From a virus, in UHGV virus genome UHGV-0218015: DNA of 64,000 nt. One strand, given 5' to 3'. Made by a program: the position numbers and the translations under genes. Positions 1-64,000 of this stretch are shown piece by piece (positions within the stretch are counted from its first letter, which is position 1; each line of letters starts with the position of its first letter). The notes beneath the pieces were generated by a model. That model did no database searches. It was given only the letters and a program-made list of their open reading frames with translations, and was not told the DNA's origin.

Positions 1-13
1 CTTTTGCGACCAA

Positions 14-742
14 TTGAAAGAAAAAGGGGAGGTGACGTTAGAGTATGCAGTAAACGATGTTGGTGCGTTGCTGCGAGGAGATTTGGTTGTACTAAAGCAG
101 TTAGGCTTTGCTTTCTCAACAACACCAATACGCTTAGATAGTAAACCCCCGACCACGCGCCCTGGAGGTGAGCGCACTGAATTTACATTGGGTGTTGTTG
201 TTGTGCAGCGCTACGATGAGCCTGACAACTATCGGTGGCTACGTTTCTACGGCACGAAAATGAAAATCGAGCCAATAACGTCTCGCTATTATGAACCAGG
301 CGTTTACATGATAATAGGAGGTGGTACGAGGGTGGAAGGGAGTCGTATGATTCATTTTGAATTTGACGACATTACTTCACCATTTAGATTATTTAAGGAT
401 GAGGCAGCGGCGGACGCGTTTCGATGGCAAGAAGCAGTTCCCGGTCTCTTTGAGATTAAGCAACGTTTAGAGGAGCAGTACAAAGAAAAATTAGAAAGCT
501 TGGATTCGGCAAAAGACAAGCTAGAATTGGAACACAAGAAACAACTACAGAGCATGGCTTTAGAAAAGGAGCGATTGACTTTAGCATTCAAACAACAGGA
601 ATTGGAAGCGAAGTCACGGGCTGAGGCGCGTAAAGAATTCTACGAGACGCGTTCTTACATTCGTAAGGACGGCTCAGACCTATTTAAATCTGTCCCTGCG
701 TATTTGGCGGCGGGTGTCGCATTTATAGGGATGCTAACGTAA
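14..742 (+). CDS. hypothetical protein, possibly 5'-partial
   Basis: ORF track; track start is TTG and the frame stays open to nt 2, so the gene may begin upstream of the window. Charged coiled-coil-like middle, hydrophobic C-terminus. Confidence 0.45.
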   Translation: MKEKGEVTLEYAVNDVGALLRGDLVVLKQLGFAFSTTPIRLDSKPPTTRPGGERTEFTLGVVVVQRYDEPDNYRWLRFYGTKMKIEPITSRYYEPGVYMIIGGGTRVEGSRMIHFEFDDITSPFRLFKDEAAADAFRWQEAVPGLFEIKQRLEEQYKEKLESLDSAKDKLELEHKKQLQSMALEKERLTLAFKQQELEAKSRAEARKEFYETRSYIRKDGSDLFKSVPAYLAAGVAFIGMLT

Positions 743-752
743 GGAGCATGGC

Positions 753-2528
753 GTGTTTAAAGATGCAATCAAAAAGCTTAAAGAGAGTGGTAAAATAGTA
801 CCCTTTAACCGCGCGATTGCGGAAGGAGTCGGATATACACAAGCCAAAGATGGTATTCACGATCGTGTGCATCGTATCTTGAAACGTGAGCTAGATTACC
901 ATCCTGTAGAGAATCCGCGTGTTCCTGAAGGCTTGGCTGTATTGGGTGTTCGTTTAATGTCGCCGTTCGAAACTTTTATCTACAAGTTGTCTCGCTCAGA
1001 GAGCAGCAGAATGGATAAACGTCGTGGGGTGATGTCTATAGCGAATACCGATGCGTATATGGTCATGTCGTCGTTCCGTATTCCTGGCGACTCAAGGCCG
1101 ATCTCAAGACCGATTAACTTGCCATTCATTCGTCGTGGTGGGTTGATGAACTATTACGGGACAACGTACCACGTTGCGCCTGTTATTCATCAGCCGGGTA
1201 TCTGTCGTGAGCATGGTGGGGTGTTTGTTAATTTTGACTTTAAACGTAAAGCGTCACTAAAATTCTGTAAGCACCCGGTACGTATTTTAGTGAATGGGAA
1301 GAAAGAAGAGTTGTTCTTGCCCGGAACAAACAATTTGTTTAAAGCCAAAAACGCCACACATCCTGATACGGACGAGAAACCGTTAATGTACTGGTTATTC
1401 GGACGTTATGGATTTAAGGAAGCCATCAAACGTTATACTGGTGTGGATGTAGAGATATATCCTGCATTCAAAGTACCTGAAATCGATCTCGATAAAAAAG
1501 TAGTAATCGGTTCAGGTGAACCTAAGCATAATCGGGCGATTATGTACGTAGTGACGGTTCCTGCAGAGGCTTTACCGAATCTCGATAAAGCGGGATGGGA
1601 TCAAAACGAACACTTATTACTCGTAGCGATTTCTGCATTCTTTAAAGCAGCGCACTATTATTGCGGAAAACAAGCGATTAAAAACGGCAACGTTGTTCCT
1701 TTACCGCCGTTGTTTACCGCTATTAATGAACTTGCAATGGAGGACGATGTTGTAAACCTGAATTCCTCCGCAATTTGGCGGGAGATTTTGGGGAGAAGTA
1801 TTGTTGGACTTAAACCGTCTGATATTGAACTGGCACACAGCATGACGAAACACTATACGGAGTGTGAACGCTACGTTAACTCAACATTCCGTGGCGAGTT
1901 AATGATGTCAGATCCCGATATCCCGGACGATATGGATATGTTTGATTTCTTCTGGTACGCGACGAAGTTGATGGTGAGAACGCGCCTCACGAAACAAGGC
2001 GATATTCCGTCAATGTATGGAAAACGTCTGACCGTAACAGATTACCTGTTATTAGGTGAGCGTGGTTTTACACCTACCATTGCTGCGATTCGTTTTCACT
2101 TGGGACAAACGGAGAATAGAACACCGGAGTCTTGTGCGAACATGATACGCAGTGCGTTGAATAAAGACATTGTAACCAGCCTGGTATTGCGGAACATTAC
2201 CGGTAACGGCGGTGTAAGTTATTTCAACGCTTCTACAGAGTCTATGGTGCTGGGGGTTTCAACCCATGCTATCAGCCAGACAGAAACAGAATCAAAACGT
2301 AGCAGCAAGGGCGGTAAGACGGTTAACCTTAACGACCGGACAAAACATGCCTCTGCATCTCATCTGGAATGTGGTAACGTGTATTACATTCCGAAATCAT
2401 CACCGTTCAAATCGGGCATTCTCAATCCGTATATGAAGACGAATACCCAACTGGTGATGGTACGTAATCCAAAACTCAACGACTTGATCCAAGCAACCGA
2501 AGAAGACATTGCGAAGATTGGCCGTTAA
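753..2528 (+). CDS. hypothetical protein (591 aa)
   Basis: Long ORF in co-directional block, GTG start just after upstream stop; no recognisable motif. Confidence 0.55.
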   Translation: MFKDAIKKLKESGKIVPFNRAIAEGVGYTQAKDGIHDRVHRILKRELDYHPVENPRVPEGLAVLGVRLMSPFETFIYKLSRSESSRMDKRRGVMSIANTDAYMVMSSFRIPGDSRPISRPINLPFIRRGGLMNYYGTTYHVAPVIHQPGICREHGGVFVNFDFKRKASLKFCKHPVRILVNGKKEELFLPGTNNLFKAKNATHPDTDEKPLMYWLFGRYGFKEAIKRYTGVDVEIYPAFKVPEIDLDKKVVIGSGEPKHNRAIMYVVTVPAEALPNLDKAGWDQNEHLLLVAISAFFKAAHYYCGKQAIKNGNVVPLPPLFTAINELAMEDDVVNLNSSAIWREILGRSIVGLKPSDIELAHSMTKHYTECERYVNSTFRGELMMSDPDIPDDMDMFDFFWYATKLMVRTRLTKQGDIPSMYGKRLTVTDYLLLGERGFTPTIAAIRFHLGQTENRTPESCANMIRSALNKDIVTSLVLRNITGNGGVSYFNASTESMVLGVSTHAISQTETESKRSSKGGKTVNLNDRTKHASASHLECGNVYYIPKSSPFKSGILNPYMKTNTQLVMVRNPKLNDLIQATEEDIAKIGR

Positions 2529-2567
2529 CGAATTAAATTATAGAAAAGACGTAACAGGAGTATAATA

Positions 2568-4208
2568 ATGGCAACTGTCAATAAAGACGCAATTCGTAAC
2601 CACATCTATAGCACAATCTCTAGTGGCCGCGACGAACTTTTATCATACCTTTGTAATCAAGCACGTGCTGCCGGAATGAATGACGACAAATACATGGATA
2701 ATGCTGTTACCGTCGCCACGTGGTTTGTATACAACCGTCGTCCAGATAACGAAACTGCATCGGCGATTCTGGCAACATTTAAATCGACGCTGTATAGTGA
2801 CTTACTGGGGCGTGGTATGCAGCCATTGGACCCGCGTATTCACAGCCAGCTGGAACAGGAATTCCGTACGGCGAATCAGTATGCGGTACAAGCTAAACAG
2901 CTTATGGGACATTCGAGCTCTTTCGCTGGCCCAACAATGCCCGCTTCGCCGAGCTTAGCGATGCCCGCGTCTAGCTTTACAGGCAGTGGCCACGGTAGCC
3001 CACGACCAGCAACAGCGGTAGAAGGGGGTTCTATCCCAATGTCAACTTACGATCCGCGCACAGCGGAACAGAAGCAAACAGCGCAACCGCAAGGTAACTT
3101 CGGTCAGCCTGCACAACAACCAGTGCAACAGGCACAGCTACAACCGACTGTTTCGCACTCTATGGTGGAAGCTAACAAGCCGCGTGAGCTCGACGAGAAA
3201 ACCATCGAAGAACTTGTCGAACGTTACAATAAACCTATCATCGATCATTTCCGGGTAGAAATTGTGGAAGACTATTTAGATCACGAACTTAGAGAACAGA
3301 TTAAGAAAAACATTCTTACGCCAAAAGAACTCAACGAACGCATCAAAAATTCACCGTATTCAAGCCACCGCAATTGGTCTGAAAAGGTTGACGAAATCAT
3401 CGATAATAAAGACATCGATTATTGCGTCTATGATGAAGCGGACGTGATGGTGAAAACCGAAAGCGAGTATAAATTGTTCCCGATGGTAAGTACGGACTCG
3501 AGCAAAACTTACCTTCAAGAATTTTATACCGCCACCCGTCAGGCAATTGATGGTATTGAAGACATTCGCGATATTGACGATCCGGAAGAGATGCTGAAGA
3601 ATACTATCGAAATGGTGTTCCACATCCGTAAAATGTCTGAATGCCTACTGCAATATTTCAATAGCCAGGCTGAGGAGCCAGAAACGTTGAAACAAAGCTG
3701 TGTGGAGTTCTGTCAGCAGTTTAACGCAACACTCACTGTTTTGGTTCACAACGCTATTTCTGTTGCGACAAACTACGGTAAAGGTATCCCAGGTACGAAA
3801 TTTGTGCAATTCGATTGCAACTTAAGCGATCTCGAATATTTCCGTGACACTCTGTTCCCGCGCACCATCGGTGAAAATGGCGTAACCACGGCTGCGGATT
3901 TCTTCCGCGAACTGTGCTTGCTGGTCGCACGTTCTGTTCGTAAGCTACATTTCCGTCTGAAATCTAACGATCATGCTATTGAAATTTGCCGCGTAACGTA
4001 CACCATTCAGCTGCCTGCGGATTATCCGTCTGCGAAAGGACGCAATATCGTAGAGATTTCCTCATTCGGTAATGCGTTTGAACCTATCGTCGGTATCTAT
4101 GAAGCAATTAACCAACGCGCACCTGAAGCTATTGTGAAGCTGGCTACGCCGTCGGCATCGTACACGCTGCTTAGCAATGGTGAAATTACCGCGCCGGTGC
4201 GTTACTAA
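2568..4208 (+). CDS. hypothetical protein (546 aa) with Q/P-rich linker
   Basis: ATG preceded by AGGAG-like SD; followed by a GC hairpin. Confidence 0.6.
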   Translation: MATVNKDAIRNHIYSTISSGRDELLSYLCNQARAAGMNDDKYMDNAVTVATWFVYNRRPDNETASAILATFKSTLYSDLLGRGMQPLDPRIHSQLEQEFRTANQYAVQAKQLMGHSSSFAGPTMPASPSLAMPASSFTGSGHGSPRPATAVEGGSIPMSTYDPRTAEQKQTAQPQGNFGQPAQQPVQQAQLQPTVSHSMVEANKPRELDEKTIEELVERYNKPIIDHFRVEIVEDYLDHELREQIKKNILTPKELNERIKNSPYSSHRNWSEKVDEIIDNKDIDYCVYDEADVMVKTESEYKLFPMVSTDSSKTYLQEFYTATRQAIDGIEDIRDIDDPEEMLKNTIEMVFHIRKMSECLLQYFNSQAEEPETLKQSCVEFCQQFNATLTVLVHNAISVATNYGKGIPGTKFVQFDCNLSDLEYFRDTLFPRTIGENGVTTAADFFRELCLLVARSVRKLHFRLKSNDHAIEICRVTYTIQLPADYPSAKGRNIVEISSFGNAFEPIVGIYEAINQRAPEAIVKLATPSASYTLLSNGEITAPVRY

Positions 4209-4223
4209 GGGGCTTCGTGCCCC
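4209..4223 (+). terminator. GC stem-loop after 2568..4208 (weak terminator candidate)
   Basis: ggggc-ttcgt-gcccc directly after stop; no clear T-run. Confidence 0.3.
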
Positions 4224-4252
4224 CTAATCTATAGACACCACAGGACAGTATC

Positions 4253-4501
4253 ATGGCAGCCTATGTTGATTATAGTAAAACAAAAATTGAGTTAAAGGAG
4301 ATTGATACCGCCGCTCGTTTAAAACAACAACTTAATCTGGAGTTATACCAACTCCAAGTTCGGATACATGAACGCGAACAGCTCATTGAAAAACGCCCAA
4401 TTTTCATTGACGAACGCCAAGTGAAACTGATCACTGCGGAACTGGAGGTAATGGCCGCAGAGAAATTGTTGTTAGAAGAACGCATTGCCGCTATTGTTTA
4501 A
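4253..4501 (+). CDS. small coiled-coil protein
   Basis: 82-aa ORF, heptad-like charged sequence, followed by a strong terminator. Confidence 0.45.
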   Translation: MAAYVDYSKTKIELKEIDTAARLKQQLNLELYQLQVRIHEREQLIEKRPIFIDERQVKLITAELEVMAAEKLLLEERIAAIV

Positions 4502-4512
4502 TCGCCCCCACA

Positions 4513-4545
4513 GGAGAGCTTCGGCTCTCCTCCTTTATTTTTATT
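4513..4545 (+). terminator. rho-independent terminator
   Basis: ggagagc-ttcg-gctctcc followed by tcctttatttttatt. Confidence 0.7.
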
Positions 4546-4589
4546 CCCCAATTTATTATAGCCGCCCACTATAGTGAGGGAATGAGGAA

Positions 4590-4889
4590 ATGATTAAATA
4601 TGTTGTTATTAATGTAAACTACGAACGTAGTCCACGTTTTCGCTTCGAATTACCTGAAACCGAAGCAACCATGGAGTTTAATCGCTATTTATTAGAACAT
4701 TCAAACACCAAAATCAATCACGGTAGATACTGGCTTATCTACTACAATGCCCGTAATGAATTACTGAAAGCAGTTGAGAAATCAGGTCAGTCGGAGCTGT
4801 TAGCGAAACTGATGGCGTACGATAACGATCCCTTAGCAATAGGAGTTATGTTAGACCTTGTTATTAAGAAAGATGAAATAGCGTGGTGA
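4590..4889 (+). CDS. hypothetical protein (99 aa)
   Basis: ATG with GAGG SD; ends at a bidirectional terminator. Confidence 0.45.
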   Translation: MIKYVVINVNYERSPRFRFELPETEATMEFNRYLLEHSNTKINHGRYWLIYYNARNELLKAVEKSGQSELLAKLMAYDNDPLAIGVMLDLVIKKDEIAW

Positions 4890-4903
4890 AAAAAGAAAAG
4901 CTA

Positions 4904-4948
4904 CTCCGACCCCAGAAGGGTCGGAGTAAGCTCGAATTATTTTTTTTT
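4904..4948. terminator. bidirectional terminator between convergent genes
   Basis: ctccgaccc-cagaa-gggtcggag with A-run upstream and T-run downstream. Confidence 0.7.
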
Positions 4949-4953
4949 GCTAT

Positions 4954-7671
4954 TTAGAGAGTTTCGTCGGTGTTGTCGTCTGTACCGGTATCCGTCTCGT
5001 CCGTGTCTTCAGCAGAAACGTCTTCTTCCGATGTCGTATCGGTTTCCGTCGTTTCTTCATCAGACATGTCCAAGTCTTCATCACCACCCAGATCGTCACC
5101 ACCTAAGTCCTCATCACCACCTAAGCCGCCGTCGTCTTCAGACCCGCCACCAAAGTCGCTACCCCCGCCGAAGTTATTGGCGTCCTCAGGATTCAAATCA
5201 GCCGCTTTTGCTAAGGTTTCAACTTTACCTGTTGCACGCTTAGCTAACTGAATCAACGTTTTAGATGCTGATGCGATTTCATCAGAAATCATCTTGACGT
5301 TTTCGCCACGTTTATCTTCGTCGTAGATCAAATCAAACAGATCGGTTTCTATGCCCTGATTGCGTAGCCAGTTACGCGTATAGAACGATTTAATCATCGT
5401 CTTGAGATCATCAGGCTGCATTTCGATACCTTCATTCTGAAGCATATTTGAAATGTCGTCGGTAACAACCAGATCCGCCAGTTTCTCAATGAACTCATAG
5501 CGTTTGTCGAACAGATCCGCTTGTGAAGAAGAAGCTGATGTGTCTGGTGGTGGTAAGGTGACTTTCATGCCATTGATGAACTTCGCCAGATACTCTGACG
5601 TTTGCTTGGTCAAGTCTTCACTTGTTACGTTAGGATTTTGATTGCGAATATATTCAACGATAATACGAATCAATTCTGCTTGTAACTTAGGAGAGGCTTG
5701 CAAACTGTTTGTCACGTAGCGTGTTAACGGCGTAGACAGGATTTCTTGTTTCTTCACGATTTGCTGAGTCACCAGCAGTGACTTGGAATAAATCTGCGAA
5801 GCAAATTCCAGGTTTTCTGGTGTCAAAACAAGATCCGGGTCTACACACGCGATGTGGCAAGTACGACGGAGTAAGTTTTCATCGATTTGCTGATCGGGCA
5901 CTTTATACTCAGGCGTTGTGTCCGAAACTGACACTTTATGACTGGCGTAGTATTCGTTACCCGTCACGTTAAATGCAATCCCGGCATTAGCCCCCATTGA
6001 CCAGGCATCGTTGATATCGCCCCACATCGGTAAACGACGATTATAGGAGTTGAGGATATCCGATTTAACTTGGTCAACTGTTTTCTGACCGTTCATATCG
6101 TCCGGCGATAACTCAATGTCATATTGCATGTGACGCGCTGAGTTCAACACTGAAGAGTTCATTGTTGCGAACAACAGCGCCATCCTGACCGTGGAGATGA
6201 TAAAGGAACGTTCGGTAATAGACACCCCGATACCATCTTCGTTAAAGTCGGTTGCAAAGTAGCATAAGTTATTAACCGGGATATAGACAACCTGTGTGTG
6301 ACGTTTTGCGAGGTGACGTGCCAGTAGAATACGACCGAAGGTTTCGGTAATTTTCATGCTGATTTCGGCACCACCCAACGCTTGACTTAAAGCGCGGGTA
6401 AATTCGTTCTCAGCAATCTCGCTGCAACGTGCACTTAAACGGTTGGCGATTTCAGGCGTTATACGAGAGGTATTACCCAAGCCTAAATTAGAGCGGTTGA
6501 TAATACTGTCTGTCATGCCGTCGTTATTAAGGTAGTTCATAAAGTTCGCGTCCCCGTAAAGTGAGGAACGTGAGTTGATGAAGTTACCCATATCGTCAAT
6601 AATGGTCAGAAACCCAATAGGGTTACGAACGTCGTCACCAATAACCAACGGGGCGGTAGACTCAGCAGGGAGTAAACATTCGAAATAGTCGATCTGGTTG
6701 TTTTCATCCATCGAAATAATCGGGATGTTACCATAAAGCTGAGTTTTTGGTGTACTTTTGTACGCTTCGTTCAGATCACCTAAGTTGATGAAGCCTTTTT
6801 CAGCTGCATCACGCTGACGATCGTTAAACTGTTGATTAACTTCATACGGCGCAGCACCTGTCGGTGTGGCAGGCTTTTCATATGCGGCTTGCTCTAATTG
6901 GCCGTAGAGACCAGTACGAGCGTTCTCATGCGCGATTCGACGATAAGCATGGGGCAGTAACGTGATACGTGGGTTGTCGGTAATCGAGATGTCCATTTCG
7001 AACTTATCTGAGAACATCTTATCATGGTTACTGAAATTGATTTTCAGTGATTGTGGTCCTTTAACAGGTCCACGGACACGACTCAGAATAGATTCCACAC
7101 CTACGCGTTGCCCGTCATCTTGCGAGTTGATTGGGCCGAGAATACCGAGTTGTTCTTCGAAATACGCGGCTTGAGAACGACGCATGGATTCGGTAGCGAT
7201 TTTGGTGTCTAAACCGAACAGCTGGTCAAATCCATTGTCCGAGATTATCATCACTGGACTTGCGCCTTTTGTTTTTAACGCGTCGTAAATCCACTGATAT
7301 AATTTCTTAGGTAATTGACGTACGTTATCATGATAATCACGCGTTGGTGTCAGTAAGTCATTACGTAAGTCAATTGGAATGTCTGCGATGTTGTCGTAAA
7401 TCAACGTGGTGTTGATTAAGTCTTTTGTCGACAGCAAGCTCGAAGTTGCAATGGTAACAATCGTTTCGAGTTCAGGTAACGCATCAAAGATACGTTCCGC
7501 ATTTTTGATAGTACGAATACGCGAACTTACAATTCCTGCAAGTTCCTGACGTGTTGGCGTAGAACCACCCTCGCTACGCGTACCGCGTTGTTGCTGGGGT
7601 GCTGGGCCCGTAGTTTTACGAAGAATTGCAGCTACGGCGGGGTCGCCCGTTAATTTACTAATATCGTCCAT
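4954..7671 (-). CDS. large hypothetical protein (905 aa) with poly-acidic C-terminal tail
   Basis: Only long minus-strand ORF in the first 49 kb; C-terminal ~60 aa are D/E-rich with GG(D/E) repeats; convergent terminator downstream. Confidence 0.6.
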   Translation of the reverse strand: MDDISKLTGDPAVAAILRKTTGPAPQQQRGTRSEGGSTPTRQELAGIVSSRIRTIKNAERIFDALPELETIVTIATSSLLSTKDLINTTLIYDNIADIPIDLRNDLLTPTRDYHDNVRQLPKKLYQWIYDALKTKGASPVMIISDNGFDQLFGLDTKIATESMRRSQAAYFEEQLGILGPINSQDDGQRVGVESILSRVRGPVKGPQSLKINFSNHDKMFSDKFEMDISITDNPRITLLPHAYRRIAHENARTGLYGQLEQAAYEKPATPTGAAPYEVNQQFNDRQRDAAEKGFINLGDLNEAYKSTPKTQLYGNIPIISMDENNQIDYFECLLPAESTAPLVIGDDVRNPIGFLTIIDDMGNFINSRSSLYGDANFMNYLNNDGMTDSIINRSNLGLGNTSRITPEIANRLSARCSEIAENEFTRALSQALGGAEISMKITETFGRILLARHLAKRHTQVVYIPVNNLCYFATDFNEDGIGVSITERSFIISTVRMALLFATMNSSVLNSARHMQYDIELSPDDMNGQKTVDQVKSDILNSYNRRLPMWGDINDAWSMGANAGIAFNVTGNEYYASHKVSVSDTTPEYKVPDQQIDENLLRRTCHIACVDPDLVLTPENLEFASQIYSKSLLVTQQIVKKQEILSTPLTRYVTNSLQASPKLQAELIRIIVEYIRNQNPNVTSEDLTKQTSEYLAKFINGMKVTLPPPDTSASSSQADLFDKRYEFIEKLADLVVTDDISNMLQNEGIEMQPDDLKTMIKSFYTRNWLRNQGIETDLFDLIYDEDKRGENVKMISDEIASASKTLIQLAKRATGKVETLAKAADLNPEDANNFGGGSDFGGGSEDDGGLGGDEDLGGDDLGGDEDLDMSDEETTETDTTSEEDVSAEDTDETDTGTDDNTDETL

Positions 7672-9866
7672 TGGGGTCTCCGATGCAGAGATTTAACATA
7701 TTTCGTGATCAGAACATCACGTTGGCGAAATCGCTGATTATTAAATCAGAATCAATCGCACAACAGATGAATCTGGCAATAACCGAGAACGGCGGTTTCG
7801 TTTCCGATAACCGTAGTACGTGGCGATACTACCTGCATTTAGCAGGACAACGTCACGAAATGGATAAACCCATTTACATAACGTCGCTCGACACGCAAGA
7901 GCAGATAGAATTAACGACAGCCAACCTGTCCCGTCATAAAAAGACCTCTAACGTTTTTCGTTCGAATGCTGAGTACATCGAGGCGTTGATCGCAAGTTAT
8001 CCCGAATACGCGATTTATATTCGCGGCGTCTTTACGCCAATCGATTTAAAATACGCTTTACGTGTAGACGATTGTTCTATTTTGTATTACGACAGCTCGT
8101 TAGTAGAATCGCAAGAGACGTCATTGATTAGCCGACTGGAAGCGAGAATTCGTGCGGCACATGTCCGTTACATGGCTGAGGGTTGGAAGGTCCACAACGA
8201 TGCGTTTGTGTTAGCTTTCTATTGCATGTTGTTTCCTCAGTTACCAGGCATAATTGGTTATATACGTTCTTCTTTACAGCATACGACAGAAACGCACTCT
8301 TTCTTCGTTACCGAATTTTTAGCTTCGCATCAGGAACTGCATGAGTTTATGCCGTATCTGACTCAGAAACAAAAATTCATTCTTTATCGGAATATCCGAT
8401 ACTGGGAACGCAATTCAGGGAAAGAGGAGATCTTCGATTGGCAAATCGATGCGCTATTGACAGGTTGGGGAATGCCTGCGGTTGGGTATAATGTTGCACA
8501 GCAGATTCACGAACCGAAAGATAACGATGATAATTCCTTAACACCGTTACCTATCGGCTATCAGCAATCTTTAAACTACACAGAGAAAGACTCTGGACGC
8601 GATTTGGATATTGTTGCCACTACGGACATAATCCAAAAAGAGGTGGGGTTAGCGTATAATAACCCGGCGTACGAACCGGAGTATCAAGAAGACTTAGACA
8701 CCCGACTGAGTCTGACACAATACCCCAACTTAACGACGAAACTCGTAGAAGTCACCGCTGTTGACCCAGAAGCTATTGAGCGTTTTGAATACACACATAA
8801 CCTCTTTAATGAATGGGTGCATTTGGTCGCGAAGGGAAAATACAGCATCTACCACGAGATTCTTAACCCGACCAACGGCGACACGTTAAAAATGAGTTCG
8901 AAAGAGCTGTTGGCGTTGTTTTTGTACGCGGCGTATAAAGGCTACTCTGATGTCGCTCTTGAAGAAATCCCGGTATTTAACGTTTTTGATGTTTTGATTA
9001 AACGATGGGTTTCGTTCGATGAAATGGAACAACATCTTATCCCGAGTTGGGAACACCGTTTCGACGCACTGATTAACTACTACACCGATACCCACACCGA
9101 GGTAGTCGGAACCATTCTCAGTGCCGATGAACTTTACGATACGGTTAATGAAATTATTTTGCAGAAGCGCCGTCGTTGGCGTTACAGCCAAAACCGCCGT
9201 AAAATTCCCGACCGTGCAGCGGGCCTAATGTTGTTCGATTACCATTATCGCGATTACCGATGTGATTTAAAGTTAAAGTATCGTAACTACGATGAGTTCT
9301 TTAAGACCTTCGGTTTAGACTACACACTGGTCTCCGCAGAGACGTGGCAAGATATCGCAACTGATGCATTGAACACCGCAACAAACCTCGAAACGCGTGC
9401 AACTATTTCGCAATCTGAAATACAGCGTGCGATGGTTCGATTGATGACCAAGCTTTCGTCGTATACCGTACATTTTGCTGCGCGGATGGGGTCAGATTCT
9501 TACGACGTTATGGACCCGCTTTGTCCAATCTTAGGGGATATCCCTATGAGTGGGGAGGGTACAGTTACCATCATTGAACCTCTCTTAGGCGTACAGTCAG
9601 TTACGCGACATCAACACATGACGACGGACAAAGTGCTTCCCGCAGCGCCGGTGATTAAAGAGCTGTCCATGCCGCAACACATCAAACTACGGATGAACAT
9701 TTACATGGGTATCCGTGTGAGAGTGAATCAGCAAGTCGTGGTGAATATTAATGAACCGACCACCGGGGTTGTTAAGGTCAAGTCTTCACTTGACGACTGG
9801 GCGTTAAGCGAACAGGTGAAAATTAACGATCTCGAAGGGTTTACGTTAGACCAGCTACCTAAGTGA
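7671..9866 (+). CDS. hypothetical protein (731 aa)
   Basis: Long ORF; track start is TTG, an ATG at 7683 is more likely; no Walker motif seen. Confidence 0.55.
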   Translation: MGSPMQRFNIFRDQNITLAKSLIIKSESIAQQMNLAITENGGFVSDNRSTWRYYLHLAGQRHEMDKPIYITSLDTQEQIELTTANLSRHKKTSNVFRSNAEYIEALIASYPEYAIYIRGVFTPIDLKYALRVDDCSILYYDSSLVESQETSLISRLEARIRAAHVRYMAEGWKVHNDAFVLAFYCMLFPQLPGIIGYIRSSLQHTTETHSFFVTEFLASHQELHEFMPYLTQKQKFILYRNIRYWERNSGKEEIFDWQIDALLTGWGMPAVGYNVAQQIHEPKDNDDNSLTPLPIGYQQSLNYTEKDSGRDLDIVATTDIIQKEVGLAYNNPAYEPEYQEDLDTRLSLTQYPNLTTKLVEVTAVDPEAIERFEYTHNLFNEWVHLVAKGKYSIYHEILNPTNGDTLKMSSKELLALFLYAAYKGYSDVALEEIPVFNVFDVLIKRWVSFDEMEQHLIPSWEHRFDALINYYTDTHTEVVGTILSADELYDTVNEIILQKRRRWRYSQNRRKIPDRAAGLMLFDYHYRDYRCDLKLKYRNYDEFFKTFGLDYTLVSAETWQDIATDALNTATNLETRATISQSEIQRAMVRLMTKLSSYTVHFAARMGSDSYDVMDPLCPILGDIPMSGEGTVTIIEPLLGVQSVTRHQHMTTDKVLPAAPVIKELSMPQHIKLRMNIYMGIRVRVNQQVVVNINEPTTGVVKVKSSLDDWALSEQVKINDLEGFTLDQLPK

Positions 9867-9873
9867 GAGAACC

Positions 9874-10401
9874 ATGGCATATCGTGTCGATTTAACGAAA
9901 GCACCTAAACAAATTTTAGTAGACCGGATTAACTACGTATTTAGTCTATCCTATACTGCTGATAACATCGAGTTTAACGCAAACGGCGTTCAACCACTAA
10001 CTTTAGCAGAACGCCAACGTTACGGACTAGAATCAAAGGTTGCTGCCGTCTTCCGTAACGGCGTTGTCGGTAACCAGGAATTCATTTTAACTCGCGTTGA
10101 TTTGGCAACGTTCTTGGCCGATGAACCGGTGAGTGTACCGAAAGGCGCAGTAACGTCCAGCGAAGAGTTGGCTGATTATATCGTCGCACAAACAGGGCTC
10201 GACCTGCGTGCCGACGACATTATGATTGAGCCGATTTCAGAGGAACTGGATTCTTATGATGTTCGTCTCGTCCCGAATCATTTGTCTTTTAAAGGAACGA
10301 TTCCGGTCGTATTTACTGATTCCACTCCACGCAAATTGGCGTCTCTTGTGACGAAATTGGCGTTGGATGGGTTCCGCCCAGGAGAATTAATCAATGTCTA
10401 A
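9874..10401 (+). CDS. hypothetical protein
   Basis: ORF with ATG 8 nt after upstream stop. Confidence 0.5.
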   Translation: MAYRVDLTKAPKQILVDRINYVFSLSYTADNIEFNANGVQPLTLAERQRYGLESKVAAVFRNGVVGNQEFILTRVDLATFLADEPVSVPKGAVTSSEELADYIVAQTGLDLRADDIMIEPISEELDSYDVRLVPNHLSFKGTIPVVFTDSTPRKLASLVTKLALDGFRPGELINV

Positions 10402-11281
10402 TGTCAAAGTTTACGACGGTAAACTCTCGACGGTAACGCTTAATGCGATGCGTTTAGCTACCGCATTAATTACCGGTGCTGACGTGCAATACCCACAAAA
10501 ATCCACACTGAATGAGTTCTATAAACTCATGCAAACGCCAGTGCCGGATGGTAAAGCGCGTCCTCATTTGCAGTACATGGCAATTGGCAACCGTGGTCAT
10601 ATGGTCGACACCTCTGATGTGGTGGCTGACGTTGTACCTGTAGGTAAAGAACCTATTGCTTCCGGGATGTTTTCCCGCGTTCCGTTTGTCCTGCGTACAA
10701 AAGACAATGATCTGTCTGACGAACAGCGTAAGAAATACGCCTTCCGTACTCTGGAAACCATCAATAAACGTCAGTATTGGGCGTATTACTTAAAACGTAT
10801 CGACATGCGTGCTGTAAAAACGTCAGACTACGATATCAAGCGTGAGAACGGCGTTGAGACGGTCGAAGACTTTGTGTACACAGACACGGAATTAAACCCC
10901 GTGCCGAAAGTATTGCCGGATTACGATTACGATGACGATGGTACTGTCGCAATTCCAGACGGACGTTATGTCGAATCTGGTGCTGACCTGGTTATTCCGT
11001 GGACAGACTTTGATGTTCAGGAATACATGCACGTAACGAGCATTATGCGTGGTAGTCCGCGTAGTTCAATTATCTCTGAACTGGCACTCTGTTCTGGGTT
11101 AGACCAGGTAGCGTCCGGGGATTCTGCAGCTGGGTCTAAATTCAGCTATAACGAGGCGATTGGGGTCCAGGCGCTGTACTATATTTCGATGTTTACCAAC
11201 CTGGCACAGACGAATGACAAACTGTCTTTGACCATTCGCATCGGACAACCTGCGCCGTTCTTCCTGGGGACAGCTAACTGA
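10394..11281 (+). CDS. hypothetical protein
   Basis: ORF overlapping neighbours by a few nt (translational coupling). Confidence 0.5.
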   Translation: MSNVKVYDGKLSTVTLNAMRLATALITGADVQYPQKSTLNEFYKLMQTPVPDGKARPHLQYMAIGNRGHMVDTSDVVADVVPVGKEPIASGMFSRVPFVLRTKDNDLSDEQRKKYAFRTLETINKRQYWAYYLKRIDMRAVKTSDYDIKRENGVETVEDFVYTDTELNPVPKVLPDYDYDDDGTVAIPDGRYVESGADLVIPWTDFDVQEYMHVTSIMRGSPRSSIISELALCSGLDQVASGDSAAGSKFSYNEAIGVQALYYISMFTNLAQTNDKLSLTIRIGQPAPFFLGTAN

Positions 11282-11925
11282 TGTTGATACCCGAGCCGAG
11301 ACTTCCAGATAAGATGGTAAGAATCGCGGCAATAGACCCCGGTACGAGCCATCTTGGTATGGCAGTATTGGATTGGGAATACGGCAGCGATCAAGCCGAA
11401 GTGGTTTGGGCTGATACCATGCATGTATTAGACCCAACGCATCCAAATGCGTTCGCAGAGTGTGTCGGTAAACGTGACGATCGTTTAGTTAAGCTCGAAG
11501 CTTGTTACCGTGAATTTCTTCGGATTGCCTGCCCAACTTTCGTTGCAACTGAGACACCGTTCATGCGGAGAGCAAAACTCTCCGCTTATGAATCTGGCGT
11601 CGAACTACAATTAATGTTGCGACGTACTTTGTGGGATATTTACCCGGAGAAAATTTTACACGGCTTCAATCCTATCATTGTAAAATCATTCGTTGGGGTG
11701 GAGGCGAAGGGGACGGATAAAACCGATATGTTTCGGGCCGTGACCAAGCTCTACCATGATCATGCTTTGTTTGATATTACAACGTTAGATGAGCACAGCA
11801 TTGATGCTGTGGCGGTGGGAAATATTTTCGTCAGGGTAAATCTGTTAAACTTAAACAGCTTGCTACCGCCTAAACAAAAGTCGACTAAGACCTCCAGGCG
11901 GAGAAGGCGTCGGAGAAAACGTTAA
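11281..11925 (+). CDS. RuvC-like Holliday junction resolvase (putative)
   Basis: IAAIDPGTSHLGMAVLD resembles the RuvC N-terminal IDPG..G motif; later TETPF and EHSIDAVAVG resemble the catalytic E and D/H regions; basic C-terminal tail. Confidence 0.5.
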   Translation: MLIPEPRLPDKMVRIAAIDPGTSHLGMAVLDWEYGSDQAEVVWADTMHVLDPTHPNAFAECVGKRDDRLVKLEACYREFLRIACPTFVATETPFMRRAKLSAYESGVELQLMLRRTLWDIYPEKILHGFNPIIVKSFVGVEAKGTDKTDMFRAVTKLYHDHALFDITTLDEHSIDAVAVGNIFVRVNLLNLNSLLPPKQKSTKTSRRRRRRRKR

Positions 11926-12503
11926 TGGAACCAAGCACACAAGCACTACCCACTGAAATACTTGACTTGCTGATTCAAGCTGGAAACAAAAAGTTAAGTA
12001 AAGAACAATCTGAACAGTTAACGAAACTCTTGAAAGCGGCGTATGGGGATGAAGTCGATGTTGACGTTACCCGTTCGGGAACAAAGATTCTTTCCGACTT
12101 ACGACCGACGTTAATTGATAATTTAGGCAAACTATCAGAACAATTCCATCAGCAGGCAACTGATGCTGTGGAATCTCTCGGGGATGAGGTTAGTAAAGAA
12201 ACCATGCTAACCTTATGGCCGAAATTAGCCGCTTCCCAGAAGTTCATTATTGCCATTCTGACGTTGGCGACGGTTATTGTAACGGGGTTCCTGGGTTACG
12301 ACACACATCAGCATTTTCCAGAAGACAGTCTAGATGTTCTGATTGTGACGTTGGTACCGTTCTTTGCATTGGTTGTTTTTGCGACTTGGCCGATTAAAAC
12401 GTTGGCTTATAAGTCTCTTGAGATAGCCACAAAAGTTGTTGAGAAGAAGCTTGAGAAATCAGGCCAGCTTAAGTCGAAGACAGAAAGCCCAACAACGAAA
12501 TAA
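11925..12503 (+). CDS. membrane protein (two predicted TM helices)
   Basis: Hydrophobic segments FIIAILTLATVIVTGFLGY and VLIVTLVPFFALVVFATWPI; terminator follows. Confidence 0.5.
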   Translation: MEPSTQALPTEILDLLIQAGNKKLSKEQSEQLTKLLKAAYGDEVDVDVTRSGTKILSDLRPTLIDNLGKLSEQFHQQATDAVESLGDEVSKETMLTLWPKLAASQKFIIAILTLATVIVTGFLGYDTHQHFPEDSLDVLIVTLVPFFALVVFATWPIKTLAYKSLEIATKVVEKKLEKSGQLKSKTESPTTK

Positions 12504-12509
12504 TATTAA

Positions 12510-12545
12510 CCTCTACCTTCGGGTAGAGGTTACTTCTTTTTATTT
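12510..12545 (+). terminator. rho-independent terminator
   Basis: cctctacc-ttcg-ggtagagg then T-rich tail. Confidence 0.7.
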
Positions 12546-12593
12546 TTACAATTTTTAAACATAGTGTGAGACTTAAAAGAAGGAGTGTTAATT

Positions 12594-13247
12594 GTGGAAC
12601 CGTTACGCTTAATGACCAGAACGTTGCTGATACCTATTCAGGAGCTGAAGGTTGGACCGTTGGTCGCCTCTAATGGGGAAATTGTTGATTTCGTTAAAGA
12701 CGAAAAAATTGTTACGACCGCTTTTCAAGAGACGGTCCATCGCTATTATCGTGCAGTGCCTTTATCCGGCAGTTTAGATTGTCCGGGTGTGGAGGGGAGT
12801 ACGTCTGCGTTAATAGCGGAGCACTTAGAAAAGAAAGGGTTTGGGGTTGGGAAGGGACAGGTTTTTGTAGACGCTGTCGAATTGAACGAGTATCAGAACG
12901 ACCTAAGACTTCAGATAAGGAGATTACTCACCCGCTATGGTATTTTCTCGATTAATTGTAAGTTTGACGACGTTCGGATGTTAGACCACGGTTTTACTAC
13001 CGCCCTTAAAATCTGTCGCGGTAAAAGATTCATTCAGTTTGTTTGGTGGGTGCCGACCCTACGTGGTGAGAGAAAAACGGTGGAAGGGTTGTACGGTTGG
13101 GCTTTATGGAGCGAAGTTCCAGTAACGAAACTCGATGCAATTATTCCACAACATCGAAACGTCCCACTTAGCAGTTTATTTACTTCTGGTGGGAACACCA
13201 CGTGGGATGAATTTGTTAAAAATGTTTTATCGATAGGGGAACAATAA
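12594..13247 (+). CDS. hypothetical protein
   Basis: Track start 12585 overlaps the SD; in-frame GTG at 12594 sits 8 nt after AAGGAG. Confidence 0.45.
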   Translation: MEPLRLMTRTLLIPIQELKVGPLVASNGEIVDFVKDEKIVTTAFQETVHRYYRAVPLSGSLDCPGVEGSTSALIAEHLEKKGFGVGKGQVFVDAVELNEYQNDLRLQIRRLLTRYGIFSINCKFDDVRMLDHGFTTALKICRGKRFIQFVWWVPTLRGERKTVEGLYGWALWSEVPVTKLDAIIPQHRNVPLSSLFTSGGNTTWDEFVKNVLSIGEQ

Positions 13248-13723
13248 TGCAACCGTTAAATATTACCGAAGACAAAATCTCTGCTAAATTTCCTGAATTG
13301 TGCGAATATGTGAAAGACTTAAATTCGATTCGTGAAACGCCGGTTAGAATCACTTTGGCCGTTGAAGACGATATTACACATGGGGTTGCAATCTGGGAAC
13401 CGGGGAATCTTATTTATCTGGTGGTGGCCGAGGGTTCTCGTCGCAGTGGTGTAGGTTCCTTTTTACTGAAATATGTTCAACTCAATTCAGATCGTCAAAT
13501 GGTGATGTGTCGTGTTCATCCCTCAAACATCGACGGTCTATGTTTCTTTTCCAAAAAAGGCTTCCAAATAGACCGATGGTTTATTGCCAGTGACTCCCGT
13601 CGGTATTTTCGTATGACGAACAGTAACATTGATTCGTCATACACCCCGCCAGAAGAAGGATATTTGGTGGATTTTATTGAAAACACCCCCATCTTTCTCT
13701 CTGTTGCGGATAAGATTTATTAG
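13247..13723 (+). CDS. GNAT-family acetyltransferase (putative)
   Basis: RRSGVGSFLL matches the GNAT motif A (R/Q-x-x-G-x-G/A). Confidence 0.4.
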   Translation: MQPLNITEDKISAKFPELCEYVKDLNSIRETPVRITLAVEDDITHGVAIWEPGNLIYLVVAEGSRRSGVGSFLLKYVQLNSDRQMVMCRVHPSNIDGLCFFSKKGFQIDRWFIASDSRRYFRMTNSNIDSSYTPPEEGYLVDFIENTPIFLSVADKIY

Positions 13724-13742
13724 AAATGGTTGAGAGCCCAAA

Positions 13743-14219
13743 ATGATTCGTGTCGAATATGAGACGCGGTGCTTGGAAGGCAATAAAGCAAAAGTGTTAC
13801 GTTGCGTTGAAGTTATCCCCGCTCACGAGATTGACTTGCGTACAGGTCGTGTTCGGGGTGTTCCTGTAACGATAATAGAACATAATCCTTGTTCGCAATT
13901 TAAAGAGAAGGCAACTCCAGTAGTACGTTCTCGGCGACGAGAGGACTTTTCTGATCTCCGCAAATCTTTTACACGGCACTACCGACGTAGTAAATGGAAA
14001 GCGCTGGTATTAATTTTAGTGGATGATTTTATTAAAGACTTGGTTTGGGAGGAGGTGCTAAAAGAGCGCGGTTTTACACCCAAGCCATTCTCGTATCACT
14101 GGGAACGTTTCAAAAAGAAATATCGCGAAGCGTTATGGTTTTCGCCGAACACGCGGAACATGATTCCGCGCTTAGAGTCGAAACCATGGCTACGCGAACA
14201 TCTTGATGAGGTATACTGA
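13743..14219 (+). CDS. hypothetical protein
   Basis: ORF in operon context. Confidence 0.45.
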   Translation: MIRVEYETRCLEGNKAKVLRCVEVIPAHEIDLRTGRVRGVPVTIIEHNPCSQFKEKATPVVRSRRREDFSDLRKSFTRHYRRSKWKALVLILVDDFIKDLVWEEVLKERGFTPKPFSYHWERFKKKYREALWFSPNTRNMIPRLESKPWLREHLDEVY

Positions 14220-14611
14220 TGAAAAGATCTGTTATTACCCTTTTTCTAACGTTACTTTCATTTTCCGCGATAGCGGAATTTAAACCGCACGATATTAGTC
14301 GTTTTGAACCTACGGTGCCAGGGGATAAACCTGTCGTATTTAAATCTACCGACCAACCAGTCGTTGCGGTTCAAAACGATGAGTTTGCCACGGTAAATTA
14401 TGGCAAAACCGAACTGTGCCCAGCGGGTGGCTACTATTTGGTAAATATCAAACGACGTACATATCAGTTTGTTGATCCTGGAAGCTGTTCTGCCGGTGTA
14501 AAGGTAATGTTAGAAACTGTACCCTATGTAAATAAAAGTATTAAAATACAACGTTTAACTTTTTATGTCGGTGATGAGATCACCGCACGCTACCCGTTAT
14601 ACGGGTATTAG
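14219..14611 (+). CDS. secreted protein (signal peptide)
   Basis: N-terminus MKRSVITLFLTLLSFSAIAEF looks like a Sec signal peptide. Confidence 0.5.
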   Translation: MKRSVITLFLTLLSFSAIAEFKPHDISRFEPTVPGDKPVVFKSTDQPVVAVQNDEFATVNYGKTELCPAGGYYLVNIKRRTYQFVDPGSCSAGVKVMLETVPYVNKSIKIQRLTFYVGDEITARYPLYGY

Positions 14612-14634
14612 TGATTAACCCCCGCGGAGTTTGT

Positions 14635-15273
14635 ATGTCTTTTGTAATTGATTTTGAAGTTGGTCATAGACAGAACTTACTCAACCTCGTCAGCTACTGT
14701 AATAACGGCAGTGTACGTAAAAAGCTTTCGGCTGAGAAAGTGGATGTTTCTTTAATGGGTGCACCCACACCGGAAGGTCGGTATCGGGTAAAGTTAACTA
14801 ACCGCAACGATATTAACGACGCGGTGATGGTATCTTACACAAAACTTCAACTAAACGACTTTCTTGAGATTCCCGGTAAGTATCTGGATTGGTTCGATTT
14901 CGAAAACGGCCAACCGAAAAATTACGATAAATGGGCAAAGTCCGCGAAAGCGTCAGTAGAGAAGATGTGTCAAGATCGTGGTATGATTTTGTCACGTGCA
15001 TGGGACACTGGCTCGCAGTGCCATGTTGAGTATGATGACGATCTTGAGCGCTATGCGGTAGTTTACGAATGTGATTCGTTTATTTATAGCGCACGAAATC
15101 GTTTTATTCTACCGCTTCATATTGGGCAAATTATTACGAATAAAACCCTTGACGGACTTAACTACAACAACGAACTGGATAAGCGCCCTTTAGCTGACTT
15201 AGATGGTGAGTTGGATGTCTGGATGGGTAAAGCGTTACTCGAAACTGCCGTTTTAAGTAGTTTAGAAGAGTGA
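14635..15273 (+). CDS. hypothetical protein
   Basis: Internal ATG at 14635 with GGAG SD preferred over the track GTG at 14611; terminator follows. Confidence 0.45.
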   Translation: MSFVIDFEVGHRQNLLNLVSYCNNGSVRKKLSAEKVDVSLMGAPTPEGRYRVKLTNRNDINDAVMVSYTKLQLNDFLEIPGKYLDWFDFENGQPKNYDKWAKSAKASVEKMCQDRGMILSRAWDTGSQCHVEYDDDLERYAVVYECDSFIYSARNRFILPLHIGQIITNKTLDGLNYNNELDKRPLADLDGELDVWMGKALLETAVLSSLEE

Positions 15274-15287
15274 TATCGTCAACGATA

Positions 15288-15330
15288 GGAGAGAACCTTT
15301 TCGGGGTTCTCTCCTGCTTTCTTTTTTTTT
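15288..15330 (+). terminator. rho-independent terminator
   Basis: ggagagaacc...ggttctctcc then T9. Confidence 0.75.
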
Positions 15331-15360
15331 CACTTCACAACTTCAGTATGGAGGTGACAA

Positions 15361-15909
15361 ATGTATAAAATCGCTATTATTGGTTCTCGAGAAACGCCCG
15401 AAGACACGATGCAAGAAATGTTGGACGTGTTGCAACGCGGGTTCAAAATTCTTCGTAATAAACAGCACAAAATCGAAACCCGTTCGGGTGGTTGTTATAA
15501 AGGGCCAGACCAATTACAGTTTATGTTAGCGCGTACTGAACCAGGTCCACATATTTGCTATTTGCCCGACGATCGTAAGTTGTGGTTACGTAAGTTACAT
15601 CCGAATGTTGACTTTCGCGTTATCCCTCAAGACATTCGTTATCGTGGGATTGTGGCATCGCTTCACCCTAATCCCGATAAGCTATCGGATATAGCTTGGG
15701 CTTTGCATGGACGAAACTTAAATATTGTATCCGGTGACGCTTTAGACAACCCCGTAGATGCGGTCTATTATTACGCTGAACACGATAAAAAGGGAAATCC
15801 AAAAGGTGGTACAGCAATGGGTGTCCGCTATGCGCAGTCACTGAACATCCCTTGCTATTATCATGTTACGGATGCATCTAAGTGGTTAGAAGACCTACGC
15901 TTATTATGA
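15361..15909 (+). CDS. Rossmann-like SLOG/DprA-like protein (tentative)
   Basis: N-terminal IAIIGSRETP resembles the GSR motif of DprA/SLOG proteins; weak, motif-only call. Confidence 0.3.
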   Translation: MYKIAIIGSRETPEDTMQEMLDVLQRGFKILRNKQHKIETRSGGCYKGPDQLQFMLARTEPGPHICYLPDDRKLWLRKLHPNVDFRVIPQDIRYRGIVASLHPNPDKLSDIAWALHGRNLNIVSGDALDNPVDAVYYYAEHDKKGNPKGGTAMGVRYAQSLNIPCYYHVTDASKWLEDLRLL

Positions 15910-15919
15910 AGTTAGTCAG

Positions 15920-15945
15920 GGCGGGCTTCTCCCCGCTTTAGCTTA
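15920..15945 (+). terminator. weak terminator candidate
   Basis: gcggg-cttctc-cccgc then ttta. Confidence 0.35.
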
Positions 15946-15959
15946 AAATGGGGTAAAGG

Positions 15960-17093
15960 ATGTCAACATTAGATTCCGATTTAGAAGTCCTTTGCGATGA
16001 CTACGATCGATTGGTCGCGTTAGAGTCGCTTAATGTTAAAGACAATTATCCGGCGATTGTCGCTATCCGAAAACGGTGGGTTTTAGACGATGTGCAGGTT
16101 GCGCTAGAGTCTGCAGCGATGATGGAACGCGCGCAATTTGTTGCGGACACTGAGCCTTACGCAGGAGTAGGTAAAGCGGTCGCACGCGCGACCGGCAGAG
16201 CGGTTAAAGGGGCTAGTCGTGTTGCTGGAAAGGCAGCGGTAGCGGGGGCTAAGGCAACTGGAAACTTCGCAGGTAAGCATTCTAAGCAACTTGCGTTACG
16301 TTTTGTCGACTTCGCGGAAGCCGCCGGTAAAGAAGTCATAAAGGAATTAAAAGAAGCGACGTCTAAAGCGACGACTTTAGAACGCAAACTGCAAAAGTTA
16401 ACCGCAAAGCTAAGTTTACTCGGCATCAAGGACACGTTAAAGCCTGTCGACTGCGACACGGGAAGTTGGACAACCAAAGTTTGTTTAGAAGACAAGCCTA
16501 ACGTAAAAGCATGTATTGAATTCAGTAAGAACCTGAGCGCAATGGATGCGATGGTCAACGAGTATACCGTTAAAACACGCACTATTATCGGTAAGAGCAA
16601 GAAAGTTACCGAGAGCGGTTTGGAGAAAGTGGGTCGGTCGACGAACTGGGCGATTAAACGAAGCGCAGGACTGTTCGGTATTATTGATCCGTTTAAAACG
16701 GTGAAAGCGTATCCGTGGCCTGGTAACGTGGTGGTCGTTGAACACGACAACGGTAAGATTGAGTGGGCGATTGCCCGCGATGGTGATTTTGGCCACACAA
16801 TCAAATCTCTGAACTTGCACGAAATCGGTTCAGCTCTAGACGCTGTTAGAAACATTATCCGAGCGTTACGTCAGCGTGGTACGAAACGACGTAGTGTTGG
16901 TTATACCGGTATTTACGATGAAGTTCAGCGAATGAAAAAAGAGCTGAAATCGTTAGATGGCCGTGAGTTACGCGATGCTACTGTCCGGTATAAAAACGCG
17001 CTGCGTTTAGAAGATGCCTTTACTACTTCGTTGGTGCGTGTTGCGGAGGGCTTACTGGAATGGTGCAGGTTGTCGCTGATTGAGGTTAAATAA
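15960..17093 (+). CDS. hypothetical protein (377 aa)
   Basis: ORF with GGTAAAGG SD; Ala/Lys-rich central part. Confidence 0.5.
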   Translation: MSTLDSDLEVLCDDYDRLVALESLNVKDNYPAIVAIRKRWVLDDVQVALESAAMMERAQFVADTEPYAGVGKAVARATGRAVKGASRVAGKAAVAGAKATGNFAGKHSKQLALRFVDFAEAAGKEVIKELKEATSKATTLERKLQKLTAKLSLLGIKDTLKPVDCDTGSWTTKVCLEDKPNVKACIEFSKNLSAMDAMVNEYTVKTRTIIGKSKKVTESGLEKVGRSTNWAIKRSAGLFGIIDPFKTVKAYPWPGNVVVVEHDNGKIEWAIARDGDFGHTIKSLNLHEIGSALDAVRNIIRALRQRGTKRRSVGYTGIYDEVQRMKKELKSLDGRELRDATVRYKNALRLEDAFTTSLVRVAEGLLEWCRLSLIEVK

Positions 17094-17560
17094 TGCGTAT
17101 TACTATTATTCTCAAACCCGACAGTAAATACGGAAAGTTATACGGCGACCAGGTACTCAAACTGCACAACATGCTGTTCGCAGAAGAGAAAGTGCGTATT
17201 AGTCAGTTAACCGGACGTGACACGTTCAACCCCATCGAACGTTTAGAAGAGATTTGGCCTCAAGATTATCTCTGTGCGTGTGCGGTGGACGACAACGAAC
17301 AGCTTCTGGGATTTATGACGTTCTCAATGGGTTCTTGCTCAAAGGACACGTTTGTTTACATCGGGAATTACTATGTGGTTCCTGAAGCACGCTCTCAAGG
17401 GGTAGGCCGTGCGCTTATGGACAAAGTCCGTGAATACGGAAAGTCCAAAGGCTGTGGTTGGATGAGTCTGGATGTGTTAGACAACAACGTTAAAGCTATC
17501 TCCTTGTATGAGAAGATGGGATTCCGTACCGAATGCAGGGAAATGATAAAGGAAATCTAA
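17093..17560 (+). CDS. GNAT-family acetyltransferase
   Basis: ARSQGVGRALMDKV plus a C-terminal SLYEKMGF-type segment typical of GNAT folds. Confidence 0.5.
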   Translation: MRITIILKPDSKYGKLYGDQVLKLHNMLFAEEKVRISQLTGRDTFNPIERLEEIWPQDYLCACAVDDNEQLLGFMTFSMGSCSKDTFVYIGNYYVVPEARSQGVGRALMDKVREYGKSKGCGWMSLDVLDNNVKAISLYEKMGFRTECREMIKEI

Positions 17561-17561
17561 A

Positions 17562-18194
17562 ATGGCTGCAAGATTAGTACCGTTTCATGACGGGTCTAGA
17601 TATACTTTTGGTGTAGAGCGTTACGCTGTGGGTTTTCGTCCTGGTTGGAGAGTGGTACGAATCGATAAAGCGTGTTGGTGTTTACCGACCGGCATTTTTG
17701 ATTACTTTACACCTGAAGCTTTAACGCGGTTTGTTTCTCTGGGTTCACCCACTCAACGTGCGGCGTGGGAAAAGAATATTCGTTGTCGTTATTTGGGTAA
17801 AACACGAAACGCGACAGTCCGTGGCGTTTATCACGTAAGAAGTCGTTGGTTACACGTCGAGCCGACACACCCACGATGTGCAGTCACACCCTTTAATGGG
17901 GAGTATAAAGGTCAGGTATACACAGGATTGCATTTTGCTTTTCCAGACAACCCCGATCTTAATTACTTTTTAGCCACCCAGAAAAACGTTACGTTGTCTA
18001 CGTTCTATAAATACCTTTTGTTCTATCCTGCGTATGTCGTTGCAGAATATGAACACAAAGCATTTCCCCTACCTTACGGTAGAGACAGGAGATTAGCAGG
18101 ATGTTCTATCGAGAACTTCAGCAATACACCGACGCTCTCCGAAAAGCGACCATCGATGCAGACAACAACCTCAGAGATGTCGTTAGCGCTATAG
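17562..18194 (+). CDS. hypothetical protein
   Basis: ORF; its last ~94 nt overlap the next gene. Confidence 0.4.
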   Translation: MAARLVPFHDGSRYTFGVERYAVGFRPGWRVVRIDKACWCLPTGIFDYFTPEALTRFVSLGSPTQRAAWEKNIRCRYLGKTRNATVRGVYHVRSRWLHVEPTHPRCAVTPFNGEYKGQVYTGLHFAFPDNPDLNYFLATQKNVTLSTFYKYLLFYPAYVVAEYEHKAFPLPYGRDRRLAGCSIENFSNTPTLSEKRPSMQTTTSEMSLAL

Positions 18195-18472
18195 AACAGT
18201 GTTCGGATGTATTGTATGCGGAAACGATTGAATCGCCAACTCACGACGGTGTGAAATCGCTCCAGCTACACGTTTGTAGTAAACACGGTAGTCTGTCGTT
18301 AAACTTCCGTGTAGGTTTAGATTATTACATGGTTCGTAAGAGCTATTTAAGTTGTGATGGCGACCTCTATCCGGTTGTCTGGAACAACGATTATTCTAAG
18401 TTTGTTTATCCGCTTGAAGAACACCGACGCACGGTTTACGAATTTGTGAAAGCTGTTCTTGAGGGGTTCTAA
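18101..18472 (+). CDS. hypothetical protein
   Basis: ATG with AGGAG SD upstream. Confidence 0.4.
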   Translation: MFYRELQQYTDALRKATIDADNNLRDVVSAIEQCSDVLYAETIESPTHDGVKSLQLHVCSKHGSLSLNFRVGLDYYMVRKSYLSCDGDLYPVVWNNDYSKFVYPLEEHRRTVYEFVKAVLEGF

Positions 18473-18486
18473 GAGAGGGCCTTGTA

Positions 18487-19092
18487 ATGTCAGAGATGAT
18501 TCTCGATTCATTACTATTGATTACAGTATCGTATATCAACAAAACAGGCAAGTTGCCTAAACGTGGCGTTACTATCGAACGTGACGGGTTTAAACACCGC
18601 TATCCCTTAACGAAAATTTTGGATTTAGCTGCACGTTTAGCCAAGATGCGTCGACCGAATAGCGAAGCGGCTCCGAAATACGTATTGCTGGTTTTACAAC
18701 GCGCGATTTCTGAGGTGCGACGTAAACGTCGCCGTGCTGCGTTTCGATTTTATCCAAACTCGACGCAACAAGTGGTGGGGGAATACAGCAATATGGTCGT
18801 TGATCTTCGTGCAGGTCGGAGTAATGTAACTGGGTTGGCGTATAACCGCCTTAAACGCATTCTGGACGACAGTGATGCTTTAACCACACCGCAAGAGGGG
18901 CAAGCAGCTCTAACGCTTCTACGTGACGCTGAGCTCGTTATTGTGGACACCGCCGTGCAGGCAGCAAGAATGCAACATTATCTTGCTAAACAAGGGTTAG
19001 TCTTGCTGTGCGTAACTTCTGCACAGGCTGCTAACCTCACCTCACCGGAAACGTCAGAAGTGTGGAGTGGTCCGATTGTTGACCACCAATAA
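18487..19092 (+). CDS. hypothetical protein
   Basis: ORF followed by a strong terminator. Confidence 0.45.
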   Translation: MSEMILDSLLLITVSYINKTGKLPKRGVTIERDGFKHRYPLTKILDLAARLAKMRRPNSEAAPKYVLLVLQRAISEVRRKRRRAAFRFYPNSTQQVVGEYSNMVVDLRAGRSNVTGLAYNRLKRILDDSDALTTPQEGQAALTLLRDAELVIVDTAVQAARMQHYLAKQGLVLLCVTSAQAANLTSPETSEVWSGPIVDHQ

Positions 19093-19099
19093 AACCTTA

Positions 19100-19136
19100 C
19101 CCCTACTTAACGGTAGGGGCGGGTTTCTTTTTTATT
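19100..19136 (+). terminator. rho-independent terminator
   Basis: cccctac-ttaacg-gtagggg then tttcttttttatt. Confidence 0.75.
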
Positions 19137-19157
19137 GTAAATTATTACAACTGTTAC

Positions 19158-19186
19158 CCTCATTGTGAGAAGTTTCACTTAACGTG
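19158..19186 (+). promoter_or_regulatory. degenerate variant (inverted repeat plus cacttaac)
   Basis: cattgtgagaagtttcacttaacg upstream of the kinase-like gene. Confidence 0.25.
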
Positions 19187-19206
19187 CGTAAAAAGGTAAA
19201 ACTATA

Positions 19207-19830
19207 ATGCTTAAGACAGTGTCTATTGATGGTCCTGACTTTTCTGGGAAATCAACGTTGTGTAAAATGGTAAAAGCGATGTTGGAATCCGCCGGATTAA
19301 AAGTTTGCGTTCGGAACCATCCGACATCTGAAACCGAGGCGGGCATTCGTGCACGCAGTTTGGTTGTACAGTCTGCTTCGAATACAAAAATTGCTGAAGC
19401 GATGTGTGATGATTTCCTTCACACGTTGGACCACGTTGTTGATGAATACGATGTTGTTATTTTCGATCGCTTCTGTCCTTCAACGATTGTTTATCAGGGG
19501 ACAGATGGTAAGGACGTGGTTTTCCAACGTAAGCTAACTCGTCATTTCCACACTCCTGACCTTTATGTTTGGACAGATGTTGATTACCCAACAGCGTTAG
19601 CGCGATTTAAGAAACGTGTAGAAGAACAAGGTAAGAATTGGGATGATGAGGTACTTACAGTTAAGTATCTAAAGGACAACCAATGTTGGGATGGTTTACG
19701 TGACCATTATCGATTCGCGCACCACATCCTAACAGAAGGCGGTTGTCTTCACACGTTATTACCGGTAACGCAGAATGACGATTACCGTTTGAAAGCCGCA
19801 GAGATTGTTACGCACATTTTAGCGAACTAA
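19207..19830 (+). CDS. thymidylate kinase-like (d)NMP kinase
   Basis: P-loop IDGPDFSGKST and VIFDRFCPSTIVYQG resembling the TMPK DR..S..AYQG region. Confidence 0.5.
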   Translation: MLKTVSIDGPDFSGKSTLCKMVKAMLESAGLKVCVRNHPTSETEAGIRARSLVVQSASNTKIAEAMCDDFLHTLDHVVDEYDVVIFDRFCPSTIVYQGTDGKDVVFQRKLTRHFHTPDLYVWTDVDYPTALARFKKRVEEQGKNWDDEVLTVKYLKDNQCWDGLRDHYRFAHHILTEGGCLHTLLPVTQNDDYRLKAAEIVTHILAN

Positions 19831-19836
19831 CCGCTT

Positions 19837-19875
19837 AGGTACCACCCAACGGTGGTACCTATATTTTATTTTTTC
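19837..19875 (+). terminator. rho-independent terminator
   Basis: aggtaccacc-caac-ggtggtacct then T-rich tail. Confidence 0.75.
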
Positions 19876-19920
19876 TCAGATATATATTACTTAGGTGAGA
19901 GTTACAATTAACTCTTTACA
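19871..19920 (+). promoter_or_regulatory. conserved promoter-like cassette, copy 1
   Basis: ttttctcagatatatattacTtaggtgagagt plus a downstream inverted repeat; ~30 nt near-identical to copies at 38943 and 43316; sits between terminator and SD. Confidence 0.45.
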
Positions 19921-19949
19921 CCGACTTGTTAACCTAAAGGAGTATTACC

Positions 19950-20309
19950 GTGGCTTACAATCACAATTCCATCGTTCTGGCAAAACGTAAATTTGGCCTT
20001 CATTTGTCTTACGTAGTTTGTCATTTGACCACGAAAGACATTACCCAGCGTGAGCTTGCCCAGCTTGCGAAAGTTTCACAACCCGTTATCTCATCTATTA
20101 AGAACGAACGCGTAGAACGTTTAAGCTTGCCGATTATGATGAAAGTTGCTGATGCGATTCGTCTGAAATATCAGATTAGTTTTAATTCCGTTAAGGGTCG
20201 TTGCTCAGTAACCGTTCACGTAGAGTCCGCATTGGACTACGTTGCAAACACGTCCATTAAACGTACCAAGAAGAATGTGCGTTTTATCACTAACACTGTA
20301 ACACACTAA
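19950..20309 (+). CDS. helix-turn-helix DNA-binding protein (putative)
   Basis: ITQRELAQLAKVSQPVISSIKN is HTH-like; GTG start 8 nt after AAGGAG; preceded by promoter cassette. Confidence 0.4.
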   Translation: MAYNHNSIVLAKRKFGLHLSYVVCHLTTKDITQRELAQLAKVSQPVISSIKNERVERLSLPIMMKVADAIRLKYQISFNSVKGRCSVTVHVESALDYVANTSIKRTKKNVRFITNTVTH

Positions 20310-20330
20310 TCAACCTGAAGGAGTAATATC

Positions 20331-20987
20331 ATGGCACCGAAAACTAAAGAAACTGTAAAGAACGAGACTAAAGCCAACGAAGTTCAACCGGCTGCGAAGG
20401 TTGAACTTTTACCCTGCGTTAATGAAATAATTGGGGTGAAATTCTTAACTTTTAATCCGTATACTGACCTGGTTTTCGATTTTTATCAAGACCAGCCTTT
20501 CAACTTATTCACACTTGTCTGCACTTATAATGGCGACATTTTGGCGGTTGCGCCTGGCCTTAATAGAGACAAGTTACTTACAGGTACGGTTATTACTGAA
20601 ATTCTCCTGCGGTTAATGCATAAGTTTGAAGGGCCTGAACTTGACAAAATCGGTGTTAAGTTAGCTGACCTACTAGTCAATGCTGCCGACTGGTTGAGTT
20701 TTAACCCTTCTATCTATTTCCATTTCAATACAAATATTCTTCACGCCGTAACAGACGATGGTAAAAAGTATCGCATCTTAATTAAGGGTGGGGTGCAACA
20801 ACCTTTGTTCTCTAGACAAAACTGCCATATTAAGTTTTCGCCTGACTTGGTAGAAGTTTACGGCCAGCGAGTAGCGACTGGCCACTACGAGGTCCATCTC
20901 AGATTTTTCAATTACCTGTATGAAAAATTAGGGAAAGCTGGCATGACACCCAATCTTGCTTTCACAAGCTCTGCCCCTTTTGCGTGA
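20331..20987 (+). CDS. hypothetical protein
   Basis: ORF with AAGGAG SD; terminator follows. Confidence 0.5.
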   Translation: MAPKTKETVKNETKANEVQPAAKVELLPCVNEIIGVKFLTFNPYTDLVFDFYQDQPFNLFTLVCTYNGDILAVAPGLNRDKLLTGTVITEILLRLMHKFEGPELDKIGVKLADLLVNAADWLSFNPSIYFHFNTNILHAVTDDGKKYRILIKGGVQQPLFSRQNCHIKFSPDLVEVYGQRVATGHYEVHLRFFNYLYEKLGKAGMTPNLAFTSSAPFA

Positions 20988-20999
20988 TGTTTAATAATT

Positions 21000-21035
21000 G
21001 GGGAACTTCGGTTCCCCTTTCTTTTTTGTTTTTAC
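21000..21035 (+). terminator. rho-independent terminator
   Basis: ggggaac-ttcg-gttcccc then tttcttttttgttttt. Confidence 0.75.
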
Positions 21036-21081
21036 AGCTTTAGCGTATTGTTTTGAGACGACCTTTTAAGGAGTAATTAAC

Positions 21082-22080
21082 ATGGCTTTTAGGAAGACTA
21101 TAGAACGTACCGCCACGGATTTAACAGTAGGTCGGTTAGCACGTAGAGATATTCGCAACCCTCAACTTCAGGCTTGTTTATCTGGCCCTAACGGTGCGGT
21201 GATTCGTGAGGCGTTGTGCAATAGTGAACTGAATACGTTCTCTTTACAAAAAGGAAAAACAATTCAAGGGTTTATCATCACAAAACACATTTACGGCGAT
21301 CCAACGTTACACTGCTTGTATATGCATGAAATTGTACCAGGTTGTTTGAACAAACTGAACCTACTACTGGTACTCGACTACACCGGTTTTACGTATCTTA
21401 ATCGAATCGCCAGTGGTGTAGAAGAAATCTCTGAGCTTAATGACTTAGGATTTAGACACACCCACACCACATACCGTTTAGGTACACGCTCGTTATTGGA
21501 TATCGCTCTACCAACGAACGTGAAGAACATCTCTGGTGATTTTTATAAAGAGTTAACCGCTGCACAACGAGAACAGCTTATGTTGCTTTTAGGCGCGAGC
21601 GTAGTTGAAAACATCAACGCTGACCCTGTGGGCCGCTCACGACAAATCATGCCACAAGTCGAAACGTTGGTGGAGTTAGTACGTCACGTCAACCACCACA
21701 CCTATGTTTGGATGGACGGCAACGATGTTGTGGGCGTGGTGCAAGTTAAATTGCGTAATCTTAACGAGTGTGAATTAAAAGCCATTGCGGTAAGTGAAAC
21801 ACATCGGGGGCGTGGTATCGGACGGACTTTGTTATACCGTGCTCTGCAGATTGCATCGACAACAGCGGCACCATTGGAGATAGGGTGTTTCAATAACAAC
21901 CCTGCATTTAGACACCTGGTCGTCGAATTATTTAAATTTCGGTCCTACGAGTACGAATTTGTTTTAGTGCGCGACGATGACGTCGTCAGTTGGGAGCGTC
22001 GGAAAAATCGTGTCGAGCTGGTGTTAGGCGACGAAGTATCATCGTTACAAGGCGGATATAATGCGGAAACCAATTATTAA
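21082..22080 (+). CDS. protein with C-terminal GNAT acetyltransferase domain
   Basis: C-terminal IAVSETHRGRGIGRTLLYRAL matches GNAT motif A. Confidence 0.4.
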   Translation: MAFRKTIERTATDLTVGRLARRDIRNPQLQACLSGPNGAVIREALCNSELNTFSLQKGKTIQGFIITKHIYGDPTLHCLYMHEIVPGCLNKLNLLLVLDYTGFTYLNRIASGVEEISELNDLGFRHTHTTYRLGTRSLLDIALPTNVKNISGDFYKELTAAQREQLMLLLGASVVENINADPVGRSRQIMPQVETLVELVRHVNHHTYVWMDGNDVVGVVQVKLRNLNECELKAIAVSETHRGRGIGRTLLYRALQIASTTAAPLEIGCFNNNPAFRHLVVELFKFRSYEYEFVLVRDDDVVSWERRKNRVELVLGDEVSSLQGGYNAETNY

Positions 22081-22876
22081 GTGGATGGGTGGGAAAACAC
22101 GTGTTTTAGGGGAATTACAAAAGGTCTTGCCTAAACGTACAACCTTTGTAGAACCGTTTGTGGGTGCAGGGTCTGTTTTCCTAAATACGAATTACAGCCG
22201 GTATATTTTATCGGATTCTAACCCTGATTTGATACGCTTACTTTGTGTTGCGCGTGAACAGCCTGAAGAACTGATCGCTGCGTCGCAGCCGTTGTTCTTA
22301 GACGGTAATACTACTGTAAAGTATATGGAGCGTCGTGAGCTGTTTAATAGCGGTAAATCGATGTCAGAAGTTGAGCGTGCTGCGATGTTTTTATACTTAA
22401 TGCGTCACGGTTATAACGGTATGTGTCGCTATAACAGTAGCGGTGGGTTCAATGTTCCGTTTGGACGTTACCCGAATGGGGTTTATTATCCATTAGAAGA
22501 AATTCGTGACTGGGCTAAACGTTGTGCGGAAGTTGATTATCTGGAAATTGTTTGTGAGGACTTTCGTTCTGTATTAGCACGGACACCTGAGGATGCTGTG
22601 ATTTATGCTGATCCTCCGTATATTCCGTTATCGGATACTGCGAAACATGCGCAATACCACCGTAAAGAATTCTCACAAACGGATCATCGTGAATTGGCCA
22701 AGTTACTACAGCAGCAGGTGGAACGTGGCAACAGTGTCGTGTTGTCAAATGCAGACACCCTACTCACCCGAGAAATTTATTACGGTTTTGAGTGGCGCAG
22801 TATTGAGGTTGGTCGCTATATGGGTGCGTCTGGCGCTACTCGGAAAACGGTGACTGAATTACTGGGAGTGCTCTAA
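22061..22876 (+). CDS. dam: DNA adenine methyltransferase (Dam family)
   Basis: KWMGGK, FVEPFVGAGSVFLNTNYSRYILSD, YNGMCRYN and DPPY, in the same order and spacing as E. coli Dam. Confidence 0.85.
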   Translation: MRKPIIKWMGGKTRVLGELQKVLPKRTTFVEPFVGAGSVFLNTNYSRYILSDSNPDLIRLLCVAREQPEELIAASQPLFLDGNTTVKYMERRELFNSGKSMSEVERAAMFLYLMRHGYNGMCRYNSSGGFNVPFGRYPNGVYYPLEEIRDWAKRCAEVDYLEIVCEDFRSVLARTPEDAVIYADPPYIPLSDTAKHAQYHRKEFSQTDHRELAKLLQQQVERGNSVVLSNADTLLTREIYYGFEWRSIEVGRYMGASGATRKTVTELLGVL

Positions 22877-23649
22877 TGCGTATAGTGGATATTGACGATT
22901 ATCGTAATGACCATTTAGCAATTGGTGTGGGTGGTAGAATAGTTTCGCTAACCCGTCTACGAAAAGGGTTGATAGAAAAAGACATCATTCGCGAATCTGA
23001 AGATCCGACCTTTATCATTCTTTCGAACACGAATCAGCTGCAATGTGTCTTCTCCGGTCGCGCCGATGGTAAGATTTTCTACATGTCGGCAATCGTTGTG
23101 TTTGCGAAGAAGAAAATTAATTTCGCACAACTCAAACGTTTGTTAAATGTAGAGGTGTTTGATGTCACATACCCTGCCAATGACCTAAAACGTCGCGATC
23201 AGTTAATGGCGTTCTTGCGTATGCAGCCGTCGTTCATCGATTATGAGCTGACGTTTACTGAAAAACCTGAAGTTCGCACCGATTTGCCTGATGTAGATGA
23301 TATTGAATCTCTAACGTTAGAAGAAACGTTTACGATCACTAAGGTGGTTAATGTCAGCTTGGATACGCGCTGCCTGGAATTGTTAGCGATTGGTGCAGCA
23401 GAAGGTTTGTGCTGCCGTAAAGATGGTAAAGTTGAAGGTATCTTAGTCTATTCGAAAATCAACGAAAAGACGTTTGCCACCGAAGGTTTCTTCTATAACG
23501 ATTGTACTTACGGGAATGCGCTCTTGACCACGTACTACCGTATTGCGTATTTAAAGGGCGCAACCGTGCGTCTTACTTTTCCATATTCAGCACCTCCATC
23601 GATGCCTGGTGTTGAGGCAGAAGCATTAACTGGTCATTTTATCTTTTAA
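22876..23649 (+). CDS. hypothetical protein
   Basis: ATG overlapping dam stop (ATGA-type coupling). Confidence 0.5.
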   Translation: MRIVDIDDYRNDHLAIGVGGRIVSLTRLRKGLIEKDIIRESEDPTFIILSNTNQLQCVFSGRADGKIFYMSAIVVFAKKKINFAQLKRLLNVEVFDVTYPANDLKRRDQLMAFLRMQPSFIDYELTFTEKPEVRTDLPDVDDIESLTLEETFTITKVVNVSLDTRCLELLAIGAAEGLCCRKDGKVEGILVYSKINEKTFATEGFFYNDCTYGNALLTTYYRIAYLKGATVRLTFPYSAPPSMPGVEAEALTGHFIF

Positions 23650-23658
23650 GGACATTGA

Positions 23659-23886
23659 ATGGAAATCAAACGTATTGTAACCAAAGACAAAAAGATTGCT
23701 TATGTTGCAGGTGATAACGAGTTCTCGGCGGTTATTAATGCTGAGAACGTGCTGATTATCGGTTATCCAGGTAAAGATATTACTCGCAGTCATCAACGTG
23801 TGATTGACAAACTTATCGCCAAAGCAAAAGCGCGTGATGGTGTTGGTTCAGCACAAACCCATACCGGGTTAACGTTGGTACTCTAG
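23659..23886 (+). CDS. small hypothetical protein
   Basis: 75-aa ORF. Confidence 0.4.
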   Translation: MEIKRIVTKDKKIAYVAGDNEFSAVINAENVLIIGYPGKDITRSHQRVIDKLIAKAKARDGVGSAQTHTGLTLVL

Positions 23887-23924
23887 CCAGCAGGTAATAT
23901 GACCTCTTAACTGGAGACTTAGAG

Positions 23925-24431
23925 ATGAAAGAGACTCTGGATTTTAATCAGCTGGAGCAGCACGATTTTGATCTCGGTGTTCGCGACTTAGAAGCTGACT
24001 ACGAAACACGTTGTAAAGAATTCTTTAATCGCTACGGGCAATTGATTACCGGGGCATCTGAAGACACAGAATTCTCGTTAGACGATTTCGAAAAGATTCT
24101 GTCTTGCTTTATCACAGACAGCTTAGCGAAACAGGCATTGCTGGTAGAACAGAACCTGCAAATGGTGGAGCCTACAGATGCTCACGCTGTGCTAAAAGAA
24201 TCCATTATTCCGAACGACGAAATTATGGATGCGGTAGCAGGTATTCGTGGTACGTTCGACGCAGCCGTGGAAGACTATGCCGAACAGCTTCGTGAGTCTG
24301 GGCTAACGTTGTGTGCGCCTGCGGGCGAACAGTTACCTTCTGAAGAAGAAACGGAAGAAGCACGTAATCGCTTAGCGCGTTATGTGATTACTTCTGTGTT
24401 AGTAGACGATCGCGAAGAAAACGTACTGTAA
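23925..24431 (+). CDS. acidic hypothetical protein
   Basis: ORF; terminator follows. Confidence 0.45.
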   Translation: MKETLDFNQLEQHDFDLGVRDLEADYETRCKEFFNRYGQLITGASEDTEFSLDDFEKILSCFITDSLAKQALLVEQNLQMVEPTDAHAVLKESIIPNDEIMDAVAGIRGTFDAAVEDYAEQLRESGLTLCAPAGEQLPSEEETEEARNRLARYVITSVLVDDREENVL

Positions 24432-24436
24432 ACCTT

Positions 24437-24475
24437 CCCTCTCTCCGTTTGGAGAGAGGGAGTATTTATTTTTAC
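24437..24475 (+). terminator. rho-independent terminator
   Basis: ccctctctcc-gttt-ggagagaggg then T-rich tail. Confidence 0.75.
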
Positions 24476-24529
24476 GCTTTCGTGTCTAATTATGCACACG
24501 TAAACAAAATTAATTGAGGAACAGCTTAA

Positions 24530-24847
24530 ATGTGGTTAAGTGCGATTCACCGTGATTTACCAAAACAAGAAATGGTATTTACCGTTGGGGAACCAGCAAC
24601 TGTAGTAGGTGTTGCTAAGTTCGAAAGGGTGGAAGAAGGTCAATTCGTCGTAGTAGACGACAACGAGAACGAATTCATGTTGTTCCACCCTGAGGTCGAT
24701 ACCTCTGAAATCTGTGAGGGTTCTCTTTTGTTATCCTGGCAAATCCCTGAAACTAAAGAATGGAAATGGTGTGTTGCTAAACCGACAAATGAAGCCGGAA
24801 CCGCATACGTGTTTGGGGAAATCTATGTCGAACCAAAACCACACTAA
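24530..24847 (+). CDS. hypothetical protein
   Basis: ORF with GAGGAA SD. Confidence 0.45.
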   Translation: MWLSAIHRDLPKQEMVFTVGEPATVVGVAKFERVEEGQFVVVDDNENEFMLFHPEVDTSEICEGSLLLSWQIPETKEWKWCVAKPTNEAGTAYVFGEIYVEPKPH

Positions 24848-25133
24848 TACCGACGAAACGAATTTACAGCGCTTGCAACGGACACTAACTGCACCGCTAG
24901 GTGGTGAGGTTCACGAACGTTGGGTAATTGGGAGGGTGGTAGAAATTGACTATCCTCAGGATCAGTTACTGTTAAAAAACTGCTCAACGAACGTGCCTTT
25001 CACGTTACCGCGCACTGTGTTCCGCCTTACACCCAACGTTGATGAAATACTGACTATTGACAGGAAACTTCTATCGATAGAACTTCAGCATTTCCCGCTG
25101 CCTGGTAAGTCGGTTAATATTGCGCTATGTTAA
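24825..25133 (+). CDS. hypothetical protein
   Basis: Internal ATG at 24825 preferred over track start 24714, which lies inside the previous gene. Confidence 0.4.
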   Translation: MSNQNHTNTDETNLQRLQRTLTAPLGGEVHERWVIGRVVEIDYPQDQLLLKNCSTNVPFTLPRTVFRLTPNVDEILTIDRKLLSIELQHFPLPGKSVNIALC

Positions 25134-25147
25134 TGGCTGTCTAAAAA

Positions 25148-25190
25148 ATTTAAGATATATTTCATCTATGTGAGAATTCTCACTTAACTA
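25148..25190 (+). promoter_or_regulatory. degenerate variant of the cassette
   Basis: tttaagatatatttcatctatgtgagaattctcacttaac; palindrome gtgagaattctcac. Confidence 0.3.
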
Positions 25191-25206
25191 AATGGAGTAA
25201 TCTAAA

Positions 25207-25476
25207 ATGGCTAAGATCTATATTGTTGAAAAACGTGCAGGTAATGTACTTTCTTATTACGAAGAAGGTAAACCTGAGAAAATCAAAACACTCAAACTCG
25301 ACGGTTTCAATGTGAAGAGTTTACGTAAGGGCGTGAAGATTACCTTTAAAGGTCTGGTTCGCGCAGGTAACTTACAGATTGTTAAGGACGATGGTACGAT
25401 GGTTGCATTAGCACCTGTCAGTGCTGCGAAAACGACAGCAGGTCGTGGCTGCTACGGTAGCAGTCGTAAGATTTAA
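25207..25476 (+). CDS. hypothetical protein
   Basis: ATG with GGAG SD, preceded by promoter-like variant; terminator follows. Confidence 0.45.
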   Translation: MAKIYIVEKRAGNVLSYYEEGKPEKIKTLKLDGFNVKSLRKGVKITFKGLVRAGNLQIVKDDGTMVALAPVSAAKTTAGRGCYGSSRKI

Positions 25477-25483
25477 GCAGTGC

Positions 25484-25520
25484 CCCTCTCTCCTAACGGA
25501 GAGAGGGTACTTTTATTTTT
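25484..25520 (+). terminator. rho-independent terminator (same stem as 24437)
   Basis: ccctctctcc-taac-ggagagaggg then T-rich tail. Confidence 0.75.
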
Positions 25521-25534
25521 CTTCGAGGTGTATG

Positions 25535-26023
25535 ATGACAACAGTTTTAGTAACAAACGATTACATTTTAGCTGACCGACTTGTGGATTATGGTGGCACG
25601 GTTAAAGAATTGCCCAAACTGCACAAACACAAAAACAAGTTTGTTTTCTACACGGGAGAACTTGTACTGGACACCGAATTTTGGAAAATATCGATTACCG
25701 CTGCTATAGAAGAATATTTAGACGAGGATAAACGTCAGAAAGTTGAGCCCTTGCTTGCAGATCTTTTCGAAAAAGAGCGAATATTCGATCAAATAGTCAT
25801 TTTTACGGTTAGAGAAACACATTGGCTGACATTAGTGGCAGATAAGTTTAAAACGTTTGTGATAAATAAAAATGCGGTTTGGGCAACGGGTTCTGGTGGA
25901 GGATTTGCGCGGGCTGCTTGGGCAACTGGAATATCAGAAAAGAAAATTATGCCATTGGTAGGTTCTATTGATCCGTCTAGCTCGACCACTTACGACTTGT
26001 TTTACAGGAAGGGTTTACGATGA
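25535..26023 (+). CDS. HslV/proteasome-beta-like Ntn-hydrolase (putative)
   Basis: Start must follow the terminator at 25484-25520; N-terminus M-TTVLV and internal ATGSGGGFARAAWATG resemble HslV TTIV... and GSGG..A.AAA; size ~160 aa. Confidence 0.4.
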   Translation: MTTVLVTNDYILADRLVDYGGTVKELPKLHKHKNKFVFYTGELVLDTEFWKISITAAIEEYLDEDKRQKVEPLLADLFEKERIFDQIVIFTVRETHWLTLVADKFKTFVINKNAVWATGSGGGFARAAWATGISEKKIMPLVGSIDPSSSTTYDLFYRKGLR

Positions 26024-26541
26024 AGATAAATGCGGTTTTAATCGGCGATGAAATATTCGTGAATACAAAAACACAATATTTGTATTACGAAGGTATTACC
26101 GTAATAGACGATTATTACGGTAAGTACGGTTGGTGGATTCCGTCCCCTAACTCTTTACGATTAGAAGATGCATTAACCGCCGAAAAGAACAAATTGGATA
26201 CCGATTGGACTTATATCAGTTCCGTAATTGACGCCAGTGGCCGAATTAAAGATGTCTACTGGACTAAGGAGTCAGGTTGGCGCGTTACGCTACATCATCC
26301 CGCACCGGTAAGACTGCTGTACGACCACTCGGACAGTTCTGAATTAGCGTTTACCATTGAGACGCTCTCGCTACGTAAAGATTTAGATAACGTGGGTAAA
26401 GGGAAGTGGTCGATTGAACGTGTAGAGGAAATTCTTAGTCACTTTAAAGCCAACAACAAATTTAAACGTTGGTGTACATTACCTGAGCTAGTAGAGGAGT
26501 TGAAAAAGCGGGACTGCAAGCCGTTACCTTTTAACCCGTAG
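26020..26541 (+). CDS. hypothetical protein
   Basis: ORF coupled to upstream gene. Confidence 0.45.
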   Translation: MKINAVLIGDEIFVNTKTQYLYYEGITVIDDYYGKYGWWIPSPNSLRLEDALTAEKNKLDTDWTYISSVIDASGRIKDVYWTKESGWRVTLHHPAPVRLLYDHSDSSELAFTIETLSLRKDLDNVGKGKWSIERVEEILSHFKANNKFKRWCTLPELVEELKKRDCKPLPFNP

Positions 26542-26586
26542 TCTTTTTTACAACTGTGGCTATTTTAATGATTAGGAGAAAAGAAA

Positions 26587-27051
26587 ATGAAATGTTTTGA
26601 ATCTAAAGAAATTGTTGAGTTGTTTAAGCAGCGTGAGAAAACCGCTTTCCGTGACCTGTACGATTCTGACTATCGTCCTCTGTTTGCGGTATTAATGCGA
26701 CTGGATAAAGAACCCGAAGTCGCGTTAGCAGAAGTCCAACACCACCACGTCAGTTTCGTATTAACCGAAAACATGAGCCGGTGGGTAGATGCTATGCTGA
26801 TCCGTATTGGGCTCTTGGAAACGCCACACCGTTGGGAAGTGGTTATTCAGAAATCATTATTCCCACGGGAAGACATTTTCAACAAATATCGTCCGAAACA
26901 GTATTACAACCACGACGGGTCGCCGAAACGTGCTTTCCTGGCACCGCAACACTTCGTAACCTATGTAACGTTGCGTTACAAAGACACCGTGGTGCCGTTT
27001 GACACCTACCTGGAGATGCGTGAGATAATTTTAGGGAAGAATCCGATATGA
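26587..27051 (+). CDS. hypothetical protein
   Basis: ORF with AGGAG SD. Confidence 0.45.
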   Translation: MKCFESKEIVELFKQREKTAFRDLYDSDYRPLFAVLMRLDKEPEVALAEVQHHHVSFVLTENMSRWVDAMLIRIGLLETPHRWEVVIQKSLFPREDIFNKYRPKQYYNHDGSPKRAFLAPQHFVTYVTLRYKDTVVPFDTYLEMREIILGKNPI

Positions 27052-27530
27052 TTCAATTTTCTGTTGACGCAGAAAGATTGGCGTCATTTAAAGACCGTGC
27101 TCAGTTTGCAGTTAAAAACGGCTATATTGAAAAAGGTGTTCGTGATACCTGTAAACTAATCAACGACCATCCGCATCTGGCGACAATGTGGAGTTGTGAA
27201 GGCCACGGTATGTATTCTAAATCGCCAGGAAACTTGCATATTGTTTTTGCAACAGATGGTATCGGAAGCCAGCTTCCAATGCAGGTTATGTCCGAACTTG
27301 CAAAGTCGGATTTACCTAATTTTTGGAATCTTAGTTTGTGTCGTCTTTATATACCGGACGCATACACGGATTTGGTATATCTTGAACCTGATTACGGGCT
27401 AAACACCGACGACACGTCTTACTGGTCTTGGAAAATCGGATACATGTGCTTGATTAATCGTCCAGTATTAATTGAGGCACGACAGGCTCTTTATAAAGCA
27501 TTTCACACAGTATTAGTTGAGAATAAATAA
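27048..27530 (+). CDS. hypothetical protein
   Basis: ORF overlapping neighbours by 4 nt. Confidence 0.45.
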   Translation: MIQFSVDAERLASFKDRAQFAVKNGYIEKGVRDTCKLINDHPHLATMWSCEGHGMYSKSPGNLHIVFATDGIGSQLPMQVMSELAKSDLPNFWNLSLCRLYIPDAYTDLVYLEPDYGLNTDDTSYWSWKIGYMCLINRPVLIEARQALYKAFHTVLVENK

Positions 27531-28222
27531 TGGCTACCAAACAAAAGAAACCTCGTAACAAAAAGTATAACCCGAAAGCGGCTGCTAACCGTACCGCGCA
27601 CACCATTGCTGAAAATGCGTTAAACCGCATTACTTTCGTCGGTAGCTCTATTCGTCCTATCGGCCCGTACGCGGGCCGTGGTTTCCAGTTTACAACGTCA
27701 CCGCGTATGCGCATGGCAGCGACTGATATGTTAATCGGTGGTTTGTTTGACGAACCGCGTAACTGGAAACTTTGGGTTGCGCATCTGTACGAAACAGATA
27801 ACGGTGTACAAGCAGAAACCATCGTTGCAACGCTTGACGACTACACGTTAAGTGATTTCTGCCAACATGGTGACAAAATCATTAAATCGCTACGTGAGAC
27901 AGAAGAAAACTACTTCGGTTATGCTTTTGTTGCTGCACCTAACGAACGTTATGATTTCGACCAGGGAGAAGAACGCTTACTGGAAAACTTCATGCATTCT
28001 GGGCTGTTAGACAAATCCCTACACCTACCTGAAGAAGAACTGATGGTTACGCGTAAGGATATGGTAACGTTGCTGTTAGCCGATCGTGGTCGTTTTGATG
28101 TTACCGAATCCCATGTACGTAAAGTGCAGAAACTTGTGGATAAGGTAGACGAAACTGATCTGGACACTAACGAAGTCGCAACCCGTATTCAATCGGTGGT
28201 CAATCAGGAAGAGGATTACTAA
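27530..28222 (+). CDS. hypothetical protein with basic N-terminus
   Basis: ORF; N-terminus KQKKPRNKKYNPK is Lys/Arg-rich. Confidence 0.5.
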   Translation: MATKQKKPRNKKYNPKAAANRTAHTIAENALNRITFVGSSIRPIGPYAGRGFQFTTSPRMRMAATDMLIGGLFDEPRNWKLWVAHLYETDNGVQAETIVATLDDYTLSDFCQHGDKIIKSLRETEENYFGYAFVAAPNERYDFDQGEERLLENFMHSGLLDKSLHLPEEELMVTRKDMVTLLLADRGRFDVTESHVRKVQKLVDKVDETDLDTNEVATRIQSVVNQEEDY

Positions 28223-28224
28223 AC

Positions 28225-28755
28225 GTGATAGCGCGACTTGTGAGTTGGTTTAAGCAACGTCGTGCAAAGGCGGTCGAATGGCCGCCTATTACGCATGACG
28301 AGAAAGTGGCTCTTTTTTTGGGATATAACAAAGACTTGGGGAGATTAGGCGAGTTAATGCACTTAACGGAACGCCAGGTTTTTGCTAAGATTTCGAGCAC
28401 CGAGTTGCGTAAAGAAGTAATTCCCCACCTATCCTTTTTAGGGCAGGTTTATGCAAAGACGACAGAGGAATTTTTATCAACCCAAGGTAGCGAACGGCCA
28501 CATATTCGGTTTTCCGTCGTAGGTGAACCTGATACGGTAGGTGAAATCGATTTTAAGATGCTGTATCGCAGAATAAAAGATGATGGGTTTATACATGTTA
28601 AACGATTATCAAAAACTTCTGTGGTGATTTATCATCGCGCTGATCAGGATTTGTTAGGGTGTGTTATAAGGCTAACAAATTTACATAGTTTTTACGTTGA
28701 CTTACTTACAGAGTTTTATCCAGAACCTTGGTGTTTTATAGATGAAAATAAATGA
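28225..28755 (+). CDS. hypothetical protein
   Basis: ORF in operon context. Confidence 0.45.
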   Translation: MIARLVSWFKQRRAKAVEWPPITHDEKVALFLGYNKDLGRLGELMHLTERQVFAKISSTELRKEVIPHLSFLGQVYAKTTEEFLSTQGSERPHIRFSVVGEPDTVGEIDFKMLYRRIKDDGFIHVKRLSKTSVVIYHRADQDLLGCVIRLTNLHSFYVDLLTEFYPEPWCFIDENK

Positions 28756-28954
28756 CGGATATATCATATCAGCAATTGTTTCGACTACACTGATTGTAGC
28801 GATGTTGATGTTCTACGTTAAGACGTCTGACGAATCACGTAGAGACTCCCTTTATCGTGAATGTATGTCAGACACTACTGTAGATAATCCACGTTACGCT
28901 GAATTAGTAATGGCGTGTACGGAATACGCTAATCGAATGGGAGGAGGGAAATGA
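28742..28954 (+). CDS. small membrane-anchored protein (paralog A)
   Basis: N-terminal hydrophobic helix IISAIVSTTLIVAMLMF then a soluble part with two Cys. Confidence 0.4.
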   Translation: MKINDGYIISAIVSTTLIVAMLMFYVKTSDESRRDSLYRECMSDTTVDNPRYAELVMACTEYANRMGGGK

Positions 28955-29148
28955 AAATTTGGTTACCGATTCTAGTATTTATCCTTATCGCAGGGGCACT
29001 CGCAAGTGCTGAGTTAGACAACCGTACTTTAGAAACGAAACGTGAGTTGTATCAGGACTGTATAAAGGATTATACTCCAGGTACAGAGCTTCATGCACAG
29101 GCTGTAAGAAGCTGTGCGTTGATGGCTGAAACGCAGACTCGTTCCTAA
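28951..29148 (+). CDS. small membrane-anchored protein (paralog B)
   Basis: N-terminal signal/TM WLPILVFILIAGALASA; similar size and Cys pattern to the preceding gene. Confidence 0.4.
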   Translation: MKIWLPILVFILIAGALASAELDNRTLETKRELYQDCIKDYTPGTELHAQAVRSCALMAETQTRS

Positions 29149-29522
29149 TGCGTATCTGGACGCTACAACTCGCTAAGTGGCGGTTAGCTAAGCAGAAAGG
29201 ATTTCACGCGGTGGATATCACCGTGAAGTCAGGGCGAAAGGAACTCGCCCCCGACTGGGATTTCCTAATGGCGTATAAAAATTCTGCCCAAGACGCTGCC
29301 GCTGAGCGTGAATACACGATAAAGTATTTGTACAAACTCGAACGACTGTTAGATGCCGATGCCGAAGTTTTAGTGTCGTTACTCAGACACGAAGACCTGG
29401 TTTTGATGTGTTATTGTCCTGCAGGTAAGTTTTGTCATCGTCACCTACTGGCGAACAAACTTCAAGAAGTGGGAATGACGTTCGGTATCGATGTTGAGTT
29501 ATGTGGAGAACTAACGGTCTGA
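29148..29522 (+). CDS. hypothetical protein
   Basis: ORF; terminator follows. Confidence 0.4.
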   Translation: MRIWTLQLAKWRLAKQKGFHAVDITVKSGRKELAPDWDFLMAYKNSAQDAAAEREYTIKYLYKLERLLDADAEVLVSLLRHEDLVLMCYCPAGKFCHRHLLANKLQEVGMTFGIDVELCGELTV

Positions 29523-29549
29523 TTTGATATTTAGCTGTAAAATGACTGT

Positions 29550-29598
29550 CTACCGCCCGATTCTATGGGCGGTAGATGTTTTTTATTTTTTTTTGATC
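29550..29598 (+). terminator. rho-independent terminator
   Basis: ctaccgccc...gggcggtag then long T-run. Confidence 0.75.
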
Positions 29599-29610
29599 TG
29601 GGAGGCTATA

Positions 29611-30171
29611 GTGGCCACATACGTACCTGATTTAAGTCTGTCCTCAGCCGAATTGGTGGTCGCTTTAATCAACCACGATAACGGTTCACGGTTGTCTCTA
29701 AGCGAAATTCGTATTAGCAACACTATGGCAAACCTGTCCCCGACTACGTCGCGTCGTAACACACTGACAGAGATTACAAAAATCAGGAAACCTGATGGTG
29801 CTTCTGTAGTTGTTTATTACGACCGCTTGGATGCGGACAAAGTGTTAGCGTCCGAACCTATTTTGATTTCGTTAGATGGTACCGAAGACAACCTTCGTGA
29901 CATTTTAGGTGTTGTAAATGAATTCTGCGGAACGAACTTACAACCCGAGGATTTACATGCTTCAGATATCACTTTAGGTAACGATCCTATTGCTGTCAAC
30001 GTTGCTGACGATTCTCCAGCGTGGGTGAATGCGTTTATGGTGACGTTATTTGATAAAACTGAACGGGCATTAGCAAACGAAGAAGATGCAATCTTCTGTA
30101 TTGGTGACGATGCTGTTCTTACATTTGAGGTTCCAGATGGAGACTCCGCTGAAGAAAACCCGGCTACATGA
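29611..30171 (+). CDS. RBP-module accessory protein (paralog of 36262..36774)
   Basis: Track start 29524 lies inside terminator 29550-29598; GTG at 29611 after GGAGG is consistent with the paralog N-terminus (TYVPDLSLSS vs KFTPDLSLTS). Confidence 0.45.
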   Translation: MATYVPDLSLSSAELVVALINHDNGSRLSLSEIRISNTMANLSPTTSRRNTLTEITKIRKPDGASVVVYYDRLDADKVLASEPILISLDGTEDNLRDILGVVNEFCGTNLQPEDLHASDITLGNDPIAVNVADDSPAWVNAFMVTLFDKTERALANEEDAIFCIGDDAVLTFEVPDGDSAEENPAT

Positions 30172-30376
30172 ACTTGACGGTTTTTCTGGTAATGGAGGCC
30201 AAAGCAAACGTTTATCAAGACTTAGTAAACCCAGATCATGAGAACGCGGAGTTGGGCATCACTTTCACGTTAGAAGATGATGGATTAAAACCAGTATAAT
30301 AATCCGCTTATAAAAATGTTGGGGGAGGTGTTTTACCTTCCCAGATCTTTTAGCTCCAGATAGAGAATTAAATATC

Positions 30377-33300
30377 ATGGCTAAAGCGGTAAAGAAAATA
30401 CGTTTACACGACTTACATCCGTACACCGGGGATATCGGTGAAGGCGTTTTACTTTTTTCGAAAGACGAAAAAGATTATAAGTTACCAGTCCGCGAGATCG
30501 TTGCGGACATTGACACCGTCAGAAGTGCGGTTGCTGATGCACAAACGGCTGCGGCCAAATCACAACAGTCCGCAACAGAAGCTACGAAAGCTAAAGATTT
30601 AGCAGAAACAGCGAAGCAACAGACCACCACTTTAGCTTCCACAGTTAATGAGCAAGCGGGAACCGTCGCCACTAAAACTGCGGAGGTTAACAAAAAACAC
30701 GCTGAAGTTTTAGCAGCGAAAACTGCCGTAGATACTGTTTCACAATCAGTAAATGAGAAGGCTCAAGCTGTCGCCGCAAGCGAACAATCTGTGACAGCTG
30801 TAGCGGCTGATGTAACTAAGAAAGCAGAAACGGTTACGCAACGGGCCGGACAGGTTCAACAGACCGCTACCAGTATCGCAAATACTGCGGCTTCAATTGA
30901 GGCCAGTAAGGGCGCGGTGGAGAAGGTTGCTGCGCAGGTTACGAAAGATAAAGAAAGCTCAGAAGGCGCAGCTACACGCTCGGAGTCAGCCGCTCTGCGT
31001 GCGGAGAAAATCGCTGCACAGGGTTTAGTTGACGCTAGTACGACCGGTAAAGGTATCGTTAAACTTAACAATACCCTGACTAGCGAATCCGTGACGGAGG
31101 CTGCCACACCGTCCACGGTTAAACAGCTGAACGACGAATTACAGTTAAAAGCCGATAAACATTCGCCGAATTTTACGGGTAACCCGACATCACCAACGCC
31201 TCCAAAGGACTCGAATGACACGAGCATCTCCACAACGGCCTGGGTGCGTGCTGCTATCGCGGAATTGGTTGGTTCTTCACCTGAGACGTTAGATACCTTA
31301 GCGGAATTAGCTACGGCGTTAGGTAATGACCCTAACTTCGCAACAACGATTACTGAGAAACTTGCACAGAAGCAACCTATCAGTCCACTACTTACTGCTA
31401 TTGCCGCAGTCACAACCGCAGCAAACAAGCTCCCTTATTTCACTGGCACTAATAAAGTCGGGTTAACTGACTTTACAGAAACCGCCAGAACCTTGTTAGC
31501 AAAAGGGACAACTGCGGATATCATCAATTTCTTGGGATTAAAAGCCACTGTAGATAAAGCGAACTCTGCGTTACAGAAAAACTCTAACGGTGCTGATATC
31601 CCCAATAAAGAAACCTTTGCTCGCAATATTGGTCTATCTCCTGATACCTATCTGCGTTTCCGTGGTGAAATGCCCGCAGATGCTGATATTAACACATTTG
31701 CTCCAGATGCCAATTACACAGGAACATGGTCCAAGTCGACATCAACAAACGCATCGATAGCAAAACACTTCCCGGAAGACGGTGCGGTAGGTTATCTAGA
31801 AGTGTATAAAGCGGGCAACTACAGTGGAGCGCAACGTTTTACCTGCCGTAATGGTAACGTGTACAACCGCATGTTGTCAGCCGCGTGGAACGGAACTAAT
31901 GGCCCGTGGTCACCGTGGAGAATGGTAACTACAGGTGTACGCCCGTTATCTACATCGATCGATCTGAACTCCTTAGGCGGCGCTGAGCACATGGGTAACT
32001 GGCGTAACTCGTCCAGTTCGTTAGCGGTGTTCGACAGACATTATCCTGAAGAGGGCGGTAATGCGCAAGGCGTATTAGAAGTCATGGAAGGCGGTCTTTA
32101 TGGACGTTTACAACGTTACACCACTCGTCGTGGTACGATGTATGTCCGTGGTTTGACTGCGACTTGGGATTCGTCTAATCCGCAGTGGGAAGATTGGATT
32201 CAGGTTGGGTATCAGGTAGACGGTGCCTACTATAAGGGTAGCTTTAACGACTTAACTAAACCGGGTCGCTTTAGTGTTACCGGCGAGGCTACAGACGGTC
32301 CGTTAACAGACTCTGCTGGCGCAACCTTGCTAGGCGTTTGCGAAGTTACCTTACGCTTAGACGGTTCAGGTGTTGAACAAAATTATACCACATACGGTAC
32401 AGGCGCAACTTCGAAAGGTCGCAAGTTCCAACGAATTCGTACAGGAAATGCCTGGAGCGAATGGCGAGAGATTTTCACATCCTATTCACTCCCGTTGGCT
32501 TTAGGGATCGGTGGGGTTGCTGCTAAGGTAGATCCGTTAGACTGGCAAACCTTCGACTTCGTTCCTGGCCAGATGATAAGTACACCATTGAATACCATGA
32601 AAAACATTCCTGCGGGAATGGATTGGGGTGTTATCGACGGTAACTTGGTTACTATTCTTGTAGGGGCGTCGGAGGACACCGGTACTGGCCGGAGTATGTT
32701 GGTCTGGCGTGGTACAGTGTCTACTGCTAACTATCGCTTCTTTGCTGTTCGCGTCGCTGGTGAAAAGGGTAAACGTACTATTACTAGCCGCCAGATGCCC
32801 GTATTGAATGCAGCGCATACGTGGGCAGAAAAACAGACCTTTGCAAAAGGGTTATCAGGTGAGTTAACAGGCAATGCTGCTACGGCAACGAAACTGAAAA
32901 CAGCCCGTTTAATCGGCGGTGTAAGTTTCGACGGTAGCGGAGACATTAGCCTCCCTGGTGTAAACCAACAGGGTAATCAAAACACCTCTGGGAACGCGGG
33001 AACCGCAACCAAATTACAAACGGCTCGAAACATCAACGGTGTGAAATTTGATGGGTCTAGAGACATCAATATCAACACGTTGGTAGGACGTGGACGTGTT
33101 ACTGCACTGACTGGATCAAACAAAGGTACACCCGGTATTCAGATGTACGAAGTTTACAATAACGGTTATCCAACCGCTTATGGTAACTTACTGCATTTGG
33201 GCGGTTCTGCTGCGCTAGGCGAAGGGGAACTGTTAATCGGATGGTCGGGGACGAGCGGTGCGCACGCACCCGTTTATATTCGTAGTCGACGTGATACTGC

Positions 33301-34816
33301 TGATGCGCCGTGGTCAGATTGGGCACAAGTTTATACTGCCCGTGATAGCATTCCTGGTGTAAATGCCACAGGTAATCAGGATACTACCGGCAACGCCGCT
33401 ACCGCGACGAAACTGAAAACCGCTCGCAGGATCGGAGGCGTTAGCTTTGACGGTACAGGTGATATCAATTTACCGGGCGTTAACCAGCAAGGCAACCAGA
33501 ATACGACAGGTAATGCAGCGACCGCTACTAAGTTACAAACCGCACGTAAGATCGGCGGTGTGGTGTTCGATGGGACAAAAGACGTTAATCTTCCTGGTGT
33601 AAACCAAACCGGTAACCAATCGACTACGGGGAATGCGGCGACAGCGACTAAGCTACAGACTGCTCGAAATATAGGTGGCGTAGCTTTTGATGGTACTAAA
33701 GACATCAGTTTACCTGGAGTAAACCAAACAGGGAATCAGTCGACCACCGGAAACGCAGCCACGGCAACAAAGTTGCAAACCGCAAGAACCATCAATGGTA
33801 TTGCGTTTGATGGCACTAGAAATATATCGTTAGGGCCAGCCGAAATAGGTTGTCCGGCATCACCTAGTGGTTGGTTAGAAACTGGCGCTAATGGCGGTGC
33901 AATAACTACAGCACAGCTAGTGACGTTATTGAAAAATAACGGCGCATTTACCACAAGATCGTGGGTTGCTCGCTGTGCGTGGGCTTATGCCGCCAGTGCG
34001 TCCATACCTCACAGCGAGACGGGTTGTGGTGTCATTCCGTTAGCTGGGGCCGTTATAGAAGTCATTAGTAACGGCAACAGCACAAACAACTACACGATCC
34101 GTATAACGACCGCCACAACGACGAGCGTCGGCGGAGCACTCACTAATGCGGAGTTTATCTACGTATTTAACGGCGATGGATACTCACCAGGCTGGCGTCG
34201 TGCTTACAATACGAGAAACAAGCCAACTGCTGCGGAAGTGGGCGCGTTACCGTCAGGGGGCGGTACTGTAGGCGGTGATTTAACCGTTAATGGTAAATTG
34301 GCCACTAAATACCCTGATTTTCGAATCGCTTACGGTACCTACGGTTTTATTTTACGTAACGACGGTGCCAATACCTATTTCTTAGTAACCGACGCCGGAC
34401 AAGCCGCAGCGGGTTCCTGGAACGGATTACGCCCGTTGTCTTTTAATAATTCTAACGGCCAAGTAAACTTTGGACATAACGTTACTGGCAACGGTAACGG
34501 TTCGTTTAACGACGTACAGATTCGTTCTGACCGTCGTAACAAACGTAATCTGGTGAAGCTGGATAAAGCTTTGGATCGGTTAGAGTTACTAACCGGTTAT
34601 TTGTACGAAATTCAGCATCCTGATGACGGTTGGCAGACTTCTGTAGGTCTAATTGCTCAGGACGCATTAGAAGCGTTACCTGAACTTGTGTCAGAGGACG
34701 ACGATGCCATTTCAGGCGAAAAACGTTTACGTCTAAATTACAATGGCGTTATTGCGCTGTTAGTAGAGGGTATGAAGTCTCTTCGCCGAGAGCTTAAAGA
34801 ACTCAAGGGGAATTAA
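30377..34816 (+). CDS. tail fibre protein with C-terminal S74-type intramolecular chaperone
   Basis: 1479 aa; Ala-rich N-terminal region, TLDTLAELATALGNDPNF tail-fibre motif, six ~40-aa repeats (GNAATATKLQTAR..GGV.FDG), C-terminal SDRRNKRNLVKLDKALDRL...YNGVIALLVEGMKSL matching the autoproteolytic chaperone. Confidence 0.8.
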   Translation: MAKAVKKIRLHDLHPYTGDIGEGVLLFSKDEKDYKLPVREIVADIDTVRSAVADAQTAAAKSQQSATEATKAKDLAETAKQQTTTLASTVNEQAGTVATKTAEVNKKHAEVLAAKTAVDTVSQSVNEKAQAVAASEQSVTAVAADVTKKAETVTQRAGQVQQTATSIANTAASIEASKGAVEKVAAQVTKDKESSEGAATRSESAALRAEKIAAQGLVDASTTGKGIVKLNNTLTSESVTEAATPSTVKQLNDELQLKADKHSPNFTGNPTSPTPPKDSNDTSISTTAWVRAAIAELVGSSPETLDTLAELATALGNDPNFATTITEKLAQKQPISPLLTAIAAVTTAANKLPYFTGTNKVGLTDFTETARTLLAKGTTADIINFLGLKATVDKANSALQKNSNGADIPNKETFARNIGLSPDTYLRFRGEMPADADINTFAPDANYTGTWSKSTSTNASIAKHFPEDGAVGYLEVYKAGNYSGAQRFTCRNGNVYNRMLSAAWNGTNGPWSPWRMVTTGVRPLSTSIDLNSLGGAEHMGNWRNSSSSLAVFDRHYPEEGGNAQGVLEVMEGGLYGRLQRYTTRRGTMYVRGLTATWDSSNPQWEDWIQVGYQVDGAYYKGSFNDLTKPGRFSVTGEATDGPLTDSAGATLLGVCEVTLRLDGSGVEQNYTTYGTGATSKGRKFQRIRTGNAWSEWREIFTSYSLPLALGIGGVAAKVDPLDWQTFDFVPGQMISTPLNTMKNIPAGMDWGVIDGNLVTILVGASEDTGTGRSMLVWRGTVSTANYRFFAVRVAGEKGKRTITSRQMPVLNAAHTWAEKQTFAKGLSGELTGNAATATKLKTARLIGGVSFDGSGDISLPGVNQQGNQNTSGNAGTATKLQTARNINGVKFDGSRDININTLVGRGRVTALTGSNKGTPGIQMYEVYNNGYPTAYGNLLHLGGSAALGEGELLIGWSGTSGAHAPVYIRSRRDTADAPWSDWAQVYTARDSIPGVNATGNQDTTGNAATATKLKTARRIGGVSFDGTGDINLPGVNQQGNQNTTGNAATATKLQTARKIGGVVFDGTKDVNLPGVNQTGNQSTTGNAATATKLQTARNIGGVAFDGTKDISLPGVNQTGNQSTTGNAATATKLQTARTINGIAFDGTRNISLGPAEIGCPASPSGWLETGANGGAITTAQLVTLLKNNGAFTTRSWVARCAWAYAASASIPHSETGCGVIPLAGAVIEVISNGNSTNNYTIRITTATTTSVGGALTNAEFIYVFNGDGYSPGWRRAYNTRNKPTAAEVGALPSGGGTVGGDLTVNGKLATKYPDFRIAYGTYGFILRNDGANTYFLVTDAGQAAAGSWNGLRPLSFNNSNGQVNFGHNVTGNGNGSFNDVQIRSDRRNKRNLVKLDKALDRLELLTGYLYEIQHPDDGWQTSVGLIAQDALEALPELVSEDDDAISGEKRLRLNYNGVIALLVEGMKSLRRELKELKGN
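32833..33072 (+). repeat. in-frame 120-bp coding repeats, copies 1-2 (tail fibre)
   Basis: Units begin cctggtgtaaacc; encode GNAATATKL.TAR..GGV.FDG. Confidence 0.6.
33353..33832 (+). repeat. four tandem 120-bp coding repeats (tail fibre)
   Basis: Unit starts at 33353, 33473, 33593, 33713; protein-level conservation with synonymous divergence. Confidence 0.7.
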
Positions 34817-34821
34817 AGATA

Positions 34822-34848
34822 GGGGGAGTAATCCCCCTAATTTAGTTT
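34822..34848 (+). terminator. terminator candidate after tail fibre gene
   Basis: aggggg-agtaat-ccccct then aatttagttt. Confidence 0.4.
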
Positions 34849-34857
34849 GGAGGATTT

Positions 34858-35403
34858 ATGGGGGTAGCATCCGGCTGGGTTGGAAGCTCAGCAAAGGCAG
34901 TAACCGGTCAGGAGTGGATGAGTGTGGCAGGTAATAAGCTTAAACTGAGCACGCCATTTAACATGTCGCAGATGGTCGGGCGTAGCGTAGAGGATCTTAA
35001 ACTCGTTGTAGGCCGATCAACCTATGTTGTTTTGGTGCAGGCTACGAACACGCAGTGGGTTCCTATTACAAATACGTATGGGGGGTATTCGAACAACTCT
35101 ACAACAACGGGTGCTGGTTCTACAGTATCGAATCGTGTGCAAACACAAAATGCGGCCGGTTCGGTGTCAGGTTCGATCTTGGGTTGTAGCGTCACACATC
35201 TTAGCCAAGTACAAAATACTGGTATTATCTACATGGCCCTAACCAATGGACCAAATCAGAATATTACGCTTTCGTTTAACGGAACGAAGATTACTTTTCT
35301 ACCGTACTCCTACAGTAACGGCGTCCGGCGCTATGAGGCTAAGACGGCAACCAACTGGTTATTTAATCAGAACGGTGCAACAATTTCAATAAGTGTAGTC
35401 TAA
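34858..35403 (+). CDS. tail-fibre-associated protein (paralog of 35657..36163)
   Basis: N-terminus MGVASGWVGSSAKAVTGQEWMS matches the paralog; sits immediately after the fibre gene. Confidence 0.45.
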   Translation: MGVASGWVGSSAKAVTGQEWMSVAGNKLKLSTPFNMSQMVGRSVEDLKLVVGRSTYVVLVQATNTQWVPITNTYGGYSNNSTTTGAGSTVSNRVQTQNAAGSVSGSILGCSVTHLSQVQNTGIIYMALTNGPNQNITLSFNGTKITFLPYSYSNGVRRYEAKTATNWLFNQNGATISISVV

Positions 35404-35413
35404 GGACAGAAAG

Positions 35414-35644
35414 ATGTTAAGAAAAGTTTTACTGGGTTTCGCATTGCTTACAGTAAGTGGATGTCAACAACTACCCGAACCTGTATGTTACGGCACAGCT
35501 AAGCTGGGTAATGAAGAGACTACGATCAATATTTTCGACGTAAAAAAGCAGGGCAGATACACACTTTATAAAGCTGATCATCATTATAATTGGCGTTGGG
35601 TTGGGCGTGGTGCTTTCGATTCAATAACATGTAGAAAATCTTAA
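35414..35644 (+). CDS. small lipoprotein
   Basis: Signal peptide with lipobox LTVSGC; 76 aa. Confidence 0.5.
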   Translation: MLRKVLLGFALLTVSGCQQLPEPVCYGTAKLGNEETTINIFDVKKQGRYTLYKADHHYNWRWVGRGAFDSITCRKS

Positions 35645-35656
35645 CAGGAGATCGCG

Positions 35657-36163
35657 ATGGGGGGGGTAACCGGTTCGTGGGTCGGTTCTTCGGCCAAGAA
35701 CGAAACGGGCGAACAATGGATGAGCGCTGCTGGTAGTAAATTAGGATTGGGTAGACCTTTTATGATGAGTCAAATGGTGGGACGATCTATGGGCTGTAAA
35801 ATTGCAACCGCTGCATATAGCGATTCTTTAGGTAAGAAATGGGGCGCAGTAGGACCAAGCTGGCCGTTAAACCAGAAAAATCAGGGAACCATTCAAAACG
35901 CGGGTAACTGCGGGGTGGGAACTTTAGTAGGTATTGAGTTACAGTTAACGACGATAGTTGCCAACGCAAAGCCTACTTTAGCGGTTTACTTACAAGGAGG
36001 CAGAGCCTCTAACATTACCGTAAATTTAGGTGGTAACACCTGCGCGCTGGCCTATCAGCAGGTTATTAACGGACAGCATTATTACTGGACTAATAACATC
36101 AGCGCTGCGTTCCAAAACGTGATGAAATCGACAGGCGCACTGCGTGATTTGAGAATTAGCTAA
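35657..36163 (+). CDS. tail-fibre-associated protein (paralog), G8 tract at codons 1-4
   Basis: ATG GGG GGG GTA start; N-terminus matches 34858 gene. Confidence 0.45.
   Translation: MGGVTGSWVGSSAKNETGEQWMSAAGSKLGLGRPFMMSQMVGRSMGCKIATAAYSDSLGKKWGAVGPSWPLNQKNQGTIQNAGNCGVGTLVGIELQLTTIVANAKPTLAVYLQGGRASNITVNLGGNTCALAYQQVINGQHYYWTNNISAAFQNVMKSTGALRDLRIS
35659..35666 (+). repeat. G8 homopolymer at codons 1-4 of the 35657 gene
   Basis: atgggggggggta; the paralog at 34858 has only G5 here. Confidence 0.7.
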
Positions 36164-36197
36164 TTATTTTCAACTGAAAGCGGTTGAAAATAATCGT

Positions 36198-36207
36198 GGG
36201 GGGGGGG
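36198..36207 (+). repeat. G10 homopolymer in 5' region of the 36262 gene
   Basis: Preceded by AT-rich hairpin ttttcaac...gttgaaaa (36167-36190). Confidence 0.7.
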
Positions 36208-36261
36208 TGAATGTTTTTTAGTCAATATTTTATGACCCCCAACCGTAGGAGGTAAACATAC

Positions 36262-36774
36262 GTGGAAAAATTCACACCAGATTTATCACTAACTTCACTT
36301 AACATGGTTATTTCACTGGTTAACCATGACCTCCAACTTGACTTGCAAGAGAACGAGGTTGAAGTCAGTGACGTAAAAACCAGTGATGAAATGGATCGTG
36401 ACTCCACTGCCATTGTAAAGATTAAACGTCCTGGAAACAGAACGTTGCAAATCTACTACAACCGTTTAACCGCAGAGCGGTGGTTAAACCAACAACCTAT
36501 TCTGGTAAAAGTAAGAGGTGAAGGGTTTAATGCACACGATCTTATCGAATCCGTCAATGCCGTTTGTGGTGCTAACTTACAAACCGACGATTTAACCGAC
36601 CAGTCGTTCACGGTAGGTAAAGACGCGGTAACGCTTAGCATCGCTCCGAATTCCATCGCTTATAAAGGACAGTTCTCCGTGGTGGTTTTCGGCCCAGATG
36701 AAACACCGTGTGGCATCGGTGATGATTCTGTCGTGTTGACGTTTGACAATAAAATCTTAACTTTTGGAGAGTAG
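36262..36774 (+). CDS. RBP-module accessory protein (paralog of 29611..30171)
   Basis: GTG start after AGGAGG; sits directly upstream of the second RBP gene. Confidence 0.45.
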   Translation: MEKFTPDLSLTSLNMVISLVNHDLQLDLQENEVEVSDVKTSDEMDRDSTAIVKIKRPGNRTLQIYYNRLTAERWLNQQPILVKVRGEGFNAHDLIESVNAVCGANLQTDDLTDQSFTVGKDAVTLSIAPNSIAYKGQFSVVVFGPDETPCGIGDDSVVLTFDNKILTFGE

Positions 36775-36777
36775 TAG

Positions 36778-38898
36778 ATGAGTCAGCCAATTGGAAAGAA
36801 ACGTATCCATGAACTCGACAATTTCTCTGGCGATCTCAAAGGTGCGTTAGTTCTTCTTTCTAAGGAAGAAAAAGAATATAAAATTGATATTGCAAAACTT
36901 CAGGGCACGACGGAGCCGGAGTATTACTTCGTGATTCCTATAGCCGGGCAATCTAATGCGATGAGTTATGGTGAAGGGTTGCCTCTACCGGCGACGTTGG
37001 ACGCTCCCGATCCGCGAATTAAACAGATGGCGCGCCGTGCGAAGGTAACGCCTAATGGGGCTGATTGTAAATATAACGACGTCATTCCAGCGGATCACTG
37101 TCTGCACGACGTGCAAGATATGTCCAAATACTCGCATCCCAATGCCAATTTGAGCAAAGGTGAATACGGATGTGTGGGTCAAGGTCTACATATCGCGAAG
37201 CGTCTTCTCCCGTATATTCCTAAGAACGCCGGTATCTTACTAGTACCCTGCGCACGCGGCGGTTCTGCTTTCACGGGTGGTGCAGAAGGTACCTTCGATG
37301 AAGCCACAGGAGCCACTGAGTCGTCAATGCTATGGGGGGTGGAGAAACCGCTTTATAAAGATTTAGTTAGCCGGACCAAAAAAGCTCTAGAAGTTAATCC
37401 TAAAAATAAACTCTTGGCTGTAGTGTGGATGCAGGGAGAGTATGATCTGACTAAAGTACAATACGCACAACAACCAGCGTTATTTAACGCAATGGTAGAG
37501 CGTTTCCGAACTGATCTCTCTGACCATCTCTCTCAGATGCCCGAGTACGACACCGCCGAAGTACCATGGATCTGCGGGGACACTACCTATTATTGGAAGG
37601 AAAAATATCCTGCCCAATATGAAACCGTATACGGTAATTATCGTAACAATGAACAAAAAAATATCTTTTTTGTTCCATTCATGTACGACGATAATGGCCA
37701 ACGTGTACCGACTAATGATCCCACTGACGATCCTGATATCACTGGTGCGGCCTATTACGGTGCTGCCTCCCGTACTGTTAAAAACTGGACGTCTGAAACA
37801 AGGAATAGCCATTTCAGTTCTTGGGCACGACGCGGTATTATCTCAGAGAGAATAGCTGCCGAGATATTATCAAGAACAGCGATTGGTGCAATGTTCCTGA
37901 CGAAGAACGACACTAAGAGCTCCAAAGACAATAAGAATGTGGTAAGAAGCTATACCCCATTAGTAGAGTCTGTGGGTTATAACGGACGTCGTGGGGATGG
38001 TTCCCTGAAAGGGCAAGGTTGGAACAATATCGTTGATTGTAACGTAACCGTGCAAGATTCTGAGGATGGAAACGGGCATTTCGTCGAATTAAGAAAGGCT
38101 GTAAAGATGAAACCTTGGAATGTAACTAAGTCAATGACATCTGCTGCGGACATGATACGTTACGGTGGACGTCTGACCGTTACTTTTAGACTAAAAGGTG
38201 ATTTAGCAGCAGATCGTTTCGGATTAGGACTTTATTGGCGTATTTCCGCGTCCGACCTACCTTCTGGTACTACATTTGCTGACGCTGGTGTGGCTGAGAC
38301 GAACCCGTACCTAATGTCTTTTTTCTTACAGACCGACGCTACGAATCTTAATCTGATGCATCATAAAAAGCAAAATGCGAAATTAGGAACTTTTGGTGCG
38401 TACGATAATAACTGGCATACGCTTGAAATCATTTATCCTGGTGCCAATAAAACCACAGTCACACCTGTGCTGGACGGTACGAATGGTACTCCATTTGATC
38501 TGGCGAACAGTCCAGCTAAGACCGATTTGAACGAATTGGTTCTGACGGATATTACGAAAGTTACTGCCTATGATATCGATATTTCTAAGTTTGAGATCTC
38601 GGTCAATCGTGATTCTGGTAGCATAGTGTTATCTGAGGAAGATGTGTCGTCTTATGTGTATTTCCCACCCACCAACCGTGGCGGCCAACTTACTATTCCT
38701 GATCTAGAATATAGTGTGGGCAGAAATATTCAGATCGTGGCAAATAAGGCTGGTAAGATCACCGTTAAACCGGAAAATTCAAACGTTCTCATCACTCCAA
38801 AGAGTGGGACAGAAGGTCTTGCCAAACCCATTGATACCAATGAAAGTATTACGCTAATGCAGATTGGTTCCGATGGTAAAAGCTGGGTAGTTATTTAA
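36778..38898 (+). CDS. tailspike/RBP with SGNH (SASA-type) esterase domain
   Basis: N-terminal ~35 aa shared with the fibre at 30377; then IPIAGQSNAMSYGEG resembling the GQSN block of sialate O-acetylesterase/SGNH hydrolases. Confidence 0.55.
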   Translation: MSQPIGKKRIHELDNFSGDLKGALVLLSKEEKEYKIDIAKLQGTTEPEYYFVIPIAGQSNAMSYGEGLPLPATLDAPDPRIKQMARRAKVTPNGADCKYNDVIPADHCLHDVQDMSKYSHPNANLSKGEYGCVGQGLHIAKRLLPYIPKNAGILLVPCARGGSAFTGGAEGTFDEATGATESSMLWGVEKPLYKDLVSRTKKALEVNPKNKLLAVVWMQGEYDLTKVQYAQQPALFNAMVERFRTDLSDHLSQMPEYDTAEVPWICGDTTYYWKEKYPAQYETVYGNYRNNEQKNIFFVPFMYDDNGQRVPTNDPTDDPDITGAAYYGAASRTVKNWTSETRNSHFSSWARRGIISERIAAEILSRTAIGAMFLTKNDTKSSKDNKNVVRSYTPLVESVGYNGRRGDGSLKGQGWNNIVDCNVTVQDSEDGNGHFVELRKAVKMKPWNVTKSMTSAADMIRYGGRLTVTFRLKGDLAADRFGLGLYWRISASDLPSGTTFADAGVAETNPYLMSFFLQTDATNLNLMHHKKQNAKLGTFGAYDNNWHTLEIIYPGANKTTVTPVLDGTNGTPFDLANSPAKTDLNELVLTDITKVTAYDIDISKFEISVNRDSGSIVLSEEDVSSYVYFPPTNRGGQLTIPDLEYSVGRNIQIVANKAGKITVKPENSNVLITPKSGTEGLAKPIDTNESITLMQIGSDGKSWVVI

Positions 38899-38904
38899 TT
38901 TAAA

Positions 38905-38945
38905 CCGTAGGATGGACTTAGTCCATCCTACGGTTTTTATATTTT
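38905..38945 (+). terminator. rho-independent terminator after tailspike gene
   Basis: 13-bp stem ccgtaggatggac / gtccatcctacgg then T-run. Confidence 0.8.
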
Positions 38946-38995
38946 TTCTCAGATATATATTACCTAGGAGAGAGTGAAATTTACGTTCACTCCAT
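38943..38995 (+). promoter_or_regulatory. conserved promoter-like cassette, copy 2
   Basis: ttttctcagatatatattacctaggagagagt plus inverted repeat gagtgaa/ttcactc. Confidence 0.45.
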
Positions 38996-39021
38996 TAGTT
39001 ATAGCCGAAAAGGAGGATTAG

Positions 39022-39873
39022 ATGTCACACCCGTATTATCTCCCGCGCATTCTAGCAAATAGGGACCCCAGTTATTACTACGAACAAACAAAGGGATTTG
39101 TTGAACGACTTTATATTCGTGAATTTAATACCGATGAAATGACAGATGGCCAGTATCTAGAGTATCTAAAAGACCTTTACGCTTTTTCAAAATCGAATAA
39201 AGGTAGGTTTGGACGTTACTCAGTCATTAGAGATGATGAATATCGTCATTTAGCTAAGCCTGTTACTTACCCTATTGTTACACGCGCCTATACATCGGAT
39301 AGGCAATATATCGCTGAGCTAAAATTTCCATTGCGGATAGACGGGCCCCAAATTAGCGCTATAGAAGTAGAGATTCAACCAATTGCTGAAGACTATATTG
39401 AAGACTACTTCAAGAAAGCTAAAGACGTACTCGAGGAGGGTTTAAGCTACTCTGAAGAAGGAACGATCTGTCTTCTCTCGTTACTCACGAAGACTTATAT
39501 CACAGCAAATTTCCGTATCTCCGATTCCAGTAACTACAATACACTTACCCCCTCTAAAACAAAACCTGTTTATTGGGACGATCGGCTAGTCGACAGACAA
39601 CGCTGGCTTACTATCTTAGATAGAGTAAAATTCGAGCCACCTAAACACACCGAAGACGATTTTATTTTATTGCACAACTTCGAACCAATTTATATTCCAA
39701 CGCATTTTGATCAAGCCTTACGTCATCGGTTGAAGTATGTGTTGGAATTACGGTACGGGAAGATAAATGGGCTGACCTGTTCTGGTGAATTGGGTGAAGA
39801 AGAACGCGAGAAGATAAAAATCGTGTATGATAAGTTGGTTGAAGATTACATTAAGAAGGAAGGGCAATTATGA
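39022..39873 (+). CDS. hypothetical protein
   Basis: ATG after AAGGAGG; preceded by promoter cassette. Confidence 0.5.
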   Translation: MSHPYYLPRILANRDPSYYYEQTKGFVERLYIREFNTDEMTDGQYLEYLKDLYAFSKSNKGRFGRYSVIRDDEYRHLAKPVTYPIVTRAYTSDRQYIAELKFPLRIDGPQISAIEVEIQPIAEDYIEDYFKKAKDVLEEGLSYSEEGTICLLSLLTKTYITANFRISDSSNYNTLTPSKTKPVYWDDRLVDRQRWLTILDRVKFEPPKHTEDDFILLHNFEPIYIPTHFDQALRHRLKYVLELRYGKINGLTCSGELGEEEREKIKIVYDKLVEDYIKKEGQL

Positions 39874-40313
39874 AACCAAATACTACTAATGGCATTATGT
39901 TGCTTTGTGATTCTGAAACGTTAGCAAACCGTATTCGTGGTTTGATGCAAGTACGTTGGCAGCAGAAAGTTCTCGTGGATTACGATGCACCGTTTGTTCA
40001 CATTACCTGGTTGCCAGAAGCTAGTGATTTCAAAGAACGTATAACCACGAGAAGAATTAAAGAATGGTTATCGGCAATCATTAATAAACAGATTACCGTT
40101 ATCAATTTCCAACTTTTCGGTACCGCTGAAGAACATGAAATCTTGAAACAGTGTTTAAGAGACTTGGGTCTTTCCTCTTCTGTTCGTGGTAGCTGCTATA
40201 CGGCTTACTTTATCGGTTCACTTGAACTGTTTAAGAATACACTAATGCTTCAACTAAAAGACGACTACAAACTTTTAGATAAAATCGATTTCGAATTCCC
40301 AGGCATGATTTAA
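39870..40313 (+). CDS. hypothetical protein
   Basis: ORF coupled by ATGA overlap. Confidence 0.45.
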   Translation: MKPNTTNGIMLLCDSETLANRIRGLMQVRWQQKVLVDYDAPFVHITWLPEASDFKERITTRRIKEWLSAIINKQITVINFQLFGTAEEHEILKQCLRDLGLSSSVRGSCYTAYFIGSLELFKNTLMLQLKDDYKLLDKIDFEFPGMI

Positions 40314-40324
40314 GGAACTATAAC

Positions 40325-41167
40325 ATGTTACGGTTCGAACTCACCGAAGAAGAAAAAGTCATCAGCAGGTTTAAGATCTCCCCTATCCCCACTGAAGAAC
40401 AAATTAAGGAAATCGCTGAGTTACAAAAAACGTACACCTTTTACTATAAAGTTAAATCGGAATCGTTTAACATTTTCTGGGTAGAAGGTGATGTCGATTT
40501 TCCTAACAAACTCATTAGTGCGATTACGGATATTTTAGTACGATCTGTTGAGGTGTCTAAAGATCCAGAATTACACGATCAAATGACTTGTGGGCTAAAG
40601 GACAAGCCAACTACGAAAGGCAACGCTTACTACACAAAGGAGTTCCCACTTACCCCCAAACAAGCAGATAAAATTGGACCAATACTATACCATTTTTTCA
40701 GCGATAAATTCACGTATGTGATTGAAGACAACATGCTTAAAGTGAGCTATGAATATACTGCTTATCGATCTCCTATAAATCAACTATTGAAAGATATAGA
40801 GGGCGAAAATATTCTGCTATTTACCGTTGAAAACATTACAGAAGCCGGTGCTGATGAGCTTATCAGTGTTGTGAAAGGTGAATACAAGCTCGCCGAAATA
40901 ATGATTTATCAAAGCAGATATCTTAAAGGTGACTTGCATCTCCTGATCAAAAACGAACCACGACTTCTTAAAACTTTGGAAACCCATGCGAAGAAAATTA
41001 AGAGAGACAGTGAATCTTTTAAACACGTTCTCGAGAAATACGAGAAAGAAGTCAGCGAACGCCTTTCACGCCACCTTTTTGGGGAGTTCGAAAATCACAT
41101 TGACAAATACGCCCAGTTGTTTGATAAGTTTTGTAACGAGATGAGAGAAATTCGAAATCTCAAATAA
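40325..41167 (+). CDS. hypothetical protein
   Basis: ORF with AAGGAA SD. Confidence 0.5.
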   Translation: MLRFELTEEEKVISRFKISPIPTEEQIKEIAELQKTYTFYYKVKSESFNIFWVEGDVDFPNKLISAITDILVRSVEVSKDPELHDQMTCGLKDKPTTKGNAYYTKEFPLTPKQADKIGPILYHFFSDKFTYVIEDNMLKVSYEYTAYRSPINQLLKDIEGENILLFTVENITEAGADELISVVKGEYKLAEIMIYQSRYLKGDLHLLIKNEPRLLKTLETHAKKIKRDSESFKHVLEKYEKEVSERLSRHLFGEFENHIDKYAQLFDKFCNEMREIRNLK

Positions 41168-41209
41168 CGAAGGCTTAATCACACCACCATTTACCTAAAG
41201 GAGCATTAA

Positions 41210-41725
41210 ATGTCAGTAAATATTAACATGAATCTTTATACTAAACGTGAACGTCAGATTCTGGCGAATCAACCTGGTGTTACGACTATCGACGGTAAAC
41301 CTATTGACCGTTTAAAAGTTATCGTTGCGCGAAATTGTCATGAACACGATTGGGACATCACTTACTTCCGTTGTTGTTCGGTCGCAAACGCGCTTACTCA
41401 ACTCTCTAACTACCACTCAGGACCGCTATTAAAAGACTGGGTTTGGTTAGTGCCTAGAACACCCTCAGCAATTGAGTATCCCGCTGGACTAGTTTATATT
41501 CGACCTGTCGCTTATCCAGAGCGTCTGAAAGAATATCTTGAAGTTATCTGGAACCGTCCTCGTAAAGAGCTGGTGACGATTATTAATTTACTGCAGCAGA
41601 TCGAAATCCCTGGCGTTTCGAATTTGAAACTCACGTCTCGCGATATTAACCAGGCTTACTGGGAACTGGAGTGGACAGAACCGAAATTCGAAAACACTAA
41701 CCGTATTTTCTTGCACCGGGGGTAA
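41210..41725 (+). CDS. hypothetical protein
   Basis: ORF with AAGGAG SD. Confidence 0.5.
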   Translation: MSVNINMNLYTKRERQILANQPGVTTIDGKPIDRLKVIVARNCHEHDWDITYFRCCSVANALTQLSNYHSGPLLKDWVWLVPRTPSAIEYPAGLVYIRPVAYPERLKEYLEVIWNRPRKELVTIINLLQQIEIPGVSNLKLTSRDINQAYWELEWTEPKFENTNRIFLHRG

Positions 41726-41727
41726 AA

Positions 41728-42009
41728 ATGTTAGATTGGTTGTTGGGTTTAATTAACTCACGTCAACAGGAGCTTTATAAAGAAAACACGCGATTACGGC
41801 AGGAGCTTAGTAACAATCGTCAAACCAAACGACAATTAATTCGGGTGGTAAAACAACAGGCGCGTTGTATACGTGATATCGATTATCAGTATCACCGTCT
41901 GAATACCTTAGACCCAACAACAAAAGCCCTCGGTGGAACAATCGGACACGCACGGAAAGTCAGTCACGATGCGTTAGTTCGATTAGATACAATAGAAGAG
42001 AAACTGTGA
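41728..42009 (+). CDS. small coiled-coil protein
   Basis: 93-aa ORF; GC stem-loop follows. Confidence 0.4.
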   Translation: MLDWLLGLINSRQQELYKENTRLRQELSNNRQTKRQLIRVVKQQARCIRDIDYQYHRLNTLDPTTKALGGTIGHARKVSHDALVRLDTIEEKL

Positions 42010-42015
42010 TTAGCT

Positions 42016-42038
42016 CTCCCTCGGGAACACCGAGGGAG
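42016..42038 (+). terminator. GC stem-loop (terminator or RNA structure)
   Basis: ctccctcgg...ccgagggag; no T-run. Confidence 0.3.
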
Positions 42039-42043
42039 ATAAG

Positions 42044-42442
42044 GTGATTTACATGATACGTTTATTTTACTTAAAAAGGCGTTTGTCATTAAAAGCCCAA
42101 CTGTTTGTTAACGAGAAAGTTAAAAACTGGCTGTGCGGTAAAAGGGTACAATATGTCGTTAAAGAAGGCGACTGGTATACGGAGGTTGTGACTTCCCCTA
42201 ACGGTGAACTTATAAACGTTACTATTCGTGACGTTATGGTTAAGGTTGGTAGGGGTGGCGGTCGGTTGTTTGAATCGGAAACTATAAGAGTCGCTGCTAA
42301 ACAATTGAAAGATGGTCGAGTTTTATTCAATGTTACCGCCCAGAAATACTACGACAATTTATTCGAGTGTCAACGAGCAATGGACAGAATGACCCGTGAG
42401 ATGCGAAGAATGCACATTACGGAGATCACAATAGGAGTTTAA
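42044..42442 (+). CDS. hypothetical protein
   Basis: ORF; GTG at 42044 or ATG at 42053. Confidence 0.4.
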   Translation: MIYMIRLFYLKRRLSLKAQLFVNEKVKNWLCGKRVQYVVKEGDWYTEVVTSPNGELINVTIRDVMVKVGRGGGRLFESETIRVAAKQLKDGRVLFNVTAQKYYDNLFECQRAMDRMTREMRRMHITEITIGV

Positions 42443-42753
42443 TGATGGAAAATAAAATCGCGAACACATCGGCACCTGAGAACATTGTCAATTATATTCT
42501 CAGTGGCGGGTTATTAGAAGACAACAAAGAAACGTGCGATAAACTCGTTTCTCAACTACTGCCTATTCGTTCAGAATACTGCGAAATCGTTATCTTAGGT
42601 TCCGAGTATTGTGTACGCTCTTACTGCCGACGTTTCGAAGCTTTACGCGTTCCACGTACGTTAGGCGGCGTAATACTTTTAGTCTCTAACTTCCACAGTG
42701 CACACGTTCGTGTTGCAACCTGGATTGCAAACGGTGGCGATAATGGTTTTTAA
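42442..42753 (+). CDS. hypothetical protein
   Basis: ORF coupled to upstream gene. Confidence 0.4.
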   Translation: MMENKIANTSAPENIVNYILSGGLLEDNKETCDKLVSQLLPIRSEYCEIVILGSEYCVRSYCRRFEALRVPRTLGGVILLVSNFHSAHVRVATWIANGGDNGF

Positions 42754-43039
42754 ACTAATTCGACTATTTAAACGTAAGAAATGTCCTGTCTGCGAAATTA
42801 ATGAAAAGATTATTGCTAAGCAAGACGAGCTAATCAAGCAACAAGATAAGTTGCTCACTGAAATGGGCGAACGCTATTTTAAACTTTGTGCTATTACCGA
42901 ACTGATTAGTGAAGGTGTGTTAACGAAAGACGGTGGGTTAGAGTTGGTCAAGAAGGCAACGATTCACTGTCGCCCTGAAGTAGAAAAATATAAACTTGAA
43001 GTGAAACGTGAAATGTGGGAGATCATTAATGAAGCGTGA
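42743..43039 (+). CDS. small CxxC protein
   Basis: Internal ATG at 42743 preferred over track 42698; contains CPVCE. Confidence 0.4.
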   Translation: MVFKLIRLFKRKKCPVCEINEKIIAKQDELIKQQDKLLTEMGERYFKLCAITELISEGVLTKDGGLELVKKATIHCRPEVEKYKLEVKREMWEIINEA

Positions 43040-43310
43040 AACGGTTGTATTTCGTAGTAATGGTGATGTGGTTTTGTATCGTGGTAAGAAACGTATTCGT
43101 ACGTTAGAATACCGAGAAGCAAAACGTTTCGTTGAAGAGTGTGCGTGGTTAATGCATTACGAAGGGAACTATCGCGCCATCTTAGAAGCACCGCGTTTAG
43201 AACGTGCAGTTGCGCAGATGGCAATAGGTAATCCTAAGAACTGTTACCTGGCCCGTAAGCCCAAATACCTACAGCGTGTCTCGCTAGGCAGTTTTATTGC
43301 GGGTTTTTAA
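43029..43310 (+). CDS. hypothetical protein
   Basis: ATG at 43029 overlapping upstream stop. Confidence 0.4.
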   Translation: MKRETVVFRSNGDVVLYRGKKRIRTLEYREAKRFVEECAWLMHYEGNYRAILEAPRLERAVAQMAIGNPKNCYLARKPKYLQRVSLGSFIAGF

Positions 43311-43315
43311 TAAAA

Positions 43316-43365
43316 ATATTTTCAGATATATATTACCTAGGTGAGAGTTCAGTTACTCTCACTTA
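43316..43365 (+). promoter_or_regulatory. conserved promoter-like cassette, copy 3
   Basis: tttcagatatatattacctaggtgagagt plus inverted repeat gtgagagt/actctcac, then cttaac. Confidence 0.45.
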
Positions 43366-43391
43366 ACGAAACCATTTTAGGAGAATATACC

Positions 43392-43886
43392 ATGAACTTC
43401 ACTAGACTTGATTACACTAACGAATTAGTCGACAAAGAAAAATACAAATTCACGATTGACTTGGGTTACGGGCTGTGGGACGTAGAAAAAGATATTCTAC
43501 ACAAAGAATTCCGTGAGCAATTCGGTGCATTATTCTGCGCAGGATTCCGTAGAAATTCTATTGATATCGGTTATGGTGCAACACCGTATAGCGACGAAGA
43601 AATGTTTAAGCTGATAACACAGATTATCGGAACTCGTGTGGCTAAACGTTTTAATTATTCTAACGAACTTGTTTCGAAAGAACATTACAAGTTCACTGTT
43701 AGACTACCTGTTCCTCTCTTTAAAGAAGATAAGAATAGACTCTATAAAGCCCTACAAACCGAATTCGGTAAAACGCTCAAAGTAGGGTTCCGCAGTCGTA
43801 GTATCGATATCGGAATTAGCGTAGACGTGTGCAGTGACGATGACCTTTACGAATTAGTTTCGGAAGTTATCGGAAAACACCTCTAA
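43392..43886 (+). CDS. protein with internal tandem domain duplication
   Basis: ATG at 43392 after AGGAG; two ~80-aa halves share FTRLDYTNELVDKEKYKFT / FNYSNELVSKEHYKFT and GFRRNSIDIGYG / GFRSRSIDIGIS. Confidence 0.5.
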   Translation: MNFTRLDYTNELVDKEKYKFTIDLGYGLWDVEKDILHKEFREQFGALFCAGFRRNSIDIGYGATPYSDEEMFKLITQIIGTRVAKRFNYSNELVSKEHYKFTVRLPVPLFKEDKNRLYKALQTEFGKTLKVGFRSRSIDIGISVDVCSDDDLYELVSEVIGKHL

Positions 43887-43930
43887 GCGTAAATTAACGC
43901 TTCAGCTTGTAAAACCAAAAGGAAAATAAA

Positions 43931-44707
43931 ATGAAAACTATCGAGTTTAAGAATAGTAGTCTTTGGGCATACACGCACATCATTACGAGTTTCCTGAAAA
44001 ACGTTACTCCACATCTTGCTTATCAGATTTATGGGAATGAGCTCACTATCGGTGGTTTTAACGAGGATGAATTAAAACGAGCAAAAGAGTTCATTGACGA
44101 TGTTCTTCGTGGTGAAGCAACGTGTTTAGTTGCATGTTACGTTGCTAAAGACAAAGGAAGATTAAACGTCATGGCAATTTTCAGATCGTTCTCCGAAAAA
44201 GTATACGAAGTTGAGAAGATTAGTCATACCGTTTATATTGTTTACTTTAAACGTTCGGCGGAGAAAAACGCTGATAAAATTCTGGAGTATTTCGACTGTA
44301 ACCCGGGGGAAGGTATGGATGTCTATACGCTCGGTTACGATGGGGTACCTCACCGGAATAACCTTATTCGCATTGACGAACCTTTTTCAGTCAATGACGA
44401 TTCCTCGCCTATAGAGATGGTTCTGGTACACAAAGATCGATTCGCGCATTACGATTCTGATACTATTCAACGTGTCCTGAACAACGTTAATATTCAGTTT
44501 TCACAAACCGAGCACTTAGTACGTGCATGTCTTAGGTCTAATGGCACAACATCATTTTTCTTCGAACGTCAAACTGTTTGGCATACTTATCTGGCTCTGA
44601 TGGAAGAACTTGATAGGATCGAGCCAGTTCAGGTTGGTGCAAATTGCTTATATTGGATAAAAACAAAAGGGTTCATGAATGAAAACGCTCAATTCAGATT
44701 TGCGTGA
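43931..44707 (+). CDS. hypothetical protein
   Basis: ORF with AAGGAA SD. Confidence 0.5.
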   Translation: MKTIEFKNSSLWAYTHIITSFLKNVTPHLAYQIYGNELTIGGFNEDELKRAKEFIDDVLRGEATCLVACYVAKDKGRLNVMAIFRSFSEKVYEVEKISHTVYIVYFKRSAEKNADKILEYFDCNPGEGMDVYTLGYDGVPHRNNLIRIDEPFSVNDDSSPIEMVLVHKDRFAHYDSDTIQRVLNNVNIQFSQTEHLVRACLRSNGTTSFFFERQTVWHTYLALMEELDRIEPVQVGANCLYWIKTKGFMNENAQFRFA

Positions 44708-45107
44708 TTACATCCGTCAGTACCCAGCCAGTATTCCTGTACTGGCGTCGCTTACGCTTTCAGGTACTGACGTTAACATCTTAACGGTGGAACAGTTCCA
44801 CGAGATAATAAAAACCGCTTATAACTCCATTACCGCAACGTCAGTACGTAAACGTTGCGATTATCCCGACGGGGATTTCGGCACCGAGATGTTTACAGAT
44901 TATGCGGTTGCGTTTCTGTTAGGGCGACACTGCCTCGATAAACTTAACACTGCTGTAGAAGGGGAAACAGTGACGGAAATAGTCAACGCTTGGCAGCAAC
45001 GTATTCTGAGCGACGCTTACTGCCGACAGGCGTTAAAACGAATGTCCACAACGGCGATTACAAACGACCAGCGTGCTTTAGAGTTCTTTAAGCACAATTA
45101 CAGCTAA
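44679..45107 (+). CDS. hypothetical protein (paralog of 45968..46399)
   Basis: DLRDYIRQYPASIPVLASL vs EIRNYIRNNPIALGVLAGF; same length. Confidence 0.45.
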   Translation: MKTLNSDLRDYIRQYPASIPVLASLTLSGTDVNILTVEQFHEIIKTAYNSITATSVRKRCDYPDGDFGTEMFTDYAVAFLLGRHCLDKLNTAVEGETVTEIVNAWQQRILSDAYCRQALKRMSTTAITNDQRALEFFKHNYS

Positions 45108-45129
45108 TTTACCAAAAGGAAAAAATGAC

Positions 45130-45891
45130 ATGTTTAATATCGAAATTACCCCGCTCGTTAAAACTGAAATCCGTCCGGTTCCTGAAGCACAGTTACTCGA
45201 TCAACTTTATCGCATATTCCTGGATAAAGGTGTACATTTCCGTGTAGAGCAGGTCAACGATGAAAGCATCGTATTCTACTGGACTCACTGCAACGATTAT
45301 CTTTGCGACACTATTGCGAAAGAAATCGGTGAGTTACTCAACTCAGCAGAAGGTACCACGAACACTCGGGTGGAAACGACCGAGACTGAACAACCGAAAG
45401 TAGAAGAACAGCAGAAAGACGAACCACACGTCCTCTGGTACGAAGGTAAGAAGATTAAGGAAATTAAAGAAGCGTTAGAGACCCTCTATCCCGACGATTT
45501 AGGCATTTATTCGGATAACGATAAGATCGTCGTTCGATTGAAGAAAGACGATCGTAATCTCATGGAAGAAATTAGTTCTATCGCTGAGCTGATCGATAAC
45601 GATGCCGTTCGACTTATTTCGATTCACGGTATCGGAAAAGATACCGCTGATGAACTCATGCGTGTGGCTGTGCACGAACACAAGGAGAAAATTCGTCAAT
45701 CCGTTTACAAAGGTGAAACACTCACCGTTTTGATCGACAACGATGTTGAGGTTTTCAAATCATTAACGAACTTTTTGCGAATTGTTTCAACGGATTCTTA
45801 TATCGAAAAAGCACGTGCCTTGGTTCTCGAAAAGCTTTTTAATATTTACAACAAAGATTGCGATTGTCCTAATTGTCAAAAACGTCGTTAA
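45130..45891 (+). CDS. hypothetical protein with C-terminal CxCxxC
   Basis: ORF ending CDCPNCQKRR; terminator follows. Confidence 0.5.
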   Translation: MFNIEITPLVKTEIRPVPEAQLLDQLYRIFLDKGVHFRVEQVNDESIVFYWTHCNDYLCDTIAKEIGELLNSAEGTTNTRVETTETEQPKVEEQQKDEPHVLWYEGKKIKEIKEALETLYPDDLGIYSDNDKIVVRLKKDDRNLMEEISSIAELIDNDAVRLISIHGIGKDTADELMRVAVHEHKEKIRQSVYKGETLTVLIDNDVEVFKSLTNFLRIVSTDSYIEKARALVLEKLFNIYNKDCDCPNCQKRR

Positions 45892-45916
45892 TTAACGATA
45901 TTCTAAATTCAACCAA

Positions 45917-45948
45917 GGGGTGGATTACCACCCCTCTATTATTGTATT
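45917..45948 (+). terminator. terminator candidate
   Basis: ggggtgg-atta-ccacccc then T-rich. Confidence 0.55.
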
Positions 45949-45967
45949 TACCTAAAGGAGTATTAAA

Positions 45968-46399
45968 ATGTTTTTCGTATTAAATGATGAAATCCGTAAC
46001 TACATTCGTAACAATCCGATTGCTTTGGGCGTTCTAGCAGGTTTCTGTCGTCCAAATACTGACTTCGATTTAGTTAAGTTAGAAGAATATCAGGAAATTG
46101 TGAATACTAACTACATGCACATCTGTAGCTGGGGTAAACGTCCTCGCGAAGAGTACCCTGTAGGTGAGTTAGGTGACACTATGCATCGTGACCAGAATCT
46201 GATGCACGAATTCGTTGAATACACACTGGAAAATCTTAACTATCCGCTTCTTGTCGACACTGTACCAGAAATGGTTGACGAATGGTTAAGTCGTGTTTAC
46301 AATGACCCTACTGCCAACAAGTTACTGAGTCAGATGTCACAAACTTCTCGTGACATCGACACTCGTACGCTGATGTACTTAGCACACAACGTTCGCTAA
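45968..46399 (+). CDS. hypothetical protein (paralog of 44679..45107)
   Basis: AAGGAG SD; see paralog. Confidence 0.45.
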   Translation: MFFVLNDEIRNYIRNNPIALGVLAGFCRPNTDFDLVKLEEYQEIVNTNYMHICSWGKRPREEYPVGELGDTMHRDQNLMHEFVEYTLENLNYPLLVDTVPEMVDEWLSRVYNDPTANKLLSQMSQTSRDIDTRTLMYLAHNVR

Positions 46400-46406
46400 C
46401 CTTACT

Positions 46407-46460
46407 CCGCTATAGGCTTCGGTCTATAGCGGAATTAATTTTCTTTCCCTTTTCTTTTTT
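46407..46460 (+). terminator. rho-independent terminator
   Basis: ccgctatag...ctatagcgg then T-rich tract. Confidence 0.7.
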
Positions 46461-46566
46461 GTTATTTTGACGCTGCTTTACTTACCTTCTACTCGACTAT
46501 TCCTATGCTGGCTGAGGGATGTAAAACGACCTCTTAAACCTTTTTTACTTATTGTGAGTTAACGCG

Positions 46567-47415
46567 ATGTCTCTTACGTCAAAACAGAAACTGCTAAAAC
46601 TCATCAACACTGAAAACAATATTGTTCCGCCATTGACCTTCAGTGATGTTGATATCGGCGAACCTACTGGTACTGGGGTTGATACCCAGGTGGTTCTGAC
46701 TTCTAAACTCAAAGGCGATGAGTCTACTACTTTAACGGTGACTTACCATCGTCGTAATTTGCCCGAATACCTAACAGGTGAGTTGGTATTCGGTAACGAC
46801 GGTGTTGTAACCGCCTCAGATTTGCTTAACGCAATCAACGCAAAATACGATTTAAATATTCTGCCATCGGATATCGTTGATGCGAAAGTTGAAGGTAAAA
46901 CCCACCAACTTACCGCTAACGAGAAATCTTACGAGTGGTGTGGCGAAGTGACGCTTACGCTACGCGATCCTATTGATCTGGCTAAATTGCTACCTGTTAC
47001 TCAATTAGAAAACCTGGTAGAGTATCCGTCCACTAAGAAAGGTAACGCTGCGGTTTATTCTTACCCAATTGACTTCACCGCAGAAAAAGATTACCTTGAT
47101 CCAATTACCATCAACGGCACCGTAGACTTAGTAGAGTTAGCTACTAAACTGACTAACGTTGTTGATGAGAAATGGGTAAGCGTACCTAAGAACGCTGCTA
47201 ATAACTTGTTCGGTGCTAAGGTTATCTACGATGGCCCTACCGCAGGTTTCGAAGGCGCAAATGCGAAGTACACGCGTGTGCTGGTACTCGCCCTAAGCGG
47301 TATGTGTTCTAACCTGACCGGTAAACTGTTAATTCACTTTAACGGAACCGATCGTCCGAAGTCGAAGATTGAATTAGCCAAGACTAATTCGGTCTTACCG
47401 GGATTCTTAGATTAA
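46567..47415 (+). CDS. hypothetical protein, member of a four-gene family
   Basis: N-terminus KQKLLKLINTENN..FSDVDIGEP resembles 47429, 50573 and 51171 gene products. Confidence 0.5.
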   Translation: MSLTSKQKLLKLINTENNIVPPLTFSDVDIGEPTGTGVDTQVVLTSKLKGDESTTLTVTYHRRNLPEYLTGELVFGNDGVVTASDLLNAINAKYDLNILPSDIVDAKVEGKTHQLTANEKSYEWCGEVTLTLRDPIDLAKLLPVTQLENLVEYPSTKKGNAAVYSYPIDFTAEKDYLDPITINGTVDLVELATKLTNVVDEKWVSVPKNAANNLFGAKVIYDGPTAGFEGANAKYTRVLVLALSGMCSNLTGKLLIHFNGTDRPKSKIELAKTNSVLPGFLD

Positions 47416-47428
47416 GAGGATTACAGTA

Positions 47429-47905
47429 ATGACCAGTCAAGAAACTATTTTCGACCTTATTAAAAAGGCTAACCCAGACGCCGAGCTCGACACCGCCAAA
47501 GTCACATTGGGTGAGCCCGTCGTAAGTACCGGTACGTACAACACCGAAATTACGGTTGTGCCGGTTAAAAATCTCGGTTATGTTAATAAGCAAACGTTCC
47601 AGTATAACCGCATTGATGCAGGTTTGTATTTCCTCAACGTATTGCCGAAACTGTTAGTTGAGACAGCAACCACGACTGCGGACCTGCTGCCTGTAATTAA
47701 CGAGCAGTATGGCTTAACCCTTACCGAAGACGATGTGTGGGTAGAGCAGGTTGGTGCGTTGCCGCTAGACGGCAGTGCAATCGAGCACGGTATTTTCTTC
47801 CGCCCCGAGTGTCTAACCTGGGTCGGTGGTTTTACAGTGCGTGTTGCGCGTAAACCGTCTGTCGAGACACCGCCAGCTAAGCCATCGCGCGCTAAGAAGA
47901 AATAA
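47429..47905 (+). CDS. hypothetical protein, family member
   Basis: TIFDLIKKANPDAELDTAKVTLGEP; basic C-terminal tail; terminator follows. Confidence 0.5.
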   Translation: MTSQETIFDLIKKANPDAELDTAKVTLGEPVVSTGTYNTEITVVPVKNLGYVNKQTFQYNRIDAGLYFLNVLPKLLVETATTTADLLPVINEQYGLTLTEDDVWVEQVGALPLDGSAIEHGIFFRPECLTWVGGFTVRVARKPSVETPPAKPSRAKKK

Positions 47906-47910
47906 CTACA

Positions 47911-47945
47911 GGGTGGGGTAATCCCACCCTCTTTTCTTTTTTTGT
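47911..47945 (+). terminator. rho-independent terminator
   Basis: gggtggg-gtaat-cccaccc then tcttttctttttttt. Confidence 0.7.
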
Positions 47946-47967
47946 GTAAAAAGAGGAGTTAAAGAAA

Positions 47968-48558
47968 ATGGCCGAACGTTGGACTAAAGAAGGTATTATT
48001 GAATCAAAAACAGATTTAGAGGGTGGGTACGTCAATGACCCTGACGATAAAGGTGGGGAAACCTGTCACGGGGTAACACTGACAACTGCACGCGAATACG
48101 GGTACAAAGGAAGAATGAAAGATCTGACCCGTGCGCAAGCGTTTGATATTTACGATCGTGGTTGGTGGAAGAAACTTAAACTCGATGAGATTTTCGCTAT
48201 CTCGCCGATACTCGCCGACAGGATGTTTGATTTTGGTATTAACTCTGGTCGTGTTAACTGTGTGAAATCGTTACAACGTATTCTCAACGTTTTAAATAAC
48301 GAAGGGAAACTTTACGCAGATATTGACACCGATGGTGGTATGGGACCTAAAACACTAGGTGCTCTGAATGCTTATCTGAATTACCGTAAAGGCGAGGGAT
48401 TAGGCATCTTAATCTTTGCGTTAATCTCACATCAGGTAACCTACTACACGGAAATCTCCGAAAAGCGTAAGAAGAATGAAAAATTCGCTTACGGCTGGTA
48501 CGGACGCGTGTACAGGGAAATGCCGGATTATGTAGTGAAGGCGGGGTTAGTAAAATGA
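47968..48558 (+). CDS. GH108-family muramidase (endolysin candidate)
   Basis: N-terminal EGGYVNDPDDKGGETCHGVT matches the GH108 EGGY..D..D.GG.T..G signature. Confidence 0.6.
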   Translation: MAERWTKEGIIESKTDLEGGYVNDPDDKGGETCHGVTLTTAREYGYKGRMKDLTRAQAFDIYDRGWWKKLKLDEIFAISPILADRMFDFGINSGRVNCVKSLQRILNVLNNEGKLYADIDTDGGMGPKTLGALNAYLNYRKGEGLGILIFALISHQVTYYTEISEKRKKNEKFAYGWYGRVYREMPDYVVKAGLVK

Positions 48559-48659
48559 ATTGGTTTGCTAAACTCTTAGCACTATTGTGGAAAGCGTTAA
48601 CGTCTGGACGGAAACGTAAAGACGAAAAGCGTGGGTACGAATTTTTCTGGTTTCTATAA
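48555..48659 (+). CDS. small amphipathic peptide (34 aa), lysis-associated?
   Basis: ATG overlaps the endolysin stop; encodes MNWFAKLLALLWKALTSGRKRKDEKRGYEFFWFL. Not in ORF track; speculative. Confidence 0.2.
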   Translation: MNWFAKLLALLWKALTSGRKRKDEKRGYEFFWFL

Positions 48660-48674
48660 GGGAAGGTGTGGGTA

Positions 48675-49340
48675 ATGGAGAAGCTTCAATATAAACGTTT
48701 AGACAATAAGTGGTTTGTATTAACGGAGGATTACCATTATCCGTTTACGTTACGCGAGATTTATCACGACCACGTACACTTAGACCGTGCGGTTTATTTA
48801 ACGGGTGTATTGCCTGACACGCAACTGTGGTTAACAGCACCGAAAGGGTTCGTTACCGATTTAGCGTCAATTCCTGATCACCTCCAGGGAATTTTCCATC
48901 CTGACGGACCGTGGGCACCTGCGGCCTGTATTCACGACTTACTCTATCAAAAATGCAACACGGAGCGTAGCTATCCCATGACACCGGGTGGTAACGTTTC
49001 GCGTTTCATCGATAAAGAGTTCTCTGACTTAACTTTCCTGCGTATTATGCAGTCGTTGGAAATCTCGCCTTATATCTGCCAAACATTTTATAAGGCCGTT
49101 GTTGAATTCGGCTGGGATGCCTACGTAGATCCTAATGCAAAGCCATCCTACAGCACTAACGCGTTTCGTACGTTAGATTACAATCGAAACTATTTATTCG
49201 TTCGCGAGTTTAAGGAACCTGCAATCCCTGACCACGAACGTATTGATATCACCACAGATTGTCCCGTTAATGTCAAATACCTGAACATCAAACGGGCTTT
49301 TCTGTCTGGGAGGGAAGATGTTTCATCCAAATCCGAGTAA
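48675..49340 (+). CDS. DUF1353-like protein (tentative)
   Basis: ATG at 48675 after GGAAGGTG; GFVTDLASIP resembles a phage-associated domain signature; weak. Confidence 0.35.
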   Translation: MEKLQYKRLDNKWFVLTEDYHYPFTLREIYHDHVHLDRAVYLTGVLPDTQLWLTAPKGFVTDLASIPDHLQGIFHPDGPWAPAACIHDLLYQKCNTERSYPMTPGGNVSRFIDKEFSDLTFLRIMQSLEISPYICQTFYKAVVEFGWDAYVDPNAKPSYSTNAFRTLDYNRNYLFVREFKEPAIPDHERIDITTDCPVNVKYLNIKRAFLSGREDVSSKSE

Positions 49341-49833
49341 CTTTAAACTCAGAGAGTTAGTACCACAGTCCTATATTGCCAAATACGGCGATTCCGCAAT
49401 TCGGTTTATGAATCCGTTGTTAATGATCTCCCTACAACAGATTCGTAATCGTTTCGGCAGAATGGTGATTAACTCAACTGCCGCACAACAGCGCGGACTA
49501 AGAACCTTAGATTTCTTTATTAATCAAGAAAAGCCTAAGGGTGGTAGTTATAAACAACGTGCGTTGCAGCTTTACGCCGATTCAGGAAGTCAACACAAAT
49601 TCGGTAACGCCATTGATGCAACGTTGTTGGATAGCACCGTAAAACAGGTTCACGACTATATCGCTGCTAACCCTGACGAGTTTCCGTTCATTCACTTTAT
49701 TGAATGTGACATCAGTTGGTTGCACATTGACGTTCGTAACCAGCCTAACATTACTTTCTGGTCACCAAATCGTGGTACTGTGAAAGTTGTTAAGCAAAAA
49801 CCAATCGATTGGAGCGCCTTAGTCGAGATTTAA
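49318..49833 (+). CDS. peptidase M15-like peptidoglycan peptidase
   Basis: SQHKFGNAIDAT fits the S-x-H-x-x-G-x-A-x-D zinc-site block of M15/VanY-type peptidases (as in L-alanyl-D-glutamate endolysins). Confidence 0.5.
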   Translation: MFHPNPSNFKLRELVPQSYIAKYGDSAIRFMNPLLMISLQQIRNRFGRMVINSTAAQQRGLRTLDFFINQEKPKGGSYKQRALQLYADSGSQHKFGNAIDATLLDSTVKQVHDYIAANPDEFPFIHFIECDISWLHIDVRNQPNITFWSPNRGTVKVVKQKPIDWSALVEI

Positions 49834-49918
49834 CTATTTCTAAGGTGTTTATACCTTATTTTGTATAAAGACGCTCAGAATGCGTTTTACGCACGATTTG
49901 GCGGTTAAAATGAATATA

Positions 49919-49950
49919 CCCTACTCCCGATAAGGAGTAGGGTAGTTTTT
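49919..49950. terminator. bidirectional terminator (+ block end / minus lipoprotein gene end)
   Basis: ccctactcc-cgataa-ggagtaggg with T-run downstream. Confidence 0.6.
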
Positions 49951-50431
49951 ATTGTTCCGCAGGATGGAGCATTGTTCCAGTGTCAGACGCTACACCTTCT
50001 TTACAGTGGAAGAAAGTAATGCCTTTACCATCACCCGTTTTATATTCTAAAGTAGAATACGCAAACGTTGGCGTTTTTGAAAGTAAGCCATTTACACGAT
50101 AGTAACGTTGTCCTGTGATAGGATCAATATTCCCATTAACTTTACCTAATAAATCTTTATAAAGTTGCGGCGACTCAATCTTGCCGTTTGGCCAAGTGGC
50201 TACCCAGTTAGCACCAGTATCGAGTACAGTTACTGACCCTAGCATTATATTAGTCGAGCTGACGACAGGTTTGTAATTTGCAAAATCTTGCTCTGCACCC
50301 ATACAGGTGTAAATAACCATATCATGTGGCTCCACCGGCACAGTCGAGAATTGGCCGTTACCATTCGGTTGTAAGGCACATCCTGCCAATGAAAAAACAC
50401 CAACCATAACGATAAGAAAACGTTTTATCAT
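49949..50431 (-). CDS. lipoprotein
   Basis: Isolated minus-strand gene; ATG at 50431 after AAGGTG; signal peptide with lipobox LAGC; flanked by terminators. Confidence 0.55.
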   Translation of the reverse strand: MIKRFLIVMVGVFSLAGCALQPNGNGQFSTVPVEPHDMVIYTCMGAEQDFANYKPVVSSTNIMLGSVTVLDTGANWVATWPNGKIESPQLYKDLLGKVNGNIDPITGQRYYRVNGLLSKTPTFAYSTLEYKTGDGKGITFFHCKEGVASDTGTMLHPAEQ

Positions 50432-50572
50432 ACTCTTCACCTTTTATAAAAAAGTTAAAGTTAATTAATTTTACAAGCAACCCTTCTGCCGCCTGTCATA
50501 ACTATTAACACCGCTTCTATAATCCGAACAATACTATGCAAACCACCCATACTACTTACGAGGTAAAAAACA

Positions 50573-51103
50573 ATGGCTAAAACTTTTCAACAGCAGCTTA
50601 TCGAACTTATTAACACTAAAAACAGCTCTCTGAGCTCCGCTCTCACCGTAGCTGATGTTGACTTTAGTGCTGTCGCTGACTTCACCGGAGAAGCTGGCCG
50701 CAACACTAAAATTACTCTGACCGCCAAGGCAGAAAGCCAGAACTTCAAAGGCGAGAAAGAATTCCACTATACTCGTCTTTCCTGCGACATCGTTGGTGAA
50801 GTTGAAGTAACTGCACCTACTACCGATTTCGATTCACCAACGAAAATCCTGGCAAAAGTTAACGCAGCCATGGCTGAGAAAGGGTACACCGATGACGAGT
50901 TCGGTGAAAACGACCTGCAAACTATTTCCCGTGAAGAAGAAGGCAAAACCATTTACGTAGTAACTGTTGTGGCTGGACACCTGAAGTTCCTGCCAGGTAC
51001 TGTTGCAACGTATAAAGTTACTCCTCCGGCTATTGAGAAAGTAGTATTGAACGGTTTGGAAGGTGAACTGGATGGCTTCACCGCACCAGCGCCTAAAGAG
51101 TAA
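50573..51103 (+). CDS. hypothetical protein, four-gene family member
   Basis: AGGTAAAAAACA-ATG; QQQLIELINTKN...; C-terminal GELDGFTA shared with next gene. Confidence 0.5.
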   Translation: MAKTFQQQLIELINTKNSSLSSALTVADVDFSAVADFTGEAGRNTKITLTAKAESQNFKGEKEFHYTRLSCDIVGEVEVTAPTTDFDSPTKILAKVNAAMAEKGYTDDEFGENDLQTISREEEGKTIYVVTVVAGHLKFLPGTVATYKVTPPAIEKVVLNGLEGELDGFTAPAPKE

Positions 51104-51110
51104 TTGATTC

Positions 51111-51119
51111 GGGGGGGGG
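51111..51119 (+). repeat. G9 homopolymer in intergenic hairpin
   Basis: Between the two four-gene-family members. Confidence 0.7.
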
Positions 51120-51150
51120 TGGTAACCTCCCCCGATATTTCTTTAACTTT
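51111..51150 (+). terminator. G-tract hairpin terminator candidate
   Basis: G9 followed by tggtaacctccccc and a T-rich tail; imperfect stem. Confidence 0.4.
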
Positions 51151-51170
51151 CATTTTAAGGATTTAAGATA

Positions 51171-51701
51171 ATGGCAGCTACTAACCAGATGATGTTAGTT
51201 GCGCTTTATAATGCTGCTAACACAGAGCTACCGCATCAGGTCACTGATAAAGAGGTAACTTTTGGTCAACCTGTCGCTCTTGAAAAGGGCGATAAAAATA
51301 CCAAAGTTACCATGACCGCACGTACAGAGTCTGAAAATTTTAAAGGCGCAATCGAACTGCATTACGATCGTCTGGAACCTGGCGTTATCGGACGCATTGA
51401 GGTAACGGACGATTTGGCTCTCTGGACTGGAGAAAACGAACTACGCGACCGATTACAGTTCTACATCAATAAAGTAAAACCTGACGACTCTATCGCGCCT
51501 GGTGACGTTGAGTACACCACCGAAGACCAGAAAGACGAACACGATAGCGTCACTCTGCGTACGGTAACTTGTACCGTTACTGAAAAGAACCTCCGTTATA
51601 AACCGGGTGTAATGGCAACTTTCGTAATTACGCCGAAAGTTGTTGATAATCGTATTGACCTGGCCACCACCGACGGTGAACTTGACGGCTTTACTGCTTA
51701 A
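51171..51701 (+). CDS. hypothetical protein, four-gene family member
   Basis: Paralog of 50573 (ENFKGA.ELHYDRL, GELDGFTA); bidirectional terminator follows. Confidence 0.5.
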   Translation: MAATNQMMLVALYNAANTELPHQVTDKEVTFGQPVALEKGDKNTKVTMTARTESENFKGAIELHYDRLEPGVIGRIEVTDDLALWTGENELRDRLQFYINKVKPDDSIAPGDVEYTTEDQKDEHDSVTLRTVTCTVTEKNLRYKPGVMATFVITPKVVDNRIDLATTDGELDGFTA

Positions 51702-51739
51702 TCGCTAAGTCAACTACTACAACAAAAAATAATAAGTTT

Positions 51740-51780
51740 ACCTACCTCCTTTACGGAGGTAGGTACTTTTTTATTTTATC
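51740..51780. terminator. bidirectional terminator between convergent blocks
   Basis: 11-bp stem tacctacctcc / ggaggtaggta, A-run upstream, T-run downstream. Confidence 0.75.
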
Positions 51781-52445
51781 CCCATTTCCAAAGCGTACGC
51801 TCGGATGGTATCATAATCACGCCGCTCGGCTAAAAGCCGAAGCTCTTTTTTCTGCTCGGTTTTCTGCCCATGCAATTTCTGATCACGTTTCACAATCGCT
51901 GCCATCAGTTCTTTGCATTGTTCCAACGTGAACGGTTCTATTCGTGCATTCGACGTATCCAACCAATATTCCGGGGCGGTTTCAGACTGAATATACTGAC
52001 TTAACATCTGTCGCGATGCGTCGTCTGTTTGGAAATAACACCCATTTAACTTAATGGGTGCATAACGCTGTTCCTCATAAAGACGTTCCATCTCTATCAT
52101 GATTTTCTGAACATCTTGATAGATATAACGTGCAGTTGATCGAACGTTGTTTCGTATTTCTTCTAAATCAATCTCAAGAACATCAGCGATAAATTCTTTC
52201 GCTTTCTGTAGAGTGAAATTAGCCTCAATCTCCGACATATCGTAACTACGCATCTGTTCGATTGCGGCCTTATCTTCCAACCCATCGATTAATTTGTAGT
52301 GTAGAAGCGCACAAAAACCCGCACGACCACGATCCTCGTTGCCAATTCGTTCCATGTAATTACCGTGGCGATCGATTGGAAGCCCTCGTGAGAAATAACG
52401 TTGACGTATTTCCTCTTTCGTTAAGCCTTCGTCAATAACAGACAT
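51771..52445 (-). CDS. hypothetical protein
   Basis: Last gene of the minus-strand block. Confidence 0.45.
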   Translation of the reverse strand: MSVIDEGLTKEEIRQRYFSRGLPIDRHGNYMERIGNEDRGRAGFCALLHYKLIDGLEDKAAIEQMRSYDMSEIEANFTLQKAKEFIADVLEIDLEEIRNNVRSTARYIYQDVQKIMIEMERLYEEQRYAPIKLNGCYFQTDDASRQMLSQYIQSETAPEYWLDTSNARIEPFTLEQCKELMAAIVKRDQKLHGQKTEQKKELRLLAERRDYDTIRAYALEMGIK

Positions 52446-52993
52446 TCATCTTCTCCTTTAACTAAACCTAGCTCAATTAACAATTCAAAATCGATTTGGC
52501 GAAATTTGTTATCAAAACCAGAATCCCAATCGATGTGTAATCCTTGTCGTTCTTCATCGGTAAGTTCAGGATAAATTAAATCATGGAACGCTTCACGTTC
52601 CTCGTAAAATCCATCGATAGTAGAATCTGGATTCCGCATTGCGTAAATCGTGATGCCCGGAAAGGATAATCCTAATGCTGTTATAGATTCGACGCTTGGT
52701 TCTTGCAAGGCCCTGCGTAATAGCACGATTTTATGTCGTGGAAAATCTAGTACACGTTGTTCAAACCCAGGATTCCGTTTCTCAATTTCTGTAACTGAAA
52801 GATCGGTGAGTTCTGTGCAATACATTGGGATAACTACAGTTACTCCGTGGCGAATTAATAATCGTTTAACATCGTCAGTGAAGTCTTCACCATTAATTTG
52901 CACATAACAACCAAACAATTTTGTAGTTTCTAAAAATTTTTCCAGAAAACGGAATTTACGCTTCGTAATATTGTGGATCAGAATTGGCTTCAT
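52421..52993 (-). CDS. hypothetical protein
   Basis: ORF overlapping both neighbours. Confidence 0.45.
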   Translation of the reverse strand: MKPILIHNITKRKFRFLEKFLETTKLFGCYVQINGEDFTDDVKRLLIRHGVTVVIPMYCTELTDLSVTEIEKRNPGFEQRVLDFPRHKIVLLRRALQEPSVESITALGLSFPGITIYAMRNPDSTIDGFYEEREAFHDLIYPELTDEERQGLHIDWDSGFDNKFRQIDFELLIELGLVKGEDECLLLTKA

Positions 52994-54278
52994 CTTTGGT
53001 TTCTCTCAATTGTTTTTCTTTCTGGGTACGTTCACGTACGCAACGAGGGCAATAACACATGCTATTGTCATGAAAATCTTTCACTGACGTCGTGCCCATT
53101 TTCTGTTTCCAATATTCCGCAACCATCAACTTTGCAGTTGTCCAGCCGCATTGACGGCGTTCAGCGTGATAAGCTTTGCGATCTTCTAGCGTCCCTTCTC
53201 CATTCTCGTAAGATGCAGCCGCACAACTACCACAAGCGTGCTTCATTGGACAACCTAAACAGGTTTCAGGATAGTTGGTGTATTGCGTCTGAATCTCTTC
53301 CAGCAATTTCCCGTCATCTAAGCTAACGAATTCCCGGCCAACTAATTCAAATACGGCAGAACGTGATGTTACGGTTGACATGAAACGGTTACAACCGAAG
53401 ATCTTACGATCAAATCCTAAGCAGGTCATGTGTGTTAACGTACCGCAGAACGGGCGTAAACGTTCTGGATTCAAACGTACAGTATCGTTATACAATAACT
53501 GATCACGCCAGTTTGGTTCCCAGATAGTATCAAAATCTAACCCGTCTGGAATGATGTGCGACAAAGTGTTACGTGGGTTGGTGTGTAAGCCCTTCTCAAC
53601 CCAATAATCAACCACGTCCATCATCTGCAATGCGATTGAAGTAGCCATGCTCCGTGGCATAATGTCTTCGAAGGTTACGTTGCCAGAAATAGTTCCGCCG
53701 CCAGTAATATCAATTAATGATTTCATTCCAGCAGCATAGAACGGTAACGTTTCCAACGTAAAGGTCGCTTTTACACCAAGTTCTGCAATACCGACTTCTT
53801 TTAAGTAGTTATAGCCCCGCACAGCGGCCTCGTAAGATCCTTCACGAGTTGTTGTAAAAATCCGGTACTTATCGTGCGATTCGGGCAATCCATCAATAGA
53901 CACGCCGATAGAAAGCCTGTCTTTCCAACGTTCAATAATTTCTCTATTCAAAGGTCTATCTAACAACGTTCCGTTAGTAGAGATGCTAAACATAAACGGC
54001 CGATTATGTTTTTCGCATAACTCTTCTGCGGTTTCAAATGCCGCCTTTAATAGTTTAGGCTGCATAAACGGCTCACCACCGATGATATCGATAACGACCT
54101 CGATGTTTGTCAGATCTTTATCTCGTTCAAAACAAGCGTGTAGAAAATCAACAATATCCGCCGCTTTGTTATTACGGGGATACTTACGTTCGTAACAATA
54201 CTCACAGTCCAAGTTACACGATAAATTTGTAACAATTTGATAAGTCAGTTGTTTTGGATAACTATTTTCTTGACTCAT
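52956..54278 (-). CDS. radical SAM enzyme with SPASM-type C-terminal domain (anSME-like peptide maturase candidate)
   Basis: N-terminal CNLDCEYCYE (CxxxCxxC), GGEP; C-terminal Cys clusters CLGCPMKHACGSC and CYCPRC typical of SPASM/twitch domains. Confidence 0.75.
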   Translation of the reverse strand: MSQENSYPKQLTYQIVTNLSCNLDCEYCYERKYPRNNKAADIVDFLHACFERDKDLTNIEVVIDIIGGEPFMQPKLLKAAFETAEELCEKHNRPFMFSISTNGTLLDRPLNREIIERWKDRLSIGVSIDGLPESHDKYRIFTTTREGSYEAAVRGYNYLKEVGIAELGVKATFTLETLPFYAAGMKSLIDITGGGTISGNVTFEDIMPRSMATSIALQMMDVVDYWVEKGLHTNPRNTLSHIIPDGLDFDTIWEPNWRDQLLYNDTVRLNPERLRPFCGTLTHMTCLGFDRKIFGCNRFMSTVTSRSAVFELVGREFVSLDDGKLLEEIQTQYTNYPETCLGCPMKHACGSCAAASYENGEGTLEDRKAYHAERRQCGWTTAKLMVAEYWKQKMGTTSVKDFHDNSMCYCPRCVRERTQKEKQLRETKDEANSDPQYYEA

Positions 54279-55200
54279 TTTCCGCCCCTCTATTACGCTC
54301 TGCCATCACTACACGACGAATGTACTCGTAAGCTTCTACACCTATTGAGGAGGCTAGTTGGTTACACCCTGCTTTTGTAGTTATTGGTACATTTTTAAGT
54401 TGGTTTTCTTCCCCGTCCGCGTCTATCCTGAGACTTTCGCTACAGACATTACAAGCATGATCGAAGAATCTGTTTACAATAAAACCGCAGTCTCTAGAAT
54501 TTAGAACGTTTAATCTTTCTATATTCTCCTGAATTCTAAAATACCCGTAAATAAAGTTCATAACGTGATCGGGAGATAACGGTTTTGGCATGTTTTTATC
54601 TAGTAATAAGGACATGGAACGAAAACCGTAATGATAGATAGCAGTATGTAATTGAATGATATCTTCATGCCATCTTTTGTTGGATAAATTCTCCCTCGTA
54701 ACAACAGCCCAAGTGTTAACATTATTCAAGCTGTAAATTACTTCTAACGCTTCATGACAATTATCATCAATAAAGCGCTTAAAAGGCCGTTCGGAAAGAT
54801 TAAACCCATCGATGCTAACATATATAGCATCGAATTGTTTTAACAACGGTAGATGCGATTTACGCATTTTTAAACCGTTCGTGAACATCTGGTGTTTGAG
54901 TTCAGGACGGATCGTTTTTAATTCGTCGACAAACGCCTCAATCTTTCGAGTTGCCAGTAGCGGTTCACCGCCAGTCCACTGAATTTCAGTAATGGTTGGG
55001 TTAGACGCCAACGCTTTCAAAATTCGTTCACGTTGAAACTCTCGCGGAGAATCTTCACGATGCATGTAATAGGCTCCGCCGCAGAAGCTACAGTCCAGAT
55101 TACATTTGGATGTAGCAACTACGGACAATACGGTGGGTTTATTGTATAAACGATTCGATAACCTTGGCTCTACGTCGGTTGTCATTGCAGGTGAGTCCAT
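54262..55200 (-). CDS. radical SAM enzyme (paralog B)
   Basis: TSKCNLDCSFCGG and GGEPLL; paralog of 57235..58149 with identical DNA blocks. Confidence 0.7.
   Translation of the reverse strand: MDSPAMTTDVEPRLSNRLYNKPTVLSVVATSKCNLDCSFCGGAYYMHREDSPREFQRERILKALASNPTITEIQWTGGEPLLATRKIEAFVDELKTIRPELKHQMFTNGLKMRKSHLPLLKQFDAIYVSIDGFNLSERPFKRFIDDNCHEALEVIYSLNNVNTWAVVTRENLSNKRWHEDIIQLHTAIYHYGFRSMSLLLDKNMPKPLSPDHVMNFIYGYFRIQENIERLNVLNSRDCGFIVNRFFDHACNVCSESLRIDADGEENQLKNVPITTKAGCNQLASSIGVEAYEYIRRVVMAERNRGAENESRK
54514..54597. repeat. 84-bp block identical to 57478..57561
   Basis: Identical string inside radical SAM paralogs B and A; two more shared blocks of ~38 and ~54 bp near 54838/57813 and 55081/58025. 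Confidence 0.7.
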
Positions 55201-55207
55201 CTATTTT

Positions 55208-56095
55208 TTAAATATAGCCAATGGATAACAAAGGATCGTCGTAAGCGTTAACTCCAGGTTTTAATACAAACGGTGAATTGTAAGCCTCAATAATACGATT
55301 AAGGTCTTTATAACGCACGTTTAAACGTTCTAGATCCGCTAACGTTACGTTACGTTCCAATACCGCCGACACTGCCGCTTTTTCTTCATCAGTTAACGTG
55401 ACTTTCGTCATTAAGAAACTAACAAGTTTCGCTAAATCTGCTTCCGATGACGGATGTTCACCAATACGTGTTTGAATTAAATGCTGCATCCATGGTTTAC
55501 GAATACGTTTTGTGATTTCATGTTCATCTGTAAGGGCAACCCATACTGAACGTTCACGATCCCACATAAATTTGTAACTGTACGCCATCAGATCTGCTAA
55601 ACAGTTGATGCCAAGTTCCTCGTAACCTTCTATTTCAATATACGGTTCAGTATCAACATAGTTTTTTGTTTCTACAGGAACCAGGGCATAAAAGTACGGG
55701 AATGAACCAAGATAGTCTGGAGACCACCAACGTCGTGCTACAGGCTTCGCATTCAACTCTTTAAATGGCGTAAAGAACAATTCCAAATCTACAGAATTAT
55801 TCAGAATACCGTCACTAAAGAAATATTTACCGTCAACCAATTTACCGCGTAAATCTGAATCACCGGTAAACACCACTACGCTTTCTGCTGTCAGATCGCG
55901 TATTTTAAAAGTGTTTTCTACTGAATAGTTATTGCGATCGGTAAAAAAACGACCACGCACTTTGGGCCATTCGCCAGGTAACTGGGTTAACAAACGAACT
56001 TTATCTTCCAAATGAGCGCGTATTGAATCGGGGGAAGAAATATGAAGTGGGTGGTTGAAAATTGTTTTATAGGCTAAATGCAAATCGTTTTTCAT
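55208..56095 (-). CDS. hypothetical protein (295 aa)
   Basis: ORF between peptide genes and radical SAM genes. Confidence 0.45.
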   Translation of the reverse strand: MKNDLHLAYKTIFNHPLHISSPDSIRAHLEDKVRLLTQLPGEWPKVRGRFFTDRNNYSVENTFKIRDLTAESVVVFTGDSDLRGKLVDGKYFFSDGILNNSVDLELFFTPFKELNAKPVARRWWSPDYLGSFPYFYALVPVETKNYVDTEPYIEIEGYEELGINCLADLMAYSYKFMWDRERSVWVALTDEHEITKRIRKPWMQHLIQTRIGEHPSSEADLAKLVSFLMTKVTLTDEEKAAVSAVLERNVTLADLERLNVRYKDLNRIIEAYNSPFVLKPGVNAYDDPLLSIGYI

Positions 56096-56107
56096 TGATT
56101 ACTCCAA

Positions 56108-56626
56108 TTATTTTACGGTCAATCTGACGTTCAAGGTATAGAACCCGCCACGCCATTGCCTGCCGGTAACTTCAAATTCTGCAGTAAAGCCGTTTGATTT
56201 ACTCGGTTGCTGCTTAATCGCCATGCTTCCGCCGGAATTACTTAATACTTCTAATGAGATAGAAGCAGAAGATGCATTACCGATAGAGTCTATCTTAAAA
56301 CTAGCCGCGTCTGTAAAATTAACAGTGATACCATTACCCATTGCAACTTGAGGGTAGGCGTAGGACTTTCCAGACAGTAACGATTTAAAGACCCTTATCG
56401 GTTTCTCTCTACCGGTTGACGTTACGCATTGAATAAAGACAGCCCCAGTAGAGAAATTGATACGAACAGTATCTTTAGCGTGTAGCTTAGACTCAACATA
56501 AACAACGGCTTTGTTGTCGTAGGTTGGTCTTGAAGGGGTTGGCGTAGAACCACCGCTAGAGGGCTTACTTACCCCCCCCCGCCCCCTTACTACAGCTACC
56601 GCTGCACGACCAACTACATCCGCCAT
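56108..56626 (-). CDS. beta-rich domain protein, possibly expressed as a fusion to peptide P3
   Basis: Annotated ATG lies inside the P3 coding region; body is +1 relative to P3 across a G9 tract; Pro/Ser/Thr/Gly linker then beta-rich sequence. Confidence 0.4.
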   Translation of the reverse strand: MADVVGRAAVAVVRGRGGVSKPSSGGSTPTPSRPTYDNKAVVYVESKLHAKDTVRINFSTGAVFIQCVTSTGREKPIRVFKSLLSGKSYAYPQVAMGNGITVNFTDAASFKIDSIGNASSASISLEVLSNSGGSMAIKQQPSKSNGFTAEFEVTGRQWRGGFYTLNVRLTVK

Positions 56627-56774
56627 TACAATTATAATGACTTAAAGGTAATCCTGCGAGATTGTTGGTTGAGGAAACCGTTCCTTGGTTTGCAATATAG
56701 TTGTTTGCATTAGCGGTGGTGATATATCCCTCCGCCGTTACTAATCTGTCGCGTATGTTTTTAAGACTTATCAT
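56565..56774 (-). CDS. Cys-rich precursor-like peptide P3 (69 aa)
   Basis: Leader ISLKNIRDRL and core NCNGGCSWSCSGSCS similar to P1/P2; ends in the G9 tract. Confidence 0.55.
   Translation of the reverse strand: MISLKNIRDRLVTAEGYITTANANNYIANQGTVSSTNNLAGLPLSHYNCNGGCSWSCSGSCSKGAGGGK
56572..56580 (-). repeat. G9 homopolymer on the coding strand at the P3 / beta-domain junction
   Basis: Minus-strand reading aag ggg gcg ggg ggg ggt aag taa; a G5 run lies just 5' of it. Confidence 0.7.
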
Positions 56775-56777
56775 TTC

Positions 56778-57176
56778 TTATCTTCCAGTACACGATTGCT
56801 GACATCCGCCTCGACATGAACCTGAACATGTTCCGGTGCAACTACTTGAACAACCGCCCGAGCAATTACCTGTGCACCCTCCTGAGCAGGTACTGCTACA
56901 ACCTGTGCAACCTGTACTACATCCTGAAACACAGTTCGCTGAACAGGAAGAACCGCAGCCGCCGGAGGCGTTGCCGGTACAGCCGCCCGAACAACTTGAG
57001 CACGTCCAGCTACAGCTACCTCCACAGTCATAGTGATTTCTCGGCTGTCCTCCAAACAGATCGCTATTATTAGTGGCTTTACCACGAATATAGTTCTGCA
57101 CCGCACCTGTATTTTTTAATGCAGTAGAGTCTATGTTATCTAGCCGGGCCTTTAAAGAAGATAAACCAATCGCCAT
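56778..57176 (-). CDS. Cys-rich precursor-like peptide P2 (132 aa)
   Basis: Leader LSSLKARLDNIDST; core DCGGSCSWTCS followed by ~20 Cys spaced every 3-4 residues among G/S/T. Confidence 0.6.
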   Translation of the reverse strand: MAIGLSSLKARLDNIDSTALKNTGAVQNYIRGKATNNSDLFGGQPRNHYDCGGSCSWTCSSCSGGCTGNASGGCGSSCSANCVSGCSTGCTGCSSTCSGGCTGNCSGGCSSSCTGTCSGSCRGGCQQSCTGR

Positions 57177-57234
57177 TTTAATACCTACTGGTTTAGTGCC
57201 CCCTAGGACACATTATAATTCACTTTCTGTAAAA

Positions 57235-58149
57235 TTATCGTAGTTTTTCTGAGACTCTATTCTTAGCCCCTACCACACGACGTATATAGTCGTAAGCATC
57301 TAATCCAACCTTTCTGGCCAAGTCACTACAGCCGTGTTGCGTTACGATTTCAACGTTCTTTACTTGGTTCTGGGCACCGTCAGACTCAATGCGAAAACAA
57401 CGACTACATGTGTTACAGGGTTCATCAAATAACGCATTTAGCGTAAACGCACATTCACTTCGATTGGACGAATTCAGTCTTTCTATATTCTCCTGAATTC
57501 TAAAATACCCGTAAATAAAGTTCATAACGTGATCGGGAGATAACGGTTTTGGCATGTTTTTGTCCAAAACCAGCGACATCTCACAAAAACCATAATGGTA
57601 AATGTGGTTATGTAACGCAATTATATCTTCGTACCAACGTTTATCCCCAATACGCTCGCGTGTCAAAACCGCCCAAGTACGAATATTTTTCAATTCGTAA
57701 ATTGTCTCCAAAACCTCGTATTGTTTTTCTTCGATAATCCGCATGAACGGACGCTCTGATTCTTTGAATCCATCCATGCTAAAAAAGATACTATCAAAAC
57801 CCTTTAACAACGGTAGATGCGATTTACGCATTTTTAAACCATTGGTATACAGGTAATGTTCGCAACGAGGATACTTCTCCCTTATCTCTTCTATAAGGGT
57901 ATCAATTTTACGCGTGGCAAGTAATGGTTCGCCCCCTGACCATTGGATATTTGTGATAGTCGGGTTATTTTCCAGCGCCTCGATAATACTTTCCTTTTGT
58001 ACTTCTGCGGTTGTATCCTCTCTATGCATGTAATAGGCTCCGCCGCAGAAGCTACAGTCCAGATTACATTTGGATGTTGTAATCACGTTTAACGTTCTCG
58101 GATTACTGTAAAGCTTATCGGATACCGTCGGTCTAGTAAGTTCTTCCAT
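57235..58149 (-). CDS. radical SAM enzyme (paralog A)
   Basis: TSKCNLDCSFCGG and GGEPLL; C-terminal CNTCSRC. Confidence 0.7.
   Translation of the reverse strand: MEELTRPTVSDKLYSNPRTLNVITTSKCNLDCSFCGGAYYMHREDTTAEVQKESIIEALENNPTITNIQWSGGEPLLATRKIDTLIEEIREKYPRCEHYLYTNGLKMRKSHLPLLKGFDSIFFSMDGFKESERPFMRIIEEKQYEVLETIYELKNIRTWAVLTRERIGDKRWYEDIIALHNHIYHYGFCEMSLVLDKNMPKPLSPDHVMNFIYGYFRIQENIERLNSSNRSECAFTLNALFDEPCNTCSRCFRIESDGAQNQVKNVEIVTQHGCSDLARKVGLDAYDYIRRVVGAKNRVSEKLR
57478..57561. repeat. 84-bp block identical to 54514..54597
   Basis: See partner copy. Confidence 0.7.
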
Positions 58150-58168
58150 TCGAATTGATCCTTATTTT

Positions 58169-58564
58169 TTATGGGTTAGAACAACCACCTGCACAAGAAC
58201 CACTACACCCCGAGGAACAACGTCCAGCACATCCCCCACTACAAGTCCCACTACATCCTGAACAACCACCCGAACACGTTCCGCTACAACCACTGCATTG
58301 ATTACCACACGCAGAGGAACAGCTTCCTACGCACACCGATGTACATGTACCTGAACAACTCGTACAACCATGCGTACAACCGTTTGAGCATGTCCAGCTA
58401 CAGCTACCTCCACAATCTAATCGACCGGGTGTCCAACCTGAAAATGAATCAGCAGCGTTATGTGCTTTCGACGCAACTTGCGGATCAACACGTGGGCCAG
58501 TTGCCATTTGGTTCTCTACGTTGGTGATTCGGTCACGCACATTTTTAACACTGATCGCCATCAC
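58169..58564 (-). CDS. Cys-rich precursor-like peptide P1 (131 aa)
   Basis: Leader ISVKNVRDRITNVEN; core DCGGSCSWTCS plus ~20 Cys in CSG-type repeats. Confidence 0.6.
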   Translation of the reverse strand: MMAISVKNVRDRITNVENQMATGPRVDPQVASKAHNAADSFSGWTPGRLDCGGSCSWTCSNGCTHGCTSCSGTCTSVCVGSCSSACGNQCSGCSGTCSGGCSGCSGTCSGGCAGRCSSGCSGSCAGGCSNP

Positions 58565-58587
58565 GTATCCTTAAAATAAAAAAGAAT

Positions 58588-58612
58588 GGAGGACTACGTC
58601 CATAAACATAGT
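58588..58612 (-). terminator. weak terminator candidate between fibre-like gene and P1
   Basis: Short palindrome ggactacgtcc followed on the minus strand by a T-run, then the P1 SD. Confidence 0.3.
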
Positions 58613-58628
58613 TCCTCCTGTAATTAAA

Positions 58629-59828
58629 TTATTTCGTACCTGCTTCTGCCTGAACGTCATCACGGGACGTCAGGTTAGCGTTAACGTGTACTGAAGCCTG
58701 AACCACACCACCGTATTTCTTGTGGAGATAACCTGTGTGTGGGTTATCTGCCGCAATATGGTTTTGTAGGTTCTGATTCGCCTGACTGATTGCGTTCGTG
58801 TTATTCGCAACCTGTTGTTTAAGCGCATCCAAGTTTTGTTGCAGATTATCAATTTTCTGATCGGTCTCATTACCCCGCTGTTCTAACGCAGCAATGCGCT
58901 GAATCGCTTGGTTGAGTTTGGTGTTCAGATCGTTGATATTTTTCTGTAACTGTAACACTAACGAGTTTAGGTTCGCCAGCGCCAGTGCCATTTTCTGATA
59001 GTTTTGTGCAACGACGTTAAGTTGGTCGTTCCACGCTTCCAGAGATTTGACAACAGCATCAATACGTTTTCCTAACGCTTCGTCCGCTTTCTTCAATGCA
59101 TTGATATCGGCAATCGTTGCATCAATGGCTGTCTGAACACTGCGAATTAAAGCGCGGATCTCCGTTTCCGTTAACCCGTTAACCTGATGAATATCCAGAT
59201 GGTGGACATTACCAGTAGAGTTAATGTGCGCGTTCAGCGCGTCCAGGAAATCGTTTTTCAGGCTATCGAGAATCGCTTTGATGTTCTCAAGCTGTACAGC
59301 ATCACCCGCAGTTATCGCATCTTTAATGCCAGCGAGCACTGTAATGATATATTCGAAGCCGTAAATATCACCGACGTCTTTATACGTTGGTGCTGAAGGA
59401 AACGTGTCCGGCACATTTCGCAAGTCTTTAAAGCCAACAGTTCGATTATCGAGTTTCAACTCGGCAATCGCTTGCTCAATCGCGGTCACATTTGCAGACT
59501 GAGGACCACCAACTACTTGCGCCGATACCGTGATATCGGTCGGAATCGCGGTGTTCGTTACAACAACCGCCATTACCACTTCCCGGTTCTTCGTCAATTT
59601 CTCATAAGCCGGGTGTGCAAAAATCAGTTCATAGTCCGTTCCACGCTCATATGTCGCTCCAGGTCGATTGGCAACCCGCAAGCGGAACGTATCGGCATAA
59701 AACGGACCATCAGGGAAAGCAAACGCACGGTTAACTTTGCCTGTACCTAACGTAATCTGACGCTCCACGGCGTTAGAGGTTAGGGTTCCCGTTAAATCTA
59801 AAGGGTATTGGTATACAATGGAGGCCAT
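58629..59828 (-). CDS. coiled-coil fibrous protein (tail fibre/whisker-like)
   Basis: ATG at 59828 after AAGGAGAG (track start 59954 lies inside upstream gene); long heptad-like Q/N/L-rich central region. Confidence 0.5.
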   Translation of the reverse strand: MASIVYQYPLDLTGTLTSNAVERQITLGTGKVNRAFAFPDGPFYADTFRLRVANRPGATYERGTDYELIFAHPAYEKLTKNREVVMAVVVTNTAIPTDITVSAQVVGGPQSANVTAIEQAIAELKLDNRTVGFKDLRNVPDTFPSAPTYKDVGDIYGFEYIITVLAGIKDAITAGDAVQLENIKAILDSLKNDFLDALNAHINSTGNVHHLDIHQVNGLTETEIRALIRSVQTAIDATIADINALKKADEALGKRIDAVVKSLEAWNDQLNVVAQNYQKMALALANLNSLVLQLQKNINDLNTKLNQAIQRIAALEQRGNETDQKIDNLQQNLDALKQQVANNTNAISQANQNLQNHIAADNPHTGYLHKKYGGVVQASVHVNANLTSRDDVQAEAGTK

Positions 59829-59868
59829 GGCCACTCTCCTTAATCCGAGACGTCCTTGTCTCGTGGCG

Positions 59869-62800
59869 TTAAGATGTAAACATAAGATTGAACTGGAGTT
59901 TATCGATATCGCGAGTTTGTGCTGGGTTAACCGCATCGTACGTGGTTGCCACATAGACCGTTAACGTGCCGTCAGAATACGCGGTTTTCACCGGTGGTGT
60001 AGTCCCTGTCTGTCCATCAGTTACAATGACGACAGGTTGAGCCGGGAGTTGACGAAACTGACTCTTAACCGCTTTATAGACCAAACCAGATTGTGCCGCT
60101 TGCTCTGTGGCGGTGTACACGATAAACGGTGTGTCGATATCTGTCTGTTTAATGACAGTGTTCGTCTCAACGTCAATCAGCTGAACAGCACCAAATTTGG
60201 TCCGGTAACTATCGTATTCATTTTTTGGAATGACAAACGTAGCATGAAGGCGGACTTCGGCGGCTGGCTTAAATCCCGCGTGTTCTTTTTCCAGGTAACT
60301 GTTAGCAGTTAGCGTTACTGTCTGTTCAGTCATCGTACCGCCAGACTGATTTAGCCCGTAACGAACTTGAGTTATACCTGTCGGGGCCGCAAGCCTGATT
60401 TTCAGTCTACGATTAGCAGTACCAGGATCGCCAGGTACTTTAACACGCAGACTCAATGCCAGATATGCATACTCGCCAGTAGTCGGTTTCGTATACGCGC
60501 CCAACCACTTCATGTTCGCGGTTGCTGCTTGTTTGTTCTCAGAAGCAGTAGCCGCTGCAACGTTCGCAGCAACCGCTTTCTGCCAGAACTGGTCAGCGCA
60601 GTTCTCATACGCCACCCTGCTGATACTTTTATAACCTGAATAGGTTTCCTGTACCGGCAACCTGGAACGTGTTGTAATCCCGGACAACGTATTCCATTTC
60701 TGACCATCGACATACCCAGCACCCTTGCTCGCAGATGCTGTAACGACTTTAACGGGTTTATTAACCAGCGTTAATAGTGGGCCAGTTTTCCTGTCGAATG
60801 CCTGCGCCACATCGTGTTGATCAACAATCGATGCATGATTTTCCAGCTCTTTTACGCGACCTAACCGTTTTACTTTATCGATACTGATATCCGTAATACG
60901 GTTCGAATCAGTGGTTACAGTCCCAACAAACAGTCTCGACGAGGTATCAGCTAACTGCTCTAAACCGATGCGGTATTGGGCAGTAGAACCGACCACTTCA
61001 GCATAAACGTAGAACGTCTGGTTAGCATGATTAGTCGGGAATTCATCGCTTAAATCAACGGACCATCTTGGAACGGTATATCTTTTATTTCCAAAACTTA
61101 ACTCGGTTTCCTCCGTCAGATAGAAATTCCAACCGCTCTGTGTTTGTACGCCGCCAATAATAATCTTATCGATAACAGTATATTTTTTGTTAAACAAATC
61201 AGAGATTCTATACTGTTCGCCACCGAGATACAACTCGTTTAAATCTTCCGAGTTACAAGTCAATAGCGCGATGCCCGAGAGATCGGGTATATAGACTTCA
61301 GATGTATTATTCAGCTTATACGTATAGCCCCACGCCCGATGAATTTCGCCGGTAAACCATTCGCCTTTTTTAGTCAAGTTTATCCCAAAAGCAAAAGAAA
61401 TCTCTGATCCTACAAGATTCCCACCAACCAGGTTATGTATTGAGAATCTGAACTTTTGTCCGTCTTGCGAATAAAGGAAAACTTGACCGGAGCGTTGTTT
61501 AAGTTCACCATTAAAAGCTGTGGGTGAGAGATTAATGGCGTTACTGGCCACTTTTTCCCTGAACGTCATCATTCTCGCTTCCGAACTAACGAACCTTATG
61601 ACCCCGTTGGTTATAGTCGGTTTTACCTGAAAGAAGTAAAAAGCAAACTTATTTACCCCGTCAGTGTCTTTATAGATAAGACTCACTATCGCGATACAAA
61701 GCGGACCACCAGACATCGTTTGACCAAGCACCCAAAAGGACAAACTGTAGTTGTTCTTTTTGGTCTTAGCTACGCTAATCCGCTCATAGGCGTTGCCGTT
61801 AGATGCCCCGGAGAACTGGCTGGACTGAACAATATTAGTCAGCTTCGCCCATTCTGCCGCATCGATAGACAACCGATCACTACCCACCGTAGTGGTACCG
61901 TAAACAACTGTACACGGTTTACTTTCGGCACCGATAAAATAAGCCCCTTCTAGTAGGCCGTTCGGTATTTCTGGCGTAACAACCAGCGGTATATTTGTCA
62001 ATATGCCGTATTCGTTCGCTGTTTTTTCAACACGGCGGGATGTTGGTCCAAAACCACCGTATCCAGGATAACCATAGGTCGTATTTTTATCATATTCGGC
62101 TTCAATGAAATAAGCCGATTTTTGATGTTTAAGCCATACTTTGTTTGTTCCTGGGAAGAACAATGGGAAGGTCATAGACGGTTTCCACACCGAACCCACC
62201 ACAGGGTTTATCCGATTTTCAAACGTAGATTGCCCCTCATACCCCACACTCAACTTAACATAGTCCAGATAACTAACTCCTTCTGGGAGTTTCTGGTAAT
62301 GGAGAGATGGTGCGAGTTGTTTTTCTGTCGAACAGCAGCAAGAATAAACCATATCACCGACACAGATTCTATTGTCGGCCATATAGCCAGAACTTCGAGT
62401 AGCCCATTTCCATTTCAGCTCTATTTTTGTTCCGTCTTTTAAGTAACAACCTGTAGTATCGATTTTGATTGGGAAGACGTTAGTTGTCTCTAACCCAACC
62501 TCCCCGGTTAATAGGTCAAGACGATAAGCACCATTCCATGGCCCGAATGTGGTACCTTTCGTTGAAGAAAAACCAAGACAAACACCAGACACGCCGACGG
62601 TTAACAAGTGACCGTCCTTAACAACGGGCGTTATCCATCTTGACGACCCTCTAGTTAATTGTAAGTTCACTGTCCACAACGCTTTGCCTTCCGCAGTGAA
62701 GTAGGCAAGACGCTTCGTATTCGGATTATCTACATCGAACGCGCCAGGTTCAACCAAATCGGCACACTTACCGATTTTTCGTGTAGACCTTAAATCAACC

Positions 62801-64000
62801 TGTTCAAACCGATCGGTTTTATTAAGCCGCAATAAGCCAACACGGAACATGGGTTGTGGGGTATCCTTAATGTAGTCCACCAGAGTATTGTTTTTCAGAT
62901 CGGCCATTAGCATCGTACGCAAAACATAGACGCCGTTATCGGCTATGACCACACGATCCATGAACATATTCGGCACAAATTCCCATGTTGTTTCTGAAAC
63001 AAATTCTGAGAAAGTTACCAACCTGACATCGGTATGTTTGGTGTAATCCATTGAACCGTTCAGTTTAACTAAATAATAATTATTGTCGCTGCCCTTCGCT
63101 ATAAATGCTTCGGTACCAGTAACGGTAATTTCTTTTAGTTCCACCCCCGGATAATTCGTCTCTAACCCTTTCGGCTTATAACGGAAAGTTGTTTTGTAAA
63201 TTTCACCGAGACTTTTGTCGTTTTTTAACCCAGCAACAGCGTAATAAATACCCTCAGTTCCCGGAAGGGCGGATTTAGAGCTAATTAAAGCATAAAGCTT
63301 ACCTTGTTGTACCCCTATAACCATCTGGAGCGCATCCATGTTTTTACCATAACCTTCGTAATTACCCATCGACAAGATCGGCAATATCGAATTGTTGGTA
63401 TATTTGCTCCCGGCCGTTGTCCATGAGGGCAAGAGGGTATTCAGTTTATCAGAGACCTTCTTAATCTCTTTTGCGAACAGCCACCCTTGGCGTGATGTGA
63501 CGGCTTTATCATTCGTGGTATCAATCGCATCCCACAGCTGTAAGATACCGTCCACTGTTGCGCTACCAATCGGGACATTATCCAAATCAGCGGTAGTGTG
63601 CGTGTGTACCTTCAAACTTTTATTTTTCAGCACGTTCGCTAATGCTTTTGTTACCGGTTTAGCGATGGGTGTGGTGTTATTCATCTTATCGATACCGAAA
63701 TCGGCCTTCGTTAAGGTTAACACCATGTTGTCGCCTGTCTTAACAAACCCTTTACCGTTAACCGTGTAGTCGTCGTCAACGTACAAGTCCAACCGGTTTT
63801 TTAACTCGGTCACAGCCTTTTGGGAAATAGCAGTGCCTAGCGCTACAGAGGTTGCGATATTCGTAATCGAAAACACCCCATAAACCGACTCGGTTGCTGT
63901 GGGAATATTCGCGTTCAACGTTAGTGGGTTAGACTGCTTCGCTGTACCGTACGGTTTTACGGTATCTGACGATTTGAAATAGGCATTCGCTTCAAGTAAC
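59869..64000 (-). CDS. very large structural-like protein, 5'-partial
   Basis: Minus-strand ORF; frame stays open from the track TTG at 63918 to the window edge, so the N-terminus is probably outside the window. Confidence 0.55.
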   Translation of the reverse strand, partial: LLEANAYFKSSDTVKPYGTAKQSNPLTLNANIPTATESVYGVFSITNIATSVALGTAISQKAVTELKNRLDLYVDDDYTVNGKGFVKTGDNMVLTLTKADFGIDKMNNTTPIAKPVTKALANVLKNKSLKVHTHTTADLDNVPIGSATVDGILQLWDAIDTTNDKAVTSRQGWLFAKEIKKVSDKLNTLLPSWTTAGSKYTNNSILPILSMGNYEGYGKNMDALQMVIGVQQGKLYALISSKSALPGTEGIYYAVAGLKNDKSLGEIYKTTFRYKPKGLETNYPGVELKEITVTGTEAFIAKGSDNNYYLVKLNGSMDYTKHTDVRLVTFSEFVSETTWEFVPNMFMDRVVIADNGVYVLRTMLMADLKNNTLVDYIKDTPQPMFRVGLLRLNKTDRFEQVDLRSTRKIGKCADLVEPGAFDVDNPNTKRLAYFTAEGKALWTVNLQLTRGSSRWITPVVKDGHLLTVGVSGVCLGFSSTKGTTFGPWNGAYRLDLLTGEVGLETTNVFPIKIDTTGCYLKDGTKIELKWKWATRSSGYMADNRICVGDMVYSCCCSTEKQLAPSLHYQKLPEGVSYLDYVKLSVGYEGQSTFENRINPVVGSVWKPSMTFPLFFPGTNKVWLKHQKSAYFIEAEYDKNTTYGYPGYGGFGPTSRRVEKTANEYGILTNIPLVVTPEIPNGLLEGAYFIGAESKPCTVVYGTTTVGSDRLSIDAAEWAKLTNIVQSSQFSGASNGNAYERISVAKTKKNNYSLSFWVLGQTMSGGPLCIAIVSLIYKDTDGVNKFAFYFFQVKPTITNGVIRFVSSEARMMTFREKVASNAINLSPTAFNGELKQRSGQVFLYSQDGQKFRFSIHNLVGGNLVGSEISFAFGINLTKKGEWFTGEIHRAWGYTYKLNNTSEVYIPDLSGIALLTCNSEDLNELYLGGEQYRISDLFNKKYTVIDKIIIGGVQTQSGWNFYLTEETELSFGNKRYTVPRWSVDLSDEFPTNHANQTFYVYAEVVGSTAQYRIGLEQLADTSSRLFVGTVTTDSNRITDISIDKVKRLGRVKELENHASIVDQHDVAQAFDRKTGPLLTLVNKPVKVVTASASKGAGYVDGQKWNTLSGITTRSRLPVQETYSGYKSISRVAYENCADQFWQKAVAANVAAATASENKQAATANMKWLGAYTKPTTGEYAYLALSLRVKVPGDPGTANRRLKIRLAAPTGITQVRYGLNQSGGTMTEQTVTLTANSYLEKEHAGFKPAAEVRLHATFVIPKNEYDSYRTKFGAVQLIDVETNTVIKQTDIDTPFIVYTATEQAAQSGLVYKAVKSQFRQLPAQPVVIVTDGQTGTTPPVKTAYSDGTLTVYVATTYDAVNPAQTRDIDKLQFNLMFTS

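What the first reader, a model, noticed from the sequence alone, without database searches (positions are those of the whole stretch)
35414..35644. Small lipoprotein gene inside the receptor-binding locus
A 76-aa ORF with a signal peptide and lipobox (LTVSGC) sits between tail-fibre-associated genes. Phage T5 encodes a small lipoprotein (Llp) next to its receptor-binding gene that blocks the receptor after infection; this position suggests a similar superinfection-exclusion or lysis-protection role.
Basis: inference. Interest (0 to 1): 0.45.

Follow-up and report, generated by a model that had tools for sequence, protein, structure and literature searches.

The report
Cor-type receptor-blocking lipoprotein in jumbo phage
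The small gene is a real member of the known Cor/Llp family of phage lipoproteins, which block an outer-membrane receptor from inside the infected cell; the only unusual points are that it sits in a giant (jumbo) phage and travels as a cassette with a tail-fibre tip adhesin.

Summary
The 76-aa ORF at 35414-35644 (+) exists as described. It has a canonical lipoprotein signal peptide (R3, K4, hydrophobic core, lipobox VSGC, Cys17, Gln at +2) and its own Shine-Dalgarno site.

It is a clear Cor-family superinfection-exclusion lipoprotein:
- PHROG 1119, E=1e-25.
- NCBIfam NF047972, 69 bits against a cutoff of 31.
- 61.5% identity to Cor of Stx2-converting phage 86, 54% to SSU5, and 40-44% to the FhuA-blocking Cor proteins of phi80, HK022 and N15.

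The window comes from an SPN3US/phiEaH2-like jumbo phage. No Cor homologue was seen in any other phage record over 113 kb.

The gene is the 3' end of a mobile cassette: fibre S74 C-terminus, then a gp38-type adhesin, then cor. The same cassette occurs in Stx phages and SSU5-like phage-plasmids, and this Cor subclade had this adhesin type upstream in all 24 places that could be checked.

The blocked receptor is not established. It is probably a TonB-dependent transporter, with FhuA the leading candidate. This is a new member of a known kind, of moderate-to-low interest.

The parts
35414..35644 (+). cor: a 76-aa precursor of a Cor-family exclusion lipoprotein. The mature protein is 60 aa, about 7.0 kDa, pI about 8.9.
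35414..35464 (+). Type II (lipoprotein) signal peptide MLRKVLLGFALLTVSG|C. Cys17 (35462-35464) is the predicted lipidated first residue of the mature protein. Gln at +2 predicts sorting to the outer membrane.
   Evidence: Pattern check. The lipobox Cys is conserved in the family alignments.
35402..35406 (+). Shine-Dalgarno sequence AAGGA, 7 nt upstream of the cor ATG. It overlaps the TAA stop codon (35401-35403) of adhesin 1.
   Evidence: Read directly from the sequence.
34858..35403 (+). Adhesin 1: a 181-aa gp38-type tail-fibre tip adhesin with a Gp38_N attachment domain (aa 1-40) and a 136-aa receptor-binding part.
   Evidence: Pfam PF21721 E=2e-20. PHROG 1121 E=7e-53. 69% identity to Stx2-86 gp22 and 50% to SSU5_022. 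The N-terminus matches phage S16 gp38 (6f45_D, E=3e-8). The receptor-binding part was found only in the 12 phage records that also hold the closest Cor.
34478..34816 (+). C-terminal ~112 aa of the 1479-aa fibre (Peptidase_S74 intramolecular chaperone region). This is the 5' end of the shared cassette.
   Evidence: 69% identity to the last 110 aa of Stx2-86 gp21, while the rest of the two fibres is unrelated. Found upstream of adhesin 1 and cor in 12 of 12 IMG/VR loci that hold upstream sequence. Pfam S74.
30377..34816 (+). Long tail fibre, 1479 aa, with ~40-aa repeats, a Gp34_trimer domain and an S74 chaperone.
   Evidence: The near-identical relative L001 has 1439 aa, 40 aa shorter (about one repeat unit).
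35657..36163 (+). Adhesin 2: a 168-aa second gp38-type adhesin. Its Gp38_N domain resembles that of adhesin 1, but the receptor-binding part is unrelated. Its own SD (AGGAG, 35646-35650) starts 2 nt after the cor stop codon.
   Evidence: A homologue in phage-plasmid CMS-2020a (L005 5983-6495) has no cor next to it. 96% nucleotide identity over 135 nt (35678-35812) to CMS-2020a.
38902..38936 (+). Strong terminator-like hairpin (16-bp stem followed by a T-run). It is the likely end of the fibre/adhesin/cor/second-fibre transcription unit.
   Evidence: No sigma-70-like promoter on the + strand between the fibre gene and cor.

Best explanation
The ORF encodes a Cor/Llp-type receptor-blocking lipoprotein.

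Shown by sequence, homology and model:
- A 76-aa precursor with a type II signal peptide and lipobox Cys17.
- A 60-aa mature beta-rich domain with the family's conserved Cys pair (C25 and C73, i.e. mature Cys9 and Cys57, which matches the Cys11-Cys58 disulfide of T5 Llp).
- The NWRWV motif.
- Full-length homology to Cor proteins.
- An Llp-like predicted fold.
- A position at the 3' end of a fibre-tip/adhesin cassette, in the same tightly packed operon.

Inferred:
- The protein is made in the infected cell from the tail-fibre transcript and exported by Sec.
- There it binds the periplasmic face of an outer-membrane beta-barrel receptor. This is most probably a TonB-dependent transporter, with FhuA the leading candidate.
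- Binding locks the receptor's surface loops in a conformation that phage receptor-binding proteins cannot use, as solved for Llp-FhuA.
- The benefit is either exclusion of further infecting phages that use that receptor, or protection of released progeny from being wasted on envelope debris.

The gene reached this SPN3US/phiEaH2-like jumbo phage by horizontal exchange of a cassette (fibre S74 C-terminus, gp38-type adhesin, cor) with temperate enterobacterial phages and phage-plasmids.
For: Family membership:
- PHROG 1119 E=1.3e-25, covering 6-76 of 78 profile positions.
- NF047972 69 bits against a cutoff of 31.
- tblastn hits fall on genes annotated cor in 83 phage records at E<=1e-3. Top hits: Stx2-86/POCJ13 61.5%, SSU5 54%, N15 44%, phi80/HK022 40%.
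- An exhaustive HMMER search gives 14 cluster representatives, all 64-110 aa.
- Alignments show the conserved lipobox Cys, C25, C73 and NWRWV.

Fold:
- AF2 mean pLDDT 84.7, about 95 over residues 21-70.
- BFVD top hits are a 'super-infection exclusion protein' (E=1e-5, TM 0.72) and lipoproteins of T5-like phages.

Literature:
[quoted passage not shown] The authors state that Cor probably works the same way (PMC9586334).
- Cor and Llp are judged to be one structural family (bioRxiv 10.64898/2026.03.26.714494; PMC13164509).
- Cor-like genes also occur in BtuB-using phages (PMC13164509).

Cassette and linkage:
- The last ~110 aa of the fibre are 69% identical, adhesin 1 is 69% identical and Cor is 61.5% identical to Stx2-86 gp21, gp22 and gp23.
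- The receptor-binding part of adhesin 1 hits exactly the 12 phage records that carry the closest Cor.
- In IMG/VR, 12 of 12 loci of this Cor subclade that hold upstream sequence have the same fibre end and adhesin upstream.
- The syntenic locus of SPN3US has neither adhesin nor cor.
- A near-identical 225-kb metagenomic jumbo-phage contig keeps the gene intact.
Against:
- The SSU5 homologue of the neighbouring adhesin (gp22, 50% identical) is reported to bind LPS core oligosaccharide (PMC12312913 citing Kim et al. 2014). The genetic linkage therefore need not mean that Cor masks the adhesin's receptor.
- A recent receptor screen reports that its model predictions of FhuA and BtuB use were restricted to siphoviruses (bioRxiv 10.64898/2026.04.02.716166). 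This phage belongs to the SPN3US/phiEaH2 jumbo-phage group.
- The gene has no recognisable promoter of its own and lies 10 nt behind a structural gene. If it is expressed only late, it cannot prevent early superinfection.
- Sequence similarity to Llp itself is not significant (E=0.11; Foldseek E=0.87).
Confidence: 0.78

Rival explanations
1. The biochemistry is the same, but the beneficiary is different. Cor blocks a receptor (for example FhuA) that this jumbo phage does not use itself. In that case the gene serves only to shut out competing T1-, T5- or phi80-like phages during the infection. Alternatively it is a passenger that came along with the adhesin cassette.
For: - All functionally characterised Cor proteins act on FhuA (literature).
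- Predictions of FhuA and BtuB use were restricted to siphoviruses in the receptor preprint.
- The SSU5 homologue of adhesin 1 is reported to bind LPS core, not a protein.
- cor sits at the 3' edge of a recombining cassette. The next gene carries a 96%-identical 135-nt junction to an E. coli phage-plasmid.
- SPN3US, a relative, lacks cor at the syntenic locus, and none of the listed Cor hits lies in a relative of this phage group.
Against: - There is perfect co-occurrence and parallel divergence of this Cor subclade with this adhesin type across three unrelated phage groups: 12 of 12 phage records and 12 of 12 IMG/VR loci.
- In T1-, phi80-, N15- and T5-type phages, the presence of cor/llp tracks the phage's own receptor (PMC13164509).
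- The ORF is intact, with all family motifs, in two independent assemblies.
Confidence: 0.35
2. The gene is an outer-membrane spanin subunit (Rz1-type o-spanin), the other common kind of small phage lipoprotein, and acts in lysis.
For: It is small and has a lipobox with a predicted outer-membrane location.
Against: - There is no i-spanin, holin or endolysin gene next to it. The neighbours are fibre and adhesin genes.
- The mature part is not proline-rich (3 Pro in 60 residues) and is predicted to be a compact beta domain.
- There is a strong match to Cor models and no spanin family hit.
- SSU5 carries both a Cor homologue and separate spanins.
Confidence: 0.02
3. The gene is a decaying or non-functional remnant carried over with the adhesin cassette, with no role in the jumbo phage.
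For: - It is known in only one jumbo-phage lineage.
- It lacks the two partner genes of the extended cassette.
Against: - The reading frame is full-length, with an optimally spaced SD.
- The signal peptide, all three Cys and the conserved motifs are intact.
- The fold prediction is confident.
Confidence: 0.07

Closest known systems
Cor of Stx2-converting phage 86 (gp23), Shigella phage POCJ13 and related Sepvirinae Stx prophages
   Same: It is the closest sequence relative (61.5% over aa 11-75). The gene order is identical: fibre with S74 C-terminus, 181-aa gp38-type adhesin (69% identical), then cor 12 nt downstream.
   Different: Those are temperate, short-tailed phages of about 60 kb in which cor can act as a lysogenic-conversion gene. 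Here the carrier is a jumbo phage of about 225-240 kb of the SPN3US/phiEaH2 group, and a second adhesin follows cor. The receptor is unknown for both.
Cor of Salmonella phage-plasmid SSU5 (SSU5_025) and SSU5-like elements (Kluyvera contigs, IMG/VR contigs)
   Same: 54% identity, the same subclade, and the same fibre end and adhesin type upstream.
   Different: [quoted passage not shown] They are absent here. SSU5 is reported to use LPS core through gp22 (PMC12312913).
Cor of phi80, N15, HK022 and the mEp phages (lambdoid) and of T1. These are the experimentally studied FhuA-inactivating exclusion lipoproteins.
   Same: The same family by curated HMM. Identity is 38-44% to phi80, N15 and HK022 and 23-25% to T1. 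They share the length, lipobox, Cys pair, NW(R/Q)WV motif and a position just after the tail-fibre genes.
   Different: Those phages are siphoviruses that bind FhuA with a J-type tip plus two accessory proteins. Here the neighbours are gp38-type fibre-tip adhesins. FhuA specificity is not shown for this subclade.
Llp of phage T5 (PDB 8a60 chain B and 7qjf)
   Different: There is no significant sequence similarity. According to PMC9586334, T5 llp lies next to and downstream of the pb5 gene in a siphovirus. The gene here is co-oriented with, and 10 nt downstream of, a fibre adhesin gene.
Rtp45 of phage Rtp (exclusion protein that binds LptDE, PDB 9RPS)
   Same: The same logic: a small exclusion protein encoded next to the receptor-binding protein blocks the receptor from the periplasmic side (PMC12685063).
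   Different: It has a different target (LptD). It did not appear among the sequence or fold matches here. It shows that the class is not restricted to FhuA.

Membership tests
Cor exclusion lipoproteins (NCBIfam NF047972 / PHROG 1119) | Score above the curated family threshold over the full length | tested here: met
   NF047972: 69 bits against a cutoff of 31, residues 6-75 on profile positions 6-78 of 78. PHROG 1119: E=1.3e-25.
Cor exclusion lipoproteins (NCBIfam NF047972 / PHROG 1119) | Precursor of about 75-80 aa with a lipoprotein signal peptide and a lipobox Cys | tested here: met
   76 aa, with R3, K4, a hydrophobic core and VSGC ending in Cys17. It fits the PROSITE-type rule. The Cys is conserved in the family alignment. 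SignalP and LipoP were not available.
Cor exclusion lipoproteins (NCBIfam NF047972 / PHROG 1119) | Conserved Cys pair near both ends of the mature domain, and the aromatic NW(R)WV motif | tested here: met
   C25, C73 and N59-W-R-W-V63 align with Stx2-86, SSU5, N15, phi80 and T1 Cor. Formation of the disulfide itself was not tested.
Cor exclusion lipoproteins (NCBIfam NF047972 / PHROG 1119) | Encoded directly downstream of the tail-fibre / receptor-binding genes | tested here: met
   The gene lies 10 nt after adhesin 1 and 12 nt before adhesin 2. The placement is comparable in Stx2-86, SSU5, N15 and phi80.
Cor exclusion lipoproteins (NCBIfam NF047972 / PHROG 1119) | Extended three-gene cassette ('outer membrane protein' + 'membrane-associated protein' + cor), which is associated with FhuA-dependent phages | tested here: not met
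   There is no homologue of SSU5_023 or SSU5_024 anywhere in the window (tblastn at E<1e-4). The feature is not universal: T5-like phages carry Cor-like genes without these partners (PMC13164509).
Cor exclusion lipoproteins (NCBIfam NF047972 / PHROG 1119) | Inactivates FhuA and excludes FhuA-dependent phages | not testable with these tools
   This needs expression and plating assays, or complex prediction with FhuA. No multimer prediction with outside sequences was possible.
Cor exclusion lipoproteins (NCBIfam NF047972 / PHROG 1119) | Outer-membrane (inner leaflet) location | tested here: inconclusive
   Gln at +2 (no Asp retention signal) predicts Lol sorting to the outer membrane. The location itself cannot be tested here.
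T5 Llp (lytic conversion lipoprotein) | Llp fold | tested here: met
T5 Llp (lytic conversion lipoprotein) | Significant sequence similarity to Llp | tested here: not met
   phmmer against the PDB gives no hit. A Cor-family profile against 8a60_B gives E=0.11, aligned over positions 1-45 only (signal peptide and first part of the mature protein).
T5 Llp (lytic conversion lipoprotein) | Expression early enough in infection to exclude superinfecting phages | not testable with these tools
   No sigma-70-like promoter lies upstream and the gene is co-oriented within a structural operon. Promoters of this jumbo-phage group are not covered by the scan, so the timing is unknown.
o-spanin (Rz1-type) | Located in or next to an i-spanin gene within a lysis cassette, with a proline-rich periplasmic domain | tested here: not met
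   The neighbours are fibre and adhesin genes. There are 3 Pro in 60 mature residues. No spanin family hit was found.

The most novel reading that the evidence does not exclude
The tight and repeated linkage of this Cor subclade with one type of gp38-like fibre-tip adhesin may reflect a matched receptor-binding / receptor-blocking pair. In that case a long-tail-fibre adhesin of a jumbo phage (and of Stx phages, including the O104:H4-type prophage) would recognise a TonB-dependent transporter such as FhuA, or another protein that a periplasmic lipoprotein can switch off. Cor/Llp-type exclusion would then operate in a jumbo phage. Both points would extend a mechanism that the papers consulted here describe only for siphoviruses.
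Probability: 0.2. Interest if true: 0.55.

Novelty: new member of a known kind. Interest (0 to 1): 0.33.

Why it matters
Cor/Llp lipoproteins are a structurally understood example of a virus switching off its receptor from inside the cell. In the papers consulted here they are described for T5-like and T1-like siphoviruses, lambdoid and Stx phages, and SSU5-like phage-plasmids.

Finding one in an SPN3US/phiEaH2-like jumbo phage shows that the module also moves into large virulent-type genomes. It arrived as part of a portable cassette of fibre end, adhesin and cor, shared with Stx phages and phage-plasmids. Host-range cassettes can therefore carry their own exclusion gene.

In practice, the gene predicts that cells infected by this phage become resistant to a class of other phages. 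It also gives an easy handle for identifying a receptor: express the gene and see which phages, colicins or siderophores stop working. It remains a family member with an expected role, so the value is incremental.

Tried and rejected
- Pfam gave no hit for the ORF.
- The word-indexed protein search returned only the 99%-identical copy.
- The sigma-70 promoter scan found fewer sites than shuffled controls and none upstream of cor on the + strand. It is not informative for a jumbo phage that may use other promoter types.
- The composition profile shows no distinct island at cor.
- Scans of genomes and metagenomes for this subclade found only SSU5-like or Stx-like contexts and no further jumbo phage.
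- The original SSU5 receptor paper (PMC3911222) is not held, so the gp22 / LPS-core statement rests on a secondary citation.
- The receptor could not be assigned. No complex prediction with FhuA or other outer-membrane proteins was possible.
- The spanin, pseudogene and chance-ORF readings were considered and rejected; the reasons are under the rival explanations.

Full report
**Observation**

Its N-terminus, MLRKVLLGFALLTVSG|C, has two basic residues, a ten-residue hydrophobic core and the lipobox V-S-G-C with Cys17. It satisfies the PROSITE-type lipoprotein rule. Only 4 of 488 Met-started ORF candidates in the window do so, and one of the others also looks like a real lipoprotein gene. Residue +2 is Gln, which on established Lol-sorting rules predicts an outer-membrane location. 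An AAGGA Shine-Dalgarno sequence lies 7 nt before the ATG and overlaps the stop codon of the preceding gene.

**What it is**

Pfam has no model that matches, but two curated libraries do:
- PHROG 1119 'Cor superinfection exclusion protein', E=1.3e-25, nearly full length.
- The NCBIfam equivalog NF047972 'phage exclusion lipoprotein Cor', 69 bits against a cutoff of 31.

tblastn against 50,697 phage records finds 83 records at E<=1e-3, almost all on genes annotated cor:
- Stx2-converting phage 86, POCJ13 and related Stx phages: 61.5%.
- Phage-plasmid SSU5: 54%.
- N15: 44%.
- phi80, HK022 and the mEp phages: 40%.
- T1-like phages: about 25%.
- Weak matches to the Cor-like lipoproteins of T5-like phages.

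An exhaustive HMMER search of 1.8 billion cluster representatives finds only 14 representatives, all of similar size. Alignments show the invariant or nearly invariant lipobox Cys, a second Cys (C25), a third near the C-terminus (C73) and the motif NWRWV.

**Structure**

The AlphaFold2 model built on the family alignment is confident in the mature domain (pLDDT about 95 for residues 21-70). It is a small beta structure.

- Foldseek against the PDB gave only insignificant SH3/Tudor-like hits. T5 Llp was at rank 44, although with the lowest rmsd.
- In the viral structure library the best hits are a 'super-infection exclusion protein' and lipoproteins of T5-like phages.
- The Cys pair corresponds to mature Cys9 and Cys57. 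This parallels the Cys11-Cys58 disulfide that ties the termini of Llp together (PMC9586334).
- Two recent papers conclude independently that Cor and Llp share one fold and probably one mechanism (bioRxiv 10.64898/2026.03.26.714494; PMC13164509).

The precise statement is that the protein is a member of the Cor family, and that family is a structural relative of Llp.

**Genomic setting**

The window is part of a jumbo phage.
- Its large proteins match PHROGs of giant-phage virion and polymerase proteins.
- A 905-aa protein, annotated as portal or virion structural protein in relatives, is 72-73% identical to that of Erwinia phage phiEaH2, Salmonella phage SPN3US and relatives of about 240 kb.
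- A 98-99% identical metagenomic contig is 225 kb long.

The gene order is as follows:
1. A DUF7941 protein.
2. A 1479-aa fibre with a C-terminal S74 chaperone.
3. Adhesin 1 (181 aa, with a Gp38_N domain).
4. cor.
5. Adhesin 2 (168 aa, also with a Gp38_N domain).
6. A second DUF7941 protein.
7. A 706-aa SASA-esterase tail protein.
8. A strong terminator-like hairpin.

The syntenic locus of SPN3US has neither adhesin nor cor. None of the Cor hits listed was in a record larger than 113 kb, and the organism counts leave essentially no room for SPN3US-like phages among them. Scans of IMG/VR, one genome per species, and JGI metagenomes found no further jumbo-phage copy. A text search found no paper discussing Cor in a jumbo phage.

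**A mobile cassette**

Against Stx2-converting phage 86, three consecutive pieces are similar:
- The last ~110 aa of the fibre (69%).
- Adhesin 1 (69%).
- Cor (61.5%).

The remainder of the two fibres is unrelated. In that phage the segment was annotated as a region specific to the O86 phage and absent from the O157 phage.

The receptor-binding part of adhesin 1 (aa 46-181) matches exactly 12 phage records. These are the same 12 that hold the closest Cor proteins, and the ranking by identity is the same. In IMG/VR, all 12 loci of this Cor subclade that contain upstream sequence have the same fibre end and adhesin type. In 6 of them cor follows the adhesin directly. In the other 6, SSU5-like, two genes lie in between.

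About 2% of complete E. coli genomes (99 of 5,426, including O104:H4 strains) carry a copy of the fibre-end/adhesin segment at about 65% nucleotide identity.

The right-hand edge of the cassette in the window is the conserved Gp38_N coding region of adhesin 2. It contains a 135-nt stretch 96% identical to the E. coli phage-plasmid CMS-2020a, which carries the adhesin-2 type without cor. These facts point to exchange of fibre-tip cassettes by recombination in the conserved S74 and Gp38_N segments, with cor riding at the 3' end. They also point to an enterobacterial host.

**How it most likely works**

Shown here: the signal peptide and lipobox, family homology, the Llp-like fold, and the operon position.

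Inferred from established knowledge of lipoprotein biogenesis and from the solved Llp-FhuA complex (PMC9586334):
[quoted passage not shown] - An allosteric closing of surface loops, so that phages can no longer use the receptor.

All tested Cor proteins act on FhuA, and Cor-like genes also occur in BtuB-using phages (PMC13164509). A TonB-dependent transporter is therefore the most likely target class, and FhuA the single best guess.

The FhuA-specific Cor proteins themselves are only 35-38% identical to each other (T1 against phi80 and N15). The window protein is 38-39% identical to phi80 and N15 Cor in the same alignment. Sequence distance therefore does not argue against FhuA.

**What remains open**

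It is not settled whether Cor blocks this phage's own receptor. The genetic linkage to adhesin 1 suggests a matched pair, as with pb5 and llp. Four points count against that:
- The SSU5 homologue of the adhesin (gp22) is reported to recognise LPS core oligosaccharide (PMC12312913, citing a paper I could not read).
- The two accessory genes typical of FhuA-type loci are missing.
- Predictions of FhuA and BtuB use were restricted to siphoviruses in a recent receptor-prediction study.
- The gene has no visible promoter of its own, so its timing is unknown.

If expression is late, the main benefit would be protection of progeny from adsorbing to debris, rather than exclusion of early superinfection. 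An alternative of substantial weight (about one in three) is that the gene only excludes competitor phages, or is a passenger of the cassette.

The spanin and pseudogene readings are poorly supported.

**Verdict**

The feature is a new member of the known Cor/Llp kind. It is noteworthy mainly for its carrier (a jumbo phage) and for the conserved adhesin-cor cassette shared with Stx phages and SSU5-like phage-plasmids. Interest is moderate to low unless the adhesin-Cor pair turns out to define a new receptor relationship for fibre-tip adhesins.

Noticed in passing
window 35659-35666: A run of 8 G sits at the very start of the adhesin 2 gene (ATG GGG GGG GTA...). The 98-99% identical metagenomic relative L001 has 9 G. 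That shifts the frame, so its gene was called from a downstream start (124 aa instead of 168 aa). This could be phase-variable expression of the second adhesin, or a homopolymer error in an assembly.
   Followed up: partly
window 49949-50431 (- strand): A second ORF with a canonical lipoprotein signal (MIKRFLIVMVGVFSLAGC..., 160 aa from the ATG at 50431). It matches PHROG 9559, of unknown function.
   Followed up: partly
window 34858-35403 and 35657-36163: Two different gp38-type adhesins share only the ~43-aa fibre-attachment domain (67% identical) and have unrelated receptor-binding parts. The same fibre may be tipped with alternative adhesins. An SSU5-like IMG/VR contig (L018 2484-5299) has the same theme: adhesin, two small genes, cor, then a 296-aa adhesin with glycine-rich runs resembling the GRMs described for classical Gp38.
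   Followed up: partly
window 35678-35812: This is the only stretch of the 24-kb region 20000-44000 with high DNA identity to any phage record: 96% over 135 nt to E. coli phage-plasmid CMS-2020a, inside the Gp38_N coding part of adhesin 2. It looks like a recent recombination junction.
   Followed up: partly
window 30377-34816 versus L001 5084-9403: The long fibre contains diverged ~40-aa repeats (NQ.T.GNAATATKL.TAR.IGGV.FDG..DI.LPGV). It is 1479 aa here but 1439 aa in the near-identical relative, a difference of 40 aa, about one repeat unit.
   Followed up: no
window 29524-30171 and 36262-36774; 36778-38898: Two paralogous DUF7941 proteins each precede a fibre-like gene. The second fibre-like protein (706 aa) carries a SASA/SGNH carbohydrate-esterase domain and DUF6645. 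SPN3US has only one such DUF7941-fibre unit at the syntenic site.
   Followed up: no
window 34820-34839: A perfect 8-bp GC-rich hairpin (TAGGGGGA-GTAA-TCCCCCTA) lies in the 41-nt gap between the fibre gene and adhesin 1. It is weakly terminator-like on both strands and might set the ratio of fibre to adhesin/cor transcripts.
   Followed up: no
L026 (JAGXLH010000043.1, 3001-3129): A contig binned as a Thermoplasmatota archaeon MAG encodes a 48%-identical partial match to the Cor subclade (aa 11-62). It may be a mis-binned contig.
   Followed up: no
L010 2498-2725 (phage DT57C): The T5-like phage DT57C carries its Cor-like gene in the middle of the tRNA gene cluster rather than next to its receptor-binding gene.
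   Followed up: no

What the first reader, a model, noticed from the sequence alone, without database searches (positions are those of the whole stretch)
35659..35666. G8 tract in the first codons of a tail-fibre-associated gene
The 35657 gene begins ATG GGG GGG GTA, while its paralog at 34858 has only G5 at the same place. A tract of 8 Gs at the start of an ORF is a classic contingency-locus arrangement: gain or loss of one G switches the gene off. The affected gene sits in the receptor-binding region, where on/off switching would change host-range phenotype.
Basis: seen in the sequence. Interest (0 to 1): 0.5.

Follow-up and report, generated by a model that had tools for sequence, protein, structure and literature searches.

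The report
Hypermutable poly-G switch in phage adhesin gene
A run of eight Gs right after the start codon of a phage receptor-binding (gp38-type adhesin) gene changes length (8, 9, 10 or 11 Gs) between otherwise near-identical phage genomes from different gut samples, so the gene is in frame in some and out of frame in most, as expected for a slippage-driven on/off switch of a host-recognition protein.

Summary
Bases 35659-35666 are G8 (ATG GGG GGG GTA) at the start of a 168-aa ORF, and the paralog at 34858 has G5. The ORF is a gp38-type tail-fibre adhesin (Pfam Gp38_N, phrog_1121). It lies in a cassette of long fibre, adhesin 1, Cor lipoprotein and adhesin 2, in a ~225-kb jumbo phage of Enterobacteriaceae.

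Thirteen distinct metagenome contigs are 98.6-99.9% identical to the window here. They carry G8 (1), G9 (3), G10 (6) and G11 (3), and identical haplotypes differ in tract length. The paralog's G5, A6, T6 and one G6 run never vary; a second G6 changed once. G9 and G10 leave no in-frame start (26-aa peptide or MGGG-stop).

Exact-protein counts give 18 contigs ON and 55 with truncated OFF-type calls. The ORF body is intact in every OFF genome, and dN/dS is 0.06-0.22. Two other lineages have also expanded this tract (G8, G9).

All four G/C runs of 8 or more in the window vary, so hypermutability is genome-wide. Adaptive host-range switching is inferred, not shown. The closest precedent is poly-G tracts in Campylobacter Fletchervirus receptor-binding genes, so this is a new member of a known kind.

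The parts
35659..35666 (+). Poly-G tract (G8 here) spanning the last base of the ATG, codons 2-3 and the first base of codon 4. It is the hypermutable element.
   Evidence: Searches give the sequence. Searches show G8-G11 in 13 near-identical genomes. One search gives the frame consequences of each length.
35657..36163 (+). gp38-type tail-fibre adhesin 2 (168 aa), the phase-variable gene. It is in the ON state in this window.
   Evidence: Pfam PF21721 Gp38_N, E=1.3e-18, residues 3-41. phrog_1121 'tail fiber adhesin', 6.6e-44. tblastn matches to annotated gp38 / 'receptor recognizing protein Gp38' genes. The body is intact in all OFF genomes. dN/dS is 0.06-0.22.
35646..35650 (+). Shine-Dalgarno sequence AGGAG, 6 nt upstream of the ATG. 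It fixes this ATG as the start codon.
   Evidence: Read directly from the sequence. No other in-frame start exists for out-of-frame tract lengths.
34858..35403 (+). gp38-type adhesin 1 (181 aa), the paralog with a stable G5 (34860-34864). It shares only the N-terminal 43-residue fibre-docking domain with adhesin 2 (67% identity). The C-terminal domains are unrelated.
   Evidence: Gp38_N residues 1-40, phrog_1121. (BLASTP of the two paralogs). (G5 in 14 of 14 genomes).
35414..35644 (+). Cor-like superinfection-exclusion lipoprotein (76 aa, lipobox LTVSG|C) between the two adhesin genes.
   Evidence: phrog_1119 'Cor superinfection exclusion protein', 1.3e-25. The lipobox is read from the translation.
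30377..34816 (+). Long tail fibre (1479 aa) with a C-terminal S74 intramolecular chaperone domain. It is the presumed docking partner of the adhesins.
   Evidence: Pfam Gp34_trimer, Phage_fiber_2 and Peptidase_S74. Tail-fibre PHROGs. The order 'S74 fibre, then one or two Gp38_N genes' is conserved in relatives.
36198..36207 (+). Second hypervariable poly-G tract (G10 here, G9-G11 in near-identical genomes). It lies in a two-hairpin intergenic element (about 36163-36245) between the adhesin-2 stop codon and the RBS/GTG start of the DUF7941 gene. The element and a G9-G10 run are conserved in diverged relatives.
   Evidence: RNA fold z=-3.8. No sigma-70-like promoter spans it.
36262..38898 (+). 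Next fibre module: a DUF7941 virion protein (36262..36774) and a 706-aa SASA-esterase fibre or spike (36778..38898). A G6 at 37334-37339 in the esterase gene is G7 in one relative, which splits the gene.
   Evidence: (L073: gene split into 193 + 533 aa).

Best explanation
The G8 run is a hypermutable simple-sequence repeat. It switches a gp38-type tail-fibre adhesin gene on and off by slipped-strand mispairing during phage DNA replication.

Shown here:
- The tract begins in the start codon.
- Lengths of 8 or 11 read through to a 168- or 169-aa adhesin (MGGV... or MGGGV...).
- Length 9 gives a 26-aa out-of-frame peptide, and length 10 gives MGGG-stop, because the tract is followed by TAA.
- No alternative in-frame start exists for the out-of-frame lengths.
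- All four lengths occur in natural, otherwise near-identical genomes.
- OFF is the majority state.
- The ORF body is nevertheless intact and under purifying selection.

Inferred:
- The phage encodes two adhesins with the same N-terminal fibre-docking domain but unrelated receptor-binding domains. Adhesin 1 has a stable G5 and is always made. Adhesin 2 is made only by the ON subpopulation.
- A lysate or persistent infection therefore always contains virions with and without adhesin 2. This would be a bet-hedging mix of host-recognition phenotypes, renewed every few generations.
For: Identity of the gene:
- Pfam Gp38_N and phrog_1121.
- tblastn matches to annotated gp38-type adhesins in 828 phage records.

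Tract polymorphism:
- Thirteen distinct contigs from different samples, plus the window, carry G8 x2, G9 x3, G10 x6 and G11 x3. They are 98.6-99.9% identical over 3.4 kb.
- The only indel columns in a 3.3-kb alignment of 12 of these genomes are three G tracts: this one, the intergenic G10 tract and the G6 at 37334.
- Five of seven haplotype pairs with 0 substitutions differ in tract length.
- Control runs (the paralog's G5, the G6 at 35080, A6, T6) are invariant.

Frame consequences and gene calls:
- In-silico translation of each length.
- Independent gene calls of 168 aa (G8), 169 aa (G11) and 124 aa from an internal Met (G9, G10).

Collection-wide exact-protein counts for this allele:
- 168 aa on 12 contigs.
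- 169 aa on 6 contigs.
- Truncated calls on 55 contigs.
- No G5 or G14 version.

Not a decaying pseudogene:
- The 165-codon body is intact in 13 of 13 near-identical genomes.
- dN/dS is 0.06-0.22.

Recurrence:
- A diverged lineage has G8 (L005) and G9 (L039, out of frame with an upstream TAA).
- A Salmonella Enteritidis record has a G9 read-through call (P0015).
- The same L039 allele body exists as G5, G8 and truncated forms.
- The window's nearest non-clade relatives are G5 or ATGGCG types (dS 0.09-0.15). L005 is further away (dS 0.43). This implies at least two expansions or transfers.

Two-adhesin logic:
- The paralogs share 67% identity over the 43-residue N-terminal domain only.
- All long-tract lineages carry a second Gp38_N gene upstream.

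Precedent:
- Poly-G tracts give phase-variable receptor-binding proteins in Campylobacter Fletchervirus phages (Sorensen 2021, as summarised in PMC10579305 and bioRxiv 10.1101/2025.10.21.683753).
Against: - No read-level or experimental data were available. Switching rate, reversibility within one lineage and any effect on adsorption or host range are all unmeasured.
- The ON fraction (5/14 by DNA, 18/73 by protein look-up) does not differ from the 1/3 expected if the length drifts neutrally (p=1.0 and 0.14). There is therefore no signal of selection on the state itself.
- All four G/C runs of 8 or more in the window vary, including two in intergenic hairpins. Instability is thus a general property of long G runs in this phage, not something special to this gene.
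- That adhesin 2 docks on the 1479-aa fibre and competes with adhesin 1 is inferred from domain homology only.
- The structure model was too poor to use (pLDDT 50.7).
- The contigs are assemblies, and many come from one cohort, so they are not fully independent.
Confidence: 0.7

Rival explanations
1. Neutral slippage hotspot. Long G runs arise and wobble everywhere in this phage because of its replication machinery. The adhesin-2 tract is a tolerated mutational by-product in a gene that is dispensable in the gut, not an evolved switch.
For: All four long G tracts vary, including two intergenic ones. A G6 in the esterase fibre gene also slipped once and split the gene. Relatives have long G or C runs in nearby hairpins and in a Shine-Dalgarno region (L037 C9, L041 G10). 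The ON fraction is about 1/3, as expected under neutrality. OFF is the majority state.
Against: The ORF body is intact in every OFF genome, and dN/dS is 0.06-0.22. This is hard to reconcile with a dispensable gene that is mostly off, unless OFF states are transient. All 73 contigs counted for this allele carry calls consistent with a long tract, and no G5 version of the allele is on record. The 13 read at DNA level all have uninterrupted G8-G11. The same site has expanded in at least two lineages. In BASEL coliphages, runs of 6 or more are under-represented in tail-fibre genes (bioRxiv 10.1101/2025.10.21.683753), so a long run here is not the default.
Confidence: 0.22
2. Sequencing or assembly artefact. 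Homopolymer miscalls in short-read metagenome assemblies create apparent length differences, and the real tract is fixed.
For: Poly-G runs of 8-12 are error-prone in library PCR and in sequencing. All comparison sequences are assemblies. No reads were inspected.
Against: The consensus length differs among 13 complete ~225-kb contigs made with different assemblers and sources (scaffold, k141 and Logan records). G5, A6 and T6 runs never vary, and G6 runs changed once in 26 scored instances. Lengths span four values rather than +/-1 around one mode. Isolate-derived NCBI records of another lineage show the same thing (P0015, P0042). Two in-frame lengths (G8, G11) are both recurrent (12 and 6 contigs).
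Confidence: 0.04
3. Expression tuning rather than on/off. RNA polymerase or ribosome slippage on the G run restores the frame in a fraction of transcripts or translations. Out-of-frame genotypes would then still make some adhesin, and tract length would set a dose.
For: This rests on general knowledge that long homopolymers can cause transcriptional slippage. It would explain why OFF genotypes are so common while the ORF stays conserved. No tool result supports it directly.
Against: It was not tested. With G10 the stop codon follows the tract immediately (MGGG-stop). The region has no notable RNA structure (z=0.15). Known bacterial slippage sites are mostly A or T runs (own knowledge).
Confidence: 0.08

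Closest known systems
Hypermutable poly-G tracts in receptor-binding-protein genes of Campylobacter Fletchervirus phages (Sorensen et al. 2021, Cell Rep 35:109214; known here only through citing papers PMC10579305 and bioRxiv 10.1101/2025.10.21.683753)
   Same: A poly-G run (7-11 Gs there, 8-11 here) sits inside a phage receptor-binding gene. Length changes give phase-variable expression and a phenotypically mixed phage population. There are several tracts per genome.
   Different: The phage lineage differs (a ~225-kb jumbo phage of Enterobacteriaceae) and so does the host. The protein family differs (a short gp38-type adhesin). The tract starts in the start codon. A stable paralog with the same docking domain sits alongside. 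The evidence here is population-genomic, with no phenotype.
Phage contingency loci in T2 and T4 (A-runs in agt and rIIA; Gomez, Barrick & Waters, bioRxiv 10.1101/2025.10.21.683753)
   Same: Reversible +/-1 frameshifts in homopolymers create standing diversity, which the authors interpret as bet-hedging.
   Different: Those are A runs in defence-evasion or lysis-timing genes, with mutant frequencies of about 1e-3. Here the runs are G runs in an adhesin gene, and the out-of-frame alleles are the consensus in most sampled genomes. That study found homopolymers under-represented in tail-fibre genes of coliphages.
Bacterial contingency loci (poly-G/C phase variation in Campylobacter, Haemophilus and Neisseria surface genes; own knowledge)
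   Same: The mechanism and architecture are the same: a homopolymer near the 5' end of an ORF for a surface-interaction protein.
   Different: This one is carried by a virus and replicated by phage machinery. The switching rate is unknown.
T2/T6/S16-type gp38 tail-fibre adhesins (Pfam Gp38_N; Dunne et al. 2018, cited in PMC10579305)
   Same: The N-terminal Gp38_N fibre-attachment domain is present, and the gene lies downstream of the long-fibre gene.
   Different: The protein is only 168 aa and has no glycine-rich-motif receptor domain. It belongs to the short phrog_1121 type, which is also found in Stx phages and in 109-kb plasmid-like records. The fibre here carries an S74 chaperone domain.
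Tail-fibre switching by DNA inversion (Mu Gin, P1 Cin) and by diversity-generating retroelements (BPP-1)
   Same: The outcome is the same: one phage genome yields virions with alternative receptor specificities.
   Different: The mechanism is entirely different (site-specific recombination or mutagenic retrohoming). The window has no invertase or reverse transcriptase next to this locus.

Membership tests
Simple-sequence-repeat contingency locus (phase variation by slipped-strand mispairing) | A homopolymer or short repeat lies inside the ORF or its promoter | tested here: met
   G8 at 35659-35666, beginning in the start codon.
Simple-sequence-repeat contingency locus (phase variation by slipped-strand mispairing) | A change in repeat number abolishes or restores expression | tested here: met
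   In-silico translation: G8 and G11 give 168 and 169 aa; G9 gives a 26-aa peptide; G10 gives MGGG-stop. No alternative in-frame start exists. Gene calls in natural variants agree. Expression itself was not measured.
Simple-sequence-repeat contingency locus (phase variation by slipped-strand mispairing) | The repeat mutates far faster than the rest of the genome, and reversibly | tested here: met
   Lengths 8-11 occur among genomes 98.6-99.9% identical. Five of seven zero-substitution haplotype pairs differ in length. Shorter runs are essentially invariant, with one G6 to G7 change. Two different ON lengths and two OFF lengths on the same backgrounds imply repeated steps. The rate and true reversion within one lineage were not measured.
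Simple-sequence-repeat contingency locus (phase variation by slipped-strand mispairing) | Switching changes a phenotype and gives a fitness benefit in fluctuating conditions | not testable with these tools
   There is only indirect support: the ORF is kept intact under purifying selection while mostly OFF. The ON fraction does not differ from the neutral 1/3.
gp38-type tail-fibre adhesin | N-terminal Gp38_N fibre-attachment domain | tested here: met
   PF21721, E=1.3e-18, above the gathering score (67.1 vs 25 bits), residues 3-41.
gp38-type tail-fibre adhesin | Gene located just downstream of the distal long-tail-fibre gene | tested here: met
   The fibre gene is 30377..34816. It is followed by adhesin 1, cor and adhesin 2. 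Relatives have the same order.
gp38-type tail-fibre adhesin | C-terminal glycine-rich-motif / hypervariable receptor-binding domain of the T2/S16 type | tested here: not met
   The 168-aa sequence has no poly-glycine motifs. Its full-length match is to the short phrog_1121 family. There is no sequence match to any PDB chain. Relatives L004 and L005 carry a separate T2-type gp38 with such motifs upstream.
gp38-type tail-fibre adhesin | The protein is present on the fibre tip of the virion and determines the receptor | not testable with these tools
   This needs virion proteomics and adsorption assays.
Fletchervirus poly-G receptor-binding proteins | Sequence homology to the Fletchervirus receptor-binding proteins | not tested
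   No Campylobacter phage appeared among the ten organism groups named in the tblastn summary; 19 further groups were not shown. The resemblance is in mechanism, not ancestry.

The most novel reading that the evidence does not exclude
This persistent jumbo phage of Enterobacteriaceae may run a multi-locus poly-G 'phasevarion'. At least four conserved, independently varying G tracts would be involved. One gates an alternative adhesin. Two sit in structured intergenic elements in front of DUF7941 genes; one of those DUF7941 genes is followed by a fibre or spike gene. One toggles a Cys-rich, RiPP-like peptide between a free 68-aa form and a 222-aa fusion, next to three radical-SAM enzymes. Together they would generate combinatorial virion and host-interaction phenotypes. 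The OFF-majority of adhesin 2 in gut samples would then reflect selection during long-term carriage, for example against over-adsorption or self-adsorption, rather than drift.
Probability: 0.15. Interest if true: 0.8.

Novelty: new member of a known kind. Interest (0 to 1): 0.6.

Why it matters
Host range and adsorption are the properties that decide whether a phage persists in a microbiome or works in therapy. In this case the consensus genome sequence of a phage does not predict which adhesins its virions carry. Most natural genomes of this phage have the second adhesin out of frame, yet they keep it ready to switch back.

As far as the held literature shows, this is the first such tract in a gp38-type adhesin and in an enterobacterial jumbo phage. 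The papers found describe poly-G phase variation of receptor-binding proteins only for Campylobacter phages, and they report homopolymers as depleted in coliphage tail-fibre genes.

It also gives a directly testable system. The tract can be locked ON or OFF. The phage lineage occurs as ~222-kb extrachromosomal records in culturable E. coli and Enterobacter isolates.

Practically, annotation pipelines truncate or miss the gene in most genomes, calling 124 aa from an internal Met.

Tried and rejected
- Megablast of the locus against 50,697 GenBank phages gave only a 135-bp patch, so there was no close cultured relative to compare.
- An exact-pattern scan of IMG/VR for the 3' flank gave 0 hits. 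Relatives had to be found by protein and by exact look-up of neighbouring window proteins.
The DNA of P0015 and P0020 could therefore not be read, and their tract states are inferred from their N-termini.
- The AlphaFold model built from a 7-sequence alignment was poor (pLDDT 50.7, N-terminal 60 residues below 50). No fold search was run and no structural claim is made.
- A sequence search of the PDB found nothing.
- The coding tract as an RNA structure or attenuator was rejected (fold z=0.15).
- The intergenic G10 as the spacer of a sigma-70 promoter was rejected: no promoter-like site spans it.
- An alternative start codon that would put the tract in a 5' UTR was rejected.
- Pseudogene decay was rejected.
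- Truncated gene calls from JGI/IMG (P0041) may reflect a different gene caller rather than a frameshift. They were not counted as OFF evidence for the L005 lineage.

Full report
**1. Observation**

The window reads ...AACAGGAGATCGCG ATG GGG GGG GTA ACC GGT... at 35643-35674. The G run occupies 35659-35666 (G8), and its first G is the third base of the ATG at 35657. An AGGAG Shine-Dalgarno sequence lies 6 nt upstream. The ORF 35657..36163 encodes 168 aa. The paralog at 34858..35403 starts ATG GGG GTA (G5, 34860-34864).

Long G/C runs are over-represented in this window:
- GGGGGGGG matches 8 times in 4 tracts, against 0.38 expected from shuffles.
- The i.i.d. expectation for runs of 8 or more is 0.56, and P(4 or more) = 0.003.

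The other three tracts are G10 at 36198, G9 at 51111 and C9 at 56572.

**2. What the gene is**

Both small ORFs carry the Pfam Gp38_N domain (E = 2.4e-20 and 1.3e-18). Both match phrog_1121 'tail fiber adhesin'. A tblastn search finds 828 phage records. The best are annotated 'tail fiber adhesin' or 'receptor recognizing protein Gp38' in Stx phages and in T-even-like phages.

The Pfam alignment starts at residue 3 of the 168-aa protein and residue 1 of the paralog. In an alignment with six homologues, only the window protein has the extra Gly. So G8 equals the family's usual ATGGGGGTA plus one GGG.

The two paralogs share 67% identity over the 43 N-terminal residues, which form the fibre-docking domain. 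They share nothing significant after that. They are therefore two adhesins with the same attachment module and different receptor-binding parts.

The gene order around them is:
- A 1479-aa long tail fibre with Gp34_trimer and a C-terminal S74 chaperone domain (30377..34816).
- A G5/C5 terminator-like hairpin (34820-34839).
- Adhesin 1.
- A Cor-type superinfection-exclusion lipoprotein (35414..35644, phrog_1119).
- Adhesin 2.
- A two-hairpin intergenic element that contains the G10 tract.
- A DUF7941 virion protein.
- A 706-aa SASA-esterase fibre or spike.

**3. What the phage is**

No cultured phage in the GenBank collection is close. The best matches are about 75% identical over about 1 kb, to ~240-kb Salmonella and Erwinia jumbo phages. 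Close relatives are 220-228-kb contigs in IMG/VR and in metagenomes. Two complete circular 'plasmid' records also belong to the group: E. coli 98232 (221,873 bp) and Enterobacter ludwigii (222,441 bp).

Proteins of the adhesin cluster are recorded from Salmonella, Shigella and E. coli isolate assemblies. This matches the 'persistent virulent jumbo phages' found inside bacterial assemblies (bioRxiv 10.1101/2024.12.31.630880). I did not test which of that paper's clusters this phage belongs to.

**4. The decisive comparison**

I looked up the exact Cor protein and the exact DUF7941 protein of the window. Each look-up read 24 contigs. Together they returned DNA for 13 distinct contigs of about 225 kb, each from a different sample. 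Over window 34262-37644 they are 98.6-99.9% identical to the window, with at most two gap openings each.

In a multiple alignment of 12 of these genomes, the only columns with gaps are at 35658 (this tract), 36197/8 (the intergenic tract) and 37333 (a G6 in the esterase gene).

Coding-tract lengths in the window plus the 13 contigs:

| Length | Genomes |
|---|---|
| G8 | 2 |
| G9 | 3 |
| G10 | 6 |
| G11 | 3 |

Controls in the same genomes:
- The paralog's G5 is 5 in 14 of 14.
- The G6 at 35080 is 6 in 14 of 14.
- A6 and T6 runs are unchanged wherever they could be scored.
- The G6 at 37334 changed once, to G7 in L073, which splits that gene.

Haplotypes with zero substitutions in 3.2 kb carry different tract lengths:
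- Window G8 vs c3 G10.
- c1 G8 vs c12 G9.
- c4 G10 vs c11 G11.
- c5 G11 vs c6 and c8 G9.

The tract therefore changes faster than one substitution accumulates in about 3 kb. It has changed many times independently.

**5. Consequences for the reading frame**

| Tract | Product from the ATG |
|---|---|
| G8 | MGGVTGSW..., 168 aa |
| G11 | MGGGVTGSW..., 169 aa |
| G9 | 26-aa out-of-frame peptide |
| G10 | MGGG-stop, because TAA follows the tract |

For G9 and G10 the body frame has no ATG, GTG or TTG upstream before a stop. The independent gene calls on the contigs agree: 168 aa for G8, 169 aa for G11, and a 124-aa call from internal Met45 for G9 and G10. That 124-aa product would lack the Gp38_N domain.

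Exact-sequence look-ups in the 15-billion-protein collection, for this allele:

| Product | Contigs |
|---|---|
| 168 aa (G8) | 12 |
| 169 aa (G11) | 6 |
| 124 aa (OFF-type call) | 54 |
| 147 aa (OFF-type call) | 1 |
| G5 version | 0 |
| G14 version | 0 |

OFF is therefore the commoner consensus state, at about 64-75%. This does not differ significantly from the 2/3 expected if length drifts freely.

**6. Not a dying gene**

The 165-codon body downstream of the tract is intact in all 13 near-identical genomes, including the nine OFF ones. It is also intact in 11 of 12 more distant relatives; L044 has an internal frameshift. Pairwise dN/dS for the body is 0.06-0.22, including comparisons among long-tract lineages. 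A gene that is mostly out of frame yet stays under purifying selection fits a reversible switch better than loss.

**7. Recurrence in other lineages**

Tract state in diverged orthologues:
- G5: L004, L006, L037, L038, L043, L044, the E. coli 98232 record and phage CMS-2020a.
- G4: Stx phage P13374.
- G3: L040.
- Interrupted ATGGCG or ATGGCT: L003, L022, L041 and the E. ludwigii record.
- G8: L005.
- G9: L039, where it is out of frame and preceded by TAA.

A Salmonella Enteritidis protein (P0015) is a read-through product that implies G9. For the L039 allele body, a G5 form, a G8 form and truncated forms are all on record.

By dS, the window's nearest non-clade relatives are G5 or ATGGCG types (0.09-0.15). 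L005 is at 0.43. The long tract therefore arose or was transferred at least twice. Every lineage with a long tract also has a second Gp38_N gene upstream. This is compatible with the idea that switching off is affordable when another adhesin remains, but the numbers are small.

**8. Generality within the genome**

The other three long tracts are also length-variable in near-identical genomes:
- 36198: G9-G11.
- 51111: G10 to G12 in relatives, G9 here.
- 56572-56580: G9-G11 on the minus strand, plus one interrupted copy.

All four are poly-G on the sense strand of the local genes. Two form the 5' arm of intergenic hairpins. The element at 36198 is conserved with G9-G10 in diverged relatives, directly upstream of the RBS of the DUF7941 gene.

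Poly-G instability is thus a property of the phage as a whole. That weakens any claim that this one tract is specially evolved. It also suggests a multi-locus system.

**9. Mechanism and rivals**

Best explanation (confidence 0.7): slipped-strand mispairing in the G run toggles translation of adhesin 2, and populations always contain ON and OFF genomes.
- Shown: the frame logic, the natural polymorphism, the intact ORF, and the identity of the gene as an adhesin.
- Inferred: ON virions carry adhesin 2 on the long fibre, alongside or instead of adhesin 1, and this changes adsorption or host range.

Rivals:
- Neutral hotspot without adaptive value (0.22).
- Assembly artefact (0.04). The evidence against it is that four lengths occur across assemblers and sources while shorter control runs stay essentially constant.
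- Dose tuning through transcriptional or translational slippage (0.08, not exclusive of the best explanation).

**10. Comparison with what is known**

Poly-G tracts that give phase-variable receptor-binding proteins are described for Campylobacter Fletchervirus phages. The source is Sorensen 2021, which is not held in the library. It is summarised in PMC10579305 and in bioRxiv 10.1101/2025.10.21.683753.

That preprint demonstrates contingency loci (A runs) in T2 agt and T4 rIIA. It reports that homopolymers of 6 or more are under-represented in tail-fibre genes of BASEL coliphages. My literature searches found no report of such a tract in a gp38-type adhesin or in an enterobacterial jumbo phage.

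I therefore file it as a new member of a known kind. Its notable features are the location in the start codon, the stable paralog with the same docking domain, and population data in which OFF is the majority state.

Noticed in passing
window 36163-36245 (G10 at 36198-36207): A two-hairpin intergenic element lies between the adhesin-2 stop codon and the RBS/GTG start of the DUF7941 gene. Its G run varies from G9 to G11 among near-identical genomes. A G9-G10 run in the same element (AATCG(G)nTGAAATGTTTTTAGCCAACATTTTAYGTCTCCCC) is conserved in diverged relatives L003, L005, L006, L040, L043 and L091. It could be a length-variable terminator or 5'-leader element controlling the next fibre module.
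   Followed up: partly
window 51111-51119: A G9 forms the 5' arm of a terminator-like hairpin (G run / CCCCC, then a U-rich tail) between two tandem DUF7941 genes (50573..51103 and 51171..51701). The run is G10 or G12 in five Logan contigs that encode the identical upstream protein.
   Followed up: partly
window 56108-56774, minus strand (C9 at 56572-56580 on the plus strand): A 69-aa ORF ends exactly at a G9 tract that is followed by TAAGTAAG. Its sequence is MISLKNIRDRL...HYNCNGGCSWSCSGSCSKGAGGGK, with a Cys/Ser/Gly-rich C-terminus. Tract length varies from G9 to G11 in relatives. With G11 (L082) the small ORF fuses to the downstream body and gives a 222-aa protein. With G9 or G10 it stays a free 68/69-aa peptide, and the downstream part is called as 172, 96 or 77 aa. 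The locus sits among three radical-SAM genes (52956..54278, 54262..55200, 57235..58149). It looks like a RiPP-type precursor with maturases in a jumbo phage, with a poly-G toggle.
   Followed up: partly
window 37334-37339: A G6 inside the SASA-esterase fibre or spike gene (36778..38898) is G7 in one near-identical genome (L073, ERZ28647640). This splits the 706-aa gene into 193 + 533 aa. It is a rarer slippage event at a shorter run.
   Followed up: yes
window 35678-35812; L001 (CP054387.1), H78-H84, H86-H87: A 135-bp stretch encoding the Gp38_N domain is 96% identical to Escherichia phage CMS-2020a and to plasmid-like records, mostly ~107-110 kb (one of 66.5 kb), of E. coli O104:H4 and Shigella sonnei. 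The flanks are unrelated. It looks like recent recombination of the docking-domain segment between unrelated phages.
   Followed up: no
L041 about 1470-1500; L037 about 1450-1480: In relatives whose adhesin-2 orthologue starts with the non-slippery ATGGCG or with G5, long runs sit just upstream instead. L041 has a G10 in the Shine-Dalgarno position (AACAGGGGGGGGGGTAATGGCG). L037 has a C9 in the preceding hairpin.
   Followed up: no
L021, L023, L025, L026, L029 around 4071 (IMG/VR prophage-derived contigs): In loci carrying the Stx-phage-type (59%-identical) adhesin, a run ...TTTTCTCC(G)nCCGGCAAGAGC... about 560 nt downstream of the gp38-like gene is G9, G7, G6, G8 and G10 in these five loci, respectively. 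It lies among small ambiguous ORFs, one with a CxxCxxCC motif on the opposite strand.
   Followed up: no
window 29524-30171, 36262-36774, 50573-51103, 51171-51701: There are four DUF7941 'virion structural protein' paralogs. Two of them each immediately precede a fibre or spike gene. The N-termini of those two fibre genes resemble each other (MAKAVKKIRLHDLHPYTGD... and MSQPIGKKRIHELDNFSGD...), which suggests repeated adaptor-plus-fibre modules.
   Followed up: no
NZ_CP173450.1 (E. coli 98232, 221,873 bp) and NZ_CP134650.1 (Enterobacter ludwigii, 222,441 bp); loci L091, L092: Relatives of this jumbo phage are deposited as complete circular 'non-mobilizable plasmids' of clinical and wild-bird isolates. 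Cluster members come from Salmonella, Shigella and E. coli assemblies. This fits the persistent-jumbo-phage lifestyle described in bioRxiv 10.1101/2024.12.31.630880.
   Followed up: partly
L044 (CYGL01000001.1) 1501-2002: This relative has G5 at the start but an internal frameshift about 24 codons into the adhesin-2 body (MSAAGR*). It is the only body disruption seen among 25 genomes examined. It could be a real pseudogene or an assembly error.
   Followed up: no

What the first reader, a model, noticed from the sequence alone, without database searches (positions are those of the whole stretch)
36167..36207. AT-rich hairpin followed by a G10 tract upstream of the second RBP module
ttttcaac...gttgaaaa forms an 8-bp stem immediately followed by ten Gs, about 55 nt before the 36262 start. 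G-tract length in a 5' region can tune promoter spacing or UTR structure and hence expression of the downstream accessory gene and esterase tailspike. G-quadruplex or polymerase-pausing roles are also possible.
Basis: seen in the sequence. Interest (0 to 1): 0.45.

Follow-up and report, generated by a model that had tools for sequence, protein, structure and literature searches.

The report
Hypervariable poly-G tract before phage tail gene
The run of ten Gs is real, sits in a conserved stem-loop just ahead of a tail-associated gene pair of an undescribed giant enterobacterial phage, and changes length (8 to 13) between otherwise identical phage genomes, so it is a mutational hot spot that could act as a switch, though no effect on gene expression has been shown.

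Summary
Both features exist. The hairpin is a perfect 12-bp inverted repeat (36163-36174 / 36183-36194). After 3 nt comes G10 (36198-36207), 54 nt before the GTG at 36262. Neither is chance: about 0.02 G10 runs and 0.04 such repeats are expected per window.

The window is part of a ~225-kb SPN3US-like jumbo phage. It has no close relative in the phage database but occurs in many gut metagenomes and as a ~222-kb "plasmid" in enterobacterial isolates.

In 35 assemblies the tract is 8 to 13 G (mode 10). Genomes with zero SNPs over 6.2 kb carry 9 or 11. A lineage with an interrupted tract (G4TG5) is invariant in six assemblies. Five contigs end at the tract.

The G run is the 5' arm of a conserved stem-loop whose C-run arm lies 6 nt before the ribosome-binding site of a DUF7941 virion protein, followed by a NanS-like sialate O-acetylesterase.

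In a complete relative genome the only two G/C runs of 7 or more both lie 5' of DUF7941 paralogues. In the window clade, sister tracts switch a second gp38-like adhesin and another ORF in and out of frame.

It is therefore a genuine hypermutable repeat, probably a contingency-type leader element. The effect on expression is inferred. Promoter-spacing and G-quadruplex readings are not supported.

The parts
36163..36194 (+). HP1: perfect 12-bp AT-rich inverted repeat (8-nt loop) overlapping the stop codon of the upstream gp38-like gene
   Evidence: dG -14.1; random expectation 0.04 per window. The core TTTTCAA...TTGAAAA is kept in relatives. The eighth pair is C-G in the window and G-C in L027/L057.
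36198..36207 (+). Hypervariable poly-G tract (G10 in the window), the subject of the finding
   Evidence: Length is 8-13 in 35 assemblies. Zero-SNP haplotypes carry 9 or 11. The interrupted G4TG5 form is invariant in six assemblies, and contigs break at the tract.
36198..36240 (+). HP2: conserved leader stem-loop with a G-run 5' arm, an inner AU stem and a C5 3' arm (36236-36240)
   Evidence: In one search, 94.7% of cells pair against 51-73% when the partners are slid, but covariation is not above shuffles. dG -18.5.
36247..36264 (+). Shine-Dalgarno AGGAGG (36247-36252) and GTG start (36262-36264) of the DUF7941 gene
   Evidence: conserved in all relatives.
36262..36774 (+). DUF7941 protein, 170 aa (virion structural protein family, probable fibre or enzyme anchor)
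   Evidence: The SPN3US homologue is annotated as a virion structural protein and lies directly before tail fibre genes.
36778..38898 (+). 706-aa NanS / NanS-p-like sialate O-acetylesterase
   Evidence: SASA, DUF6645. (PDB 3pt5 NanS E 3e-122; 6yp6 NanS-p E 1.7e-38).
38902..38936 (+). Intrinsic terminator closing the DUF7941-esterase unit, followed by a phiKZ-type early promoter motif (TATATTAC at 38956)
35657..36163 (+). Upstream gene: second gp38-like adhesin. Its start codon is fused to a second variable G tract (35659-35666, G8 here).
   Evidence: G8/G11 give 168/169 aa; G9 gives 26 aa; G10 gives 4 aa. The gene is in frame in 4 of 14 window-clade genomes; L082 (G11) is a further in-frame case.
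51111..51119 (+). Sister tract: G9 forming the 5' arm of a G-run/C5 hairpin in the gap before another DUF7941 paralogue (51171-51701)
   Evidence: 9 or 10 among assemblies; conserved as a 9-mer in NZ_CP173450.1.
56572..56580 (-). Sister tract: G9 on the coding strand in the 5' part of ORF 56108-56626
   Evidence: It is 10 in L012 and an interrupted 10 in L011, and in both the ORF is cut to 77 aa.

Best explanation
The G10 is a hypermutable mononucleotide repeat. It gains and loses single Gs by slipped-strand mispairing during phage DNA replication. It forms the 5' arm, plus a 5' overhang, of a conserved stem-loop in the leader of a two-gene late unit (DUF7941 virion protein plus NanS-like O-acetylesterase) of an SPN3US-like jumbo phage.

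Its most likely role is a contingency-type element. Each phage population carries a mixture of tract lengths that slightly re-register or extend the leader stem-loop next to the ribosome-binding site, or alter spacing for the phage's own RNA polymerase. This would give graded, heritable but reversible differences in how much of this tail-associated module is made. Sister tracts in the same genome switch a second gp38 adhesin fully on and off.

Shown: the tract is real and non-random, its position is conserved across lineages, its length changes faster than point substitutions accumulate, it sits in a conserved hairpin, and long G/C tracts associate with DUF7941 genes. Inferred: that the length changes alter expression and are selected.
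For: - Length varies 9/10/11 with identical flanks.
- L006, L007 and L009 have 0 SNPs over 6.2 kb but tracts of 11, 11 and 9. L005 and L045 differ by 1 SNP and carry 10 and 11.
- 35 assemblies from at least six lineages (DUF7941 72-100% identical) give 8:1, 9:10, 10:16, 11:5, 12:2, 13:1.
- The interrupted G4TG5 tract is identical in six assemblies. Five Logan contigs end within about 20 nt of the tract.
- The G run pairs with a C run 6 nt upstream of the SD in all 13 aligned relatives.
- In the complete 221,873-bp relative NZ_CP173450.1, G/C runs are length 5 x87, length 6 x4, length 7-8 x0, then one 9 and one 10. Both long runs are G on the coding strand directly 5' of DUF7941 paralogues. Those paralogues are too distant to be a recent duplication.
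- Neighbouring tracts in coding 5' ends flip ORFs in and out of frame while the rest of each ORF stays intact.
- Predicted SD accessibility falls from 0.66 (G5) to 0.32 (G11).
- Precedent: Campylobacter phages use poly-G tracts for phase-variable receptor-binding proteins (Sorensen 2021, as cited in PMC10579305 and PMC10877375).
Against: - No expression data exist, and the transcription start and the promoter type for this unit are unknown.
- The predicted structural effect of tract length is small.
- HP2 conservation rests mainly on sequence identity. Covariation is not above shuffles.
- Some lineages manage with G4-G5 or with interrupted tracts, so a long pure tract is not required.
- A T9 run at 29586 also differs (T9/T10) between genomes 2 SNPs apart, so homopolymer instability is general in this phage.
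- G/C hairpin arms have also expanded at sites not linked to DUF7941: C8-C10 near 41181, and C9/C10 upstream of gp38 in L033/L024.
- The lengths of the two neighbouring tracts correlate across assemblies (rho 0.64, p 0.02, n = 13). This could indicate a sample-level technical bias.
Confidence: 0.45

Rival explanations
1. Neutral by-product. This phage's intergenic hairpins are typically G5/C5-clamped. One arm drifted past the slippage threshold where extra bases are tolerated, then became hypermutable. Host mismatch repair may not reach the phage DNA, which would add to this. Under this reading the length changes have no consequence for the phage.
For: - G5...C5 hairpins are the common intergenic hairpin type in this phage (34820, 47912, 51111).
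- Either arm can expand in relatives: C10/C9 upstream of gp38 in L024/L033, and C8-C10 near 41181.
- T9/T10 variation also occurs between near-identical genomes.
- Lineages with G4-G5 or interrupted tracts exist.
- The predicted effect on RBS accessibility is small.
Against: - In a complete relative genome only two of about 90 G/C runs of 5 or more have expanded. Both lie 5' of DUF7941 genes, and no run has length 7-8.
- The tract has stayed long (8-13) at the same position in at least six diverged lineages.
- Tracts in the same gene cluster sit exactly where they switch ORFs. That placement is hard to call neutral.
Confidence: 0.35
2. The tract is real but its length variation is technical: PCR or sequencing slippage and assembler choices at a G homopolymer. 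The true length would then be fixed.
For: - All data are consensus assemblies of short-read metagenomes. No reads could be examined.
- The lengths of the two neighbouring tracts correlate across assemblies.
- Contig breaks at the tract could equally reflect poor read quality there.
Against: - There are three to six length classes with comparable frequencies across different assemblers and sources (ENA, Logan, NCBI isolates, a finished E. coli replicon). Consensus errors of that size at G9-G11 are not expected from Illumina data.
- The coding tract 540 nt upstream is out of frame in 10 of 14 window-clade genomes, spread over four lengths, rather than clustering on one in-frame value.
- Related lineages differ by up to 5 nt (8 to 13).
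Confidence: 0.07
3. Host sigma-70 promoter element. Either the tract is the spacer between -35 and -10 so that its length sets promoter strength, or a TTTTCA-N16-AATAAT promoter inside HP1 starts transcription within the G run.
For: - A 9-of-12 match, TTTTCA-16-AATAAT (36167-36194), would place the start about 7 nt downstream, inside the tract.
- The -10-like hexamer is TATAAT, CATAAT or AATAAT in most relatives.
Against: - Such matches are no more frequent than in shuffles (10 found, 11.1 expected).
- No -35/-10 pair flanks the tract at 16-18 nt. TTGAAA at 36184 would need a 20-nt spacer to reach a poor AATGTT.
- The phage encodes phiKZ/SPN3US-type RNA polymerase subunits and uses a TATATTAC early motif. 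Phages of that type transcribe independently of the host polymerase (PMC7598289).
- If the start lay inside the tract, tract length would not change promoter spacing.
Confidence: 0.05
4. Recombination linker. The invariant AATC plus G run, preceded by TTGAAAA-yr-T, acts as a short shared homology patch at which receptor-binding cassettes are exchanged between related phages. This is not exclusive of the other explanations.
For: - L050 has the L021-type sequence up to ...ttattagaatc and the L027-type sequence from the G run onward.
- L045 and L047 are identical over 12 kb upstream but carry different adhesin and DUF7941 cassettes.
- The conserved block starts just upstream of the tract whatever gene precedes it.
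Against: - Only about 15-25 nt are shared, and breakpoints were not mapped statistically.
- A linker role does not explain why the run is pure and long, or why a second such run precedes a distant DUF7941 paralogue.
Confidence: 0.08

Closest known systems
Hypermutable poly-G tracts in receptor-binding-protein genes of Campylobacter (Fletchervirus) phages (Sorensen et al. 2021, Cell Rep 35:109214; cited in PMC10579305 and PMC10877375)
   Same: Both are phage-encoded G homopolymers in the host-recognition region that vary in length within and between populations. In the Campylobacter phages they give phase-variable RBP expression. The neighbouring gp38-like gene here behaves in exactly that way, with the tract inside the ORF.
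   Different: The G10 of the finding is intergenic, in a leader stem-loop, so it cannot act by frameshifting. The host group (Enterobacteriaceae) and phage type (about 225-kb SPN3US-like jumbo phage) also differ. No phenotype has been shown here.
Bacterial contingency loci with homopolymers in promoters or 5' regions, such as Neisseria porA/opc poly-G/C between -35 and -10 and Bordetella fim poly-C (from general knowledge, not tested here)
   Same: An intergenic G/C homopolymer of about 9-13 nt upstream of a surface-interaction gene, with length polymorphism among close relatives and a proposed graded 'volume control' effect.
   Different: In those systems the tract sets the spacing of a sigma-70 promoter. 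Here no such promoter brackets the tract, and the phage is expected to use its own RNA polymerases. The tract instead forms a hairpin arm next to the RBS.
Intrinsic terminators and intercistronic G/C-clamped hairpins of this same phage (34820-34839, 47912-47930, 51111-51133)
   Same: The same G-run ... C-run architecture in gaps between late genes. The sister tract at 51111 is followed by a T-rich stretch, as a terminator would be.
   Different: HP2 has a 28-nt interior with its own AU stem and is followed by AACCGTAGGAGG, not a U run. HP1 is AT-rich with no U run. Neither meets the terminator definition.
Other phage tropism-switching devices: Mu Gin / P1 Cin invertible tail-fibre segments and the Bordetella BPP-1 diversity-generating retroelement (cited in PMC10579305)
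   Same: The same proposed biological purpose: heritable, reversible diversification of the receptor-binding apparatus within a phage population.
   Different: The mechanisms are entirely different (site-specific inversion, reverse-transcriptase mutagenesis). No invertase or reverse transcriptase is involved here.

Membership tests
Simple-sequence-repeat contingency (phase-variable) locus | Uninterrupted mononucleotide repeat long enough to slip (about 8 nt or more) | tested here: met
   G10 at 36198-36207; 8-13 in relatives.
Simple-sequence-repeat contingency (phase-variable) locus | Repeat length differs among otherwise (near-)identical genomes, faster than point substitutions accumulate | tested here: met
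   0-SNP haplotypes carry 9 or 11, and 1-SNP haplotypes carry 10 and 11. The interrupted tract is stable in six assemblies.
Simple-sequence-repeat contingency (phase-variable) locus | Mixed lengths within one population | tested here: inconclusive
   Five Logan contigs terminate at the tract, which fits graph branching. No reads were available to count alleles.
Simple-sequence-repeat contingency (phase-variable) locus | Repeat placed so that length changes alter expression (in the ORF, promoter spacer or leader) | tested here: inconclusive
   The tract lies in a conserved leader hairpin ending 6 nt before the SD. The predicted change in SD accessibility is about two-fold. The promoter is unknown.
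Simple-sequence-repeat contingency (phase-variable) locus | Reversible switching of a phenotype | not testable with these tools
   Needs phage culture, reporters or virion proteomics.
Campylobacter-phage-type poly-G RBP phase variation | Tract inside the coding sequence of a receptor-binding protein, so that indels frameshift it | tested here: not met
   G10 is intergenic (36164-36261). The feature is met by the neighbouring tract at 35659-35666 in the gp38-like gene.
Sigma-70 promoter with homopolymer spacer | -35 and -10 hexamers flanking the tract at 16-18 nt | tested here: not met
   The only scan hit (36167-36194) lies wholly upstream of the tract. TTGAAA at 36184 would need 20 nt to reach a poor hexamer.
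Rho-independent terminator | G+C-rich stem directly followed by a U run | tested here: not met
   HP1 has 2 G-C pairs in 12 and is followed by CGUGGGG. HP2 is followed by AACCGUAGG. Neither appears in the terminator scan.
Intramolecular G-quadruplex | Four G runs separated by short loops | tested here: not met
   There is a single run of 10 G with no further G runs nearby.
Any curated RNA family (Rfam 15) | Covariance-model match at or near the gathering score | tested here: not met
   No hit in 36150-36262. The only hit in 35300-36800 is a sub-threshold chance match at 36460.

The most novel reading that the evidence does not exclude
An enterobacterial SPN3US-like jumbo phage carries a small set of hypermutable poly-G tracts that act together as contingency loci for its receptor-binding apparatus. 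One tract fused to a start codon switches a second gp38 adhesin on and off. Tracts in leader hairpins before DUF7941 anchor proteins, including the one paired with a NanS-like sialate O-acetylesterase, tune how much of each accessory tail module is mounted. A single phage lineage in the gut would then always contain virions with different host-recognition equipment.
Probability: 0.3. Interest if true: 0.75.

Novelty: new variant of a known kind. Interest (0 to 1): 0.55.

Why it matters
Phase variation through homopolymer slippage is a textbook bacterial strategy. In phages it has so far been documented essentially only for Campylobacter phages. If the tracts here are functional, a widespread but undescribed gut jumbo phage of E. 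coli, Shigella and Salmonella would be using the same bet-hedging device. It would use it both as an on/off switch (gp38 adhesin) and possibly as a rheostat (leader tracts before DUF7941 genes).

That bears on host-range prediction and phage-therapy design. It also affects how homopolymer 'frameshifts' in phage assemblies should be read, because they may be states rather than errors. Because many public samples contain the phage, the claim can be tested directly from existing reads.

Tried and rejected
- **Database searches with no result.** Megablast of the locus against 50,697 phage records found only a 135-nt gp38 N-terminal match. An exact-pattern scan of IMG/VR for the hairpin-tract flanks found nothing. 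Esterase DNA against E. coli genomes found no match. Rfam gave no family.
- **Sigma-70 spacer model.** Rejected on spacing and phage type.
- **phiKZ-type late promoter T(-3)ATG(+1).** A TATG lies at 36231-36234 but is replaced by TACG, TTAC or TATC in relatives, so it is not conserved.
- **Recurrent motif (c/t)at(a/t)GTGAGA.** It occurs upstream of other genes but is absent here.
- **Upstream ORF.** An ORF runs from ATG 36211 to the TAA at 36253-36255 inside the SD region (14 codons). In the L024, L031, P0019 and P0005 lineages it stops after 2 codons, and it is absent in the L023 type, so it was dropped (sequences).
- **Attenuation-like switch.** I tested whether a ribosome terminating at the gp38 stop would melt HP1 and refold HP2. 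Masking the HP1 5' arm leaves HP2 unchanged.
- **Covariation support for HP2.** Not above shuffles.
- **AlphaFold2 model of the DUF7941 protein.** Mean pLDDT 49, too poor for a fold search.
- **PDB sequence search for DUF7941.** No significant hit.
- **Recent duplication of the two DUF7941-linked tracts.** Rejected because the paralogues are too distant.

Full report
**1. What is there**

The sequence shows, directly after the TAA stop of ORF 35657-36163, a perfect 12-nt inverted repeat. Its arms are ATTATTTTCAAC (36163-36174) and GTTGAAAATAAT (36183-36194), with an 8-nt loop. I call this hairpin HP1. It is followed by CGT, ten Gs (36198-36207), TGAATGTTTTTTAGTCAATATTTTATGA, CCCCC (36236-40), AACCGT, AGGAGG (36247-52), then 9 nt and the GTG at 36262.

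The tract is 3 nt away from the stem, not adjacent to it. The 54-nt distance to the start is right.

Both features are non-random:
- A G run of 10 or more is expected 0.018 times per window.
- A perfect 12-bp short-loop repeat is expected 0.04 times. The window has only two such loci, this one and the terminator at 38902-38936.
- The region folds with z = -3.9.

**2. Context**

The gene order is as follows:
- a 1479-aa tail fibre (30377-34816)
- a gp38-like adhesin (34858-35403)
- a Cor-like protein (35414-35644)
- a second gp38-like adhesin (35657-36163)
- the 98-nt gap with the finding
- a 170-aa DUF7941 protein (36262-36774)
- a 706-aa SASA-domain protein (36778-38898)
- a strong terminator
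- a phiKZ-type early promoter motif, TATATTAC

The 706-aa protein is a NanS / NanS-p homologue (PDB 3pt5, E 3e-122; 6yp6, E 1.7e-38).

DUF7941 belongs to PHROG families annotated as 'virion structural protein'. In some PHROG profiles the domain is the N-terminal part of 512-701-aa proteins. In SPN3US its homologue lies immediately before tail fibre genes. It is therefore plausibly an anchor module, but that is an inference.

The phage itself has no close DNA relative among 50,697 phage records. Its internal head protein is 58% identical to that of SPN3US. Its RNA-polymerase beta-like subunit is 77% identical to that of Erwinia phage Asesino and 73% to that of SPN3US. Phages of the phiKZ/AR9 type studied so far transcribe with their own virion and non-virion multisubunit polymerases (PMC7598289).

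**3. Related genomes**

The exact DUF7941 protein is indexed in 192 blocks of the public collection, many of them contigs of about 225 kb from gut metagenomes. Orthologues at 69-99% identity occur in contigs of 222-226 kb named from Shigella flexneri and several Salmonella serovars. They also occur in two finished circular 'plasmids': E. coli 98232 NZ_CP173450.1 and Enterobacter ludwigii NZ_CP134650.1.

**4. Length variation**

In near-identical genomes the flanks are identical and the tract is 9, 10 or 11.
- L006, L007 and L009 have no SNP over 6.2 kb yet carry 11, 11 and 9.
- L005 and L045 differ by one SNP and carry 10 and 11.
- Over all lineages, 35 distinct assemblies give 8:1, 9:10, 10:16, 11:5, 12:2, 13:1.

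An internal control exists. One lineage has the tract interrupted (G4TG5), and it is identical in six independent assemblies, whereas its pure-G10 sister exists as L062. Five Logan contigs end within about 20 nt of the tract (L069, L070, L073, L076, L077), as expected if the assembly graph branches there.

Against over-interpretation:
- A T9 run at 29586 is T9 or T10, including between two genomes that are 2 SNPs apart.
- The lengths of the two neighbouring G tracts correlate (rho 0.64, p 0.02, n = 13). I cannot explain this. It could be technical or biological.
- No reads were available.

**5. Anatomy across relatives**

I aligned 13 orthologous gaps. The conserved block is TTGAAAA-yr-TAATC, then G(n), then an inner AU-rich stem (TGAAATGTT...AACATTTTA or ATAAAAT...ATTTTAT), then C(3-6), about 6-8 nt, the SD and the start.

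RNAalifold pairs the last Gs with the C run and closes the inner stem. 94.7% of cells pair, against 51-73% when partners are slid. Covariation is not above shuffles. This second hairpin, HP2, is therefore conserved mainly through sequence conservation.

The G block takes three forms:
- long and pure in at least six lineages
- interrupted in five (GAG10, GAG7, G5AG4, GGAG5, G4TG5)
- short (G4-G5, exactly matching the C run) in the Salmonella-type lineages L023, L030, L033 and L047

HP1 keeps its TTTTCAA/TTGAAAA core. Its eighth pair is C-G in the window and G-C in L027 and L057.

**6. Genome-wide view**

In the complete relative NZ_CP173450.1, G/C runs have length 5 (87 of them), 6 (4), 7-8 (none), 9 (one) and 10 (one). 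The two long ones are both G on the coding strand. They lie 5' of the orthologues of window genes 36262 and 51171, two DUF7941 paralogues so distant that BLASTP gives E = 0.058.

With six DUF7941 genes among about 225 genes, two hits by chance have a probability of about 7e-4. This is my own rough calculation. It is less extreme if only G/C-clamped hairpins are counted as candidate sites.

In the window the sister site is G9 at 51111-51119. It forms a G-run/C5 hairpin followed by T-rich sequence and is 9 or 10 among assemblies.

**7. Sister tracts in coding sequence**

The start codon of the second gp38-like gene is fused to a G tract (35659-35666). The tract is G8 here and 8, 9, 10 or 11 in 14 window-clade genomes.
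- G8 and G11 give 168- and 169-aa proteins.
- G9 gives a 26-aa peptide and G10 a 4-aa peptide.
- Only 4 of the 14 are in frame, yet the rest of the ORF is intact in all. The ancestral form is ATGGGGGTA (G5).

A G9 in the 5' part of minus-strand ORF 56108-56626 is 10, or an interrupted 10, in two assemblies, which cuts the ORF to 77 aa. These behave like classical phase-variable genes. They show that tract slippage in this phage has consequences for gene products.

**8. Mechanism**

What can be said for the G10 itself is limited.
- It cannot frameshift anything.
- No sigma-70 promoter brackets it.
- A phiKZ-type TATG late start at 36231-34 is not conserved (PMC7598289).
- A 14-codon upstream ORF is not conserved.
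- Thermodynamic folding with 4 to 14 Gs keeps HP1 and HP2. The extra Gs pair with the CC of AACC. The unpaired probability of the SD falls from 0.66 (G5) to 0.56, 0.41 and 0.32 for G9, G10 and G11. This effect is mild, graded and unverified.

I therefore rank the explanations as follows:
- a contingency-type leader element, 0.45
- a neutral by-product of slippage in a tolerated hairpin arm, 0.35
- a recombination linker, 0.08, suggested by the mosaic joint at AATC plus the G run in L050
- a technical artefact, 0.07
- a host-promoter role, 0.05

**9. Comparison and novelty**

The closest precedent is the poly-G phase variation of RBP genes in Campylobacter phages (Sorensen 2021, cited in PMC10579305 and PMC10877375). 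The neighbouring gp38 tract fits that model. The G10 does not, because it is intergenic. It resembles bacterial promoter or leader homopolymers in position but not in mechanism.

Literature searches for jumbo-phage homopolymer phase variation found nothing matching. I rate the finding a new variant of a known kind, of moderate interest. The observation and its hypervariability are solid. The function is open, and it can be tested directly from existing public reads.

Noticed in passing
window 35657-35666 (gene 35657-36163): The second gp38-like adhesin starts ATG fused to a G tract. The tract is 8, 9, 10 or 11 in 14 window-clade genomes and in frame in only 4 of them. G10 gives ATG GGG GGG GGG TAA. 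The rest of the ORF is intact, and the ancestral form in relatives is ATGGGGGTA. It looks like a phase-variable adhesin and may be a more important finding than the G10.
   Followed up: yes
window 51111-51133: A G9 forms the 5' arm of a G-run/C5 hairpin before DUF7941 paralogue 51171-51701. It is 9 or 10 among assemblies and is conserved as a 9-mer in NZ_CP173450.1, where it is one of only two G/C runs of 7 or more in 222 kb.
   Followed up: yes
window 56572-56580 (minus-strand ORF 56108-56626): A G9 on the coding strand lies in the 5' part of a 172-aa ORF of unknown function next to a radical-SAM gene cluster. It is 10, or an interrupted 10, in two assemblies, which truncates the ORF to 77 aa.
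   Followed up: partly
window ~41168-41209; L001, L006-L008: An alternative allele of the gap before ORF 41210-41725 carries a poly-C tract (C8, C9, C10, C10) that the window allele lacks. L006, L007 and L009 are identical further upstream but differ here, so recombination has occurred. Relatives L024 and L033 have C10 and C9 in the hairpin upstream of their gp38 gene.
   Followed up: partly
window 35414-35644: A 76-aa Cor-like superinfection-exclusion protein (phrog_1119, E 1e-25) is inserted between two gp38-like adhesin genes. It is absent from several relatives.
   Followed up: no
window 36778-38898: The 'esterase tailspike' is a homologue of E. coli NanS and prophage NanS-p, 9-O-acetyl-sialate esterases. 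It is present only in some lineages. Others have a 206-aa protein, or nothing, after the DUF7941 gene. There is no near-identical DNA in 5,426 E. coli genomes.
   Followed up: partly
L045 vs L047; window 34800-37500: Two contigs that are identical over 12 kb upstream carry entirely different adhesin, Cor and DUF7941 cassettes. This is cassette exchange on one backbone.
   Followed up: partly
window 33593-33712: A 120-bp in-frame deletion in the 1479-aa fibre gene (giving 1439 aa) is present in L001/L042 and L048.
   Followed up: no
window 19883, 38956, 43329: A recurrent motif, tcagatatatattac(c/t)tagg, follows terminators and looks like the phiKZ-type early (virion RNA polymerase) promoter. 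A second recurrent motif, (c/t)at(a/t)GTGAGA, precedes the genes at 12585, 19207, 25207 and 46567.
   Followed up: partly
NZ_CP173450.1, NZ_CP134650.1; contigs named from Shigella flexneri and Salmonella isolates: This jumbo-phage genome is deposited as a circular ~222-kb 'plasmid' in finished E. coli and Enterobacter ludwigii genomes. It also appears as 222-226-kb contigs in isolate assemblies. This suggests a carrier or pseudolysogenic state. No close relative is present in the phage database.
   Followed up: partly
window 36241-36250 and 38903-38912: The 10-mer AACCGTAGGA occurs both in the leader, overlapping the SD, and as the 5' arm of the terminator that closes the same two-gene unit. 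The terminator's 3' arm is therefore complementary to the leader. Chance or 5'-3' pairing was not resolved.
   Followed up: no
window 29586-29594: The T9 of the terminator before the DUF7941 gene that heads the fibre operon is T9 or T10 among assemblies, including between genomes 2 SNPs apart. A/T runs are therefore not fully stable either.
   Followed up: yes
window 35659 and 36198 across 13 assemblies: The lengths of the two neighbouring G tracts correlate (Spearman 0.64, p 0.02). This is unexplained. It could be a sample-level technical bias, shared replication history or coupling.
   Followed up: partly
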